A stretch of DNA of 64,000 nucleotides from Squalus acanthias (lineage: Eukaryota), in assembly GCA_030390025.1 (NCBI GenBank), contig CM059427.1, positions 42,160,001 to 42,224,000 on the forward strand, read 5' to 3'. A program made the translations under genes and the position numbers. The notes beneath the pieces are model-generated. The model searched no databases. It saw nothing but the letters and a program-made list of their open reading frames with translations, and was not told the origin of the DNA. The stretch's first letter is position 1, and every line of letters starts with the position of its first letter. Below are positions 1 through 64,000 of this stretch, one piece after another.

Positions 1-980
1 CACATGCGCGCTCCTCCAGTTTCTCTCTGTTCAGAGAGAAGACAACGTAGTCCCTTCTCCTGGTGTAGAGAGCCTCCGTGATCGCCCGGATGCAGCGATG
101 GATGGTGAACTGAGAGATGCTAGCTATGTCTCCTGCTGCAGACTGGAAGGATCCGCTGGCGAAGGAATTGAGGGCCACGGTGACCTTGAAGGCTACTGGG
201 AGCATCGTGTTCGCCGTGCTCTGAGGCTGCAGGTCTGGTTGCAGGAGGTGGCAGAGTTCTGTGACCACCTCCTTGGTTAAGCGGAGCCCCCTAATACCTC
301 CACTTAAGTGAGGAGCAGTGTAAGAGAAGTGCTCTCAGAAGACCCTAGGTGGGTAAGGCCTCCTGCTAAGAGCCCACCTGGTCCTCCTGCTCCCCCCTCT
401 GCGCGCATCTTTTCCTCTTCTTCGCTGCCTCCGCTCCCTCTCCCGAAAATACTCGAGCGCGAGGGGGCTGCAAATAGAATCCCCATGACTATGAGCAAAT
501 GTTGTGAGCAGAAGCCTTTAAATGAGAATGAAGGTGTTCTCCACTTGCAGCAACACTTCCTGTCACATCAGGAACTTTAAACTAGTTTTGAAAGCTGCAA
601 TAGTTGTAGAAAGTTACACAGAGCCAGTCAAACTGAAAAACCATGTCAGCTGCCAGTTATTGCTGATGATCCCTTTAAATAATGCTGCTGGAGGCTCCTT
701 CCTGCTAGTGAACACTTGGTCAGCTGGTCGTGATTAATATAGGCTGGTAAGTGGAGCGGCGAATGCGGAAATGGCAGATTGGGTGTCAAATAAGTGTTGC
801 ACACTCACTGACGTCATGATCTGCTTAATCTAAATATCTGCAGTGAGTGCAGGCATCGGCAGCGCTGCTGACCTGCCCAAAATGGTGGCCGCTGCAGGAC
901 CTGCCGGAAGCGAGGCGGCCACCATTTTTCTTTCAAAACGGGCCTTAACGGCCAGCGCTAAACCTCCGAATTTCTAGTCC
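1..980 (-). mobile_element. PIF/Harbinger DNA transposon, 5' part with disrupted transposase (continues past the window start)
   Basis: Minus strand of ~1-370 reads RRPYPPRVF*...LRLTKEVVTELCHLLQPDLQPQ...LPVAFKVTVALNSFASGSFQSAAGDIASISQFTIHRCIRAITEALY, a HARBI1-like transposase N-terminus; terminus GGACTAGAAATTC at 980 followed by TAA. Confidence 0.8.
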
Positions 981-1405
981 TAAGAATCTCAATTATGTTG
1001 GACTCAAAATAATTTAATGAACTGATGAAAATTAAGTAATGTCTTGCTAACTTTATCTGCTGATTTAATGTGCTACTATGTATAATTCTTTTTGTAATCA
1101 ACAATTTGTTGTTTAGCTCCAAATGTAAGGCTTGTCTGTATTTTTTGCCCACTTATCAGAGCTGAAGTATACAATCGCTAATCTGTACTACATCTGCTGT
1201 AACTCAGCAGTAAAAGGGTAGATTGTGGCCCTAATTCATATTATGTCGCATTCACTATACGCATAAAAACATTAGGAAATCCAGAGCAAGACAAGACCAA
1301 GTGTGTTAAGGGAGGGGGGCGGGATATATTTTTATTTTTATACCTGTTTAACTAAAATGCATTAGTATCCTACCTGTGAAAGGGTTTTAAATAATTCTAT
1401 TTCCA

Positions 1406-1836
1406 AGAAATAACTTGCATTTATATAGCACCTAATTCATGTCCTCAGTACATCCCAAAGCGCTTCCTAGTCAATGAATTACTTTTCTAAAATAATCATT
1501 GTTGCTATGTTGGTTAAATACTGCAACTGATTTACACATAGCAAGATCCTACAAACAGCAAATGAGATCACAAACCAGTTAATTTATTCTTTGGCTGCAG
1601 GAAGAATGTTGGCATGGAGAACGGCCAGCTGCTCTTCAAATAGTGGCATTCATCTGAATAGGCAGATTGGGCCTCAGTTTAATGTCTCATCCAAAGATGG
1701 CACCTCCAGTAATTCAGCACTCCGTCAGTACTGCACTAAAGTGTTAACCTTATTTATGTGCTTAAGTCCAGAAGTGGGGCTTAAACCCACAACCTTCTGA
1801 CTCAGGTGAGAGTAACACCAACTGAGCTAAATTGGA
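1406..1836 (-). mobile_element. Degenerate SacSINE1-like (Deu-domain) tRNA-derived SINE
   Basis: Colinear diverged copy of 16795-17251 (acttgcatttatatagc...caaccttctgactcagg). Confidence 0.75.
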
Positions 1837-2032
1837 CATCCAAGCTGGAATTAAAACTGCTTGTAAGAAATAAGTGGGTAAAGTTTAAACTAACCTCTTC
1901 AACATTTTTCAGAAAGACATAGCGTTTTCACAAAAAGTAAATTACTGATGTCAGTAAGGAATATTAAATATTTAAATCTAAAATATGTATGCAATTTGGC
2001 TGTGGAACTGACTGTTTTGACAATTTACTTAC

Positions 2033-2161
2033 CCAAGCTTAGGATTTACAGAAATAGCAGCTGGCTGGTCGAGTTGAGAGGAAATCAGCCATTTCCTGTA
2101 CCTGCCATCCAGCTTTGCCACCTCAATTCTGTTTGTGCTGGCATCAGTCCAATAAATATGC
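2033..2161 (-). CDS. LRP2: LRP2 exon (~68), YWTD propeller
   Basis: 129 nt, AAG/GTAAG; [43 protein letters not shown]. Confidence 0.94.
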
Positions 2162-2767
2162 CTTTAAAAACAAATGAAATTGACATGATCAAAAATGTCT
2201 CAGCATTCTGCCTTGGACCAGTTATACAGGGGTTTGTTGAATATGTTTCAACATCTTTTCCAACTGTTAACCATTTACTATATTTAGAATAGCAATGAAA
2301 TGAAAGTTAGCACAGCAAAATGTATTACCCTCCCTTCAGCATTGTTTTCCTTACTGATTCTATGGAATTTATCCTCCACATAAATTAGGTTTCAGGCCCA
2401 CTGTTAATGAGAAAAATTGATGGAACAATGCCCTTTTGCTCATTGTAGCCCAAGGGTCTGGTAACCTTACCTTGCTCCTGTGTTGCAAAACAGATTTACC
2501 CGAATCCCTCCTCAGTTTTTCTACCACTGGCAACGACAGAATAAACTCTAGTCATATATTGAAGAAGTAACTCTTGAAATAACATTCTAAGTATTCCAAG
2601 TCATAGAGAGAAAGCAAGGCAGGAGAGAAAGACTGTGTAGAGGATAAATTTCAGACAGGAACAATGAGAAAGACTGTGCTGAAGGTAGGTAGTCTACCAT
2701 CTTGTTCATTTCTCATCATGGACGAGTTTGAACAGCGGTGCCTGTGGGCAATAACTTATGGGATCTT

Positions 2768-3106
2768 ATGACACCCTCAAAGCCTCCTTGAAAAAGTGCA
2801 ACATCCCCACTGACACCTGGGAATCCCTGGCCCAAGACCACACAAAGTGGAGGAGAAGTATCCAGGAAGGCGCCGAACACCTCGAGTCTCTTCGCCGGGA
2901 GCAAGCGGAAGCCAAGCGCAAGCAGCGCACGTCAACCCAAGCACCCCACCCACCCGCCCCTTCAACCACCGTCTGCCCCACCTGTGACAGAGACTGTAGG
3001 TCCCACATTGGACTCATCAGTCACCTGAGAACTCATTTTTAATGTGGAAGCAAGTCATCCTCGGTTCCGAGGGACTGCCTAAGAAGAAGAAGAGGAGAAG
3101 AAGAAG
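2768..3106 (+). mobile_element. RTE-clade LINE 3' fragment
   Basis: DTLKASLKKCNI..WESLAQD..WR..CPTCDRDCRSHIGLISHLRTH C-terminal zinc finger, (AAG)n tail, 10-bp TSD ATGGGATCTT at 2758-2767 and 3107-3116. Confidence 0.88.
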
Positions 3107-3378
3107 ATGGGATCTTTGATCCAATCTAGACTGCTTGTCTGAAAACAAAAATGCACTGTGGTATGTAAACAGAACACAAGCCTGAACTAACACGAATGAA
3201 ATGTCTTAGCTGACGATTATATCACATGTTCTAAAAGAACGATGGAACATTCAACTTTCAACAACAGAAGAAAAAGAACGGAATTAGTTGGACTGACAAA
3301 GGTCTGTAGAATTTACCCGATGCGAAGAAAAGGGGAGTCACCTGCCACAAAGAGGTACCTGTTTGCGTAACATTTGGG

Positions 3379-6300
3379 CAGAGCATTCTGGAGGGGGAGG
3401 GTGAACAGCCAGCTGTCGTGGTGCATATAGGTAAAAAACGGGATGAGGTCCTAAAAGCTGAATATAGGGAGTTAGGAGGTAAATTAAAAAATAGGACCTC
3501 AAAAGGTAGTAATCTCAGGATTGCTACCAATGCCACGTGCTAGTCAGAGTAGAAATAGAAGGATATTTCAGATGAATACGTGGCTAGAGGAATGGTGCAA
3601 GGGGGAGGGATTCAAATTCCTGGGACATTGGAACCGGTTCTGGGAGAGGTGGGACCAGTACAAACTGGACAGTTTGCACCTGGGCAGGACCGGGACCGAT
3701 GTCCTAGGGGGAGTTTTTGCTCGTGCTGTTGGGGAGGGTTTAAACTAAAATGGCAGGGGGTTGGGAACCTGTGCAGGGAAACAGAGGAAAGGGAAGCAAG
3801 GATAGACACAAAAGACAGGAAGGAGAAAAGCAAAAGTGGAAGGCAGAGAAATCAAGGGTGTAAATCAAACAGGGCCACAGTAAATAATAATTCTAAAAGG
3901 ACTAAGAGTGTTAAAAAAACAAGCCTGAAGGCTTTGTGTCTTAATGCGAGGAGCATTCGTAATAAGGTGGATGAATTAGCTGCGCAAATAGATGTAAACG
4001 GATATGATATAATTGGGATTACGGAGACATGGCTCCAGGGTGACCAAGGCTGGGAATTCAATATCCAGGGGTATTCAATATTCAGGAAGGACAGGCAAAA
4101 AGGAAAGGGAGGTGGGGTAGCATTGCTGGTTAAAGAGGCGATTAACACAATAGTAAGGAAGGATATTAGCTCTGATGATGTGGAATCTGTATGGGTAGAG
4201 CTAAGAAATACCAAGGGGCAGAAAACGTTAGTGGGAGTTGTATACAGACCCCCAAACAGTAATGCTGAGGTTGGGGATGGCATTAAATGGGAAATTAGAG
4301 ATGCGTGCAATAAGGGCACAGCATCATCATGGGTGACTTTAATCTACATATAGATTGGGCTAACCAAATTAGTAACAATACTGGGGAGGAGGAATTCCTA
4401 GAGTGTATACGGGATGGTTTCCTGGACCAATATGTCGAGGAACCAACTAGAGATCAGGCCATCTTAGACTGGGTATTATGTAATGAGAAAGGATTGATTA
4501 GCAATTTTGTTGTGCGAGGCCCCTTGGGGAGGAGCGATCATAATATGATCGAATTCTTCATTAAGATGGAGAGTGAAGTAGTTGACTCAGAGACTAGGGT
4601 ACTGAATTTAAATAAAGGAAACTACGATGGTATAAGACGCGAGTTGTCTAGGATGGATTGGGGAATGTTACTTAAAGGGTTGATGGTGGATAGGCAATGG
4701 CAAACATTTAAAGATCGCATGGATGAACTACAGAATTTGTTCATCCCTGTTTGGCATAAAAATAAAACAAAAAAGTTGGCACAACCGTGGCTAACAAGGG
4801 AAATTAGGGATAGCATAAGATCCAAGGAGAGGACATATAAATTGGCCAGAAAAAGCAGCAAACCTGAGGATTGGGAGCAGTTTAGGATTCAGCAAAGGAG
4901 GACAAAAGGATTAATTAAGAGGGGGAAAATAGAGTATGAGAGTAAGCTTGCAGGGAACATAAAAACTGACTGTAAAAGCTTCTATAGATGTGTGAAGAGA
5001 AAAAGATTGGTGAAGTCAAGCGTAGGTCCTTTGCAGTCAGAATCAAGGGAATTTATAATGGGGAACAAAGAAATAGCGGACCAATTAAATACATACTTTG
5101 GTTCTGTCTTCACAAAGGAGGACACAAATAACCTCCCAGAGATGTCAGGGAATATAGGGTCCAATGAGAGGGAGGAACTGAATGAAATCAGTATTTGTAG
5201 GGAAATGGTGTTGGGGAAATTGACAGGATTGAAGGCCGATAAATCCCCAGGGCCTGATAATCTACATCCTAGGGTACTTAAGGAAGTGGCCCTAGAAATA
5301 GTAGATGCATTGCTGGTCATCTTCCAAAATTCTATAGACTCTGGAACAGTTCCCATGGATTGGAGGGTAGCTAATGATACCCCACTATTTAAAAAAGGTG
5401 GTAGAGAGAAAACGGGGAATTATAGACCAGTAAGCCTGACATCGGTAGTGGGGAAAATGCTAGAGTCCATTATAAAAGATGTAGTAGCAGAGCACTTGGA
5501 AAACAGTGACAGGATCGGACAAAGTCAACATGGATTTACAAAAGGGAAATCGTGCTTGACTAATCTACTGGAATTTTTTGAGGATGTAACTGGTAGAATA
5601 GATAAGGGAGAACCAGTGGATGTGGTGTATTTGGACTTTCAGAAGGCTTTCGATAAGGTCCCGCATAAGAGATTAGTGTGCAAAGTTAAAGCACATGGGA
5701 TTGGGGGTAAGGTACTGACTTGGATAGAGAACTGGTTGGCAGACAGGAAGCAAAGAGTTGGAATAAATGGGTCTTTTTCCAAGTGGCAGGCAGTGACTAG
5801 TGGGGTACCGCAGGGATCGGTGCTAGGACCCCAGCTATTCACAATATATATTAATGATCTAGACGAGGGGACTAGATGTAATATCTCCAAGTTTGAAGAC
5901 AACACAAAGCTGGGTGGTTGTGTGTGCTGTGAGGAGGATGCAGAGAAACTCCAGTATGATTTGGACAGGTTGGGTGATTGGGCAGATGCATGGCAGATGC
6001 AGTATAATGTGGATAAATGCGAGATTATCCACTTTGGTGGCAAAAACAGGAAGGCAGATTATTATCTGAACGGCAATAGATTGGGAGAGGGAGAAGTGCA
6101 ACGAGACCTGGGTGTTCTTGTGCACCAGTCGCTGAAGGTAAGCATGCAGGTGCAGCAGGCAGTTAAGAAGGCAAATGGTATGTTGGCCTTCATAGCGAGA
6201 GGATTCGAGTACAGGAGCAAGGATGTCTTGCTGCAGTTGTACAGGGCCTATGTGAGACCACACCTTGAGTATTGTGTGCAGTTTTGGTCACCTTATCTGA

Positions 6301-6821
6301 GGAAGGATGTTCTTGTCATGGAGGGAGTGCAGCGAAGATTCACCAGACTGATACCTGGGATGGCAGGAATGACGTATGAGGATAGATTGGGTCGATTGGG
6401 CTTATATTTGCTGGAGTTTAGAAGAATGAGAGGGGATCTCATTGAAACTTTTAAAATTCTAACAGGACTAGACAGACTAGATGCAGGAAGGATGTTCCCG
6501 ATGGCGGGGGAGTCCAGAACCAGGGGTCACAGTCTAAGGATAAGGGGTGAGTTATTTAGGACAGAGATGAGGAGGAATTTCTTCACCCAGAGTGGTGAAC
6601 CTGTGGAATTCTCTACCACAGAAGGCAGTTGAGGCCAATTCATTAAATATATTCAAGAAGGAGTTAGATATATTTCTTAAGGCTAAAGGGATCAAGCGAT
6701 ATGGGGAGAAAGCAGGGACAGGGTACTGAATTTGGATGATCAGCCATGATCTCATTAAATGGCGGAGCAGGCTCGAGGGGCCGAATGGCCTACTCCTGCT
6801 CCTATCTTCTATGTTACTATG
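3379..6821 (+). mobile_element. Young CR1 LINE, 5'-truncated (ORF1 esterase end, then ORF2 APE endonuclease and RT, frameshift near 4325)
   Basis: ORFs 3580-4353 (LNARSIRNK, GITETWL, GVVYRPP) and 4329-6632 (GDFN, YRPVSLTS, GVPQGSVLGP); CR1 3' stem-loop and TTCTATG tail. Confidence 0.95.
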
Positions 6822-8194
6822 ATACAAGAATGTTAGCTGAAAGTAGCCTTCAGATTTCATGCAGCCCCCCTACGTCAGTAATATTGCTGTGATTGTCAGT
6901 TCATTGCAGCATTTATGCTGTTGCTGACATTTCACGTGTGCTCACACAGAAAAGTCAGTAGCCCAACGGCCTGGGAATGAAAGAGCCTTATGCATCCACT
7001 CAAACACAGTCTCCCCTACAGTCCCCGTCACACAGCACTATCTACAATCCCAACTGCACAAACACAGTGGTCCCGAATTTCCTCGGGGGCTACACCAGAC
7101 TTCCGTCATACCTCTGGCGGAACGCACCATAACTGGAAGGAACCTAGTTGTGCTGTGTCCTCACTAATTCTGGGATCTCCCCTGGCCTTGTAAGGGGTGG
7201 TGGGGGTTATAGGTGCGGGGTGAATGTGGGACCGTGACTGTTGAGGTAACTTTTGGAGAAGTAATGAACTGATTTTTCTGTTGAAAATCCAAATGTCACT
7301 GTTTTTCTTTTTTTACAGTTAAGTCAATCAATTGTGAAATATAACATGGTTAAAATTGATCATGATGATTATTAATGTCAAAAATAAAAAAATTCTCTCC
7401 AGATTGCCCCTAGAAATGCATCACCAAATTTCGTGCCTTCACTATTTGGATTTTCCTCTTCAGGTTTTCATGCAATTTTTTTTTTGCTCCAATACAAGTG
7501 AAAGAATGTTGGTTAGCTACAGCTTAAGTAACAAAGCTTGTGTAACTATTTGTTTTCACATTCAAAGTTTTACATTCAGGGCTATTTTTGAGTTGTCAGC
7601 TTTTTGGCAGGTAGGTCAACATTTTCAAAGCTGCTGGTCCGATTTTGCTAGTTTTCTAGGTTGCCGTGAATGTGGGTGCAAGAAGTAGTTAAGGTGACCT
7701 TCAACTCTTTGGGAGAAAAACTGGAGAGCCTCAGGAGATGGAATGAAGGAGTTGGGCAGTGCAAAGATCCTTGCTGATGTAGACCCAAGCACCATCCGAG
7801 TGCCCATCATCAGGCTGGTAGAGCAATGCCTGCGCACAGGATGTCTCAGCTCGTAGTCCTGCTGCAGAGACTCTTCTGCAGTCCTGGAGCTCTGAGCCTC
7901 TATCTAACAGTGGCAACAACCTCCCTGGCCAATTCTTGGTTTGGTGCCAGGCTTTCAAGGTTATTTGTAAGCCTGTAGAACATTCGCAGTAACACCAACT
8001 CTTGCGAATTAATCGCGAGACACGCAATTTTTAATAAAAAATTGCCCCATCTTGCGATCTTACTGTAAAAAGTCATGATTTCCCTTTAGAATTTCTTGCG
8101 CCTGCGCAGTTCCAGTTTAATGACATGACGTCACATTCAATGACTTCAGCCTCTTCCAAGCCGCGCATGCATCCTGCGATTTTGAAAGTCGGGT

Positions 8195-8222
8195 GGGGGG
8201 GGGGGGGGGGGGGGGGGGGGGG
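8195..8222 (+). repeat. Poly-G tract (~28 G)
   Basis: Direct reading; length is prone to sequencing error. Confidence 0.9.
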
Positions 8223-8334
8223 CCTTGAAACTGCCGCCGGTGGAGCGGGCCTGGATTTCTATTCACTTTAAAACTCTTAAAGGCGTGAGGCGCGCTCGGA
8301 CCCCACGGCCCCTCCTCCTGAAAGGCCTCGGATC

Positions 8335-8610
8335 ATGTTGGCGCCGGCAGTGGTGGCCGGGCCAGGACCAGGACCAGGACCCGGAGCCAGGCCTCCGCCC
8401 TCTTGTGCGGCGGCGATGATGATAAAAGGCGTTGCCGGATGGGGCTCAGGTTCAACTTCCAGCTGCGAGTCGCTGCTGTGCTCTGCCAGCCCACTGTTGG
8501 CCTGCACTGGGCCCAGAGTCGGGGACCTGCTGAGCATCTTCACCCCGGAGCTGGACGGGGAGCTCGATAAGAACGTGAACGGTGAACTGAAGCCGGACTT
8601 CTCATCGAAG
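8335..8610 (+). pseudogene. Putative captured first coding exon of an unidentified gene
   Basis: ATG-started 92-codon frame, CpG-rich, strong GC3 bias in its 3' half, ends AAG/GTAAAT donor. Confidence 0.45.
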
Positions 8611-8795
8611 GTAAATAGATGATCGGGGATTGACTGAGCGGCGGAAAGTGGGCCCTGGGGCTGAAAGGTGAGGGGAACAACCGGGACTAATGATCAGTTT
8701 GGGGTGGGTATCAGGATCTGGGGTGGGTATTGGGGGTAGGTTAGGTGGTGTGGCTATTGAGGTGTGGGGTGGGTATGGAGTCACTCTGGAGCAAA

Positions 8796-8977
8796 GGGAG
8801 GATTTCAAACCGCGCCGCACTGCTGCTGCTGCACCGGAAACAGCTTCAGATTTGAATCCAACCGACCCCCATCGCGCCCCATTTTTATTTACATTGAAGT
8901 CAATGGGAGAGATGTAAAACGGGCTCTTGACTCGCTATCACCCGTTTTCCACCATCGCAAAGTCAAAAATCTACCCC
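8796..8977. mobile_element. Small old MITE (Harbinger-type ends)
   Basis: GGGAGGATTTC ... AAAATCTACCCC imperfect TIRs; internal CATTGAAGTCAATG near-palindrome. Confidence 0.45.
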
Positions 8978-10099
8978 AGTGAACTAGAACTACCCTCCCC
9001 CATCCCTGGCCAAATCTGGGCTGTGAGAGGGGGCTCCAATCTCCCTGACCGTCTGTCGCTCTCCCTGACTGTCTGTCGCTCTTTGTATCTATCTCAATCT
9101 ATTTATTTATTTCTGTCTTGGTCTCTCTCTCTCTCTCCGTCCAGTACTTGCCCTATGGGTGAGATTGAGATCCCGTTGCCTGGGGTTCATTGGTCATGGA
9201 CTTGTGCCAAAACAATTCAGTGACACCTCCATACCCCAGTGCACACTGGACATGGTGCCACTCTCCACGCTCCATTTGGTAATGCTTCACCAGTAATGCC
9301 AACTCTTGCATTAATCCCGAGATACGCGATTTTTAATGAAAATTTACCCCAACTCGCGAAGGGTGGTGATAATGGGTAGGATTTTTAAAAGTTTTTTGTA
9401 AAGCATTTTGTAAAGAGCTGTGACCTGTTAGAGATTAAATGAAGCCACTAATAAGGTTTATAAACCAAAAAATGCCAACTCATGATTTCTTACCAAATCT
9501 CATCATTTTTAAGAGTTTGTCTCATGATTTATGAGATGGTAGGGTTGGCATTACTGCATTCACAATATCGAACGGTGCATCTTGAAGTCTGGAAGGATAT
9601 AGCAGTAGAGGGAGAGCTCAAAGAATACCTGTTATAAAGGAGTATATGCCGCAAAAGTTTCACAGAGGGTGTTCCTTCACTTTAAAAATATTGTTGCTTA
9701 AGCACTTGGGTCCCTAAATTCCAATAGTGCCGTGAAGTGAGACAATGTGAGATTTCCACCTGTCTGGAGATCCTGGTGCGAGCAAAAGGAGAGGCATGTA
9801 GGCTGTCTCAGTCCACCCTGCAATGCTTCCGATATGCTGAGTGGGGAGCAGGGCCAAAAATTGGCAAAGAGGTGGAAGTTAGGCTCTAAATGACCCTGAA
9901 CGTGCACCAGATTGGGGAGGAGGGGTTAGAAAATATAAAATCTGTTTCTCGATCTAGGCCGAGGACTTCAGTGGGAAGCATGAAGCCGATTCAAAGAGGT
10001 CTAATGATAATGAAAAATTACATTTTCCAAACAATCCTAATTATTAAAACAAAACAACAAACAATATCCTGTTTAGAGCTTCATATTTTTGTTCCTTAC

Positions 10100-10265
10100 T
10101 TTCCAACCCAGTCCACGGCAATGCCATCAGGTGTCACTATATATTTCAGATTCAAGTCCACTGCTGTAGTTGGATTGTTTCCATTGTCATCAAATGTAGC
10201 GAGAAATGCTCGTTTTATAGCGCCGAAGTCTGGGCCATGTCCCAGGACAGTCCAGTACACCACAC
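10100..10265 (-). CDS. LRP2: LRP2 exon (~67), YWTD propeller
   Basis: 166 nt, CAG/GTAAG; SVVYWTVLGHGPDFGAIKRAFL...KYIVTPDGIAVDWVG. Confidence 0.94.
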
Positions 10266-10297
10266 CTGCAGAAAGGAGAAGGCTTTGGTTACTTATA

Positions 10298-11116
10298 GGG
10301 GGGGAATTTTCCCAGCCCTGGGGAGGCGGGACTGCCGGGAAAATGGCAGAAACTGGGGGTGGGTACCAAACTGGCTCCCAACCCGCCTCCGTGCCATCTT
10401 CCCGTGAGGCGGGTCCCCGACTTGCGCAGGGACCCGTCTCCTCGAGGCGGGAAGAGGATTACAGCCAATTAACTGCCTGTTAACAGGTAGTTAACAGGCA
10501 GTTAAGAGGCTTATCCCCATTTTGTCAACACAAGTGCGAGCTTCCCGACGTCAGGAAACCCCACCAGGGTCAGCGAGGCGAGCAGTGGGTCTGCGGGGGT
10601 GAGAGGGGTCGAAAGGTGCGCTGTGGAGCTGAGTGATGGGTGCAAGTGTGGAGAGGTAAGTATGGGAGGTGAGTGTAAAGTGTTAGAAAAAGTTTACTTA
10701 CCTTTGCTTCTTCCTGCAGGCTTCAACCCTTGGGGATCCAGAGGCTCCTCATCTCAACGGCAGAGATGACAGAATGGCTGCTGCATTCTCCAATGCAACA
10801 ACCATCTGATTTCTGCTCAGGAAAGAGGTTTGGTGAGTCTTGAGTACAAGGACTCACCAAACACAGAGAATGTCAGTGTTTGACAGATTCTCAAAGCTGT
10901 GAAATGATGACAATTCATCTGTCAAAAATTTTTGACAGATGAAACGTCATACGCTGACGTTCTCTGTCACCGGCTTTCCCTTAATTGGCCTAAGCCCGCA
11001 GGGCGGGCTTAACAAGGTCAATCAAGGAAAAATAGCGTGGGTTGGCCAGACCTCGTTGGGGACGGGACTGAAACCCGACAACCAGCAGTCCCGCCCCCAA
11101 CGATAAAATTCCCCCC
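10298..11116. mobile_element. Harbinger-type MITE
   Basis: TIR GGGGGGAATTTT / AAAATTCCCCCC, 3-bp TSD ATA. Confidence 0.75.
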
Positions 11117-11479
11117 ATAGTGTCTTGTAAATGTACGGGATTAAGTAAGTGATCCGCTTCCACCCTGAACTGTATTCAATATTTGGTGCACTCCACTCAC
11201 TTTGTGTTTTGGGAAGGTAAGTGAAAAATGCACGGCTACAAATTGCTCATTCCAGATGATGGAGTTCTTCACTCAGTGACCAGGTGCAGATCTAATGAAA
11301 CTTACTGCAACTGTGATGAGCAGATTGAGGTGACAGGTTATGTCACAAACAATAGGTACTGAAGAAAGTCTCCATGCTGATTTATTATTTAAATAATTCT
11401 ATATAAGTTTTGATATTTTTGTCTTTTATAATTTTTGAAATAAAGGACAAAGAAAACAAATAGATGGGGAACTAACAAG

Positions 11480-12033
11480 GAGCGCAAATCCCCTAACGCA
11501 AAAATCAGCGGGATGTTAGTGGCAACGGTAGCTGGTAGCGCCCCACGGCGTGCTCTGGCTGCAAACTTCTCTTGCGCCCCCTGACCTATTGCTGGACGAT
11601 ATGTCCGACAGGATCAGGGGGTGTTTTTGTAGCGGCGGTGGCGGCGCTACTTAAAGGGCAGGTGTCAAGCGGCCATTTTTTTTGGCTGACTGCCAGCACC
11701 TGCCCCCTTTCCCTCTTTTATGCGAGGTGCTGGCCGCGATTGCTGTTTTCACGGCACCCCGCTCCCTGGTGGTCCGGCAGGGCCCCGGTGCGTGCAGTGC
11801 TAGGCCCCTCCCCTTTAATTAATGACGTGGCGCTATGTGCTGCCGTGCGTGGCGCTGTTGCACGTAGCGCTGCGAACTTCAGTAGTAGCGCCCCAAGAAG
11901 GAAGTGGAGTGCTTCCAGTAGCGCCCCACCTCCTGCTTGGGGCATTATTACTGAATTTACAGCAGAGGGGTGCTAACTTTTTCGGGGTGCTAAAATTAGC
12001 ATCCCAAAAGGGGTGCCACCCAATTTTTCCCCC
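11480..12033. mobile_element. Harbinger-type MITE fragment (one end)
   Basis: CpG/AGCGCC-rich, ends CAATTTTTCCCCC like the 14601 element; left boundary approximate. Confidence 0.5.
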
Positions 12034-12321
12034 TTGGAATGCAATACCAGGGCCTGAAGCTCAGCAGCACCATCAGCAGGTTGTAAAATGTCAATTAACA
12101 AAATACTTCTTGTATGTATGATTTGCTAGTGTTCCAATCTTCTTTTTGATTGATTCTTGCTAACCACATGACTAATATCACAAACCTAGCAGGAATCAAT
12201 CAGATTTGAGAATAAAATTCCACAACAAAACACAGAAAGCAGATATTACACAAAATGTTTAAAATAACGAAGTTGAAATCACTAATAATTAAAAATTTGT
12301 AACTGAAAGTTTAACACAATA

Positions 12322-12928
12322 GGCCGGAATTTGTGGTGGGTAATAACGGCGAACTAAAATCACTCCGACACTGGCTGCCCTGTGGACCCCCACCCCCCAT
12401 AGCCGGCAATCAGTGAAATCAGTGAAACTGAGGAAAATTGGGCTTTTCTGCGGTAATATCATTGTTAAATACCCCATTTAATGTTAGGCCTTGTTGGATT
12501 AGGTGTAACTGGGGTTTTAACAGCGTATTGACAGCTAAACAAATATTATGGCCCTGAAAAATTAATTTTAATTTTGTGGAGTGTCAAACTTTTCCATTAT
12601 GAAAGAAACTTTTTTTTAAATTTAATTTTTGTTAAAGTTTGTTCATGATTATTTATCTACCTTATCCCCAAGTGAGAGCCTCAATCGTTGTTTTGCTCTC
12701 TGTAACATATTTAAAATGTCTGGATAAAAGCAGCTTCTCATTTCCTGGTTCCCTGTCTGTGAGAATTCTGCAAAGTGATTGGCTGCTTAGACAGCTTGTT
12801 GATATCACAGCAGCATTGCACTAGGGAATTCCCACTACAGAGTGCTGTAATCACTTGAACGTCGAAAAAGGCAAAGTTCTCGCCACAGAGATCACCTTTG
12901 TTTCGCAGCTGACCGCAAATTCCGGGCC
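12322..12928. mobile_element. Harbinger-type MITE
   Basis: TIR GGCCGGAATTTGTGGT / ACCGCAAATTCCGGGCC. Confidence 0.7.
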
Positions 12929-13194
12929 ATCAAGTTTAAGTAACTGCAAACATGTAAAATGTCAAGTCTTTGGCAAGTCTGGGACATATTTATGAAAACC
13001 CCAGTTAAGGGGTCAGCTGCTGACACTCAGTTCCAATTTTTTTTTTTTTTTTTTTTAAAGTCAACTAGTGTGCTTTCTAAAAAAAGTTAAATCCTAAAGT
13101 GGAAAATTATTTTAAAGCAATATAAATAACTGCATGGTATATCATCAAATTCTCATCCCCAGTACTTTGGTCTACCTGTAGCAAAGCTTTTAAT

Positions 13195-13993
13195 CCCAAT
13201 TTTAACTTGGGGCGTGAGTGTGGATTGCAGGGCCGGGCCGAGCAAGAAGCCCCCAGTATGGTGCCGATGTGAGGCTCAGGCCATTTTACCTCCGAGCCTC
13301 ATTACCATGTTGGAGGAACGATTCTAGCCTGAACCCCGTGGGAATCACTACCAGGCCAGCGGGAAGTGCAGGATTTCGCATAACAGTATGCCCCCACAAG
13401 AACGGTCCCTGGTACTAAGGTGAGTGGTCAGAGGGGATCCAGAGTGGATCACGATTGGGAGGAAAGCTTGGGAGAGGGGAGGCCAGAGGTTTCCAAGGAA
13501 ATCATTAAAAAATTTAAATTCAACTTTACCTGGGCCAGGGATCGGGGCGGGAGGGGAAGGATCGGCGCCGGCCTCATTGTCATCGTTGGGGGGGGGGGGG
13601 GGTGGTGGAGGAAGGCCATCAGAGGCCTTGTAGGGGGGGGGGTTCTCTGACTGGGGGGGGGGGGGGGGGGGGGTATGGTCAGGACCCTGGATCCGGGAGG
13701 TAGGTATAAAGCCACTTACCTTCTGGATGCAGTAGTCCCCACCTCTGTTTAACTGCCGGGTTTCACGAATTGTGTGAAACCCGTCCACAGGCAGTTAAAA
13801 ACAAAATGATGGGGAAAATAGAGGCTTCCAACCTCACTATATTTAAATTGAGGTAACACCCCCTGGGAGCGGGTTGGTCGCCTGTCCCCTGCCGCCACCG
13901 GCAAAACCGGAAGTGGGCAGGATCAGGTTGGGAACAATTTAACTGCTCCCACACTCCAAACCCGCCTGTTTTTTTACTGGGAAAATTCCGGCA
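13195..13993. mobile_element. Degenerate Harbinger-type MITE with G-runs
   Basis: CCCAATTTTAAC start, GAAAATTCCGGC end, GC-rich interior in an AT-rich intron. Confidence 0.5.
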
Positions 13994-14106
13994 TTTATGT
14001 GGATATCAAAAACTACCATCCACAGATTTTTAATCATTGCAAACCATCACCTGAAGTAGGTGAATTCTTTGACATATTGAATCTAATTTTAACACTGTTT
14101 ACATAC

Positions 14107-14250
14107 TGAGGTCCGGATCGTCTGAATCCCAGATATAATCAACAGCTTTGATGTCCTCCTCGTTCTCAATGTAATCTGTGTATCGTTCAGATGACATGCT
14201 GTATCGCCGAATTCGTACACTATCTGGCAAAAGCAAGATAGGAGGATTCC
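14107..14250 (-). CDS. LRP2: LRP2 exon (~66), start of last YWTD propeller
   Basis: 144 nt, CAG/GTATG; GNPPILLLPDSVRIRRYSMSSERYTDYIENEEDIKAVDYIWDSDDPDL. Confidence 0.93.
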
Positions 14251-14600
14251 CTGAAATTATACAGGAGGAATTATTAATAGTTCTGTCATAACATCATCAC
14301 TGTGACCCTTTCAATGGCATTTTGTCTGCAGATGTGGGTGTGCAGGGTGCCGGTGTTAGGGCAAGAAAAACCGCTTGGGCAGGCTGACCTGTCCGCCATC
14401 CTTCCATATGTCTTTCTCTTCTTTCAAACACATTCAGCCTGATTGGTGCCAGTAAAGGGAGCTGAGGGGAAATAAAGCATTAAGAGCAACTGGCACAAAT
14501 CTAAGTGCCAGCGGGATAAAACATATCAAAATAAAACAAAACAAAAACAATCTTTGAAATCTCTACTTGAAGGTCAACTCCTGACATCTCTGGACATCAG

Positions 14601-15493
14601 GGGGGAGAAATTCAGTATCGCCCCATTTGGGGCGCAATTATCGGCCGGGCGCAAAGATTAGCGCCTGGCGCTAATTATTGCCACCGACTGCAAACTTGAC
14701 TTTTATCGCCCCTGGAGGTGATTGCAGCGCTAAATCAGGCACTTCACACCTGTCTTAAGGCGCAAAGGCCGAGGAGCGAGGCGCTACCTCAGAGCGCTGG
14801 CGAAGCTCATGTAATGTCAGTCAGCAATGGAACACACACACAATGGCACGGGCCAGTTCTTAAAGGGGATGGCTAATCTCACTTTCCATCCACATCCTGC
14901 TAATTGCAGCCTTGAATCTCGGCCTGGAGAGACCTGCACATCAAATCTGCTGGAAAGAACAATGGAGAGTACCAGGCAAAGAGCTCAGAGTGCAGCCCCC
15001 ACAATCTCTTCTAAATCGATACAAGGAATGGCAAATCAAAATGAACCTGCAAAGTGCTGCTCAGTACCCAAAACTCCTTCACACAACGTTGAAACTCTCC
15101 AGAAGTCTCTCTCTCTCTCTCTCAGAATGCGTAGTTCAAAAATGGCACCAACAATAAAAGGCAGGAAGCGGTCACCTTTAAATAGCGCTCCCCCTTTCCC
15201 TTCATGACTGCAGAACGCTCCCCTCAACCTGTCGTTGCTAGCGTCAGGCGGTAAGGCAGGGGGCGCCACTCAATATCCGCTCCGGGGCGATACCGGGGCG
15301 TTGCGCACTCGACTGACGTCACGATCTGCCGGCGCAGAAGATCGTGGCGGTAGTGTTTAGCGCCGCCGCAAAATGTCTAGTTAATTTCGCGAGCGGTGCA
15401 AACTTCGCCGCGCCTGGGTGCTAGATGCTTTGCGCCCCATTAGCGCCCTCTTAAGGCACTAACGGGAGGCGCAACCAACTGAATTTTTCCCCC
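14601..15493. mobile_element. Harbinger-type non-autonomous element
   Basis: TIR GGGGGAGAAATTCAGT / ACTGAATTTTTCCCCC, TSD CAG; interior repeated at 36485-36968; shares CTGACGTCAYGATCTGC with the element at 1-980. Confidence 0.82.
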
Positions 15494-16152
15494 CAGGTTT
15501 CCTGTTTGGAGTTCAGCACAGCTGTCAGCCAGAAAGTGGAGTGGGGCATTTCACATGACATTGTAATACAGAAATGAAGCTCCTGCCTGCTTTGGATGGG
15601 AACTTCCAATGCCCACTGCAGACCCAAATGGAAATCTGAGTGAGGCAGAAACAAGACAGAGCCGAATTTTGTCTAATTTTGCAGCCCATTATATTTGTGC
15701 TCACTTTCGGGCACAGGAGGGATGCAAAGAATACCAAAATAACCCCCCTTATCTCTGTCATTCATTCCTCAAGCTCCTACAACCCTTGGTGTCACCTAAT
15801 CATTATTTCTTGATTTATTTTGTCATCACTTTTACTCTTTTCAACCTTGGTGTTGTTCTGCACTATGATCCTGGCCATTCATCTTGGTTTCTCAGGGTTT
15901 TTAAAAATCTATTGTATTATTGTTTTGATTAATAAGAAAGTTAAGACCTAAATGGGGAATTACTGAAGATACTGAATTCTAGAACCTTTTTTCTAATTCT
16001 GAGTTATTGCTTAACTGGTTGTTTATTCACAGTTACATTATATGGCAAATGCCTTGTGATCAGGAATCTCCTTAACCAATGAGATTTAAGAATTGTGAAA
16101 TAAACAGCAGAAGGAATGAGATGGATGGTGAATTAAAAAGGGTGAATTCGTT

Positions 16153-16410
16153 GGCCCTGAATTCGCGGCCGGTGGCGTAGCTAAGGAGTACACCGCTGAA
16201 ATCCGAACAAAATCCGCACTTACCTCGTGCAAACCCCGCTTCGAGAAGTTGCTTTCAAACGCTGCAGAGTTGTGCGCAGCGCAGTGCTCCACGGAGCCCA
16301 GGAGCGCAACGTTGTGCGTAAGCGTACCTGGGATCACGTGGGGCGGTGCCTTTCACGTCCTGACTCTTGGCCAATCAGGAAACAGAGGAGATTGCTGATT
16401 TGCCCACAAC
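16153..16410. mobile_element. Harbinger-type MITE left portion
   Basis: Starts GGCCCTGAATTCGCGG; CpG-rich; CCTGGGATCACRTGG motif shared with 31278. Confidence 0.5.
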
Positions 16411-16794
16411 ACATTTTAAATAATTTAGCAGCCAGAAATGCTATTTTATTAATAAATTACGATCATTGCAATCGTATTTAATACACAAACCAAGATTTCA
16501 ACATTAATAGAATTCGATCAAACACTGAAAAGTCTTGAGATACTTTTTACTGAAGGTGTCCTTAAAACTATAAAACTCGATTAGGATGCTTTTTATACAA
16601 AGCATGCAGCTGAATTAACATTGGCCCTTTAGTTCTGGCAGCATAAACCTATAATCACAGTCTTATAGATATAGTCCTATTGAATTTGTTTCTCCTCGAT
16701 TAGACTAACTAACTTTTGATTAATTTAAATAATCTAAAATTGAGAGTTTAAGTGTCTGATAACATGAGGAAATCATGAAAATTAATTAAATCCT

Positions 16795-17251
16795 AGAAAG
16801 AAAGACTTGCATTTATATAGCGCCTTTCACAACCACGATGTCCCAAAGTGCTTTACAGCCAATGAAATACTTTTTTTTGAAGTGTAGTCACTGTTGTAAT
16901 GTAGGAAATGTGGCACAGCAAGCTCCCGCAAACAGAAATGTGCTAATGACCAGATAATCGGTTTTGGTGATGTTAATTGAGGGATAAATATTGGCCAGGA
17001 CACCGAGGAAAACTCCCCTGCTCTTCTTCGAAATAGTGCCATGAGATCTTTTACATCTACCTGATAAAGCAGACGGGGCCTCGTTTTAATGTCTCATCTG
17101 AAAGACGGCACCTCCGACAGTGCAGCACTCCCTCAGTACTGCCCTGGAGTGTTAGCCTAGATTTTTGTGCTCTAGTCTCTGGAGTGGGACTTGAACCCCA
17201 CAACCTTCTGACTCAGAGGCGAGAGTGCTACCCACTGAGCCACAGCTGACA
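16795..17251 (-). mobile_element. SacSINE1-like Deu-SINE (tRNA head, L2-type tail)
   Basis: Minus strand GTCAGCTGTGGCTCAGTGGGTAGCAC (A box) ... GGGTTCAAGTCCC (B box); tail GGCGCTATATAAATGCAAGTCTTTCTTTCT. Confidence 0.85.
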
Positions 17252-18104
17252 CTATCTAAATAGAAGTTGGGAAATAATTAAATCGAAACTACAAAAGGCT
17301 TTTGGGCAGCAAAGACGGTGACACAAAAAGGCCCTGTTTTCAAACTTGACAAATGAAAGTCTCTTTCAAAGTTTGTATTAGCTCAGACACAAACCAGTGC
17401 CTCATTGTTATGGGCTGTCGCATAAACCTAGCTCAACATTAATACAATTTCTCACCACCCCCTCCCCTTTATGCTGTGCAACCGGCTTCCTACGCCTGTT
17501 TGCACCAGACGTAAAAAATTTCAGGGCAATTAATTCGCAGTAGGTAGGCAATTAGCCCAACTTTTTGCCAATACGTTCATTTTTATGAGGAGGTGAACAT
17601 GCAGTGAAGCATTTGTGCAGTCGAAACTTGACAGATTACAAGTTCGGGATTTAGCGCATGTGTTTGAATTCAGCCCCAATGTCAAATCAGAAACAGAAAG
17701 AGAAATAAAGAGAGGGCAAGAAACATTGAATTAAGAGAAAGAGAAAAAAGTCAGAAAGGAAAATTAAGGAAAAACTTAAAATTTAACATTTTTTAAATCT
17801 CCTAAAACAATTCCCAACCTGAAGGAATGAGACTCCACACTTATAATAATTAAATTTTGGTGTCAGAGGGGTTGATTGGCAGTCATCAACACTTATCACG
17901 TCGTTAAATGGGTACTTACGCTTGTAATTACTAACCCTAAATATCTGTGGCGAGTTTAGTATGTATCTACCGCATAAATACAGCAACTTCATGACATTCA
18001 ATACTTGTCAATAGTGAGGCAGATCTGATTAATGTTGCAATTGTTCTTTCATTGATCTGGTAGTAAGCAAGAATATAAAATGAATACTTAAAGAATGCAG
18101 TTAC

Positions 18105-18236
18105 CAGTTGCAGCACACTGAGTGCCGTGCTCCTCCACAACAGATCGAAATCCCTCAGCACAGAAACACTCATAGCTTCCTTTGCTATTTTTGCAAATGT
18201 GAGGACAGGTGCCGAAGATCTCACACTCATTGACAT
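18105..18236 (-). CDS. LRP2: LRP2 exon (~65), calcium-binding EGF
   Basis: 132 nt, CAG/GTAAC; DVNECEIFGTCPHICKNSKGSYECFCAEGFRSVVEEHGTQCAAT. Confidence 0.95.
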
Positions 18237-18999
18237 CTGAATAATAAGAAACAAAATGTAGTAAGAACATGTTTAAATGCAGAGGTTAAATGTGAAGCAA
18301 CCTGTGTGATCAAACAATGAAAGGATAAGGTATACAACTTACACCTTCATTCTCATGCCTCATAGCATTTTAAAAACTGACTTAAGTCTCCTCTCAATCA
18401 GCTCTTCTCCAGTGACAACAACTTTAGTTCTGTAAGACTGTCCTAACAATCTAGAGTCTCATTTTAAAATCATTCTGATCACTCTTCACTGAAAGTGAAA
18501 AGGAACAGTAAGGGTCAGATCAAAAATAATTAGAGGTAAACACAACATTGAGGCATAAAACTGAGTCTGTGGGACAACTGCTAGAGTCCCCAACCCCCTA
18601 TTTGATACCTGGTGAAGTAGATCTGCTGTTGCATGAGGTGGGTGTGAGGCAGCTGTCTTGTTTGGCCATCCAGGACACCTTTCGCACAAGACAGCAGTGC
18701 ACCATGTCTGGCAGAAAGTGGCAGCCAGGCAGAATGCAAGAACTATGAACAGATTTGGGAGACCTTAAGGAAACTGGCAAGGTAAAATTAACCAGCTTTA
18801 CCAGATGACACAAGACTGCATACCACAAAATGTTACCCACCAACTTGTTGCACATTTACTGCTCATCCATGCCAAGCTCATACAACCTTAAAGGTTTTCA
18901 CTGCATACCCATATTTTAGTATAGCACACATTGAAGCTGCAACTTGGAAGTCTTACCACATAGTTATCTTTTAAGGGCTTCACACATCAAACTATTGTA

Positions 19000-19805
19000 A
19001 CATCATCTGAAGATATGGGGTCAGGATCCACATGCATGCTGATAACAGCCAAGTCTGCCTCTCCACCACCTCTCTTGATCCCTCCACTGCCTGTGTCAGC
19101 AGTCTGCTTGTCCGGCATCCAGTCCTGGATATGCTGCAATTACCTCCAGTTAAACATTGGCCCCCACCACAAACTCCATACACTTGTTATCGATTCCATT
19201 CCCCTCCCATTGTCTCAGGCTGAACCAGACTGTTCGCAACCTTGACGTCCTATTTGACACCGAACTGAGCTTTCAACCCCATATCCTCTCTATCATAAAG
19301 ACCATCTAACAGCAGCTCATCCAAAACTCTGCTGCCCATATACTATCCCACATCAAGTTCCATTCATTCATAACCCCTGTGCTACATTGGCTACCGGTCC
19401 ACCAACATCCCAAATTTAACATGCTAATCCTAATGCTTAAATCTTTTCATGGCCTCAGCCCTCCCTATCTATGTAACCTTCTCCAGCTCTAAAACCGTCC
19501 GAGAACTCTGCGTTCCTCCCATTCTGGCCCATTGTGCATCCCCCACTCTCTTTGTCCGACCATTGAGGGCCATGCCTTCTGCCATCTAGTCCCTATGCGC
19601 TGGAATTCCCACCCTAAACCTCTCCGCCTCACTCTACTCCTATAAGACCCTCCTTAAAATCAACCGCTTTGACCAAGCTTTTATTCGCCCCTCCGAAGAT
19701 CACATTCCTTGGCTCAGCGTCAATTTTTACACTGATTCCCCTTCTGTGAACAACTTTGGGAAGTTTTTCTACATTAAAGGTATTATATAAATGCAAGAAG
19801 TTGTT
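19000..19805 (+). mobile_element. Old L2 LINE 3' fragment
   Basis: Degenerate RT C-terminus (CAAAACTCTGCTGCCC..., CTACATTGGCT...) and tail TATATAAATGCAAG shared with the SacSINE1-like SINE. Confidence 0.7.
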
Positions 19806-20085
19806 GCCTGTGAAGTTGGGGTAGGCAGGACTCCACATATGTACTCAAACATACGCTGAATGATGTTTTCTGGCCTCCTGCTGCCAGAATGATTTTCAAT
19901 GTTTAATAATACCTCACAAGAAAATCAAAATGTGAACAGAGGAACAGTTTCAAAGCTCAACCTTTTTCACAGGTCTTTGCACCAGCCAGTAGCGATCTTC
20001 CTGGTTTGAGACCACCTCTTCAAGGTAACTCCTGAAATTTACCAATAAGCTGGTAAAATATAGAACACCCAGATTAGGGATTTAC

Positions 20086-20217
20086 CATCACAGGCGTTCC
20101 CATCGTCCTCCCTTGCTTTGTACCCAGGCCTACAAAAGCAAATGAAACCTCCATCCTTCAGGTCTGTACAATTGTGCTCACAGAGGTTTTCTGCACAAGA
20201 TCGTTCTGTACCATGGT
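20086..20217 (-). CDS. LRP2: LRP2 exon (~64), EGF
   Basis: 132 nt, TAG/GTAAA; NHGTERSCAENLCEHNCTDLKDGGFICFCRPGYKAREDDGNACD. Confidence 0.93.
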
Positions 20218-21917
20218 CTAAAGAAAGAACAGGATACTTTTAGTTAATAGTTGTAAAATGCATTTATCCCTCATTATAACTTACTTCAACACATCAGCCT
20301 GTGACAAAACACGTATTAGCTTTGTTGGAAAGAACAAGCAAGTTCTGGATTCTCCAGTGGCCTGACTAAAATGCACTGAGACTAATCTGTTGCAAACTGA
20401 GCACAATAGGACGGTTTCATTTTACCCAACACACATAGCTGAGAGCGTAGTGCTAATCACGATTAGTATCAAATAGGAGTTAGCGTACAGATAACTCTAT
20501 AGGGTCTTATATTATATCACAGTAGTGTCATTGTAACTAAGGCAACTGCTATACTACAGCTACTACTCCTAGACTGAAATTATATTGCGGCTGCACCTTG
20601 CTGGATTGTAGCACGGAGTTCAGCCAGGGAAGAGCTTGTGTCTGCATGCTCATATGCACATGCAAATCTCTGCTATCCAGCCACTTTTAAAAAAATGTTT
20701 TAAGAACACAGGTGGGAGCACCCACACTCGCTTCCAACCCAGCACAAAACCACATGAGTGTGAAGTTACTCATGTAGCTTTGCACTGGGTGTAGTAAAAT
20801 TGGATGTAGCACAGCTCACTAGTCTGGTCTCACTTCTCAAGGCAAAATACACCAGGAAATCAGATAACCGAGTTATACCACTGATTTTAATTGCTGCAAA
20901 GGTGAAATTGCTTTGAATCAACACGAAAATGGTAGTAGAACAACTGAAAGTACTCCTTAAACATTAATCGTAGATTTTATTAAGAGGTGATAAATTTTAT
21001 TAAGTTTGACTGGCCAAGGACCTGTTGTGTGAAAGTCTAGCTGATCATCTAAGGATTTGGTAAAATACGAGGCTGCAGTCACTGTGAATCAACTCCACTG
21101 GTGTTAACAGTTAATTGTTGTGAATCTAATGTTTCCCCATCCCAGGAATGTAAGGCCCAAAATTGTTTTTGAAGATGACATTCTTGTAAGTCGCACATTA
21201 TCACTCGCTGTTGTTTGTTACCGATGGCCTCACCTGTACAGTCCATAAGGCATTTTTCATGGTGTTAATAAGGGCAGAAAATAAATATATATTGTAGAAA
21301 ATAGATGACCAGGAAATGAATCACAGACACATATGGGTTCCTGGTTGGTTTTTTGGATCTGTATGCGTCTGAATGACACAAACTATGAACCACATTGTAC
21401 TCTGTAGTTCATTGTGGACCATTCAGTATTCCACATAAACATGTAATAATTTTTCCTCCATACTGCTACCAAATTTATGCTACTGTATACTTTCAGGTCC
21501 AGTGTCACTTTTATCTTTACTACTCTTCATGTCTGTCATTTTCAATAGATTTCACAGTGAGAAGCACTAATCTGAAGCTGCAACTTGAACCACAAACTAC
21601 CTGAAGATAGTAAAAGGTATGTATTGTTAACAAGAACTATCTGACACAATAAGAAGGTATTAATTCAATCCATTGGCATTTGCTGCTTATAAAAGTCAGC
21701 AGAACCCACTGATTCAGTTATTACCTTGTATCTAACATAGTATTGTATGTGTCATGTGTAAGTTACAGTTATGTGTAGCTTAGCTAAGCTTTACTGTCAT
21801 GAGGGATCAGCATCATATAAACATTTGCTGTATATTTTAGTATTATCACCTCCACCTACAGGTTTCTTTTGTTACATATTACACATAATAGAAACAGCTA
21901 TACGTCTGCATACTTAC

Positions 21918-22046
21918 TGCAGCCTAACTCATCGGATTGGTCAGCACAGTGAGCATAATTATCACACACATGGAGCACAGGAATGCAGTTTCCATTCCCA
22001 CATTTGTATTCCTCGGTTGTGCAAGGGTGAGGCGTAGGTGGTTTAC
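21918..22046 (-). CDS. LRP2: LRP2 exon (~63), last LDL-A repeat of cluster IV
   Basis: 129 nt, TAG/GTAAG, after a 118-nt intron; [42 protein letters not shown]. Confidence 0.95.
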
Positions 22047-22164
22047 CTAATTGTGAAACAAATTTTTCATTAACTGGCATTGTTCTGGGTGTGCATGTGT
22101 AAAATGGTTGCTTTGTGTAGGTCACTGAAGCGAAGGAGATGCATAACTGTGAACAGAGACTTAC

Positions 22165-22287
22165 AGTGTTCTTCCTTTTCATCACTTCCATCTCCACAGT
22201 CATTTACTTCATTGCATAACTCATGTATGTACACACAGCGATTATTGTCACAGCGAAAACGGAAAGGAGAGTCACACGGGATGTCCA
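22165..22287 (-). CDS. LRP2: LRP2 exon (~62), LDL-A repeat
   Basis: 123 nt, CAG/GTAAG; [41 protein letters not shown]. Confidence 0.95.
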
Positions 22288-22439
22288 CTGGAAAAGAACA
22301 TTTTGAAAGTTTTGACATTTGTTGAAAATACCTCAGCTTTAGTGTTCCCCAGATTGGATAACCTCGAATCCTCACTTGTCTATTAATACTGAAATAGTGT
22401 TTGTACTATTCTGTGCTGTAAGCTTCTATGATTCTATAC

Positions 22440-22572
22440 TTACAGGGTTACTGACAAACAGCGGGGGTGTGGGACTAAGCTAAGCACAACTGCTCTTTCA
22501 AAGAGCCAGCAGAAGCACGATGGGCCGAATGGCCTTCTTCTGTGCTGCAAGTTTCTATGATTCTATGCTTCT
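22440..22572 (+). mobile_element. CR1 3' tail fragment
   Basis: GATGGGCCGAATGGCCTTCTTCTGTGCTG followed by TTCTATGA repeats. Confidence 0.7.
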
Positions 22573-22979
22573 ACTATAGATGAAAAAAAAATTCTGAGGC
22601 CTGAGTCATTTTTGCACACAAAGTAAACATCTGTAAAAAGGTAAGCAGCAAAGCATTGGCTTTCTATGGAAATTGGGAAAATAAACTTCAAACAAGCCTC
22701 AGTCAATGGCACTCGTGAGACAGCTTCTCAGTTGTGTGGAGGCTGACTCTCCTGCGCACAGTACCTCCATGAAGCACTAAGATGAAAACCAGTAAGAATG
22801 TGGTATAGGGAAATTGCAGAGGCAAACATAAATCTTACTTTTCTGACATACCCTAATCTATTAAACCAGTGAAACCCTTCCCCTCTCCCATCCTGGTTGT
22901 TCCCCTGGTACGGCCCCTAACTTCTCTCCCTTAAGTCCAAGGGGCGCAGACTTGAACGTATATGGTGCACAACTAGCTT

Positions 22980-23230
22980 AGCTATTCATTGACAAATTTG
23001 GCTTAACAACATCGAGAACCATCGGGCCCTGCTTTCCTCTGCCAAAACTGCTCACTACTCCGGAATGCAAAGATAACCCCCAGCTTCTTTTCTCCACTAC
23101 CAGCAGTCTCCTTAAACCCCTCTCCCTTGCCCCTCCATTCTCCTCGCCAACAACAAGTGCGATCAACTAACATTAAAACCATCGTTTAGCTGCCTCTGCC
23201 ATATCCCTCCCTTCCCCTTGCCCGCCCAGC
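22980..23230 (+). mobile_element. Old L2 LINE internal fragment
   Basis: C-rich degenerate CAAAGATAACCCCCAGCTTCTTTTCTCCACT motif (NP..LFST region). Confidence 0.5.
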
Positions 23231-23779
23231 ATTTTCCATTTCAAATACTCAGTATCAATATTAAATATTAAACACTCACAGTTCAGATATACCATAGTTG
23301 GATGCAGAGTAAAGCTTCCTATATTATGCCCTAACAATTTACTACAGCAAAAATCTTAGAAGGGCATCCCCGCTGCACCAGGGAGATATTTTCAAAATTC
23401 TCATACTAGCTCACTTGTGGCCTCTTGAGTGAGACTGCTAGTTTGGTGCTGAATTAAATGTTTTTCTGTGAGTCCATGGCCACTAGATACTGGACTGAAA
23501 CTGCCCAAGCTTATTTCACATGGGGCCTTACAGACAGCAGAGGAGATTTTTCTCTCATTCATCTGGAGTGAGGTCACAGAGTTGTAAGGGCTGTATCACC
23601 TAGTGCTCCCTACACCACCTAGTCAACTGTCCAGAATTATAGATAATTCAGGTATGACAATGCCAGCTGAAGGAGGTCCAGTGCCTTGATGTGTTTTGTT
23701 TTATTAAAATATGTTACAACTTGTAATGAAAGATAACTTCATTTTTATAAGTTTTTAAAAGTTCATTGAAATGGCTTAC

Positions 23780-23917
23780 AGCAATGGTGGAGCTCTTCAT
23801 CAGATCCATCTCCACAGTCATTGTCTCCATCACACTTCCAGTATGGCTGGACACAGACATGATTGTTGCACTCGAACAGGAAGGGTGGGCAGTAGGTTCC
23901 ATTGGGATAGCGAGTTG
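23780..23917 (-). CDS. LRP2: LRP2 exon (~61), LDL-A repeat
   Basis: 138 nt, TAG/GTAAG; [46 protein letters not shown]. Confidence 0.95.
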
Positions 23918-24109
23918 CTATATAGGTGGAGGACAGAAATTAACAGCTGGGAAGATACATTTCTATTAATAAAAAGTTGAAATACACAACTATATACCAA
24001 GAATGCTAGTTGTTCCAAAGTTATCTCACTAGTGATGGTGGGTTACAAAATGTCTGCTATTTACAGTCACTAATAATGTTTTATTGATCCTGGTTTCATT
24101 CCTCCTTTC

Positions 24110-24330
24110 ATTTTCCACCAATTTTCTCCCCTTCTCCGCTCCTGAAGGCATTGACTCCTGCAGTCTTGGGCAAGCTGCCCTTCTAGACATTGAGCATCAG
24201 CAAACTATTCAATCTGGAAGAGAATCCTTCTTCTGTCCTCACCCAACATCCATACACATGCATTTTTAGCAGGAGTCACTGGATTGCAAACTTTCTTCCA
24301 CCTAACCTACGGCAGGTTAGGGAGTTAGGG
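24110..24330 (-). mobile_element. Old unclassified SINE-like repeat
   Basis: Diverged inverse match to 54000-54365. Confidence 0.4.
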
Positions 24331-24464
24331 ACCGTTTTGGCCTGTATGTATCAGCTACTCACTGGATAAATATGCTGATCCATTGGGGAAGCCAGGTTAT
24401 TTATGCAGTTTTGGCCAGGGTGTGGGTGTCCAAGTTAATTGTGTATCACAATTCTAGGAAGTAT

Positions 24465-25190
24465 AATTAAACATTTGCAGACGTCACCAAATTGGGGAGT
24501 ATAGTTAATACAGAGGAGGACTGCGACAAAACACAGGAAGACATTAATAAACTTGCAGAATGGGCATGTAATTGGCAAATTAACTTCAATATAGATATAC
24601 ATTTTGGTAGGAAGAATAAGGAGGACACATACTCCTTGGACAAGTGTTTAAATTGTATAGAGGAGCAGAGGGATCTGGGGGTACAGATACACAAGTCACT
24701 AAAAGTAACGACGCAGGTTAATAAGGCCATAAAAAAGCGAACAAAACACTGGGGTTCATTTCAAAAAGAATCGAATTGAAAAGCAGAGCAGTTATGTTAA
24801 ACTTGTGTAGCACCTTAGTTAGACCACACTTGGAGCACTGTGAACAGTTCTGGTCTCCGTTTTAGAAAAAGGACACATAGGCACTGGACTAGGTGCAAAA
24901 AAGATTTACTAGGATGATACCAGAATTGAGAGATTATACCGATCAAGAAAGATTGAACAGGCTGTGGCTCTTTTCTCTAGAAAAGAGAAGACTCAGGTGA
25001 CCTGATAGAGGTCTTTAAGATTATGAAAGGGTTTGATAGGGTAGACATAGAGAAGCCATTTCCACTTGTGCAGGAGACGAGAACTAGGGGCCATAAATGT
25101 AAGATAGTCACTAATAAATCCAATAGGGATATCAGGAGAAAGTTATTTACCCAAAGAGTGGTTAGAAAGTGGAACTTGCTACCACAAAGA
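24465..25190 (+). mobile_element. Degenerate CR1 RT/3' fragment
   Basis: FADVTKLG..., QRDLGVQIH, FTQRVVRKWNLLP. Confidence 0.85.
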
Positions 25191-25998
25191 ATATATCAAG
25201 GTACAGTTTATATGTATTAAGGTATAGTTTTACAGGTAAACAGCTGGAGTTGGGCAAAAGGACTCCATTTTACCCACATGGTCTATAACTCACTCTAACC
25301 TTCCTATCTCCACCCTCCTGCACTGCTCCAAAGAAGCTCAAAGCAAACTTCAGTAACAATAGCTCATTTTGCTGGGCTTTCTTCAGCCCTCTGGTCTGAA
25401 CACTGACTTCAATAACTTCAGACCTTCACTGTATCCCCGCTCTCCTTCTGGACTCTCATTGCACACCTTGCCTTTCTATTTTTGAATCATATTTAATTAA
25501 CCTTTGGGTTACTTCTTCTGCGAGTGCAATATTTAACAGTCATCCAAACTGATTAAATTGGCTAATGCCTGCATTAATATAGTGAACAGAATTTTACTTG
25601 AATGTATTAACCAGTGCGTGATCAGAGACAGTTTAACCCCCTCTGTCTTTCTAATGCCTTTTCACATATCTGACCTATTGACCTTTGTATAATATATAAC
25701 CTTATACATTTTTCAATGAAGGAAATAAATGTTAAAGCTATTAAACCCATTTATTGCCTCTTCTGAAACCATATCAATATTCCTGATCTCCATCAGTTCT
25801 CCCCTACCTCTTTTTGTTGCTCTATAAAGGATCTGTCTATACAAATTCTGATGGAGTCTTGACTGAAGTGTTACCTTCTCTTTCAGTTGTTAATTTACCT
25901 GCTGTGTATTTCCAACTATTTCTGCTTTTACTGCATTGTACAGTAGCTTTCTTTTTATATCTACATTTTACATAAGCATGTGTTTTAGAAAGACTTAC

Positions 25999-26115
25999 GG
26001 CAGGTGCTTTCATCTGAGTAATCTGCACAGTCAGCATTTCCATCACACCTGAACCGTGCTGTGATGCAATGACCACTGGAACACTCAAAGTAACCAGGCA
26101 GGCAAGTTAGCAGCT
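25999..26115 (-). CDS. LRP2: LRP2 exon (~60), LDL-A repeat
   Basis: 117 nt, CAG/GTAAG; [39 protein letters not shown]. Confidence 0.95.
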
Positions 26116-26964
26116 CTGTAAAAAAAAACAACCATACGAGTACATTACACAGTCACTACACTTCAAAAGTACCTCATTAAATGTAAAGTGCTGTGGGATG
26201 TCCCAAGGTCATCGAGGCAGCAGAGGCCCACACTTTCCTTGTGGGTCTGCTGGAGCACTCCTGCTCCTCCTGGCCTTGCTCAGAGTGTTTTTTGTTTAAA
26301 CTTATCTCAGCGGGCCTTGATAGCTTCCCGTGATGGGTGCCCTAATGCAATTGGGGTCCTATATACATCATGGAACCCTGATTTGCATTCATTAACGAGG
26401 CCCCCACCAGAATCAGGTGGGAGCTTCATCTGCTGCCAAAATCAATGGTGTTAAAATGTGGCATCGGCATGAACAGAGCGAGAAGTGGAGCCACTCTATT
26501 TAACTGCTCTCTCGCTCTTTTCCTGCTGATGCTTCAATGCGGAAAGAGTTAAAATTCCCCTGTCAACATTGAAGATTAGATTGGATAGGTGGATGAAGGG
26601 ATATGGGAACACTGTGTGTAAATGTGATTGGTACTACTTGTTCACGTGAAAAGTAAACACCACAGTGATTGGTAGAGGCAGTTGGGCTGTTTCCATGTTG
26701 TAGCGTCTATGTATTTCTATGATCTACCCTTGTAAGACAGGCCAGAGTCCTCTGGAGGCCCAAATGGGCCAAAAATATTAAAAGAAACCCTTTAGCTGAC
26801 CTTGGGGCGAGGGGGAGAGGAGGGAAGGGGAAAGAGGGAAGGGGGTTGGTAGGCAGAAGATCTGCCAATGGCTTCCCCAGCCAGGATTTAAAAGTCTGGT
26901 CCAAATGAGATGGAATCCTGTAAATGCAGCCTACACTTGCACCAGGCACAAGTAGGTTAGGGCC

Positions 26965-27905
26965 AGTGTGTCTAGATTTTCAAAAAGCTGTTGATAAGGT
27001 ATCACATCAAAGGCTGCTTAACCATGTTGTGTGTCGTGAAATTGGTAGGCAGTTATTAAACGGATAAAGGGTATGAGGGTAACATGGTGGCATAGTGGTT
27101 AGCACTGTTGCCTCACAGCGCCAGGGACCCGGATTCAAATCCGGCCTCGGGTGACTGTCTGTGTGGAGTTTGCACATTCTCCCCGTGTCTGCGTGGGTTT
27201 CCTCCGGGTGCTCCGGTTTCCTCCCACAGTCCAAAGATGTGCGGGTTAGGTTGATTTGGCTATGATAAATTGACCCTTAGTGTTAGGGGGGATTAAATAC
27301 GTGGGGTTACGGGGATAGGGTGGGATATGTGTCAGTGCAGGCTCGATGGGCCGAAATGGCCTCTATCTGCACTGTGGGGATTCTGTGATTCTGAAAAGAA
27401 CTGGTTGCATTTTCGAGTAGTTATTAATGGTGGCGGCTCTGCCTGGGGCTGGTCACTCGTGGAGGCCTGCAGGGATCAATGTTAGGGCCTTTGCTCTTCA
27501 CCATCTTTAAGAATGGTCTGGGGGCGGGCATTGGGGGAATGATCTACAAGTTTGATGAGAGAGATGGGATGCAGGCAGATCTGTATAGAATGGGGAAATG
27601 GGACTATGATTAACAGGTGTTTTTTGAAGTAGACAAATACAGTGTGCTGCATTTGGGTAGGAGCAGTTCCAAGCATTTATACACCACGAAGGGTTGCATG
27701 CTCGAGGCAACTGGATGGGAATAGGAGCTAGGGGTTATACTTCATGAGTCATTGAAGCTCCATGACAAGTATTGTGAGGCGGTCACAATAGCAAATCAGG
27801 TGTTAGGATGCATAACTAGGACAATTAAATACAAGACTAAAAGTTATCTTATACAAGGTCTGGCTACATCTAGAATACTGTCCCTAGTCTTGTTCCCCCC
27901 ACATG
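26965..27905 (+). mobile_element. Very old CR1 RT fragment, interrupted by an HE1 SINE
   Basis: CTAGATTTTCAAAAAGCTGTTGATAAGGT (LDFQKAxDKV) and CAGGGATCAATGTTAGGGCCT (QGSMLGP) on either side of the SINE. Confidence 0.6.
27080..27393 (+). mobile_element. HE1-type V-SINE
   Basis: tRNA-like A/B boxes (TGGCATAGTGG, GGATTCAAATCC), V-domain TGTGTGGAGTTTGCACATTCTCCCCGTGTCTGCGTGGGTTTCC, CR1-like tail. Confidence 0.9.
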
Positions 27906-28492
27906 ATGGGGTATTGAGGCCCTGCCTATCAAGCACAAATGACTTACTGTTCATGTGGGGTTAACATGTCAGTTGGAGGCGCAACATATTAAACACTCTG
28001 ATTTACTGGCATTAAGAACTAATTCAGCGATGGAAGCTGTAATAAAAAATTGTTAGAATTGTGTTCTCAGGGGCAGGATGCCAACCATGTGAATTCAAAG
28101 CAATTGGGTTACTGTTCGAATCCTCTTCTTCCCCTGTGTTCTGATGATTTTACTCATATTAGGTGTAATAGTAACTGAATACCATTGGTAAACAATAACA
28201 TATTTAATAGGCCATTTACTGCTAGTTCAGAAAATGCAATGGTACAGACCATGACTACTTTTGTTATTGCAAGCCCTCCTCTGCAAGACAATCAGAAAAT
28301 CTTCCACCGGTCATGTTTATACATATTTTAACAGATGAAACTGTGCATGTGTTCATTGTCAGCTTTCCCAGAATTTTTCTTTGAGACATTAACAATTTCT
28401 AGTGTATTGTGCCATTAAAGAACTTTTCTTCTCTTGCAATAGATACAAGAATACACACTTCTTTCTTCTAGATTCACTAATTCTGATCATAC

Positions 28493-28609
28493 CACAGTCT
28501 CGTTCATCCGAGTTATCCTCACAGTCATTCTCATGGTCACACACCCAGCGTCCAGGAATACAACGGAGATTGGCACAGCGGAATTCACTTTCGGTGCACT
28601 CACGAGGGC
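28493..28609 (-). CDS. LRP2: LRP2 exon (~59), LDL-A repeat
   Basis: 117 nt, CAG/GTATG; [39 protein letters not shown]. Confidence 0.95.
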
Positions 28610-29399
28610 CTGAAATAAAACAGCTCTATTAAACTGATTAGTGAAGTCACAAATTAACCTTTCTCCCAATAATGTTACGTCATCTAAGACTATAGTCTAG
28701 TTTGTCAAACAATACATACTACTGTGGGAGTTAGAAAATACTAATGGATCTTGATGATTACATAAGCTATCCATCTTCTGGATAAATCCAACAGCCAGTA
28801 TATTATTTAATGCTAGATTCAGGCTCACATCCAGTTTGGGTTAAAGGACCAGCTATCTAGCTTAAATTATTTTTTGCATTGCAATTATACATTATTTTTC
28901 ACATTCAAAAACATCAGTAGCAGCAGCATTTTATCCATCACTACAAGAAAGCTAAAGGATACTCTGATTACTTGACTCTTTTCAATACTGGGTAACTTTG
29001 AATTCCCGTCTGCATGGTGAGCTTTCATTACTCTGTGCCAGTAATCAATCAGTTTCTTTTCATTTCTCTGTGCTAACTTACTACACTGCTATTTTTGAAA
29101 TTCCGTACACAGGTACATGGTGGACTGCTACTTTGCAATAACAAATTCAGTTCAGGAGAGTTGACCATGTTGGTCACTGTACAAGTACTGCACATGCCAC
29201 AGAATCAAAGCATTTACAGCAAACTACTGATTGCTTCAAAGCATCACAGCTTGCGAGTGGTTGGTAAGTAAACAGACCAAAAGAACATTAAGAACAATGG
29301 AAAGGTTGAATGGAATCAATTTGTACTGTATCCAGGGAACTTAGAGACCAGTCAGCTTCACAGTAGGAAAAATAATGCAATCCCTACTAAAGGAGAAAA

Positions 29400-29795
29400 T
29401 AGAGGTCTTTAAAATTATGAAAGATTTTGATAGAGTGGATACAGAGAGAGTGTTTCCACCTGTGGGGAAGAGCAAAACTAGAGGCCATCGATATAAGATA
29501 GTCACCAAGAAATCAAATAGGGAATTCAGAAGAAACTTCTTTACCCAGAGAGTGGTGAGAATGTGGAACTCGCTACCACGGGGAGTAATTGAGGCAAATA
29601 GTTTAGATGCATTTAAGGGGAAGCTAGATAAGCATATGAGGGAGAAGGGAATAGAGGGTTATACTGATAGAGTTAGATGAGGAAGGATGGGAGGAGGCTC
29701 GAGTGGAGCATAAACATCGGCATGGACTGGTTGGGCTGAATGGCCTGTTTCTGTTCTGTGCTGTATATTTCATATAATTTATGTAATCTATGTAT
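29400..29795 (+). mobile_element. CR1 3' fragment
   Basis: IEVFKIMK...RNFFTQRVVRMWNSLP; CR1 3' UTR ending ~17 bp from an LRP2 donor site. Confidence 0.9.
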
Positions 29796-29812
29796 CAGAT
29801 GTTATTACATAC

Positions 29813-29932
29813 TGCAGTTGTGCTCATCAGAATCGTCTCCACAGTCATTTTCTCCATCACACTTCCAGCGGAGTGGGATACACCGATGATTGTCACATCG
29901 GAAATCACCCATGGGATTGCAAGTAAGAGCCT
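29813..29932 (-). CDS. LRP2: LRP2 exon (~58), LDL-A repeat
   Basis: 120 nt, CAG/GTATG; [40 protein letters not shown]. Confidence 0.95.
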
Positions 29933-30153
29933 CTGTAAAAATAAATACAGAAAATACAAATTTTAGGACTCAATTACTTCAACTACCCTTGGGGTGTAAT
30001 GGCCTGGAGTTTCCGCTAGGTAGCGCTGGTTTTTTTCAGCGTGATTCGCCCAAAATCGCCAAACCAGCATAAAAGATCGAGAAACTTCAAGTGCAAATTA
30101 CATCCAGTGCGTATCAAGTTTCCACCATCTTTTGCACTGGCTTAAAAAACATT

Positions 30154-31864
30154 GGCCCGGATTTTCCGATTGGAGGCTTCCTGCGTGCGGATGCCTCTGA
30201 GCCCTTATCCTTAAATTATGTCCTCTAGTTCTGTTCTCACCCGCCAAGGGAAACATTCCTTCTGCATCTAGTCTGTCTAGACCTGTCAGAATTTTATACA
30301 CTTCTATGAGGTCCCCTCTCAATCTTCTAAACTCCAGTGTGTACATCCCTAAACTACATAGTCTCTCCTCATAGGTCAATCCCGCCATTCCTGGTATCAG
30401 CCTGGTGAATCGCCGCTGCACCCCCTCCATGGCAAGAACATCTTTCCTCAGATGAGGCGACCAAAACTGTACACAGTACTCGAGGTGTGGTCTCACCAGT
30501 GCCCTGTACAGCTGCAGCAAGGTATCCCTGTTCCTGTATTCCAACCCTTTTGCTATGAAGGCCAGCATACCGTTTGCCTTCTTGATCGCCTGTTGCACCT
30601 GCATGCTCGCCTTCAGTGACTGGTGTACAAGAACACCCAGGTCTCTCTGTACTTCCCCCTCTCCCAATTTATTGCCATTTAAATAATAATTTGCCCTCCC
30701 GTTCCTGCACCCAAGGTGGATAACTTCGCACTTGTCCACATTATAGTGCATCTGCCATTTATCCGCCCAATCACCCAGTCTGTCCAAATCGCTCTGGAGC
30801 TTCCTGGTCTCCTCCTCTGAGCCCACCCCCCCTCCTAGTTTAGTGTCGTCTGCAAATTTGGAAATGCTGCATCCGACTCCCTGATCCAGGTCATTAATGT
30901 AAATTGTGAACAGCTGGGGACCCAGGACAGATCCCTGTGGTACCCCACTTGTTACTGCCTGCCATTCAGAAAATGAGCCGTTTATTCCAACTCTCTGTTT
31001 TCTATCTGACAGCCAGTTCTCTATCCACGTCAATACTTTCCCCTTTATCCCATGAGCTTCAATTTTCCCTGCTAATCTTTTATGTGGGACCTTATCGAAG
31101 GCCTTTTGGAAGTCCAGGTACACCACATCTACTGGCTCTCCCCCATCTATTTTACCAGTTACTCCCTCAAAAAATTCCAATAGATTAGTCAAGCACGATT
31201 CTGGAAAAAAATCTACAAACTTACCTGCTGGCTCCGTAGGTCCCGACACTTCTGCTCCTGGGCGCTTCACAAGCGTCCCTGGGATCACATGGACCAGGCG
31301 AGCCAATAAAAGAAGGGAATCCCCCTTCACACTTTTGACAGGTCTCTCCGCGTAGACATGTCAAAAGTATGAATGGGGATCACTCAAAAAACACACAAAC
31401 ATTAAATAATTTTTTTTTAAATCACGTATTTAAAATTAGTTAAAATTACATTAAATATTTTAAACAAAAATTAAATTTTTTGAAAAAAATAATTAAAGCT
31501 TTTTACCGGGCTAAAAATAAACTTTTTTTTTTAAAGTATTTTTAAATTATAAAAGAATGAAAAAAAAATTTTTTTTTACTTTTTAAAACTCTTATGCTGG
31601 TAAGAGGAGGCCTTACGCCTGCTTTTACCAGGCGTAAGATTTTTAAGGGTTTTCAGCAGGCGGAGGTTCTGCAGAAAGCGGAACTCTCCACCCGCAGAGA
31701 CCCTTCTCCAGGGCAGGCGGAGGATCTGTCAAGAGGATTCTTGAAAGATCGGAAGTGCCGGTTTTCAGCGCATGCGCTTCGCATGCCTGAAACCTGCACT
31801 TGCGAGGGCCCTACGGGTGTGTACACACCTCATACCCACCCGTGGGGGTCGGAAAATACGGGCC
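30154..31864. mobile_element. Harbinger-type MITE containing a CR1 fragment
   Basis: TIR GGCCCGGATTTTCCGA / TCGGAAAATACGGGCC, TSD ATT. Confidence 0.85.
30201..31199 (-). mobile_element. CR1 RT fragment (open frame, both ends truncated)
   Basis: SCLTNLLEFF...FADDTKLGG...RTRGHNLRIR in ORF 30098-31330. Confidence 0.92.
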
Positions 31865-31945
31865 ATTGTGCTGGAAGCTGGCCCCGTCCACAAAACTGGC
31901 CACGTCCCCAGATCGAATTAATGAGCGTGGTGAGTTTTCGCTTAT

Positions 31946-32447
31946 TTTTTTTTATTCGTTCATGGGATGTGGGCGTCGCTGGCAAGGCCAGCATTTATTG
32001 CCCATCCCTAATTGCACTTGAGAAGGTGGTGGTGAGCTGCCTTCTTGAACCACTGCAGTCCGTGTGGTGAAGGTACTCCCACAGTGCTATTAGGGAGGGA
32101 GTTCCAGGATTTTGACCCAGTGACAATGAAGGATCGGCGATATACTTCCAAGTCAGGATGGTGTGTGACTTGGAGGGGGACTTGGAGGTGGTGGTGTTCC
32201 CATGCGCCTGCTGCCCTTGTCCTTCTAGGTGGAAGAGGTCGTGGGTTTGGGAGGTGCTGTAGAAGAAGCCTTGGCGAGTTGCTGCAGTGCATCTTGTAGA
32301 TGGTACACACTGCAGCCACAGTACGCCGGTGGTGGAGGGAGTGAATGTTTAAGGTGGTGGATGGGGTGCCAATCAAGCGGCTGCTTTGTCCTGGATGGTG
32401 TCGAGCTTCTTGAGTGTTGTTGGAGCTGCACTCATCCAGGCAAGTGG
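31946..32447 (-). mobile_element. Non-LTR retrotransposon 3' fragment (RTE-X-like)
   Basis: IHSLHHRRTVAAVCTIYKMH...WNSLPNSTV C-terminus; 3' end GAACGAATAAAAAAAA. Confidence 0.7.
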
Positions 32448-32819
32448 ATTGCCCTCTTTTGCGGGCCTTCAAAGAGGCTCTTTAAATTTAACTGTTTTAT
32501 TTAGGCGCAAGGACACTGATAGGCAGGTTTTAAAAATTAAAAAATATTTAATTTACTAAAAAACTGACTACTGTACACTAATGAAACTAGTAAATGGTTC
32601 AATATAGTTTTTTATAGTCATTTTCAGTTATTTAAAATCAGGTTACTCACAGGTGGTGGATTAGACTGATTAAAAATGCTTATTTTTTGTGATAAACCCA
32701 TTTTCAACTGTATTAATAAAAGTGCACCAGGTTAACACTCTTAAATATATCGAGGAATATTTTTTAATGCAATTTTTTTTTTAAATTACGTTCTAAAATG
32801 CTGCCCGATTGCACTAGTT

Positions 32820-34615
32820 AGGAACATAGGAACAGGAGTAGGCCATTCAGCCCCTCGAGCCTGTTCCGCCATTCAATGAGATCATGGCTGATCTGCGACC
32901 TAACTCCATATACCCGCCTTTGACTCATATCCCTTAAGACCTTTGGTTAACAAAAAGCTATCGATCTCCGATTTAAAATAACAATTGATCGAGCATCAAT
33001 TGCCGTTTGCGGAAGAGGGTTCCAAACTTGTACCACCCTGTGTGTGTCGAAGTGTTTCCTAATTTCACTCCTGAAAGGTCTGGCTCTAATTTTTAGGGCT
33101 ATGCCCCCTAGTCCTAGAATTCCCAACCAGTGGAAATAGTTTCTCTCTATCTGCCCTATCTGTTCCCCTTAATATCTTGAAAACTTCGATCAGATCAACC
33201 CTTAACCTTCTAAATTCTAGGGAATACAACCCTAGTTTGTGTAATCTCTCCTTGTAATTTAACCCTTGGAGTCCGGGTATCATTCTGGTAAACCTACGCT
33301 GCACTCCCTCCAAGGCCAATATATCCTTCCTAAGGTGTGGTGCCCAGAACTGCTCACAGTACTCCAGGTGTGGTCTAACCAGGGTTTAGTATAGCTGCAG
33401 CATAACTTCTACCCCCTTGTATTCTAGTTCTCTAGATATAAAGGCCAGCATTCCATTAGCCTTTTTGATTATTTTCTGTACCTGTTCATGACATTTTAAT
33501 GATCTATGTACCTGGACCCCCAAGTCTCTTTGGACATCCAGGGCTGGATTTTCATTGACCCGTGGAGGCGGGTTTGGAGGCGTGTGGGGGGTTAAAATTG
33601 CAAAAACTGGCAGGCGGGCACAAGTCCGCCTCCATCCCGCCTCCACGCAATTTTCATTAAATCGTGTCTGCTGGTCCCGACTCCGTCCCACCTTTAAGAG
33701 GCGGGATAGATTGTTAAAGCCCTTAACAAGCACTAAATTGGCTCTATAATGCCATTTTGAAAGGCCTTTGTGATTTTAACCCTTGATCTACGTGAAGCAC
33801 GCCTGTTCTGAACCACGATTGTGAAACCTGGCGGGAGCACATTTGGATAGCTGACTATCAGCTGCAGGTCCACTATTACAACGGAGATGTGATGAAGGTA
33901 GTAGTATTAGGTGTGAAAGTCGCCTCTGATGCTGTGAGAGGACCTGGATGCAAAAAAAATTCATTCTCTCTCTCTCTCTGTCCTCTCACAGCAAAGGCCA
34001 GGCAGTCTCTGACCTGCAATGCAGTAGCAATGATGACATCATCAGAGGCGACTTTTAGACTGAAACCACTAATTGGTTCATGGGTTCCCACATGCTGGAA
34101 CTCAATTGCCCAATTAGGTGAAAATTGCATCAATCTCCCACATCCAATTGCAGGCGGGTGGATAACACGAAATGCGGATGACACGACCCCAACCCGCCCC
34201 AGTATCAAAATCCAGCCCCCACTGTTTTTAGCTTTTCACCATTTAGAAAGTACCCTGTTCTATCCTTTTTTAGGTCCAAAGTGGATGACCTCACATTTGC
34301 CTACATTGAAATCCATTTGCCACAGTTTTGCCCATTCACTTAATCGGTCGATATCCCTTTGTAATTTTATGCTTTCATCTACACTGCCTACAATGCCATC
34401 TATCTTTGTGTCATCGGCAAATTTGGATATATGACTTTCTATGTCATCATCTAAGTCGTTAATAAATACTGTGAATAGTTGAGGCCCCAACACGATCCCT
34501 GTGGAACACCACTAGTCACATCCTGCCAATTTGAGTACCTACCCATTATCCCTACTGCCTGTCTCCTGCCGCTCAGCCAATTTCCTAACCAGGTCAATAA
34601 TTTGCCCTCAATTCC
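32820..34615 (-). mobile_element. CR1 3' fragment split by a MITE
   Basis: LGPQLFTVFINDLD..FADDTK (34260-34493), QRDLGVQVH, ALEGVQRRFTRMIPG; CR1 tail at 32820. Confidence 0.9.
33541..34218. mobile_element. Harbinger-type MITE nested in CR1
   Basis: TIR GGGCTGGATTTT / AAAATCCAGCCC, TSD CCA; removing it restores CR1 sequence. Confidence 0.88.
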
Positions 34616-35444
34616 TGTTCATGGAAGATTTCACGTTCAATGATATGCAAATGAGTTTGAGCGGAAACTTGAGCAAAAGAAAATCACTTCTGAAAACTAG
34701 CGCAATTGGCATATATTATTTATATTTATATATATATATGCATTATATTTAGCACCTGTGACAGAGAACAAAGGAATTAAAATGACATTCAACAACTGAC
34801 CTGACCTTCAGTTACCCACAAGCAATTATGTTCTATGTGGGCTCTAATATTTTTGAAATTCGGTGGTTTCTTGTCATATAATTGGTTTACATCAGAAAAG
34901 CGCTGGTGATCATCAGCACCTGCTGCTACTATAGCAGAAATTTAACACTTGGTACCAGAGTTAATATCTAAAAAGTCTGAGAATTCCCTTACAGGGCTAA
35001 TGGGACTTTAATAAAAATACAACATTTTTTGCTAGATATAGCAAGACATGACCAGAATTTAGTATTATCCAAACAATCAGGGGTCCTAAAGTAAAAATAT
35101 ACAAGACAATTTTATATTGTGTTAGAGCTTCCTCTTGTGGCAGAAATGGAGTATTCCAACAATGTTAAACTTGATTGTAGTGCAATCCTTGGTCCTCTGT
35201 CACAGGTCCTATATATAATGCATTACTGCAGATTCTAGAACCCGACCATACTTAGCAATAAAAGACTATGATCTAACAGATTTATACTGGTACTAAATTA
35301 TTCTTTGTGGTTGTATGGAACAATGTTACTTCTTTGCCCTGTAGACAAAGGGCAAGCAGTCGGGCAAATCATTAAGGAACAAAAATTAAGGACCCAGCAG
35401 GCCTGATATTAGCTGTCTATGATCATCACAGGTCCAAGTTCCAG

Positions 35445-35753
35445 GGCAACATGGTGGCATAGTGGTTAGCACTGTTGCCTCACAGCGCCAGTGACCCGGG
35501 TTCGAATCTGGCCTCGGTTGACTATCTGTGTGGAGTTTGCACATTCTCCCCGTGTCTGCGTGGGGATGCTCCGGTTTCCTCCCACAGTCCAAAGATGTGC
35601 GGGTTAGGTTGATTTGGCTATGATAAAATTGACCCTTAGTGTTAGGGGGATTAAATACGTGGGGTTACGGGGATAGGGTGGGATATGTGTCGGTGCAGGC
35701 TCGATGGGCCGAAATGGCCTCTATCTGCACTGTGGGGATTCTGTGATTCTGTG
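35445..35753 (+). mobile_element. HE1-type V-SINE
   Basis: Near-identical to 27080-27393, with a short deletion in the V-domain. Confidence 0.9.
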
Positions 35754-36484
35754 ACTGAATTACTACTTATGGAAGCCTCAAGCTGAAGCCCAACACTAAA
35801 TGTCATAATCTCCATGGTGACTGGTAGTTATGCTTTAGATGAAGAACAAAATTAAAGGAAAATACATAGTGATCTATTCCATCTGGCTCAGGGGGCAAAA
35901 TGAGATGAGGGAAAAACTGTTTTGAAAGTTACAATGTGATGTACGTAGCAGTCGATAATACCACCACAAGCACTTTCCAAACTAGCAGGTAGGTCCAAAT
36001 CACCACAAACAATCCCCTTAATTATCTAGATGCTCTGCAGGAACTCTGCCATTCTGGAATGAAAATTCAAAGCTCCAAGTATTGAATGGACCATTGAGGT
36101 AATGGAGGAAAGTGCACTGGCTGGAAACATACAGATGATAAAAACAGAAAGCCTGATGTAAAGTTAACTTTTCCAGGGCACCGAAGAGAATGGGCAATCT
36201 ACTGCCAGACTACGCCAATGATCCACTTTCATCTTGAAGGAGCCCAGTTGGGAAGAACCTCTCATTTTCTTTCTCCCCTATCCCAGGCAGATATTCAGCA
36301 CCTCCCACACAGGATCAGGAACTCAATTGCCCAAATTCCATCACACCATCCCTCAGCACTGTAAGTTGGTGTTCCAATGTGCAGTGCCATTGTCTCACCC
36401 TGCATTTTATTATTTTTAAATTGTATGCATTAAAATCTTTTCCAGATGTTTTTAAGAAAAAAAACCAGAAACACACAAAATACC

Positions 36485-36968
36485 CGGGAGGTGAGTGGAG
36501 CGCTAAATCAGGCGCTGCACACCTGTCTTAAGGCGCAAAGGCCAAGGAGTGAGGTGCTAACTCAGAGCGCTGGCGAAGCTCATGTAATGTCAGTCAGCAA
36601 TGGAACACACACACAATGGCACGGGCCAGTTCTTAAAGGGGATGGTTAATCTTGCTTTCCATCCACATCCTGTTCATTGCAGCCTTGAATCTCGGCCTGG
36701 AGAGACTTGCACATCAAATGTGCTGGAAAGAACAATGGAGAGTACCAGGCAAAGAGCTCAGAGTGCAGCTCCCACAGTCTCTGCTAAATCGATACAAGGA
36801 ATGGCAAATCAAAATGAACCTGCAAAGTGCTGCTCAGTACCCAAAACTCCTTCACACAACATTGAATCTCTCCAGAAGTCTCTCCCTCTCTCTCTCAGAA
36901 TGCGTAGTTCAAAAATGCCACCAACAATAAAAGACAGGAAGAGGCCCCCTTTAAATAGCGCCCCCCCC
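36485..36968 (+). mobile_element. Internal fragment of the 14601-15493 Harbinger-type element
   Basis: Direct colinear match to ~14715-15195; no TIRs seen. Confidence 0.85.
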
Positions 36969-37486
36969 AGCCCCACAGCGATTATGTGTTCACTGAAAAT
37001 TGAAACTATGTTGTGGGAATTCCAGAATAAATGTAAATGTTAATTTTTAAAGTGTAGAACACAGCGAGAAAGCTGTTTCTGGTGGATGCTCCAACATCCT
37101 GTCCCCTCCCCATCCTGGACACATTCTGGCATGTTTTATATGGTGGCCGCCCAAGTTGTGCCCCTAATGGTGTGGGCGCCCACCATTGATAGCTAATTAG
37201 GGAACCTCATCCCAGAAAGTCTGCAGTGCCAGTGAAAGAAGATCCCAGCATGCGCAATCCTGGCATTAGTGCCGGATTGTAGGCTCAAGCATTTCCGGGG
37301 CTCATGTCTTCAACACATAACCTAGGCTCCAGTGCAGAGCTGATAGTTTAACATCTGATGGTTGCCACCTCCAGCACTGAGATCTTATCTGCCTAGTCAC
37401 AAAGATATTAAAAATCGCAGGGCATTATTCTAAGAGTCCTGCCAATATTTCTCCAAAACCAAAAAAGTTTGGAAATTATGAATCAA

Positions 37487-39553
37487 TCTGTATAAAACAC
37501 TGGATAGGCCCCAACTGGAGTATTGTGTCCAATTCTGGGTGCCACACTTTAGGAAGGATGTGAAGGCCTTCGAGAAGGTGCAGAAAAGATTTACGAGATT
37601 GATTCCAGGAATGAGGAACTTCAGTTACGTTGATAGACTGGAGAAACTGGGGTTGTTCTCCTTGGAGCAGAGAAGATTGAGAGGAGATTTGATAGAGGTG
37701 TTCAAAATCATGGGGTCTGGACAGAGTAGATAGAGAGAAACTGTTCCCATTGGCAGAAGGGTCGAGAACCAGAGGACACAGATTTAAGGTGATTGGCAAA
37801 AGAACCAAAGGCGACGTAAGAGAAAACTTTTTTACGCAGCGAGTGATTAAGATCTGGAATACACTGCCTGTGTAGGGTTTGGCTGGTGCCAACATCAGTG
37901 GGTGCATGGGCCTGAAGGATTTTTGGACTTTTAAAATGGATGTGTGCCCTTTTGAAATGGAGACGCACTTGGGCTGCGTTCCAAAATGGAGTTTGGACTT
38001 CTCCATTTTTAAAAGAGAAAAAGGACTGACTTTTGGTTTCTGTGAAGATAGCAGGAACTCTCTGTCTTTTGGGTTGCCATGGGACCAGTCTCAACGCGGA
38101 CATCATGAAAGGCAGGGGCCTTTTCATATTCGAACTTGTGTGATTTGTGGAAAAACACCTTTTGTCCATGGAGCCGGGATGTCTGGATGGACAATGAGGT
38201 TTGCAGGCCAAAAGTAACACCTCTGGACTCTTTCAATGAAGGAGCAGTCAAGAACTTAACAAACAGTTGGCTCTTCGAGAACTGCTCATCTACAGTAACG
38301 GCCTACCATTGTTATCATCAAGATGACCAATCCAGGACAGAGACGTCACCAGGAAGACCAACTAGCGTCTCTGCGACCATGGTAACCAGGAATCGCCCAG
38401 CCAGTTTTGTGTATTATACGGGGTATAAACATGCTGAACTTTGGGGGAATTCGGGCTCACTTTTTTTCTCTACCATCTGGAACGGGGTTCTCCGTGTAGC
38501 TACACGTCCGTCAACTCTCCAGGAACGCCCGAAGTGAGTGCCATGCCGTACCACCTGAACGTAACTCTCTAGGCCTCATCGGATGCCTCTGTTAGGCACA
38601 GTTTTGTCTTTGGAGTCGAACGGACCCGGGACCGCGTGAATCAACGACAAGGGCTGGTAATTATATCCAGCATACACCTCTAGAAATCCCCAGGACCGCC
38701 CGCGTGTTTGGCTGCTGAGGAACTGCAAGTGTCCAAGACGCAGGCTAACACGTGTGTGTGTGTGTGTGAGGAGGCTTCCAAGTGTGGGTTCTGACCAAAC
38801 AGGGAGAGGGGTTTAGTTAGAAGGGTTTTTCCATTATCTAGGCTTAGAATCTGGGAAGGGGTTGGTTCAGTGTAACCAACAGGTTGGGTATTTTAGTCTA
38901 AGGTTATAAGCTAGTGTCCACGGTCACCTACTCGTTATGCCGTAAGCGAGAGGAGTAGGGGTTGTCGTTTTGAGTGTGCAATAAAAGGAATCGATCTTTG
39001 ACCAACCTGAACCGTTTCGTTTCATCTGAATCATTTATAATCTATCCATAGTAACTCCTTGGGTCCGAACTTGGGGGCTGTGGGGCTTGTGGTTCGCGGT
39101 ATAATTCGGAAGACCAACCGGGTGGCATCCGGTCATGGCTGGGTTACACAGTAATCCCGCTGGGGACGCTGCACATCGGGCATAGGAGAAGACCTATTTG
39201 GCCTTGGTTTCTCTCTCTCTGTGGGATTACCCGCTAATCGACGGGCTAGGCAGGGACTATTGGCAAAAGCTCCTGCCGTCCAAGGGAAACAACCCAAACC
39301 GGGGAGTTTTTAATGCACGGGTCAACTCAAGGGAGAGTAATAGAGACACGGGGCATGCAAAAACACCCTACACCTGCAAGGGTGGTGGAGGCAGACTCAA
39401 TCTTATCTTTCAAAAGGGAGTTGGACAAGTATCTGAAGGAAAAATTTGCGGGGCTATGGGGAAAGGGCAGGGGAGTGGGATTAGCTGACAGTCGGCACGA
39501 GCTCAACAGGCCGAATGACCTTCTTCCATGCTGTAACCATTCTATGATTCTAT
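37487..39553 (+). mobile_element. CR1 3' fragment split by a solo LTR
   Basis: PHFRKDVKAFEKVQKRFTRLIPG...IWNTLP up to 37870, resuming RVVEADS at 39377 to the TTCTATGA tail. Confidence 0.88.
37871..39372 (+). mobile_element. Solo LTR (1502 bp; Gypsy or ERV1-like)
   Basis: TGTAGGGT...ACCCTACA ends, 4-bp TSD CCTG, TATAAA 38424, AATAAA 38980. Confidence 0.85.
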
Positions 39554-39721
39554 AAAAACAGAATAAATGGTCATTCACCTCACTGATGTTTGCGAGACAT
39601 TTTTGGTACAGGATGGCTGCCACCTTCACCAACGTAACAACAGACATAGCACTTCAAAAGTTATTAATTGAAGGGGTTTTATGTTGTAAATTTCAAGGGT
39701 GTCCCATTTTTCCTTACATAC

Positions 39722-39850
39722 CACAGTTTTGCTCGTCACTGTTGTCCCGGCAGTCATCATTGCCATTACATACAGCCCACTTAGGAATACAACGGTAGTT
39801 TGTTTTACAGGCAAACTCGGTGTGGTTATCACAGGAGTAGTCAGCCCCAT
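39722..39850 (-). CDS. LRP2: LRP2 exon (~57), LDL-A repeat
   Basis: 129 nt, CAG/GTATG; [42 protein letters not shown]. Confidence 0.95.
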
Positions 39851-39936
39851 CTGAAATAAGAAATGATCAGTATAAGAGACAAGTTATTACAACTGACTGA
39901 TCACACGCTACCACTGTCAGTCTTGTGAATATTTAC

Positions 39937-40499
39937 GGGGTTAATTTTAAACTCGCTCTACCTGGCGGAAATGGGAAGGTAATGCCCCAAAATTCATCGG
40001 GATACACTTACCGCCCTGTTCCTGCTCCATTCCTGCCTGCCACCATTTACCTGGGGTTTTTACATGGGTAGTCCTGGTGCCCGCCTGTTTCCGGTGGCAG
40101 CCTAATTCTAATATGTTAATCAGGACCCGCTGATATACATAAGTCCCTAATTTTAAAGGTACAAATGGGTGGAGCCTGCACGGCATCTACACCCATTGGT
40201 ACCAGGCACTGAGCAGCCTAGCCAGCTGTTCTTAAAGGGACCGCTGCAGGCCTCTCCAAGACCTGGTAAGTTTCTGTTTTTATTTAAAAGATTTTTCTGG
40301 GACCAGGAGGAGCATTCATCACGGCCATCTGCTCCCCCCCTCACCCAGCAGATGAAACTTCTGGCTCAACTTTGTGGAGGAGCCGCTGGATTTCCCATCC
40401 ACCCCAATCAAATGTAAATGAGGCCTAGCCCTCAAAATGGATATTAGGTGAGCAATGCAATCGCATCACCAGCCACCCGCCCAGGGTTAAAATTGATCC
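39937..40499. mobile_element. Harbinger-type MITE
   Basis: GGGGTTAATTTTAA / TTAAAATTGATCC imperfect TIRs. Confidence 0.6.
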
Positions 40500-41179
40500 T
40501 ATGGTGTTGTCATAAAACAGTCACAAATCACATATTTCACAGTCATAAATGCTAACAGGTAACCTCCCCATCAGGTAAGATACACACTATATATATTTTA
40601 AATATCATATACCTATCATATGTATTTGACTTACTCATGTTGACTGATATATTTTTACAATATTAAGTTGTTGCTGCCAGTAATATTACTTTCGAACAAA
40701 TTGCATATTCTTGTGTAATAGATAATAACAAGATTTTTTTTTTTAAAGAACAAAAAGCCCATTTCTTTTTGATAAATCTCAGCCCCACCTACCTGCCTTC
40801 TCACCATATCCCTTCATCCATTTCTTTCTAGCAACACTTTTTTGTTGTTGTAGAAAACACATCTAATTGCTTGTTGAACTGTTCACTTCAATGCCCTACT
40901 ACAACTCTATTACCCTTTGGGGGAAAATGTTTCACCATAATTCAGCAGATGGTTTTGTTCTCCAACAATTAAATCCACCTCTCACCAGCTGCAATAGAGC
41001 AGCATTAACAATGAGCATGGGGAAGTCCACTGATCACAGCCGCCTGCCAAAGGATCATAGTTGCAGATAGAAAGTCAGTGAAAGAGAATAAATTAGAGGT
41101 AATATTATAGGTAATCAAGAACAACTTAAATGTTAAAGCCCAATTGCTTGCAGGAACATTATCCTTCAAAGGTACTCAC

Positions 41180-41425
41180 GGCATTCGTTGTAGGGCTCAT
41201 CAGAGTAATCGCCACAATCATCATCTACATCACATTTCCAGGACTGTGGGATGCAGTGGCCATTATTACATTTAAATTGGCCTGGATGACAGGTTCTAGA
41301 AGCGCAGTAAGCAGGGTCTTCATCAGAGTTATCTGCGCAGTCGTTCTCCCCATCACATTGCCAGGCTTCAGGAATACAGCGCTTGTTCGTGCACTGCCAC
41401 TGGTAGCTCTCACATTGGTGACTGA
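41180..41425 (-). CDS. LRP2: LRP2 exon (~56), two LDL-A repeats
   Basis: 246 nt, TAG/GTGAG; [29 protein letters not shown]...[13 protein letters not shown]. Confidence 0.95.
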
Positions 41426-41500
41426 CTATAAAACAAATATTAAGTACCATTGGATTTATGGATACAGTTTTATTTCAATTCAATAATGTATCTGATACTA

Positions 41501-41830
41501 GAGGGCCGATTTTTACTTCGGGCAGGAATTGGGGGTGCGGGAGCCGAAGTGGGTGGTGAGCCCACCAGCCCCCCAGAGCATAAAGCCCAGGAGATTTTAA
41601 CTCCCAGACCTCATTTCTATGTTCGGACTCTGACTTCCATCCGAATCCGGCGGGACTGATGTCACTGCTGGGGGGGGGGGGGAGGGGGGGGGGGGGGCGG
41701 GAAGAGCCCGAGGCTGGGAAGTCCCAAGGTATCCTTGTGGGGCCAGAACAAGCAAATGTACATTCTGCAGGGAAATATGGAGAGACCCGATGATAGTTGA
41801 TCCATTGGCAAGAGTCCAAGGGGGGGCAAT
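41501..41830. mobile_element. MITE left portion with G-runs
   Basis: Starts GGGCCGATTTTTAC; GC-rich; no right TIR seen. Confidence 0.45.
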
Positions 41831-41839
41831 GACTGGTGG

Positions 41840-42900
41840 GGTGAGCGGGACAGGAAGGATGAAGATGGCGAAATTAGCCCCCAGTAGGTGTGCGGTGCGG
41901 GAAAGTCGGTGAGAGAGGAGGGTGGGCCATTTGAGGTTGCACGTAATGAGCCAGTGATGATCCCTCGATGGGCCCTTCAGAGGTTGCTGAGATAATAGCT
42001 GTCAGCTTATCCAAGGGGAATTCAACCCTGGAACTGCGGCAAGAGTGTAGGAAGGCAGAGGTGATGGGTTGTGGTAGGAATTGGGAGGCAAAGTACCCGA
42101 GAGGGGAGCAATGAAAGGTGGCATGACTGGGTGACAGAAAGGAGAGGAGGCATGAGAGAAGGGCCCAAGAAGAAATAAAGAGATAGAAGTAATGGGTTTG
42201 GGTCTGGAGCAGCAGCCAAAATGTGCATACGAATGAGCACAGAAGGAATTCAGGTTACACAAGCATGACTGTGATTAGGAGCAATATCCTGCTTGTAAAC
42301 AGAAGAGACAGTACAAGAGATTCCAAAGTTAAGGTCTGAGATCCTGGTGGTGCGATGAAGTTGACTTGTAGATAGGGTGGAGTCAGCTTGGAGCATCAAT
42401 CAACCAATGTCCAGATTTGGAGACTTGTGGAGGGTGAGTGAGTCCGAAAGGTATTTGAGGGGCAAAGTATCAGTGGGCGCACTGCTGGAGGTTCTCCAGT
42501 GAAAAACAGAAAGCGAAGGAGGTATGGAGAGTCAACCATGAGCTGGCAGAGGTTGATCCAGGAGTCCAGTGGAGGGGAGTAGTGGCCTTAGTGTTAGCAT
42601 GCACAATGGTGGATCCAGTATACCAGAAGAGGAGAAAGGAGCAGTGGGAGTGAAACCCAAGAACCAGGAACAATAAATTCCAGGGCAAACTGCTCTTTTT
42701 CAGGAAGCTTGAAATTTGTAGCTTGAACTCAAGTTTGGGCTAAAATGCTTCCACTAATAGGGGGCGGGGACCTTAAGCAGTGGAGGAGAGGAGATTGAAG
42801 TGGAAGGGACAAAATATAGCAATGGATTGCCACAGATTGAGTTACAAAGGAGAGGAGCACATTAAGAGCTGCCAGCCTAGAAGCCATGCTGACACTTTGA
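41840..42900 (-). mobile_element. Old L2-like LINE endonuclease-region fragment
   Basis: G/A-rich plus strand typical of antisense L2; degenerate GGAGTAGTGGCC and GGTGGTGCGATGAAG motifs. Confidence 0.45.
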
Positions 42901-42940
42901 TATCATCTACTATGTTCAATTAACAATAAGAAATACTTAC

Positions 42941-43137
42941 TACAAAGCACAATGTCTTCATCAGATCCATCTGCACAATCCTGATAACCATTACACAAGA
43001 AGCTGGAGCTGGTGCAGTTGCCATCATTGCACTGAAACTGTCCAATTCTACAGTAGCGGGTTGGGCAGGTGGTAGGTTCATCTGATCCATCCCTGCAATC
43101 TCTCTGTCCATCACATTTCCACCAGATCGGAACACAC
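42941..43137 (-). CDS. LRP2: LRP2 exon (~55), LDL-A repeats
   Basis: 197 nt, TAG/GTAAG; [24 protein letters not shown]...[12 protein letters not shown]. Confidence 0.95.
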
Positions 43138-43959
43138 CTATGAAGACAAAACAACAAAATTATAGTCTTTATATATGTGCGCAATACATTTAACAGAAGT
43201 ACTGTGATGAAAAATACTACTATAAACTCAATATTTGCAAACATAACTTCACACAATAAGAATGTTGGAAAAATATCATAAGAGGGTAGATCTCGTAAAG
43301 TCCTGCTTCTGGTCCAGCGCCTTTCGCACCTGTGTGCATAAAATAAAATGAATGGACAAAAAATCCTGCCGAGCTCGCTGACCTCCACATCCGAATTCCC
43401 AATATGCAGTCCTGGCATACAAAGCTTCTACAGTACACATCTGTTCTGTGGAGCTACAAGCTTAGATACTATTTGCAAACTCATTGAAAAACATAAGCTG
43501 TTAACATCCTTCATTTCTTTCTCACAAAATATATTAGATGAGATTGCTAAAAAGATATTCATATACTGCAGGAGTGTAGAAGTATTTTGCTGAATTAATT
43601 GACATACATAATGATATGTTATCCTCAGAAGAGGAGTCTGCAGTCAACTGCAGTCTTCCTATACTGCTGGGATGAGAATCTCATCAAATGAATACGCATA
43701 AATAGCTTCATAGTCTTAAGCTATGTATCATACAGTACAATTACCAAATGGAAGCTGAGTTTGACTTTATTGCCATTCACTCAAAGTCAATACAGTAGTT
43801 ACCCTTATATTAAAAATAAAATCATAATTAAATAAAAAGCAACAAAACTGCAAAAGCTGGAAATCTAAAACACAAACAGAAAACGCTGGAAACATAATCA
43901 TCTTTAAATATGAGCTTATGATGTAAAAATCAATAAAAATGCAGCATTAGTTATCGTAC

Positions 43960-44134
43960 CTTTCATTGTCTAGACATCTGTACTGTGTACTTGTGCACAT
44001 GGGGAGACAGTGAGTGATGCTCCCAAACTGCCTCAGGAAGTGATCCGGACATTCACATGTATGGTCTTGGCCACCTGCTGCTATCAGACACAGATGGGAG
44101 CAGCCACCATTATTAGTACCACAGGGATTGTTTG
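43960..44134 (-). CDS. LRP2: LRP2 exon (~54), EGF and start of LDL-A cluster IV
   Basis: 175 nt, CAG/GTACG; [17 protein letters not shown]...[17 protein letters not shown]. Confidence 0.93.
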
Positions 44135-45022
44135 CTGGAAAGAGGAGGGGTATAAAAGTAACTGTTAGTACACAGATATATTTCAATGCACTTATAAGGA
44201 AGCAGCATTGTACAGAGAATACACAATGGCTGGAACTGTGGTGCAAGGCTACATAACAAACAAGAGCAAACGTGAATAGCTTCCATAACTCTAAGCCTTA
44301 AGCTTTTTTGTTTAAATTAAAAAAAGCAGATTTTCAGTTTTCCCTTTGGAGCTTTATTGCTGCGATTCATCTGTCCCTCATGTTTGCTGTGGACTGTCAT
44401 TTTGCTTGACCGTGCTACAGGAAGAAGCTTAACAACATATGACTCTAGACAAAGGATATAATAGGGGCAGCTGTTAGAAGAGAGGGTTTTTCTGAGAAAT
44501 AATGCAGTTTTACAGAAGAACACTTCCATTTGTATCTATAAGGATCACCTGATGTACAACTGTATTGAAATTGACATCTGTTTAAACCAATCAATCAATC
44601 AACAGCATCTGCAGTGTCTGCCAGCGTGGGTCACTGACAGCGATACAAGAATCATCCAAACCATTTCATTCACTTGTGAGGAAAAACAGATTCCTTGTTC
44701 AGGAATCTCTTTTCACTGCCATTCACCATTTTATTGTGAGCTATACAAGTTCAGTCCAGGATAGTATCCTATTTCATATCTACAGCACCAGTATGTGTGG
44801 GCAAAATAGAAAATATTGGGAAAAGTGTCACCAGAAGGAGCAATACCAATATAACATGCATCTTAAGTATCTAAATGTTCCAGAAGATAAATAAAGTCTA
44901 ATGGATATTAAGAAATTAATGTTCAACACAAAAATCATTCCAAAATTTGAGTTGCAGTACAACACAGATAACATGATAAGAAATGTTGTATTTTATGTCA
45001 GTTTCACGGATTATACACTTAC

Positions 45023-45246
45023 CTATTGGCTGTCTGTATGGATGGTATACATGGATGTCAAAAGGCCTGTGGGTGGTATTCACCAACAACACCCTGCCTT
45101 CCCCAGTGTATTTATTTGCTTTCTCCACTGATTTTGTATTCCAATCAGTCCAATATATTGTATCCTCAAACAGGCTAATGGCAAACGGGTGGCTCAGAGT
45201 TCCATCAAATACTGTGTGCCGATGGTTTCCATCCAGGTTGGAAAAT
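45023..45246 (-). CDS. LRP2: LRP2 exon (~53), YWTD propeller end
   Basis: 224 nt, TAG/GTAAG; [36 protein letters not shown]...[10 protein letters not shown]. Confidence 0.95.
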
Positions 45247-45593
45247 CTACAAAACACAATAGCCATTTATGCTTCCATAGCGAGGTCACAATATCAAATA
45301 CAAGCTTGTATCTGAGCACTGGACTTCCAGAGCTCAAGTTCAAATCCAGTCTTGATTATCATTCAAACTCAATTCCTCTCCATGAGAGTTTTGAAGATTT
45401 TTATCTAAATTAGTAGACAGAATTGGTTTATACAGATGTAAATTAGCAGCAAATGTGGAGAAGCATGTGGCTGAGACTATCCTGGTCTTTCAGGAGAAAA
45501 TGACAGCTGTGGGGCTTTACTGAAGGGAAATTAAATACAGCTAGTAAAAAAAAACAAGGGCATAATATATTCCACGATTAATAATTCAATATA

Positions 45594-46136
45594 GGCTCAG
45601 ATTTTCCTGGGAACTTGCGTCATTGCATCTAATCAAACACAGGACTTCATTGACAGTTAACTAGATAAAAGAGGAGTTTGTGGGTAAAGAGCTGCTGGCG
45701 CTGTAGAGCTGGATGAGTTCAGCAGCTTTTGACAGCCCAGTGAGCTATCAATGAAGTGATAGCTTCTATGTAAAATCATAGACCACCAACTGCTTGATCT
45801 TAGGAGCTGTATCATGTGCACAGAATGTGGCAAAGCATTTTAAAACCAGCTCAATAAATAAATTGCCTTAGTTTATGTATTTTAGTCTAATGTTATAGTG
45901 TGTTTTGGAAAAGAATACATTTCTGTAACATTGCTGTTTAATTCAGAGATAAATCACAGTATTAGTGACAGGATCAGTATATTATCCATTGGCTTTGCCA
46001 CTTTGCTTGCTGTGATGCATTCTAATTAGAAAGGCAGGAAAATATGGAGTAAGTTATCAATGGTAAGATTGGCATTATAGACGGCACAATTTACAATCTA
46101 CATCATCCAACTCGCCATTGCAGGAAAATCTGGGCC
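45594..46136. mobile_element. Harbinger-type MITE
   Basis: TIR GGCTCAGATTTTCCTG / CAGGAAAATCTGGGCC (15 of 16 match). Confidence 0.75.
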
Positions 46137-46167
46137 ATTGTTTTTGATTATAAAATGTGCTCTATTA

Positions 46168-48424
46168 CATAGAAACATAGAAGATAGGAGCAGGAGCAGG
46201 CCATTCAGCCCCTCGAGCCTGCTCCGCCATTCAATGAGATCATGGCTGATCATCCAAATTCAGTACCCTGTCCCTGCCTTCTCCCCATATCCCTTTAGCC
46301 TTAAGAAATATATCTAACTCCTTCTTGAATATATTTAATGAATTGGCCTCTACTGCCTTCTGTGGTAGAGAATTCCACAGGTTCACCACTCTCTGGGTGA
46401 AGAAATTCCTCCTCATCTCAGTCCTAAATGGCTTACCCCTTATCCTTAGACTGTGACCCCTGGTTTTGGACTCCCCGGCCATCGGGAACATCCTTCCTGC
46501 ATCTAGTCTGTCAAGTCCTGTTAGAATTTTATAAGTTTCAATGAGATCCCCTCTCATTCTTCTAAACTCCAGCGAGTATAAGCCCAATCGACCCAATCTC
46601 TCCTCATACGTCATTCCTGCCATCCCAGGTATTAGCCTGGTGAATCTTCGCTGCACTCCCTCCATGACAAGAACATCCTTCCTCAGATAAGGCGACCAAA
46701 ACTGCACACAATACTCAAGGTGTGGTCTCACATAGGCCTTGTACAACTGCAGCAAGACATCCTTGTTCCTGTACTCGAACCCTTTTGCTACGAAGGCCAA
46801 CATACCATTTGCTTTCTTAACCGCCTGCTGCACCTGCATGCTTACCTTCAGCAACTGGTGCACAAGGACACCCAGGTCTCATTGCACTTCCCCTTCTCCC
46901 AATCTATTGCCATTCAGATAATAATCTGCCTTCCTGTTTTTGACACCAAAGTGGATAACCTCGCATTTATCCACATTATATTGCATCTGCCATGCTTCTG
47001 CCCAATCACCCAACCTGTCCAAATCATACTGGAGTTTCTCGGCATCCTCCTCATGGCACACACTCCCACCCAGCTTTGTGTCGTCTGCAAGCTTGGAGAT
47101 ATTACATTCAATTCCCTCGTCTAGATCATTAATATATATTGTGAATAGCTGGGGCCCTAGGACCGATCCCTGCAGTACCCCACTAGTCACTGCCTGCCAC
47201 TCGGAGAAAGACCCATTTATTCCAACTCTTTGCTTTCTATCTGCCAACCAGTTCTCTATCCAAGTTAATACCTTGCCCCCAATCCCATGTGCCTTAACTT
47301 TACACGCTAATCTCTTATGCGGGACCTTATCGAAAGCCTTCTGAAAGTCCAAATACACCACATCCACTGGTTCTCCCTTATCTATTTTACCAGTTACATC
47401 CTCAAAAAATTCCAGTAGATTAGTCAAGCACGATTTACCTTTTGTAAATCCATGTTGACTTTGTCCGATCCTGTCACTGTTTTCCAAGTGCTCTGCTATT
47501 ACATCTTTTATAATGGACTCTAGCATTTCCCCCACTACCGATGTCAGGCTTACCGATCTATAATTCCCCGTTTTCTCTCTACCACCTTTTTTGAATAGTG
47601 GGGTAACATTAGCTACCCTCCAATCCATGGGTACTGTTCCAGAGTCTATAGAATTTTGGAAGATCACCAGCAATGCATCTACTATTTCTAGGGCCACTTC
47701 CTTAAGTACCCTAGGATGTAGATTATCAGGCCCTGGGGATTTATCGGCCTTCAATCCCGTCAATTTCCCTAACACTATTTCCCTACAAATACTGATTTCT
47801 TTCAGTTCCTCCCTCTCATTAGACCCTATGTTCCCCGACATCTCTGGGAGGTTATTTGTGTCCTCCTTTGTGAAGACAGAACCAAAGTATGTATTTAATT
47901 GGTCTGCCATTTCTTTGTTCCCCATTATAAATTCCCCTGATTCTGACTGCAAGGTACCTACGCTTGACTTCAGCAATCTTTTTCTCTCCACATATCTATA
48001 AAAGCTTTTACAGTCAGTTTTTATGTTCCTGCAAGCTTACTCTCATACTCTATTTTCCCCCTCTTAATTAATCCCTTTGTCCTTCTTTGCTGAATCCTTT
48101 ACTGCTCCCAATCCTCAGATTTTCTGCTTTTTCTGGCCAATTTATATGTCCTCTCCTTGGATCTTATGCTATCCCTAATTTCCTTTGTTAGCCACGTTTG
48201 AGTCACCTTTTTTGTTTTATTTTTATGCCAAACTGGGATGAACAAATTCTGTAGTTCATTCATGCGATCTTTGAATGTTTGCCATTGCCTATCCACCGTC
48301 AACCCTTTGAGTGACATTCCCCAATCAATCCTACCCAACTCACACCTCATACCATCGTAGTTTCCTTTATTTAAATTCAGGACCCTAGTCTCTGAGTCAA
48401 CTACTTCACTCTCCATCTTAATGA
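46168..48424 (-). mobile_element. Young CR1 LINE, 5'-truncated, same subfamily as 3379-6821
   Basis: ORF2 pieces 48099-48416, 46879-47991 and 46240-46863 nearly identical to the plus-strand copy. Confidence 0.95.
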
Positions 48425-48517
48425 GTTGTACCTATAGCAACTAACACTTTATGCAATAAAACTGGAATTAGACAAAATGGTTTGCATTTCATTATTCAAA
48501 ACTTCAGAAGTGCTTAC

Positions 48518-48688
48518 TCAATGTAATTCAGGTGAGCATCAGTCCAATAGAGTTTATCGTTTGTGTAGTCAATGGTCAATCCATTGGGCCATTCCAATTT
48601 TGTGGTAATAATGGCTGATTTGTTTTTACCATCCATGCCCATGCGACCAATGTATGCTTGATAACCCCAGTCAGTCCAGAAAATATAT
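48518..48688 (-). CDS. LRP2: LRP2 exon (~52), YWTD propeller
   Basis: 171 nt, CAG/GTAAG; [20 protein letters not shown]...[25 protein letters not shown]. Confidence 0.95.
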
Positions 48689-49207
48689 CTGCAAAAAGTT
48701 TTAAAAACTGAAATATATAAATGATATTAAAGTCTCTAACAAGTCAAATTCTATTTTGTCAAATTGCTGTGTGCAGCATGACAGAATTTCAATCAGCTCA
48801 ATAACATAAGAACATTTTCTGTTACAAATAAAGGCTGTTGCTCATCAAGTTGGAATCTGATCAGGGAGCTTTTTTTAAATCTTGTAACAGTGTAAGACTC
48901 CATTCTCAATTTGTGAAGGCCATTTCAATGCATGGTTCATAAATTCACAGCAGGAAGATGGGCTCAGTATATCTCAGATCATTTTGATTGGTCACGTTCA
49001 TCACGAACACCTACATCAATAATGCAGTATTTATTCAATTTACAGTGTTGGCTTTATCTCTGTTAACTAAAGATAATTGTGATGAAAGTTGCAGCAATGA
49101 AGCCTGTCTGGCATGTTTACATAATGTTAGGTGCACTATCAAAAGAGAAAAGTTTGCTTCAGGATGGCAATTACATTTAAAAAAAAACTTTCCTTCTTAT
49201 ACATTCG

Positions 49208-49966
49208 GGCCTGGAGTTTCCGCTCGATTGAGCTTGTTTTCTCGGCGCAATTTGTCCGATATTGGCGTAACCAGCGCCAAAGATCGTGCAATTTTAAGCG
49301 CATATTGCATTCAACGCAACTCGTGTTTCCGCGATCTTTTGCGCTAGTTTTAAAAACATTGCGCTAGAAGCAGGCCCCGCCCACAAAGGTGGCCATGCCC
49401 CCAGGGTGAATTAATCACCATAGGGAGTTTCCACTAATTCCGCTTGTTGGTAGGCCTTTGAGGAAGCTCCAAAAATTAAGCTGGATTTTTTGGGTGCAAG
49501 GATACTAATAGGTACATTTTGAAAGGATTTGAATGAACTTTTTTTTTAACATTTACTAAGAAACAGATTACTGCACTCCAATCTAACTGGAAAATAGTTT
49601 TGTATAATTTTAAAAAGTCATTTTCAGTCATTTAAAAATCAGGTTACTCACAGGTGGTGGATTGACACTAATTTAAAATGCTTATGTTTTATGATAAACC
49701 CATTTTTAGCTGTATTAATCAAACTTTGCCAAGTAACCACTCTTAAATATATCAAGGAATTATTTTTACAGCAAAAATTAAAAAAAAAGAAAATTACGTT
49801 TTAAAATGGTGCCCAATTGCGCTGGTTCATGGCAGATGTTGCGTTCAGCAATATGCAAATGAGTTTGAGCAGAAACCGGGGGGGGGGAAACACCTTTCAA
49901 AACGGGCACAATATTGGGCGTAATTTGTGTCCGAATTGCCGATTGCACCCAAAGCAACTCTACCCC
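49208..49966. mobile_element. Harbinger-type MITE
   Basis: GGCCTGGAGTTTC / GCAACTCTACCCC imperfect TIRs, TSD TCG/TTG; split homolog at 30001-34710. Confidence 0.72.
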
Positions 49967-50013
49967 TTGGTGTTTTTCTTATAAACCTGGTAAATAATTT
50001 AAGGTCCTCTTAC

Positions 50014-50166
50014 CCATATTTAGGATAAACAGCAATAGCTCGCGGGTTCTCAAAGCAGTAGATATTGCCTGTATCCACACAGTGGTCAGCCAGCTTTTTA
50101 CGGAACCTTCCATCAAGTTCAGCAACATTAAGACAATTTTTAAAATGATCAAGCCAGTACAGTTTC
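50014..50166 (-). CDS. LRP2: LRP2 exon (~51), YWTD propeller
   Basis: 153 nt, TAG/GTAAG; [25 protein letters not shown]...[14 protein letters not shown]. Confidence 0.93.
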
Positions 50167-50247
50167 CTAAAAAATCAAAAAAAGACTCAATTAACTCACA
50201 CAAAAGAAATTATTCAGTCTTTTCCAACAGTAGTCCATGTATAGTAA

Positions 50248-50390
50248 GTTTGGATATATACTTAAAAAGGAAAAAAATTGCAGGGTTATGGGGAAAGAGC
50301 AGGGGAGTGGGACTAATTGGTAGCTCTTTCAGAGAGCCAGCACAGCCACAATGGACCGAATGGCCTCCGGTGCTGTATGATCCTATGATA
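50248..50390 (+). mobile_element. CR1 3' tail fragment
   Basis: TTGGATATATACTTAAAAAGG...GGACCGAATGGCCTCC...TCCTATGA. Confidence 0.7.
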
Positions 50391-51754
50391 ATGAATTAGT
50401 ATGTAATGCTGAGAAGAGACTGACCTTGCACAACAGCAGGTAATTATCTAGATTATACAAGAAACATCTTTTTGAAAATTAAAAATGTAAGAGAGTTGGC
50501 ATGGTGCAACTTAATCTGCTTTTGGCCAAGCCCATTTACCATAATCTTGACTATTCCTACTACACCCCACCAAAAATCAATACCACCGCTAACAATATTT
50601 CAACTCCCTCCAAGGCAAGGACAAGTCATCCTTTTAACAAAAGTAAGAAAAGAAATATCCAGCTTAGTTACAAAATACAGGAGAAGGACCAAATCAAATC
50701 TGCACTGGTTCACTCATTCCACTGCTTGGCTACACCCACTGATACCTACAAGCAGGTAATGCTTTAAGAAATGTTTCACTTAATTAAGAGTGCGCATTTT
50801 GGTGGCAACACTGCAACCGTGTTAAATTCTTCGTCATGATTCTAAAATAATTGCGCCTGCATGCTTTTGTGAATTCACAGTCGCTTCCAGACCATGTTTC
50901 GAATTTTAGGGTAAAGTCAGTGATCCCATGCTCTAAGTGGAGAGCCACACTCAAAAGGAACAAGGGCAAGAAAACAGGCATGATGGTAGCCCTATCTCCA
51001 ATTTGTGCTCCCCACAACCATGATTCACTCACGGGAGTCCAGAATCAGTTGAATTTATCTTTTTATTTCTAGCTGTGGACCTTCACCAAGATCAGAAAGT
51101 TTCATGTAAGCCAGCAATGTACAGACCACGTTTGGTGGCTTCAACCCACTCTCGGTCAGAACAAAATGGGAGCCCGCAGCATCCAGCACTCGGGCCTCAC
51201 TATTAATGGTAACTACTACCTCTATGTCATCTTCAAATATTTAGATTTTCTTTACTGTTTTATTTATTTTGGGTTGAATTCCATTGAATCTTTCTCCTTT
51301 AAAAAGAATTTAAGCACTTTCCTCAAGAATATCTAAACATTTCAAAACATAAATCTGTTCCTTCGGACAGGTATTACAAAGGTTGCACCAACTCAGTAAC
51401 CCATCTCAGAGAAAACTGAATCAATGTCCAGTAACAATAAAACAACTTCACAACCAAACAGTGGCTTCACTCACCATGGAATCTAAAAAGTAATATAACA
51501 TTTTAATGAGATTTTGTTCTGATGAAGTAATCTTAACTGACTGAATAGTGCCTGTCATATTCATTTGAGATAGAGAGAGAGACAACAAAATGTCATTGAT
51601 AATCTTTACTTACTCCAGATATTGGGCAAATGACAAATGCTTTAATCCCTAAAAGTCTGGATTAAACTAAAATGAATTATTACTAGTTCTGATTTTATTG
51701 TGCAGTAGTTTGAAAATAATAAAAAGCATAGACCTCCAAGTAGTGTTACCTTAC

Positions 51755-52271
51755 CTTCCAACCCAGTCAACAGCCAGGCCCTCTGCACCTGGTAGATCAT
51801 GGTTAATGACAGTCTCCTTTTTGGTCCCATTCAGGAACATTCGCTCAATAATTTTTCGGCCCAAGTCAATCCAGTACAACCTTTGCTCGACTCTGTCAAA
51901 GTCCAATGCCACCACATTGATCAACCCTTGTTGAACAAGAGTGTAAAATACCCCATCAACAGAGAGATTACGTATGTAGTAGCGATTACTGAAGAGGAGA
52001 TAAGGGGTAATATTGCTGTTTTGGCGACAACTTTTTCCGTCAGGTTCCCGAAGATGTCCTGGGGCACATTTGCAGATATAGGAACCCTCTGTGTTTTCAC
52101 AAATCTGGCTGCAAACACTTGGTGTTACATTGCATTCATCAAGGTCTTCACAAGTCTGTCCATCATCCATGAGATGGTAGCCAGGGTGACAAGAGCAGAA
52201 GAAACTGGTCAATGTGTTGGTGCAACTGTGTGTACAGTGATTGAGTGCAGGATCACTGCATTCGTCAACAC
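51755..52271 (-). CDS. LRP2: LRP2 exon (~50), EGF repeats and start of YWTD propeller
   Basis: 517 nt, CAG/GTAAG; [17 protein letters not shown]...[15 protein letters not shown]...[11 protein letters not shown]. Confidence 0.95.
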
Positions 52272-52419
52272 CTGTCGCAACATAATAAGAAAAGGCAAAA
52301 TTAACCATGTCACGAGTCACAGGCCAAATGGCTTATTACACGTATTTACTGTTCTTATGAAACAGAGGAGCAAACAAAATTCAAAGGTAAATGTTACTTT
52401 AGTTATGAGGAGAGACGAG

Positions 52420-52800
52420 AGAAACTGATGTTCTTTTCATTTGAAGAAAGAAGGTTAAAAGGAGTTCTGGTAAAAGTGTTCAAATTTATGGGGGGCTAGA
52501 TAGGTAAATCAGGAAAAACTATGTCCACTGCTTGGTGAGTAGATATCCAGAGGGCATAAGTTTAAGATCATCACCAAAAAAATGAAGAGGTTAGGAGGAT
52601 TTTTTTTTCCCCACACAGAAGGTTGTTAGGACACATTGAGGGAAGCAGAATCCATAATAGCTTTTTAGATGGAAGTGGATAAATATTTGTAAATGGGAAA
52701 AGGGCAGGGACTGAGACTAAGTGGATTACTCTTTCAGAGAGATGGTACTGGCACAATGGGATGGATGGCTGTGCTGTAAAATACCACGTATTTCCATGGT
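52420..52800 (+). mobile_element. Old CR1 3' fragment
   Basis: Degenerate FSFEERRLKG..., RGHKFKI, FFPTQKVV motifs. Confidence 0.65.
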
Positions 52801-53264
52801 TTCTGGTCTGTATTGCTTTGATATGTAGTACATTTTCCTGTTTGTGGGACTTTGAGAGAAAAATGACTACTACGTTCACCAATATAACAACATTTCAGTA
52901 ATTTATTCTACGTGAAATGCTTTGGAATGTTCCGAGAGGTGTGGTAAGACACTATAAATGCTTTGTTCCCCTTTCTCTCTGTTACATTTTGCCCCTTCAT
53001 GGACATATGCGTTCTCCATTTCTGTCTGTCTGCCTCTTCCTCTCTCGCTTTTTTGTCGGCCTTCTTTTTCATAGACTTTTTCTCTCTTTTCTAACCCCTC
53101 TTCCAATCAGCCAACACAAAGAAAAGATGCTTGCAGTGTTTCAATTCTTGGTAGCCATCTCTTCCTATATTGTTACCCAACATATGTTGTACTGGTGTGC
53201 AAGTTGTTCCCAGCAAACTGTCTAGTATTATACTTCAGCTGTGCACATATAGCCTGATCTTTTG

Positions 53265-53520
53265 TAGGGAATTCAGAAGAAATTTGTTTACCCAGAGAGT
53301 GGTGAGAATGTGGAACTCGCTGCCACAGGGAGTGGCTGAAGCGAATAGTATAGATGCAGTTAAGGGGAGGCTAGATATGCATATGAGGGAGAAGAGACTA
53401 GAGGGTTATGTTGATAGAGTTAGATGAGGAAAGACAGGAGGAGGTTCGAGTGGAGCATAAACGGACTGGTTGGGCCGAATGGCCTGTTTCTGTGCTATAT
53501 CTCCTATGTAATCCTATGTA
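53265..53520 (+). mobile_element. CR1 3' fragment (same subfamily as 29400-29795)
   Basis: REFRRNLFTQRVVRMWNSLPQG and 3' tail. Confidence 0.85.
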
Positions 53521-53999
53521 GATTTGTAAAATTGCCAACATACTTGGGAAAGATATAGTACTATAATTTACTCCAAAATTAAAATCACTTCTGTGAGGAG
53601 CCTGCCACTCAAACAAATCTAATAATCGAAAAGTGCATAAAATGAATTATTCTTACTTATTAAATTAAATTTGCACCTAAAAAATGAAGTAGGTTACACA
53701 AAAGCCCCGATTTTAAGTCTGGTGGGGATTTTTTCATTTTCTTTGAACACTTTTGTTTATTAGTTATAAAAATATTGGAGATGGGGAAAAAGGCTGTTTG
53801 ACTGGGCGGGGCAGTCAGAGGCAGGAGGTCATGTGATTATACCTCGAAGAATATGTCCCACCAGATTTGGCAACCCTAGAAGAGACTAGGAACAAAGGAA
53901 TGTACAGGATTGGAAAAGTCCATTGCAGTTCATCTGGCCAGCTCCAGGGAAAAGGATAAATATTTAAAACATCTTAAAATAAAATAATGGCTTACATGG

Positions 54000-54365
54000 C
54001 TTAGCTGTAGAGACCAAGAAGCTTTCAGATTCAAGCGCTAGTCGATACTGAACTAGCTGATCTTAGCTGGGGTGGAGTTGGGACTAGGGTGTTCTAATTG
54101 GAGTAATTGTCCTGAGGTATGGAAAGAAAAATCAGCCAAGCTTTCTGTTTCTGATCAATATCTAGCAGCCTTCTGCTAGAAATGTGTACATTGGGCAAGG
54201 ATAGGATGAAGCTTGGTTACGATGTCAGCCAAGGTAGGATAGCCCACAGACACTTCAAAGGTGAAGAGTGACCACGTGAATGTGTGACTAGCACCTGTGG
54301 CATGATGTGGCATCATACCCTAGCAAGGAGAGGAAGGGAGAGAAGTGGAGACAATTGGCAAGAAA
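54000..54365 (+). mobile_element. Old unclassified SINE-like repeat
   Basis: B-box-like AGATTCAAGC near 54028; diverged inverse copy at 24110-24330. Confidence 0.4.
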
Positions 54366-54743
54366 AAAGCTAATAGGGGCAATTTCAACAGACATCTGAG
54401 AATGAAACATTCCCAAGTTTAGGTGCTTCACTTCATCAGCTCCAGTCCAATCCACTGAGATGACTGGCCTCAGCCTCTGTTTACACATCAACTTCAGCAC
54501 TGCAGTGCAGTGGAAGACACTTTGCTATGACACTAAAGCTGGTATGTAAATACACCCTAAAAGAATCAACAGTACTTTCAGTTCACTCATTCTTATTATT
54601 ATAGATGTGACAAAATGTGAAAGCTGTTTGTATTTTGTATATGCTACTATTTTTTTTTACAAAATATATTGGGTGATACAGTTGGTTACCCTACAGCCCT
54701 TTCACCACTTGGACAATTCCAGACTCATCCTTCATGCTGATGA

Positions 54744-54975
54744 AAGTGAGAAGTCGCACAACACCAGGTTATAGTCCAACAGTTTTATTTGAAATCACAA
54801 GCTTTCGGAGCTGCTGCTCCTTCGTCAGGTGAAGGTCAGGTCAGACTTCACCTGACGAAGGAGCAGCCGCTCCGAAAGCTTGTGATTTCAAATAAAACTG
54901 TTGGACTATAACCTGGTGTTGTGCGACTTCTCACTTTTGTCCACCCCAGTCCAACACCGGCATCTCCGCATCACA
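54744..54975. mobile_element. Penelope-like element remnant (inverted pLTR hairpin)
   Basis: 92-bp arms 54743-54834 / 54846-54937 with one mismatch, unpaired tail, 13-bp TSD TTCATGCTGATGA (54731-54743 and 54976-54988). Confidence 0.8.
54848..54885 (+). ncRNA. Minimal type I hammerhead ribozyme motif (mirror copy on the minus strand at ~54795-54832)
   Basis: TCAC-CTGACGA-A-GGAGC-agcc-GCTCC-GAAA-GCTT-GTGA: core boxes, stem II, palindromic stem III, stem I. Confidence 0.7.
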
Positions 54976-55035
54976 TTCATGCTGATGAGCAGCAGGTTCA
55001 CAAATCAAAAAAAGTTCTTAAAACTGAATACATAC

Positions 55036-55331
55036 CACATGTTTTCTCATCGCTATTATCAGAACAATCATCCACTTGGTTGCACACCTTGCCACTTTCA
55101 ATACAACCTCCATTGTCACATTTGAAATGCTGTGGAGGGCATGTTGGCTCAGAGGTGAGACATTGGTGTTCCATCTCATCAGATCTATCTCCACAGTCGT
55201 TATCACCATCACAGACCCATAACTGTGAAATGCAGCGGCCATTCTGACATGTAAACTGGTGCTGGGCACAAGGCTGGTACGTACATCTTCGTTCATCACT
55301 ACCATCACCACAGTCATTACGTCGGTCACAT
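55036..55331 (-). CDS. LRP2: LRP2/megalin internal exon (~human exon 49), LDL-A repeats
   Basis: CAG/GT-bounded 296 nt; [34 protein letters not shown]...[16 protein letters not shown]. Confidence 0.95.
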
Positions 55332-57383
55332 CTGTGGTAAAAGTCAGACATTGAATATTGAAAATGTCATAACTGTAATGATGCTGCTGAATTATTTTTG
55401 GTCAGAGTCAGCAAGTGCATCATTGAATGTGTGCATTCATACTCCACCCTCCTTTGAACCTCAGCTGTAACACTCAATTTCGCTGCAGCCCAACAGACAC
55501 ACAAGACATTGAATTTCAATAGCAAAAGGATAGAGTCAAGTCAAATGAGGTTATATTTTCTTATACAAGGCATTGGTCAGATTCCACCTGGAATGCATTG
55601 CTTAGTTCTGGTCACCTAATCATCTGAAGGATATCATAGAATGGTTACAGTACAGGAGGCCGCCACTTGGCTCGTTGAGCCCGTGCCAGCTCTCTGCAAG
55701 AGCATTTCAGCCAGTCCCACTCCCCCGCGCTTTCCCCGTAGCCCTGCAAACTTTTTTCCTTCAGGTACTTATCCAATTCCCTTTTGAAAGCCACAATTGA
55801 ATCTGCCTCCACCACCCTTTCAGGCAGTGCATTCCAGATCCGAACCACTCGCTGCGTAAAAAAGTTTTTCCTCATGTCGTCTTTGGTTCTTTTGCCAATC
55901 ACCTTAAATCTGTGTCCTCTGGTTCTCGACCATTCCGCCATGGGAACAGTTTCTCTCTATCTACTCTGTCTAGCCCCCTCATGATTTTGAGCACCTTTAT
56001 CAAATCTCCTCTCAACCTGCTCTGCTCTAAGGAGAACAACCCCAGCTTCTCCAGTCTATCCACGTAACTGAAGTCCCTCATCCCTGGAACCATTCTTGTA
56101 AATCTTTTCTGCACACTAGCTAAGGCCTTCGCATCCTTGCTAAAGTGCGGTGCCCAGAATTGGACAATACTCCAGTTGAGGCCAAACCAGTGTTTTATAA
56201 AGGTTCATCATAACTTCCTTGCTTTTGTACTCTATACCTCTATTTATGAAGCCCAGGATCCCGTATGCTTTCTTAACCAGTTTCTCAACCTGCCCTGCCA
56301 CCTTCAACGATATACCCGCAGGTCTCTCTGATCATGCACCCCCTTAAGAATTGTACCCTTTAGTTTATATTGCCGCTCCTCGTTCTTCCTACCAAAATGT
56401 ATCACTTCGCACTTTTCTGTGTTAAATTTCATCTGCCACGTGTCCGCCCATTCCACCAGCCTGTCTATGTACTCTTGAAGTCTATCACTATCCTCCTCAC
56501 TCTTCACTATACTTCCAAGTTTTGTGTCATCTGCAAATTTTGAAATTGTGCCCTGTACAACCCAGTCTAAGTCATTAATATATATCAAGAAAAGCTGTGG
56601 TCCTAGTACCAATCCCTGGGGAACACCACTGTATACCTTCCTCCAATCCGAAAATCAACCGTTCACCATTACTCTCTGTTTCCTGTCACTTAGCCAATTT
56701 TGTATCCATGCTGCCACTGTCCCTTTTATTCCATGTACTTTAACTTTGCTGGCAAGCCTATTATGTGGCACTTTATCAAAGGCCTTTTGGAAGTCCATGT
56801 ACACATCAACCGCATTGCCCTCATCAACCCTCTGTTACCTCATCAAAAAACTCGATTAAGTTAGTTAAACACGATTTGCCTTCAACAAATCCATGCTGGC
56901 TTTCCTAATAAATCCAAACTTATCCAAGTGACTGTTAATTTTGATCCGGATTATCGTTTCTAAAAGCTTCCCCACTACCGAGGTTAAACTGACTGGCCTG
57001 TAGTTGCTGGGTTTATCCTTACACCCTTTTTTGAACAAGGGTGTAACATTTGCAATTCTCCAGTCCTCTGGCACCACCCCCGTATCCAAGGAGGATTGGA
57101 AGATTATGGCCAGTACCTCCGCAATTTCCACCTTTACTTCCCTCAGCATCCTAGGATGCACCCCATCCAGTTCCAATGACTTATCTACTTTAAGTACAGC
57201 CAGCCTTTCTAGTACCTCCTCTTTATCAATTTTTATCCCATCCAGTATCTCAACTAACTCCTCTTTCACTATGACTTTGGCAGCATCTTCTTCCTTGGTA
57301 AAGACAGATGAAAAGTATTCATTTAGTACCTCAGCCATGCCCTCTCCCTCCATGTATAGGTCTCCATTTTGGTCCCTAATTAG

Positions 57384-60300
57384 CATAGAAGCATAGAAGA
57401 TAGGAGCAGGAGTAGGCCATTCGGCCCCTCGAGCCTGCTCCGCCATTTAATGAGATCATGGCTGATCATTCAAATTCAGTACCCTGTCCCTGCCTTCTCC
57501 CCATATCCCTTTAGCCTTAAGAAATATATCTATCTCCTTCTTGAATATATTTAATGAATTGGCCTCAACTGCCTTCTGTGGTAGAGAATTCCACAGGTTC
57601 ACCACTCTCTGGGTGAAGAAATTCCTCCTCATCTCAGTCCTAAATGGCTTACCCCTTATCCTTAGACTGTGACCTATGGTTCTGGACTCCCCCGCCATCG
57701 GGAACATCCTTCCTGCATCTAGCCTGTCTAGTCCTGTTAGAATTTTATAAGTTTCAATGAGATCCCCTCTCATTCTTCTAAACTCTAGCGAATATAAGCC
57801 TAATCGACCCAATCTCTCTTCATACGTCATTCCTGCCATCCCAGGTATCAGTCTGGTAAATCTTCGCTGCACTCCCTCCATGGCAACAACATCCTTCCTC
57901 AGATAAGGTGACCAAAACTGCACACAATACTCAAGGTGTGGTCTCCCACCAAGGCCTTTTACAACTGCAGCAAGACATCCTTGCTCCTGTACTCGAATCC
58001 TCTAGCTATGAAGGCCAACATACCATTTGCCTTCTTAACCGCCTGCTGCACCTGCATGCTTACCTTCAGCAACTGGTGCACAAGGACTCCCAGATCTCGT
58101 TCCACTTCCCCTTTTCCCAATCTATTGCCGTTCAGATAATAATCTGTCTTCCTGTTTTTGCCACCAAAGTGGATAACCTCGCATTTATCCACATTATACT
58201 GCATCTGCCATGCATCTGCCCAATCACCCAACCTGTCCAAATCATACTGGAGCTTCTCTGCATCCTCCTCACAGCACAAACGCCCACCCAGCTTTGTGTC
58301 GTCTGCAAACTTGGAGATATTACATCTAGTCCCCTCGTCTAGATCATTAATATATATTGTGAATAGCTGGGGTCCTAGCACGATCCCTGCGGTACCCCAC
58401 TAGTCACTGCCTGCCACTCGGAAAAAGACCCGTTTATTCCAACTCTTTGCTTCCTGTCTGCCAACCAGTTCTCTATCCAAATCAGTACCTTACCCCCAAT
58501 CCCATGTGCTTTAACTTTGCACGCTAATCTCTTATGCGGGCCCTTATCAAAAGCCTTCTGAAAGTCCAAATACACCACATCCACTGTTTCTCCCTTATCT
58601 ATCCTACCAGTTACATCCTCAAAAAATTCCAGTAGATTAGTCAGGCATGATTTCCCTTTTGTAAATCCATGTTGACTTTGTCCGATCCTGTCACTGTTTT
58701 CCAAGTGCTCTGCTATTACATCTTTTATAATGGACTCCAGCATTTTCCCCACTACCGATGTCAGGCTTACCGGTCTATAATTCCCTGTTTTTTCTCTACC
58801 ACCTTTTTTAAATAGTGGGGTAACATTAGCTACCCTCCAATCCATGGGAACTGTTCCAGAGTCGATAGAATTTTGAAAGATGACCAGCAATGCATCGACT
58901 ATTTCTAGGGCCACTTCCTTAAGTACCCTAGGATGTAGATTATCAGGCCCTGGGGATTTATCGGCCTTCAATCCCATCAATTTCCCCAACACCATTTCCC
59001 TACAAATACTGATTTCATTCAGTTCCTCCCTCTCATTAGACCCTATGTTCCCCGACATCTCTGGGAGTTTATTTGTGTCCTCCTTTGCAAAGACAGAACC
59101 AAAGTATGTATTTAATTGGTCTGCCATTTCTTTGTTCCCCATTATAAATTCCCCTGATTCTGACTGCAAGGGACCTATGCTTGACTTCACCAAACTTTTT
59201 CTCTTCACATATCTATAGAAGCTTTTACAGTCAGTTTTTATGTTCCCTGCAAGCTTACTCTCATATTCTATTTTCCCCCTCTTAATTAATCCCTTTGACC
59301 TCCTTTGCTGAATCCTAAACTGCTCCCAATCCTCAGGTTTGCTGCTTTTTCTGGCCAATTTATATGTCCTCCACTTGGATCTTATGCTATCCCTAATTTC
59401 CCTTGTTAGCCACGGTTGAATCACCTTTTTTGTTTTATTTTTATGCCAAACAGGGATGAACAAACTCTGTCGTTCATCCATGCGATCTTTAAATGTTTGC
59501 CATTGCCTATCCACCCTCAACCCTTTAAGTAGTGCTCCCCAATCTATCCTAGCCAATTCGCACCTCATACCATCGTAGTTTCCTTTATTTAAATTCAGGA
59601 CCCTAGTCTCCGAGTCAACTACTTCACTCTCCATCTTAATGAAGAATTCTATCATATTATGATCGCTCCTCCCCAAGGGGCCTCGCACAACAAGATTGCT
59701 AATTAATCCTTTCTCATTACATAATACCCAGTCTCAGATGGCCTGATCTCTAGTTGGTTCTTCGACATATTGGTCCAGGAAACCATCCCGTATACACTCT
59801 AGGAATTCCTCCTCCACAGTATTGTTAATAATTTGGTTAGCCCAATCCTGATGTAGATTAAAGTCACCCATAATAACTGCTGTACTCTTATCGCATGCGT
59901 CTCTAATTTCCCGTTTAATGCCATCCCCAACCTCAGCATTACTGTTTGGGGGTCTGTATACAACTCCCACTAACATTTTCTGCCCCATGGTATTTCTCAG
60001 CTCTACCCATACAGATTCCACATCATCAGAGCTAATATCCTTCCTTACTATTGTGTTAATCTCCTCTTTAACCAGCAATGCTACCCCATCTCCTTTTCCT
60101 TTTTGTCTGTCCTTCCTGAATATTGAATACCCCTGGATGTTGAATTCCCAGCCTTGGTCACCCTGGAGCCATGTCTCCGTAATCCCAATTATATCATATC
60201 CGTTTACATCTATTTGCGCAGCTAATTCATCCACCTTATTACGAATGCTCCTCGCATTAAGACACAAAGCCTTCAGGCTTGTTTTTTTAACACTCTTAGT

Positions 60301-61476
60301 CCTTTTAGAATTATTATTTAATGTAGCCCTGTTTGATTTACACCCTTGATTTCTCTGCCTTCCACTTTTGCTTTTCTCCTTCCTGTCTTTTGCTTCTATC
60401 CTTGTTTCCCTTTCCTCTGTTTCCCTGCACAGGTTCCCAACCCCCTGCCATTTTAGTTTAAATCCTCCCCAACAGCACGAGCAAACACTCCCCCTAGGAC
60501 ATCGGTCCCGGTCCTGCCCAGGTGCAAACCGTCCAGTTTGTACTGGTCCCACCTCCCCCAGAACCGGTTCCAATATCCCAGGAATTTGAATCCCTCCCCC
60601 TTGCACCATTCCTCTAGCCACATATTCATCTGAAATATCCTTCTATTTCTACTCTGACTAGCACGTGGCACTGGTAGCAATCCTGTGATTACTACCTTTG
60701 AGGTCCTATTTTTAAATTTACCTCCTAACTCCCTATATTCAGCTTTTAGGACCTCATCCCGTTTTTTACCTATATCGTTGGTACCTATATGCACCACGAC
60801 AACTGGCTGTTCACCCTCCCCCTCCAGAATGCCCTGTAGCCACTCCGAGACATCCTTGACCCTTGCACCAGCGAAGCAACATACCATCCTGGAGTCTTGT
60901 TTGCGGCTGCAGAAACGCCTATCTATTCCCCTTACAATAGAATCCCCTATCACTATAGCTCTCCCGCTCTTTTTCCTCCCGTCCTGTGCAGCAGAACCAC
61001 CCATGGTGCCAGGAAGTTGGCTGCTGCTGCCTTCCCCCGATAAGCCATCTCCCTCAACAATATCCAAAGTGGTATATCTGTTTGAGAGGGGGATGTCCAC
61101 AGGGGACCCCTGCACTACCTGCCTGCACCTACTACTCTGCCTGGTGGTCACCCATTCCCTTTCTGCCTGTGCAGCCTTTACCTGCGGTGTGACCAACACC
61201 CTAAACGTGCTATCCACGATGTCCTCAGCATCGCGAATGCTCCAGTATGCATCCATTCGCAGCTCCAGCACCGCAATGCGGTCTGCCAGTTGCTGCAGCT
61301 GGATACACTTCCCGCACTCATGGTCAACAGGGACACAGGAAGTGTCCCTGATTTCCCACATAGTGCAGGAGGAGCATGCCACGGGGCTGAGCTGTGCTGC
61401 CATGACTTACCCTTTAATTAATTTAAATTAACTCAAGTCAATACCACAAATTACACTACAATTAAATGATATACTT
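57384..61476 (-). mobile_element. Young near-full-length CR1 LINE nested in an older CR1
   Basis: Intact ORF1, ORF2 in frameshifted pieces (59734-60621, 58375-59688, 57959-58381, 57456-57923), 3' tail at 57384. Confidence 0.95.
60453..61403 (-). CDS. CR1 ORF1p: Cys4 zinc finger/coiled coil plus SGNH esterase, uninterrupted 316 aa
   Basis: CSSC..CGKC, heptad leucines, GDSIVR, HIGTND, DGLH motifs. Confidence 0.85.
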   Translation of the reverse strand: MAAQLSPVACSSCTMWEIRDTSCVPVDHECGKCIQLQQLADRIAVLELRMDAYWSIRDAEDIVDSTFRVLVTPQVKAAQAEREWVTTRQSSRCRQVVQGSPVDIPLSNRYTTLDIVEGDGLSGEGSSSQLPGTMGGSAAQDGRKKSGRAIVIGDSIVRGIDRRFCSRKQDSRMVCCFAGARVKDVSEWLQGILEGEGEQPVVVVHIGTNDIGKKRDEVLKAEYRELGGKFKNRTSKVVITGLLPVPRASQSRNRRIFQMNMWLEEWCKGEGFKFLGYWNRFWGRWDQYKLDGLHLGRTGTDVLGGVFARAVGEDLN

Positions 61477-64000
61477 GACCCCACCCCTCCTCTTACTACC
61501 CGTTTACTATTTATATGCCTATAGAAGACTTTTGGATTCCCTTTTATGTTAGCTGCTAATCTATTCTCATACTCTCTCTTTGCCTCTCTTATTTCCTTCT
61601 TTACTTCCCCTCTGAACTTTCTATATTCAGCCTGGTTCTCACTTGTATTCTCAACCTGACATCTGTCATACGCGCCCTTTTTCTGCTTCATCTTACTCTC
61701 TATCTCTTTCATCGTCCAGGGAGCTCTGGCTTTGGTTGCCATATCTTTCCCCTCGTGGGAATGTACCTCGACTGTACCTGAACCATCTCCTCTTTAAAGG
61801 CAGCCCAATGTTTGATTACAGTTTTGCCTGCCAATCTTTGATTTAAATTTACCTGGGCCAGATCCGTTCTCAACCCACTGAAATTAGCCTTATTCTAGAT
61901 TGCTCCCTGTCCTTTTCTATAGCTAGTCTAAACCTTATGATACTGTGATCATTGTTCCCTAAATGTTCCCCTCCTGACACTTGCTCTACTTGATCCACCT
62001 CATTCCCCAGAACCAGATCCAGCAATGCCTCCTTCCTCGTTGGGCCGGAAACATACTGATTAAGAAAGTTCTCCTGAACACACTTCAGAAATTCTTCCCC
62101 CTCTCTGCCCTTTACACTATTACTATCCCAGTCTATATTAGGATAGTTGAAGTCCCCCATTATCACTACTCTATAGTTCTTGCACCTCTCTGTAATTTCC
62201 CTGCAAATTTGCTCCTCTATATCCTTCCCACTAGTTGACGGCCTATAGAATACACCTAGTAGTGTAATGGCACCTCTATTGTTTCTCAACTCTAAGCAAA
62301 TAGATTCTGTTCTTGACCCTTCCAGGACATCCTCTCTCTCCAGCACTGTAATATTCTCCTTAAATCAATACTGCCACCCCACCTCCTTTCTTTCCTTCCC
62401 TATCTTTCCTAAACACCTTATAGCCAGGAATATTTAGTACCCAATCCTGCCCTTTTGAGAGCAAGGTCTCCGTTATTGCCACAACATCATATTCCCATGT
62501 GGCTATTTGCGCCTGCAGCTCACCAACCTTATTTACCACGCTTCATGCATTCACACATGCACTGTAAACCTAACTTAGACCTTCTTGTATTCTCTCTTAG
62601 TCTGACCCCACCTAGTACCGTACTATTTCTTACTCTAGTGCTAGCTGTCTCTCCCAAACCTTTGTGCACCTTGTTTCTCCTTTCTAATGCTACATCCTGG
62701 TGCCCATCCCCCAGCCAAATGAGTTTAAACCCTCCCCAACAGCACCCCGCCCCCACGAGGACATTGGTCCCAGCTCTGTTGAAGTGCAACCCGTCCGGCC
62801 TGTACAGGTCCCACCTCCCCCAGAACCGGTCCCAATGTCCCAGGAATCTAAAGCCCTCCCTCCTGCACCATCTCTCCAGCCATGCATTCATCTGCTCTAT
62901 CCTCCTATTTCTATACTCACTAGCTCGTGGCATCGGGAGTAATCCGGAGATTACTACCTTTGAGGTCCTGCTTTTTAATCCCTTTCCGAGCTCCCTAAAA
63001 TCTGCCTGCACCTCCTTTCTCATCCCTCTTTCTACCTGTGTCATTGATACCGAGATGGACCACGACCTCTGGCTGTTCATCCTCCCCCCTCAGAATAATA
63101 CTACCGTTGAAAGGGTAAAGAAACCAGATGATTTCAGGCATCAGGAATTGAAGTTATGAGGAAAGGTTAAGCAAGTTGGACTTTCTCTTTGGGGAAAAAA
63201 ACATTGTGCTGATCGAATTGAAGATTTTAGGATTATGTAAAGGACTGGCAAAGCTGATCCAGGCAAATTTTTTGGTGTGGTGTGCGGTCCAAATACCAGG
63301 GAATATCTTAAAAATTAGGAAGTTAAAAGGGAACGCAGAAAGAGTATTTTTAATAAAGCATAAGACTAATTATCTGCCAAAGAATGCCATTGAAATAAAC
63401 AGCATTTATAGTTCAAACAGCAGTTTGATCTGAAGATAGAAAGGACTGAGGAATGCAATGAGCTGATGAATAGGTGGGTTTGAGAGCTGCCAGAAAGGCT
63501 TGTTTGGACTAATGGTTATTTCTTGTTCCTAAAAATTCTTATGCTCTTAATTGACATAACACTACTGAATCTGTGCTCCCAGTTTGGTTACATTGGTTAC
63601 ACAAGTTATTGGACACTCACTAAGGTACACACTCAGGATTAGTGTTCAGATTCAAATTATCCAAAGCAGAATTGGTGTTGATCCAAAGTATGCATAAATA
63701 AGACTAATACTTGAGCGGAGATGATTTGCATTAGATCATTGGGGAATTAAAAATGTACCATTACTAAACCACTGAAGAATTCATAGATGTATAGCTATCA
63801 AAACAAAAGACCTCCCCAAAAAAATGGGTACAAATCACTGGACTTTCTTGAGAAAGTGATCGATCATCAATAACTCCACTGCAAATAAGCACTACGAACA
63901 AATCATCTTTAAAGATTTTCCCCTAACTGCAACTAATTGTGGAAATTCAAGCTACAAAGTTGCATTGGGGATGCATCTATTGAATCACTCCTTTGTATAT

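What the first reader, a model, noticed from the sequence alone, without database searches (positions are those of the whole stretch)
3739..3775. Coronavirus-type -1 frameshift signal (U_UUA_AAC plus stem) joining CR1 ORF1 to ORF2
Seen: ORF1 ends GGT TTA AAC TAA, so the heptamer T TTA AAC (3739-3745) is in the X_XXY_YYZ phase directly before the stop. The -1 frame (TTT AAA CTA AAA TGG = FKLKW) is ORF2, and it runs into the endonuclease (LKALCLNARS) with no ATG in between. The ATG in TAAAATG is in the +1 frame, so it cannot start ORF2 by stop-restart coupling. After a 7-nt spacer lies a stem GCAGG-GGGTTGGGAA-CCTGT in a G-run-rich context. The same arrangement is at 60456-60462 (minus strand). 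Established: UUUAAAC with a 5-9 nt spacer and a downstream structure is the classic -1 programmed frameshift cassette, whereas studied LINEs (L1, SART1) use reinitiation or coupling. Inference: these CR1s may make a gag-pol-like esterase-EN-RT fusion. I do not know of a demonstration of this for CR1 but could not search the literature. Caveats: an in-frame ATG at 3592 inside the overlap is an alternative ORF2 start, and the stem is short.
Basis: partly seen in the sequence, partly recalled or inferred. Interest (0 to 1): 0.75.

Follow-up and report, generated by a model that had tools for sequence, protein, structure and literature searches.

The report
Conserved frameshift site in CR1 LINEs
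A common jumping gene (CR1) in this likely shark genome, like its distant vertebrate relatives, ends its first gene with the same seven-letter slippery sequence and has its second gene one base back, so ribosomes likely slip there to make one fused protein, as retroviruses do.

Summary
U_UUA_AAC sits in ORF1 phase just before the stop at 3739-3745, at 60462-60456 and in a third, diverged copy (62729-62723). ORF2 (endonuclease-RT) is in the -1 frame, with no ATG before the endonuclease in copies 1 and 2.

The heptamer is in all 9 related loci that reach the junction (ORF1 24-35% identical). It is also at 17 junctions in a published consensus library. In 7 aligned elements, TTA and AAC are the only single-codon columns among 16 invariant ORF1 residues.

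The upstream ATG (3592) is not a general start: a -1-frame stop cuts it off in 91-100% of family depth in four runs, and no other locus has one.

A GGGGG run exactly 10 nt after the heptamer is (11 of 11).

Best reading: programmed -1 frameshifting gives an esterase-EN-RT fusion (about 0.78; untested). Rival: stop-reinitiation, since some lineages have an ATG next to the stop.

Ten literature searches found no CR1 report; a review states -1 frameshifting for Dictyostelium TRE elements. This scan noted the idea twice before on other DNA.

The parts
3379..3748 (+). 3' part of ORF1 (SGNH esterase end) of CR1 copy 1; 5'-truncated, and with a frame break near 3503
   Evidence: tblastn of the copy-2 ORF1, two pieces in frames 1 and 2
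3592..3594 (+). -1-frame ATG formed by the ORF1 codons GAA TGG (Glu-Trp); not a conserved ORF2 start
   Evidence: cut off by a stop in most family depth
3721..3723 (+). -1-frame codon TCG in both window copies; at the matching place of copy 2 it reads TAG (stop) in 91-100% of family depth in four runs
   Evidence: variant at 60479, classified
3739..3745 (+). Slippery heptamer U_UUA_AAC in ORF1 phase (predicted -1 shift site)
   Evidence: 12 of 12 invariant
3746..3748 (+). ORF1 stop codon directly after the heptamer
   Evidence: TAA or TAG in 10 of 12 junctions
3753..3774 (+).
   Evidence: -10 kcal/mol; -6.5 with the read variant at 60429
3756..3765 (+). Conserved G-rich element GGGGG-NN-GGG starting 10 nt after the heptamer (candidate stimulator)
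   Evidence: GGGGG in 11 of 11 with no gap; second G tract in 9-10 of 11
3739..6749 (+). ORF2 in the -1 frame: linker of about 65 codons, APE endonuclease, RT; broken near 4320 and near 6600 in this copy
   Evidence: Pfam PF03372, PF14529, PF00078
6806..6821 (+). 3' terminal octamer-like repeat of copy 1
   Evidence: likeness to the CR1 tail is recalled
60453..61403 (-). Intact ORF1 of copy 2 (316 aa; N-terminal Cys motif, long helix, SGNH esterase)
60456..60462 (-). Heptamer of copy 2, followed by TAA (60455-60453) and GGGGG (60445-60441)
57456..60462 (-). ORF2 of copy 2 in the -1 frame; premature stop near 59734 and later breaks
62723..62729 (-). Heptamer of copy 3 (older subfamily, degraded; TCA in place of the stop; GGGGG at the same spacing)

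Best explanation
This is the ORF1/ORF2 junction of an esterase-type CR1 LINE, and ORF2 is most likely made by programmed -1 ribosomal frameshifting at the conserved U_UUA_AAC just before the ORF1 stop. Most ribosomes would stop at UAA and release the 316-aa ORF1p. A minority would slip back one base on the Leu and Asn codons and read on (L-K-W-Q-G...) through a roughly 65-aa basic linker into the endonuclease and RT. The predicted product is a fusion of about 1,320 aa, at a set ratio as in retroviral Gag-Pol. The stimulator is probably not the small hairpin but the G-rich element 10 nt downstream, acting either as a protein-binding linear motif or as a two-tier G-quadruplex. Shown: the sequence, its phase, the -1 frame, the lack of an AUG, conservation at nucleotide level and the fixed G-run. 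Inferred: slippage, the fusion protein and the role of the G-run.
For: (1) The heptamer is invariant in 12 of 12 DNA junctions (3 window copies, 9 metagenome loci); no column in the 45 nt upstream exceeds 11 of 12. The loci were found by upstream protein patterns, not by the motif. (2) Synonymous control, 7 elements with ORF1 24-71% identical: of 16 invariant-residue columns in the last 140 ORF1 codons only TTA and AAC use a single codon; in the endonuclease 1 of 15 does. The chance of T-TTA-AAC from each element's own codon usage is 0.003-0.055. (3) Proteins: 46 of 65 homologues end in LN. The residue before LN is K/Q/E/M/W (no T-ending codon) in 1 of 89 distinct tails, against 39 of 89 one position earlier. 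In a tree built without the tail, the branch holding the named vertebrate proteins has 61 of 64 LN ends, and a neighbouring 9-row branch has none. (4) There is no usable AUG. The -1 frame is closed 1-5 codons upstream in 7 of 9 loci and is open for 37 codons without ATG in the other 2. TAG lies 6 codons upstream in 91-100% of family depth in 4 of 4 runs. L001 and copies 1 and 2 have no Met before the endonuclease. (5) 17 of 23 hits for TTTAAACTA in the PMC13343379 consensus table lie at ORF1/ORF2 junctions. (6) Distant esterases end in GN (10 distinct tails, 9 preceded by Q, compatible with G_GGA_AAC) and one in SKN. U_UUA_AAC, G_GGA_AAC and A_AAA_AAC are named among the shiftiest heptamers (PMC5009743). 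(7) The LN end lies past the last helix with pLDDT under 50.
Against: There are no translation data. No strong 3' structure is conserved at the usual 5-9 nt spacing: 14-96% of each element's own windows fold as stably. An in-frame ATG next to the stop exists in some lineages: TAG-NN-ATG in 4 of 9 loci (L002, L003, L004, L012) and TAATG in 3 library consensus sequences, so reinitiation is possible there. Both window copies keep the -1 frame open back to ATG 3592. The G-run is missing or shifted in several gap-prone library consensus sequences. The GN and KN readings rest on protein only; no DNA was found. The low K/Q/E/M/W count also occurs at helix positions -6, -7, -9 and -10 (4-7 of 89), so that test alone is not decisive. 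The junctions are related by descent and are not independent. Studied LINEs (L1, SART1) use reinitiation or coupling.
Confidence: 0.78

Rival explanations
1. Termination-reinitiation, as in SART1 or L1: ribosomes stop at UAA/UAG and restart a few bases on in the -1 frame, at an AUG where there is one and at a non-AUG codon elsewhere. ORF2p is then a separate protein.
For: TAATG in the ORF2 frame in ScyCan_CR1-1a, SquAca_CR1-17a and SquAca_CR1-6c. TAG-NN-ATG in 4 of 9 loci. Reviews give coupling for SART1 with a downstream element, unconventional reinitiation for L1, and tolerance of start-codon changes in caliciviruses.
Against: The ATGs lie at two different positions (codon 4 and codon 5). 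They are absent from all 3 window copies and from L001, L010, L011, L013 and L026. This model does not explain why three synonymous positions spell a slippery heptamer. The two mechanisms could coexist in lineages that have an AUG.
Confidence: 0.13
2. The motif is conserved for another reason (a protein end, a DNA or RNA cis-element such as a TATA-like or splice-like signal, or a termination context), and the match to a slippery site is incidental.
For: GTTTAAAC is a palindrome and TTTAAA resembles a TATA box (my reading). TTTAAACTA also occurs in the 5' region of 2 library consensus sequences (SquAca_CR1-18 and -3).
Against: A protein constraint would allow synonymous codons, which are not seen, and the LN end is predicted to be unstructured. 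A 3' splice AG is absent where the stop is TAA. No recurrent joint at the junction appears among the 15 joints shown (12 more hidden). Any such model still leaves ORF2 without a start in this family.
Confidence: 0.06
3. ORF2 starts at the in-frame ATG at 3592 inside ORF1 (internal entry or a shorter RNA).
For: The -1 frame is open from 3559 in both window copies, with an ATG 49 codons upstream.
Against: The ATG is a by-product of the Glu-Trp codons of ORF1. A stop lies between it and ORF2 in 91-100% of family depth. None of the 9 other loci has an upstream in-frame ATG.
Confidence: 0.03

Closest known systems
Vertebrate CR1 LINEs with esterase ORF1 (PMC13343379 library; structural relative ZfL2-1 ORF1p esterase, PDB 4c1b)
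   Same: Esterase ORF1 (E 4.9e-39 to 4c1b), APE plus RT ORF2, and a junction that reads almost the same as ScyCan_CR1-1a and PriPec_CR1-7.
   Different: The paper's main text has no occurrence of 'frameshift', 'overlap', 'translation' or 'slippery'. How ORF2 is translated is not addressed in the passages seen.
-1 frameshifting at X_XXY_YYZ heptamers (retroviral gag-pol, coronavirus 1a/1b)
   Same: One of the shiftiest heptamers, at the end of a gag-like ORF, with the enzyme ORF in the -1 frame (PMC5009743).
   Different: No conserved stem or pseudoknot at 5-9 nt. There is a G-run at 10 nt instead. The host is a non-LTR element.
Dictyostelium TRE5-A and TRE3-A (APE-type non-LTR elements)
   Same: A review figure legend states that both require a -1 frameshift for ORF2 translation (PMC5911963).
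   Different: A different clade and host. Their shift site and any experimental support were not seen; the primary papers were not read.
Protein-stimulated frameshifting of arteriviruses and cardioviruses
   Same: A 3' stimulator at a long spacing (11-14 nt, or 12-15 nt), which can be linear RNA bound by a trans-acting factor.
   Different: The CR1 element is G-rich, its spacer is 10 nt, and no binding factor is known; the likeness is in spacing only.
SART1 UAAUG coupling and L1 reinitiation
   Same: A bicistronic LINE RNA in which ORF2 translation depends on ORF1 translation.
   Different: They give a separate ORF2p. This family has no in-frame AUG at the stop, although some CR1 lineages do.

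Membership tests
CR1 LINE (esterase type) | ORF1 with an SGNH esterase | tested here: met
   PF13472 E 7e-13; 4c1b E 4.9e-39
CR1 LINE (esterase type) | ORF2 with APE endonuclease and RT | tested here: met
   PF03372, PF14529, PF00078
CR1 LINE (esterase type) | Placement with elements classified as CR1 | tested here: inconclusive
   The junction matches library entries labelled LINE/CR1 by eye, and the esterase tree places it among named shark proteins; no RT tree against reference CR1 sequences was built
CR1 LINE (esterase type) | 3' octamer repeat tail | tested here: met
   Octamer-like repeats end copies 1 and 2; the CR1 tail consensus is recalled
Programmed -1 frameshift site | X_XXY_YYZ heptamer in the zero-frame phase with the downstream ORF in -1 | tested here: met
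Programmed -1 frameshift site | Conservation at nucleotide level beyond the protein | tested here: met
Programmed -1 frameshift site | Measured -1 product that depends on the heptamer | not testable with these tools
   needs a reporter, ribosome profiling or mass spectrometry
Coronavirus/retrovirus-type cassette | Conserved stem or pseudoknot 5-9 nt downstream | tested here: not met
   The hairpin is in 2 of 11 junctions folded; no excess stability; no conserved partner; no Rfam match above a gathering score
G-quadruplex-stimulated frameshift | A G-quadruplex 3' of the shift site | tested here: inconclusive
   G4Hunter score in the top 3% of element windows in 10 of 11 (best of 5 offsets, so biased upward), but a quadruplex is in the predicted fold in only 3 of 11
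SART1-type stop-start coupling | AUG overlapping the stop in the ORF2 frame | tested here: not met
   The ATG is in the +1 frame in this family; the feature is met in 3 other library consensus sequences

The most novel reading that the evidence does not exclude
-1 frameshifting is the ancestral way that esterase-type CR1 LINEs make ORF2, across jawed vertebrates and in distant lineages that have swapped among U_UUA_AAC, G_GGA_AAC and A_AAA_AAC. It is driven by a new kind of stimulator, a G-rich linear or quadruplex element 10 nt downstream. CR1 would then integrate with a Gag-Pol-like esterase-endonuclease-RT polyprotein.
Probability: 0.3. Interest if true: 0.85.

Novelty: new variant of a known kind. 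Interest (0 to 1): 0.7.

Why it matters
How LINEs translate ORF2 is called an open question in a review (PMC3894237), and the studied cases (L1, SART1) use reinitiation. CR1-group elements are described as the dominant retrotransposons of most vertebrates (PMC13343379 abstract). If the reading is right, CR1 uses the Gag-Pol strategy: ORF2p carries the lipid-binding esterase at its N-terminus, and the ratio of ORF1p to fusion protein is set by slippage. ORF2 annotations that begin at the first Met would then be wrong. The site would also be a deeply conserved vertebrate -1 site with an unusual stimulator; the 2016 review knew no natural G-quadruplex-stimulated case. A cassette of about 100 nt makes it directly testable.

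Tried and rejected
No whole genome is held for this window. Four scans of viral contigs gave nothing. The genome-contig scan gave 2 loci, neither informative. The plasmid search with a GN-ending protein found no match, so there is no DNA for the GN group. Of 44 metagenome loci, 35 were not counted: bird-like loci that end or diverge before the junction, distant or bacterial-looking SGNH frames with no endonuclease hit downstream and no heptamer at the end, and short upstream matches.

No long-range partner for the G-run recurs at a matching place; the 3' UTR match in copies 1 and 2 is not repeated in L003 or L012. Rfam gave one sub-threshold match.

Searches for natural fusions found gene models that cross from ORF1 into ORF2 at ..GG-FKL or ..EG-FKL (P0209, P0040). 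These are probably decayed copies or annotation corrections and are not counted as support. Long ORF2 homologues start at scattered Mets 5-80 residues before the endonuclease motif where it was found; these are gene-caller starts, so they are weak evidence.

The read pile-up showed no variant inside 60452-60462 among the 40 rows displayed, but 138 rows were hidden, so this is not counted. The one RNA-labelled run laid is a guess and says nothing about expression. Searches of the library for synonymous variants showed none at a CR1 junction, but only the first 4 hits per term were seen; one further junction with the heptamer followed by TG turned up (ScyCan_CR1-13). The tree is the quick one; the careful search did not finish. 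The look-up of earlier findings by sequence gave nothing.

Full report
Setting. The window carries several CR1-like copies between exons with LDL-receptor and EGF-like repeats (my reading, not scanned). The nearest named ORF1 homologues are from the sawshark Pristiophorus japonicus at 71-73%, so the host is probably a cartilaginous fish. Copy 1 (about 3379-6821, +) is 5'-truncated and broken. Copy 2 (about 61480-57380, -) has an intact 316-aa ORF1 and a broken ORF2, and appears nested in an older copy 3. Pfam gives an SGNH esterase for ORF1 and an APE endonuclease plus RT for ORF2. The esterase matches the ZfL2-1 ORF1p structure 4c1b at E 4.9e-39.

Observation. In the window alone the motif is only mildly enriched (4 matches against 0.88 expected).

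Conservation in DNA. A scan with upstream esterase patterns returned 44 metagenome loci. Nine reach the end of a vertebrate-type ORF1, and all nine have TTTAAAC there. Eight are followed by TAG and one, degraded, by AAG. The -1 frame starts FKL in eight (FKQ in L026) and has an endonuclease hit in the six loci long and intact enough. The other 35 are accounted for under Tried and rejected. L001 is 95.7% identical over its last 70 residues to a protein named Acipenser sinensis (record flagged as unverified). Most of the others best match a swallow protein at 53-67%, so 'bird-like' is my label. In an ungapped stack of 12 junctions the 7 heptamer columns are 12 of 12, and no column in the 45 nt upstream is. 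In 7 elements with an open ORF1 end (pairwise identity 24-71%, at least three deep lineages), 16 residues are invariant in the last 140 codons, and only the final TTA and AAC use one codon; in the endonuclease 1 of 15 does. In the consensus table of PMC13343379, 17 of 23 hits for TTTAAACTA lie at junctions by eye: 16 labelled CR1 and 1 labelled Crack. Their codes I read as alligator, crocodile, bowfin, bullfrog, coelacanth, elephant shark, rays and sharks. That search was by the motif, so it shows spread and not frequency.

Conservation in protein. 46 of 65 homologues end in LN; of the other 19, one ends IN, one GN, and the rest are cut short, broken or chimeric. In the named vertebrate proteins LN comes nearly always 21 residues after the DGLHL motif; they include snake, lizards, turtles, swallow, Xenopus and coelacanth. 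The residue before LN varies over 13 types but is K, Q, E, M or W in only 1 of 89 tails, against 39 and 29 at the next two positions. Helix positions -6, -7, -9 and -10 are also low (4-7), so this test supports the claim but does not prove it. AlphaFold puts the last three residues past the final helix at pLDDT under 50. In a quick tree of 125 esterase domains built without the tail (tails of 15-40 residues only), the branch with the named vertebrate proteins has 61 of 64 LN ends and a neighbouring 9-row branch has none. A distant, unnamed 51-row group mixes 17 LN, 9 GN and 25 other ends, one of them SKN. Nine of 10 distinct GN tails have Q before GN, which fits CAG GGA AAC. No DNA confirms this.

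No usable start codon. The ATG at 3592 is the A of a Glu codon plus the TG of a conserved Trp codon. Contigs of four coded runs laid on copy 2 show a variant at 60479 in 95%, 91%, 95% and about 100% of depth, which turns the -1-frame codon six before the heptamer into TAG. These runs may be other species, depth is not copy number, and both window copies carry the open form. In the nine other loci the -1 frame is closed 1-5 codons upstream (seven) or is open for 37 codons without ATG (two). Downstream, copy 1 has no Met in 204 codons, and the first Met of copy 2 is codon 159, after the NARS (69) and ITETW (94) endonuclease motifs. L001 has no Met before NARS. Against this, four loci have TAG-NN-ATG and three library entries have TAATG in the ORF2 frame.

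The stimulator. A variant at 60429, in 56%, 56%, 62% and 35% of depth, lowers it to -6.5. The 60 nt downstream are no more stable than usual for each element (14-96% of windows are as stable). What is invariant is GGGGG at heptamer +11 to +15 in 11 of 11 junctions, with no gap, including two wobble positions of the -1 frame. GGGGG starts at only 0.2-0.6% of positions in these elements. A second G tract follows in 9-10 of 11. G4Hunter is high, but a quadruplex enters the predicted fold in only 3 of 11. No conserved distant partner was found. The 2016 review describes long-spaced, linear, protein-bound stimulators and synthetic G-quadruplex stimulation. Which of these applies, if any, is not determined.

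Mechanism. The most likely is tandem -1 slippage of the Leu and Asn tRNAs on U_UUA_AAC, giving an ORF1p-linker-EN-RT fusion of about 316 plus 1,000 residues beside an excess of free ORF1p. Confidence is 0.78; reinitiation is 0.13, another cis role 0.06 and the upstream ATG 0.03.

Literature. Searches returned no paper. The listings of searches showed none on CR1 frameshifting. I read term-search passages of PMC13343379 (plus cut supplement cells), PMC5009743 (first 300,000 of 449,034 characters held; no 'CR1'), PMC3905857, PMC2881922, PMC5911963, PMC5006619, PMC5972666, PMC4120745 and PMC5408684, and parts 1-2 of 3 of PMC3894237. The one LINE precedent seen is the statement on Dictyostelium TRE5-A and TRE3-A, a lead taken from an earlier scan note. 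Older subscription papers on CR1 were not available and may mention a frameshift. Two earlier notes of this scan reached the same idea on other DNA; they are not independent evidence.

Verdict. This is a real, deeply conserved signal: a known mechanism in a host clade where I found no report of it, with an atypical 3' element. It is a new variant of a known kind; interest 0.7.

Noticed in passing
window 61480-57380 (-) within 63096-55941 (-): CR1 copy 2 appears inserted into the ORF2 of the older copy 3, whose RT resumes at 57380.
   Followed up: partly
window 2720-3050 (+): The 3' end of another LINE with a GAA-repeat tail (RTE-like, recalled) lies just upstream of copy 1.
   Followed up: no
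window 3750 onward (+): The +1-frame ATG after the ORF1 stop opens a short ORF of about 37 codons (read by eye); a read variant at 60451 removes this ATG in 16% and 36% of depth in two runs and is synonymous in the -1 frame.
   Followed up: partly
proteins P0063, P0112, P0117, P0120, P0123, P0129, P0164, P0165, P0203, P0150: Unnamed distant esterase ORF1s end in (Q)GN or SKN, compatible with the slippery heptamers G_GGA_AAC and A_AAA_AAC; no DNA was obtained.
   Followed up: partly
PMC13343379 table, SquAca_CR1-18 and SquAca_CR1-3: TTTAAACTA also occurs in the 5' region upstream of ORF1 in these two consensus sequences.
   Followed up: no
PMC13343379 table, AldAff_Crack-2: An entry labelled Crack has an esterase-like end with the same heptamer and stop.
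   Followed up: no
proteins P0007 and P0061: CR1 ORF1 homologues filed under Pseudomonas aeruginosa and Protopolystoma xenopodis are probably vertebrate contamination.
   Followed up: no
window 42903-55400: Exons with LDL-receptor and EGF-like repeats of a large LRP-type host gene.
   Followed up: no
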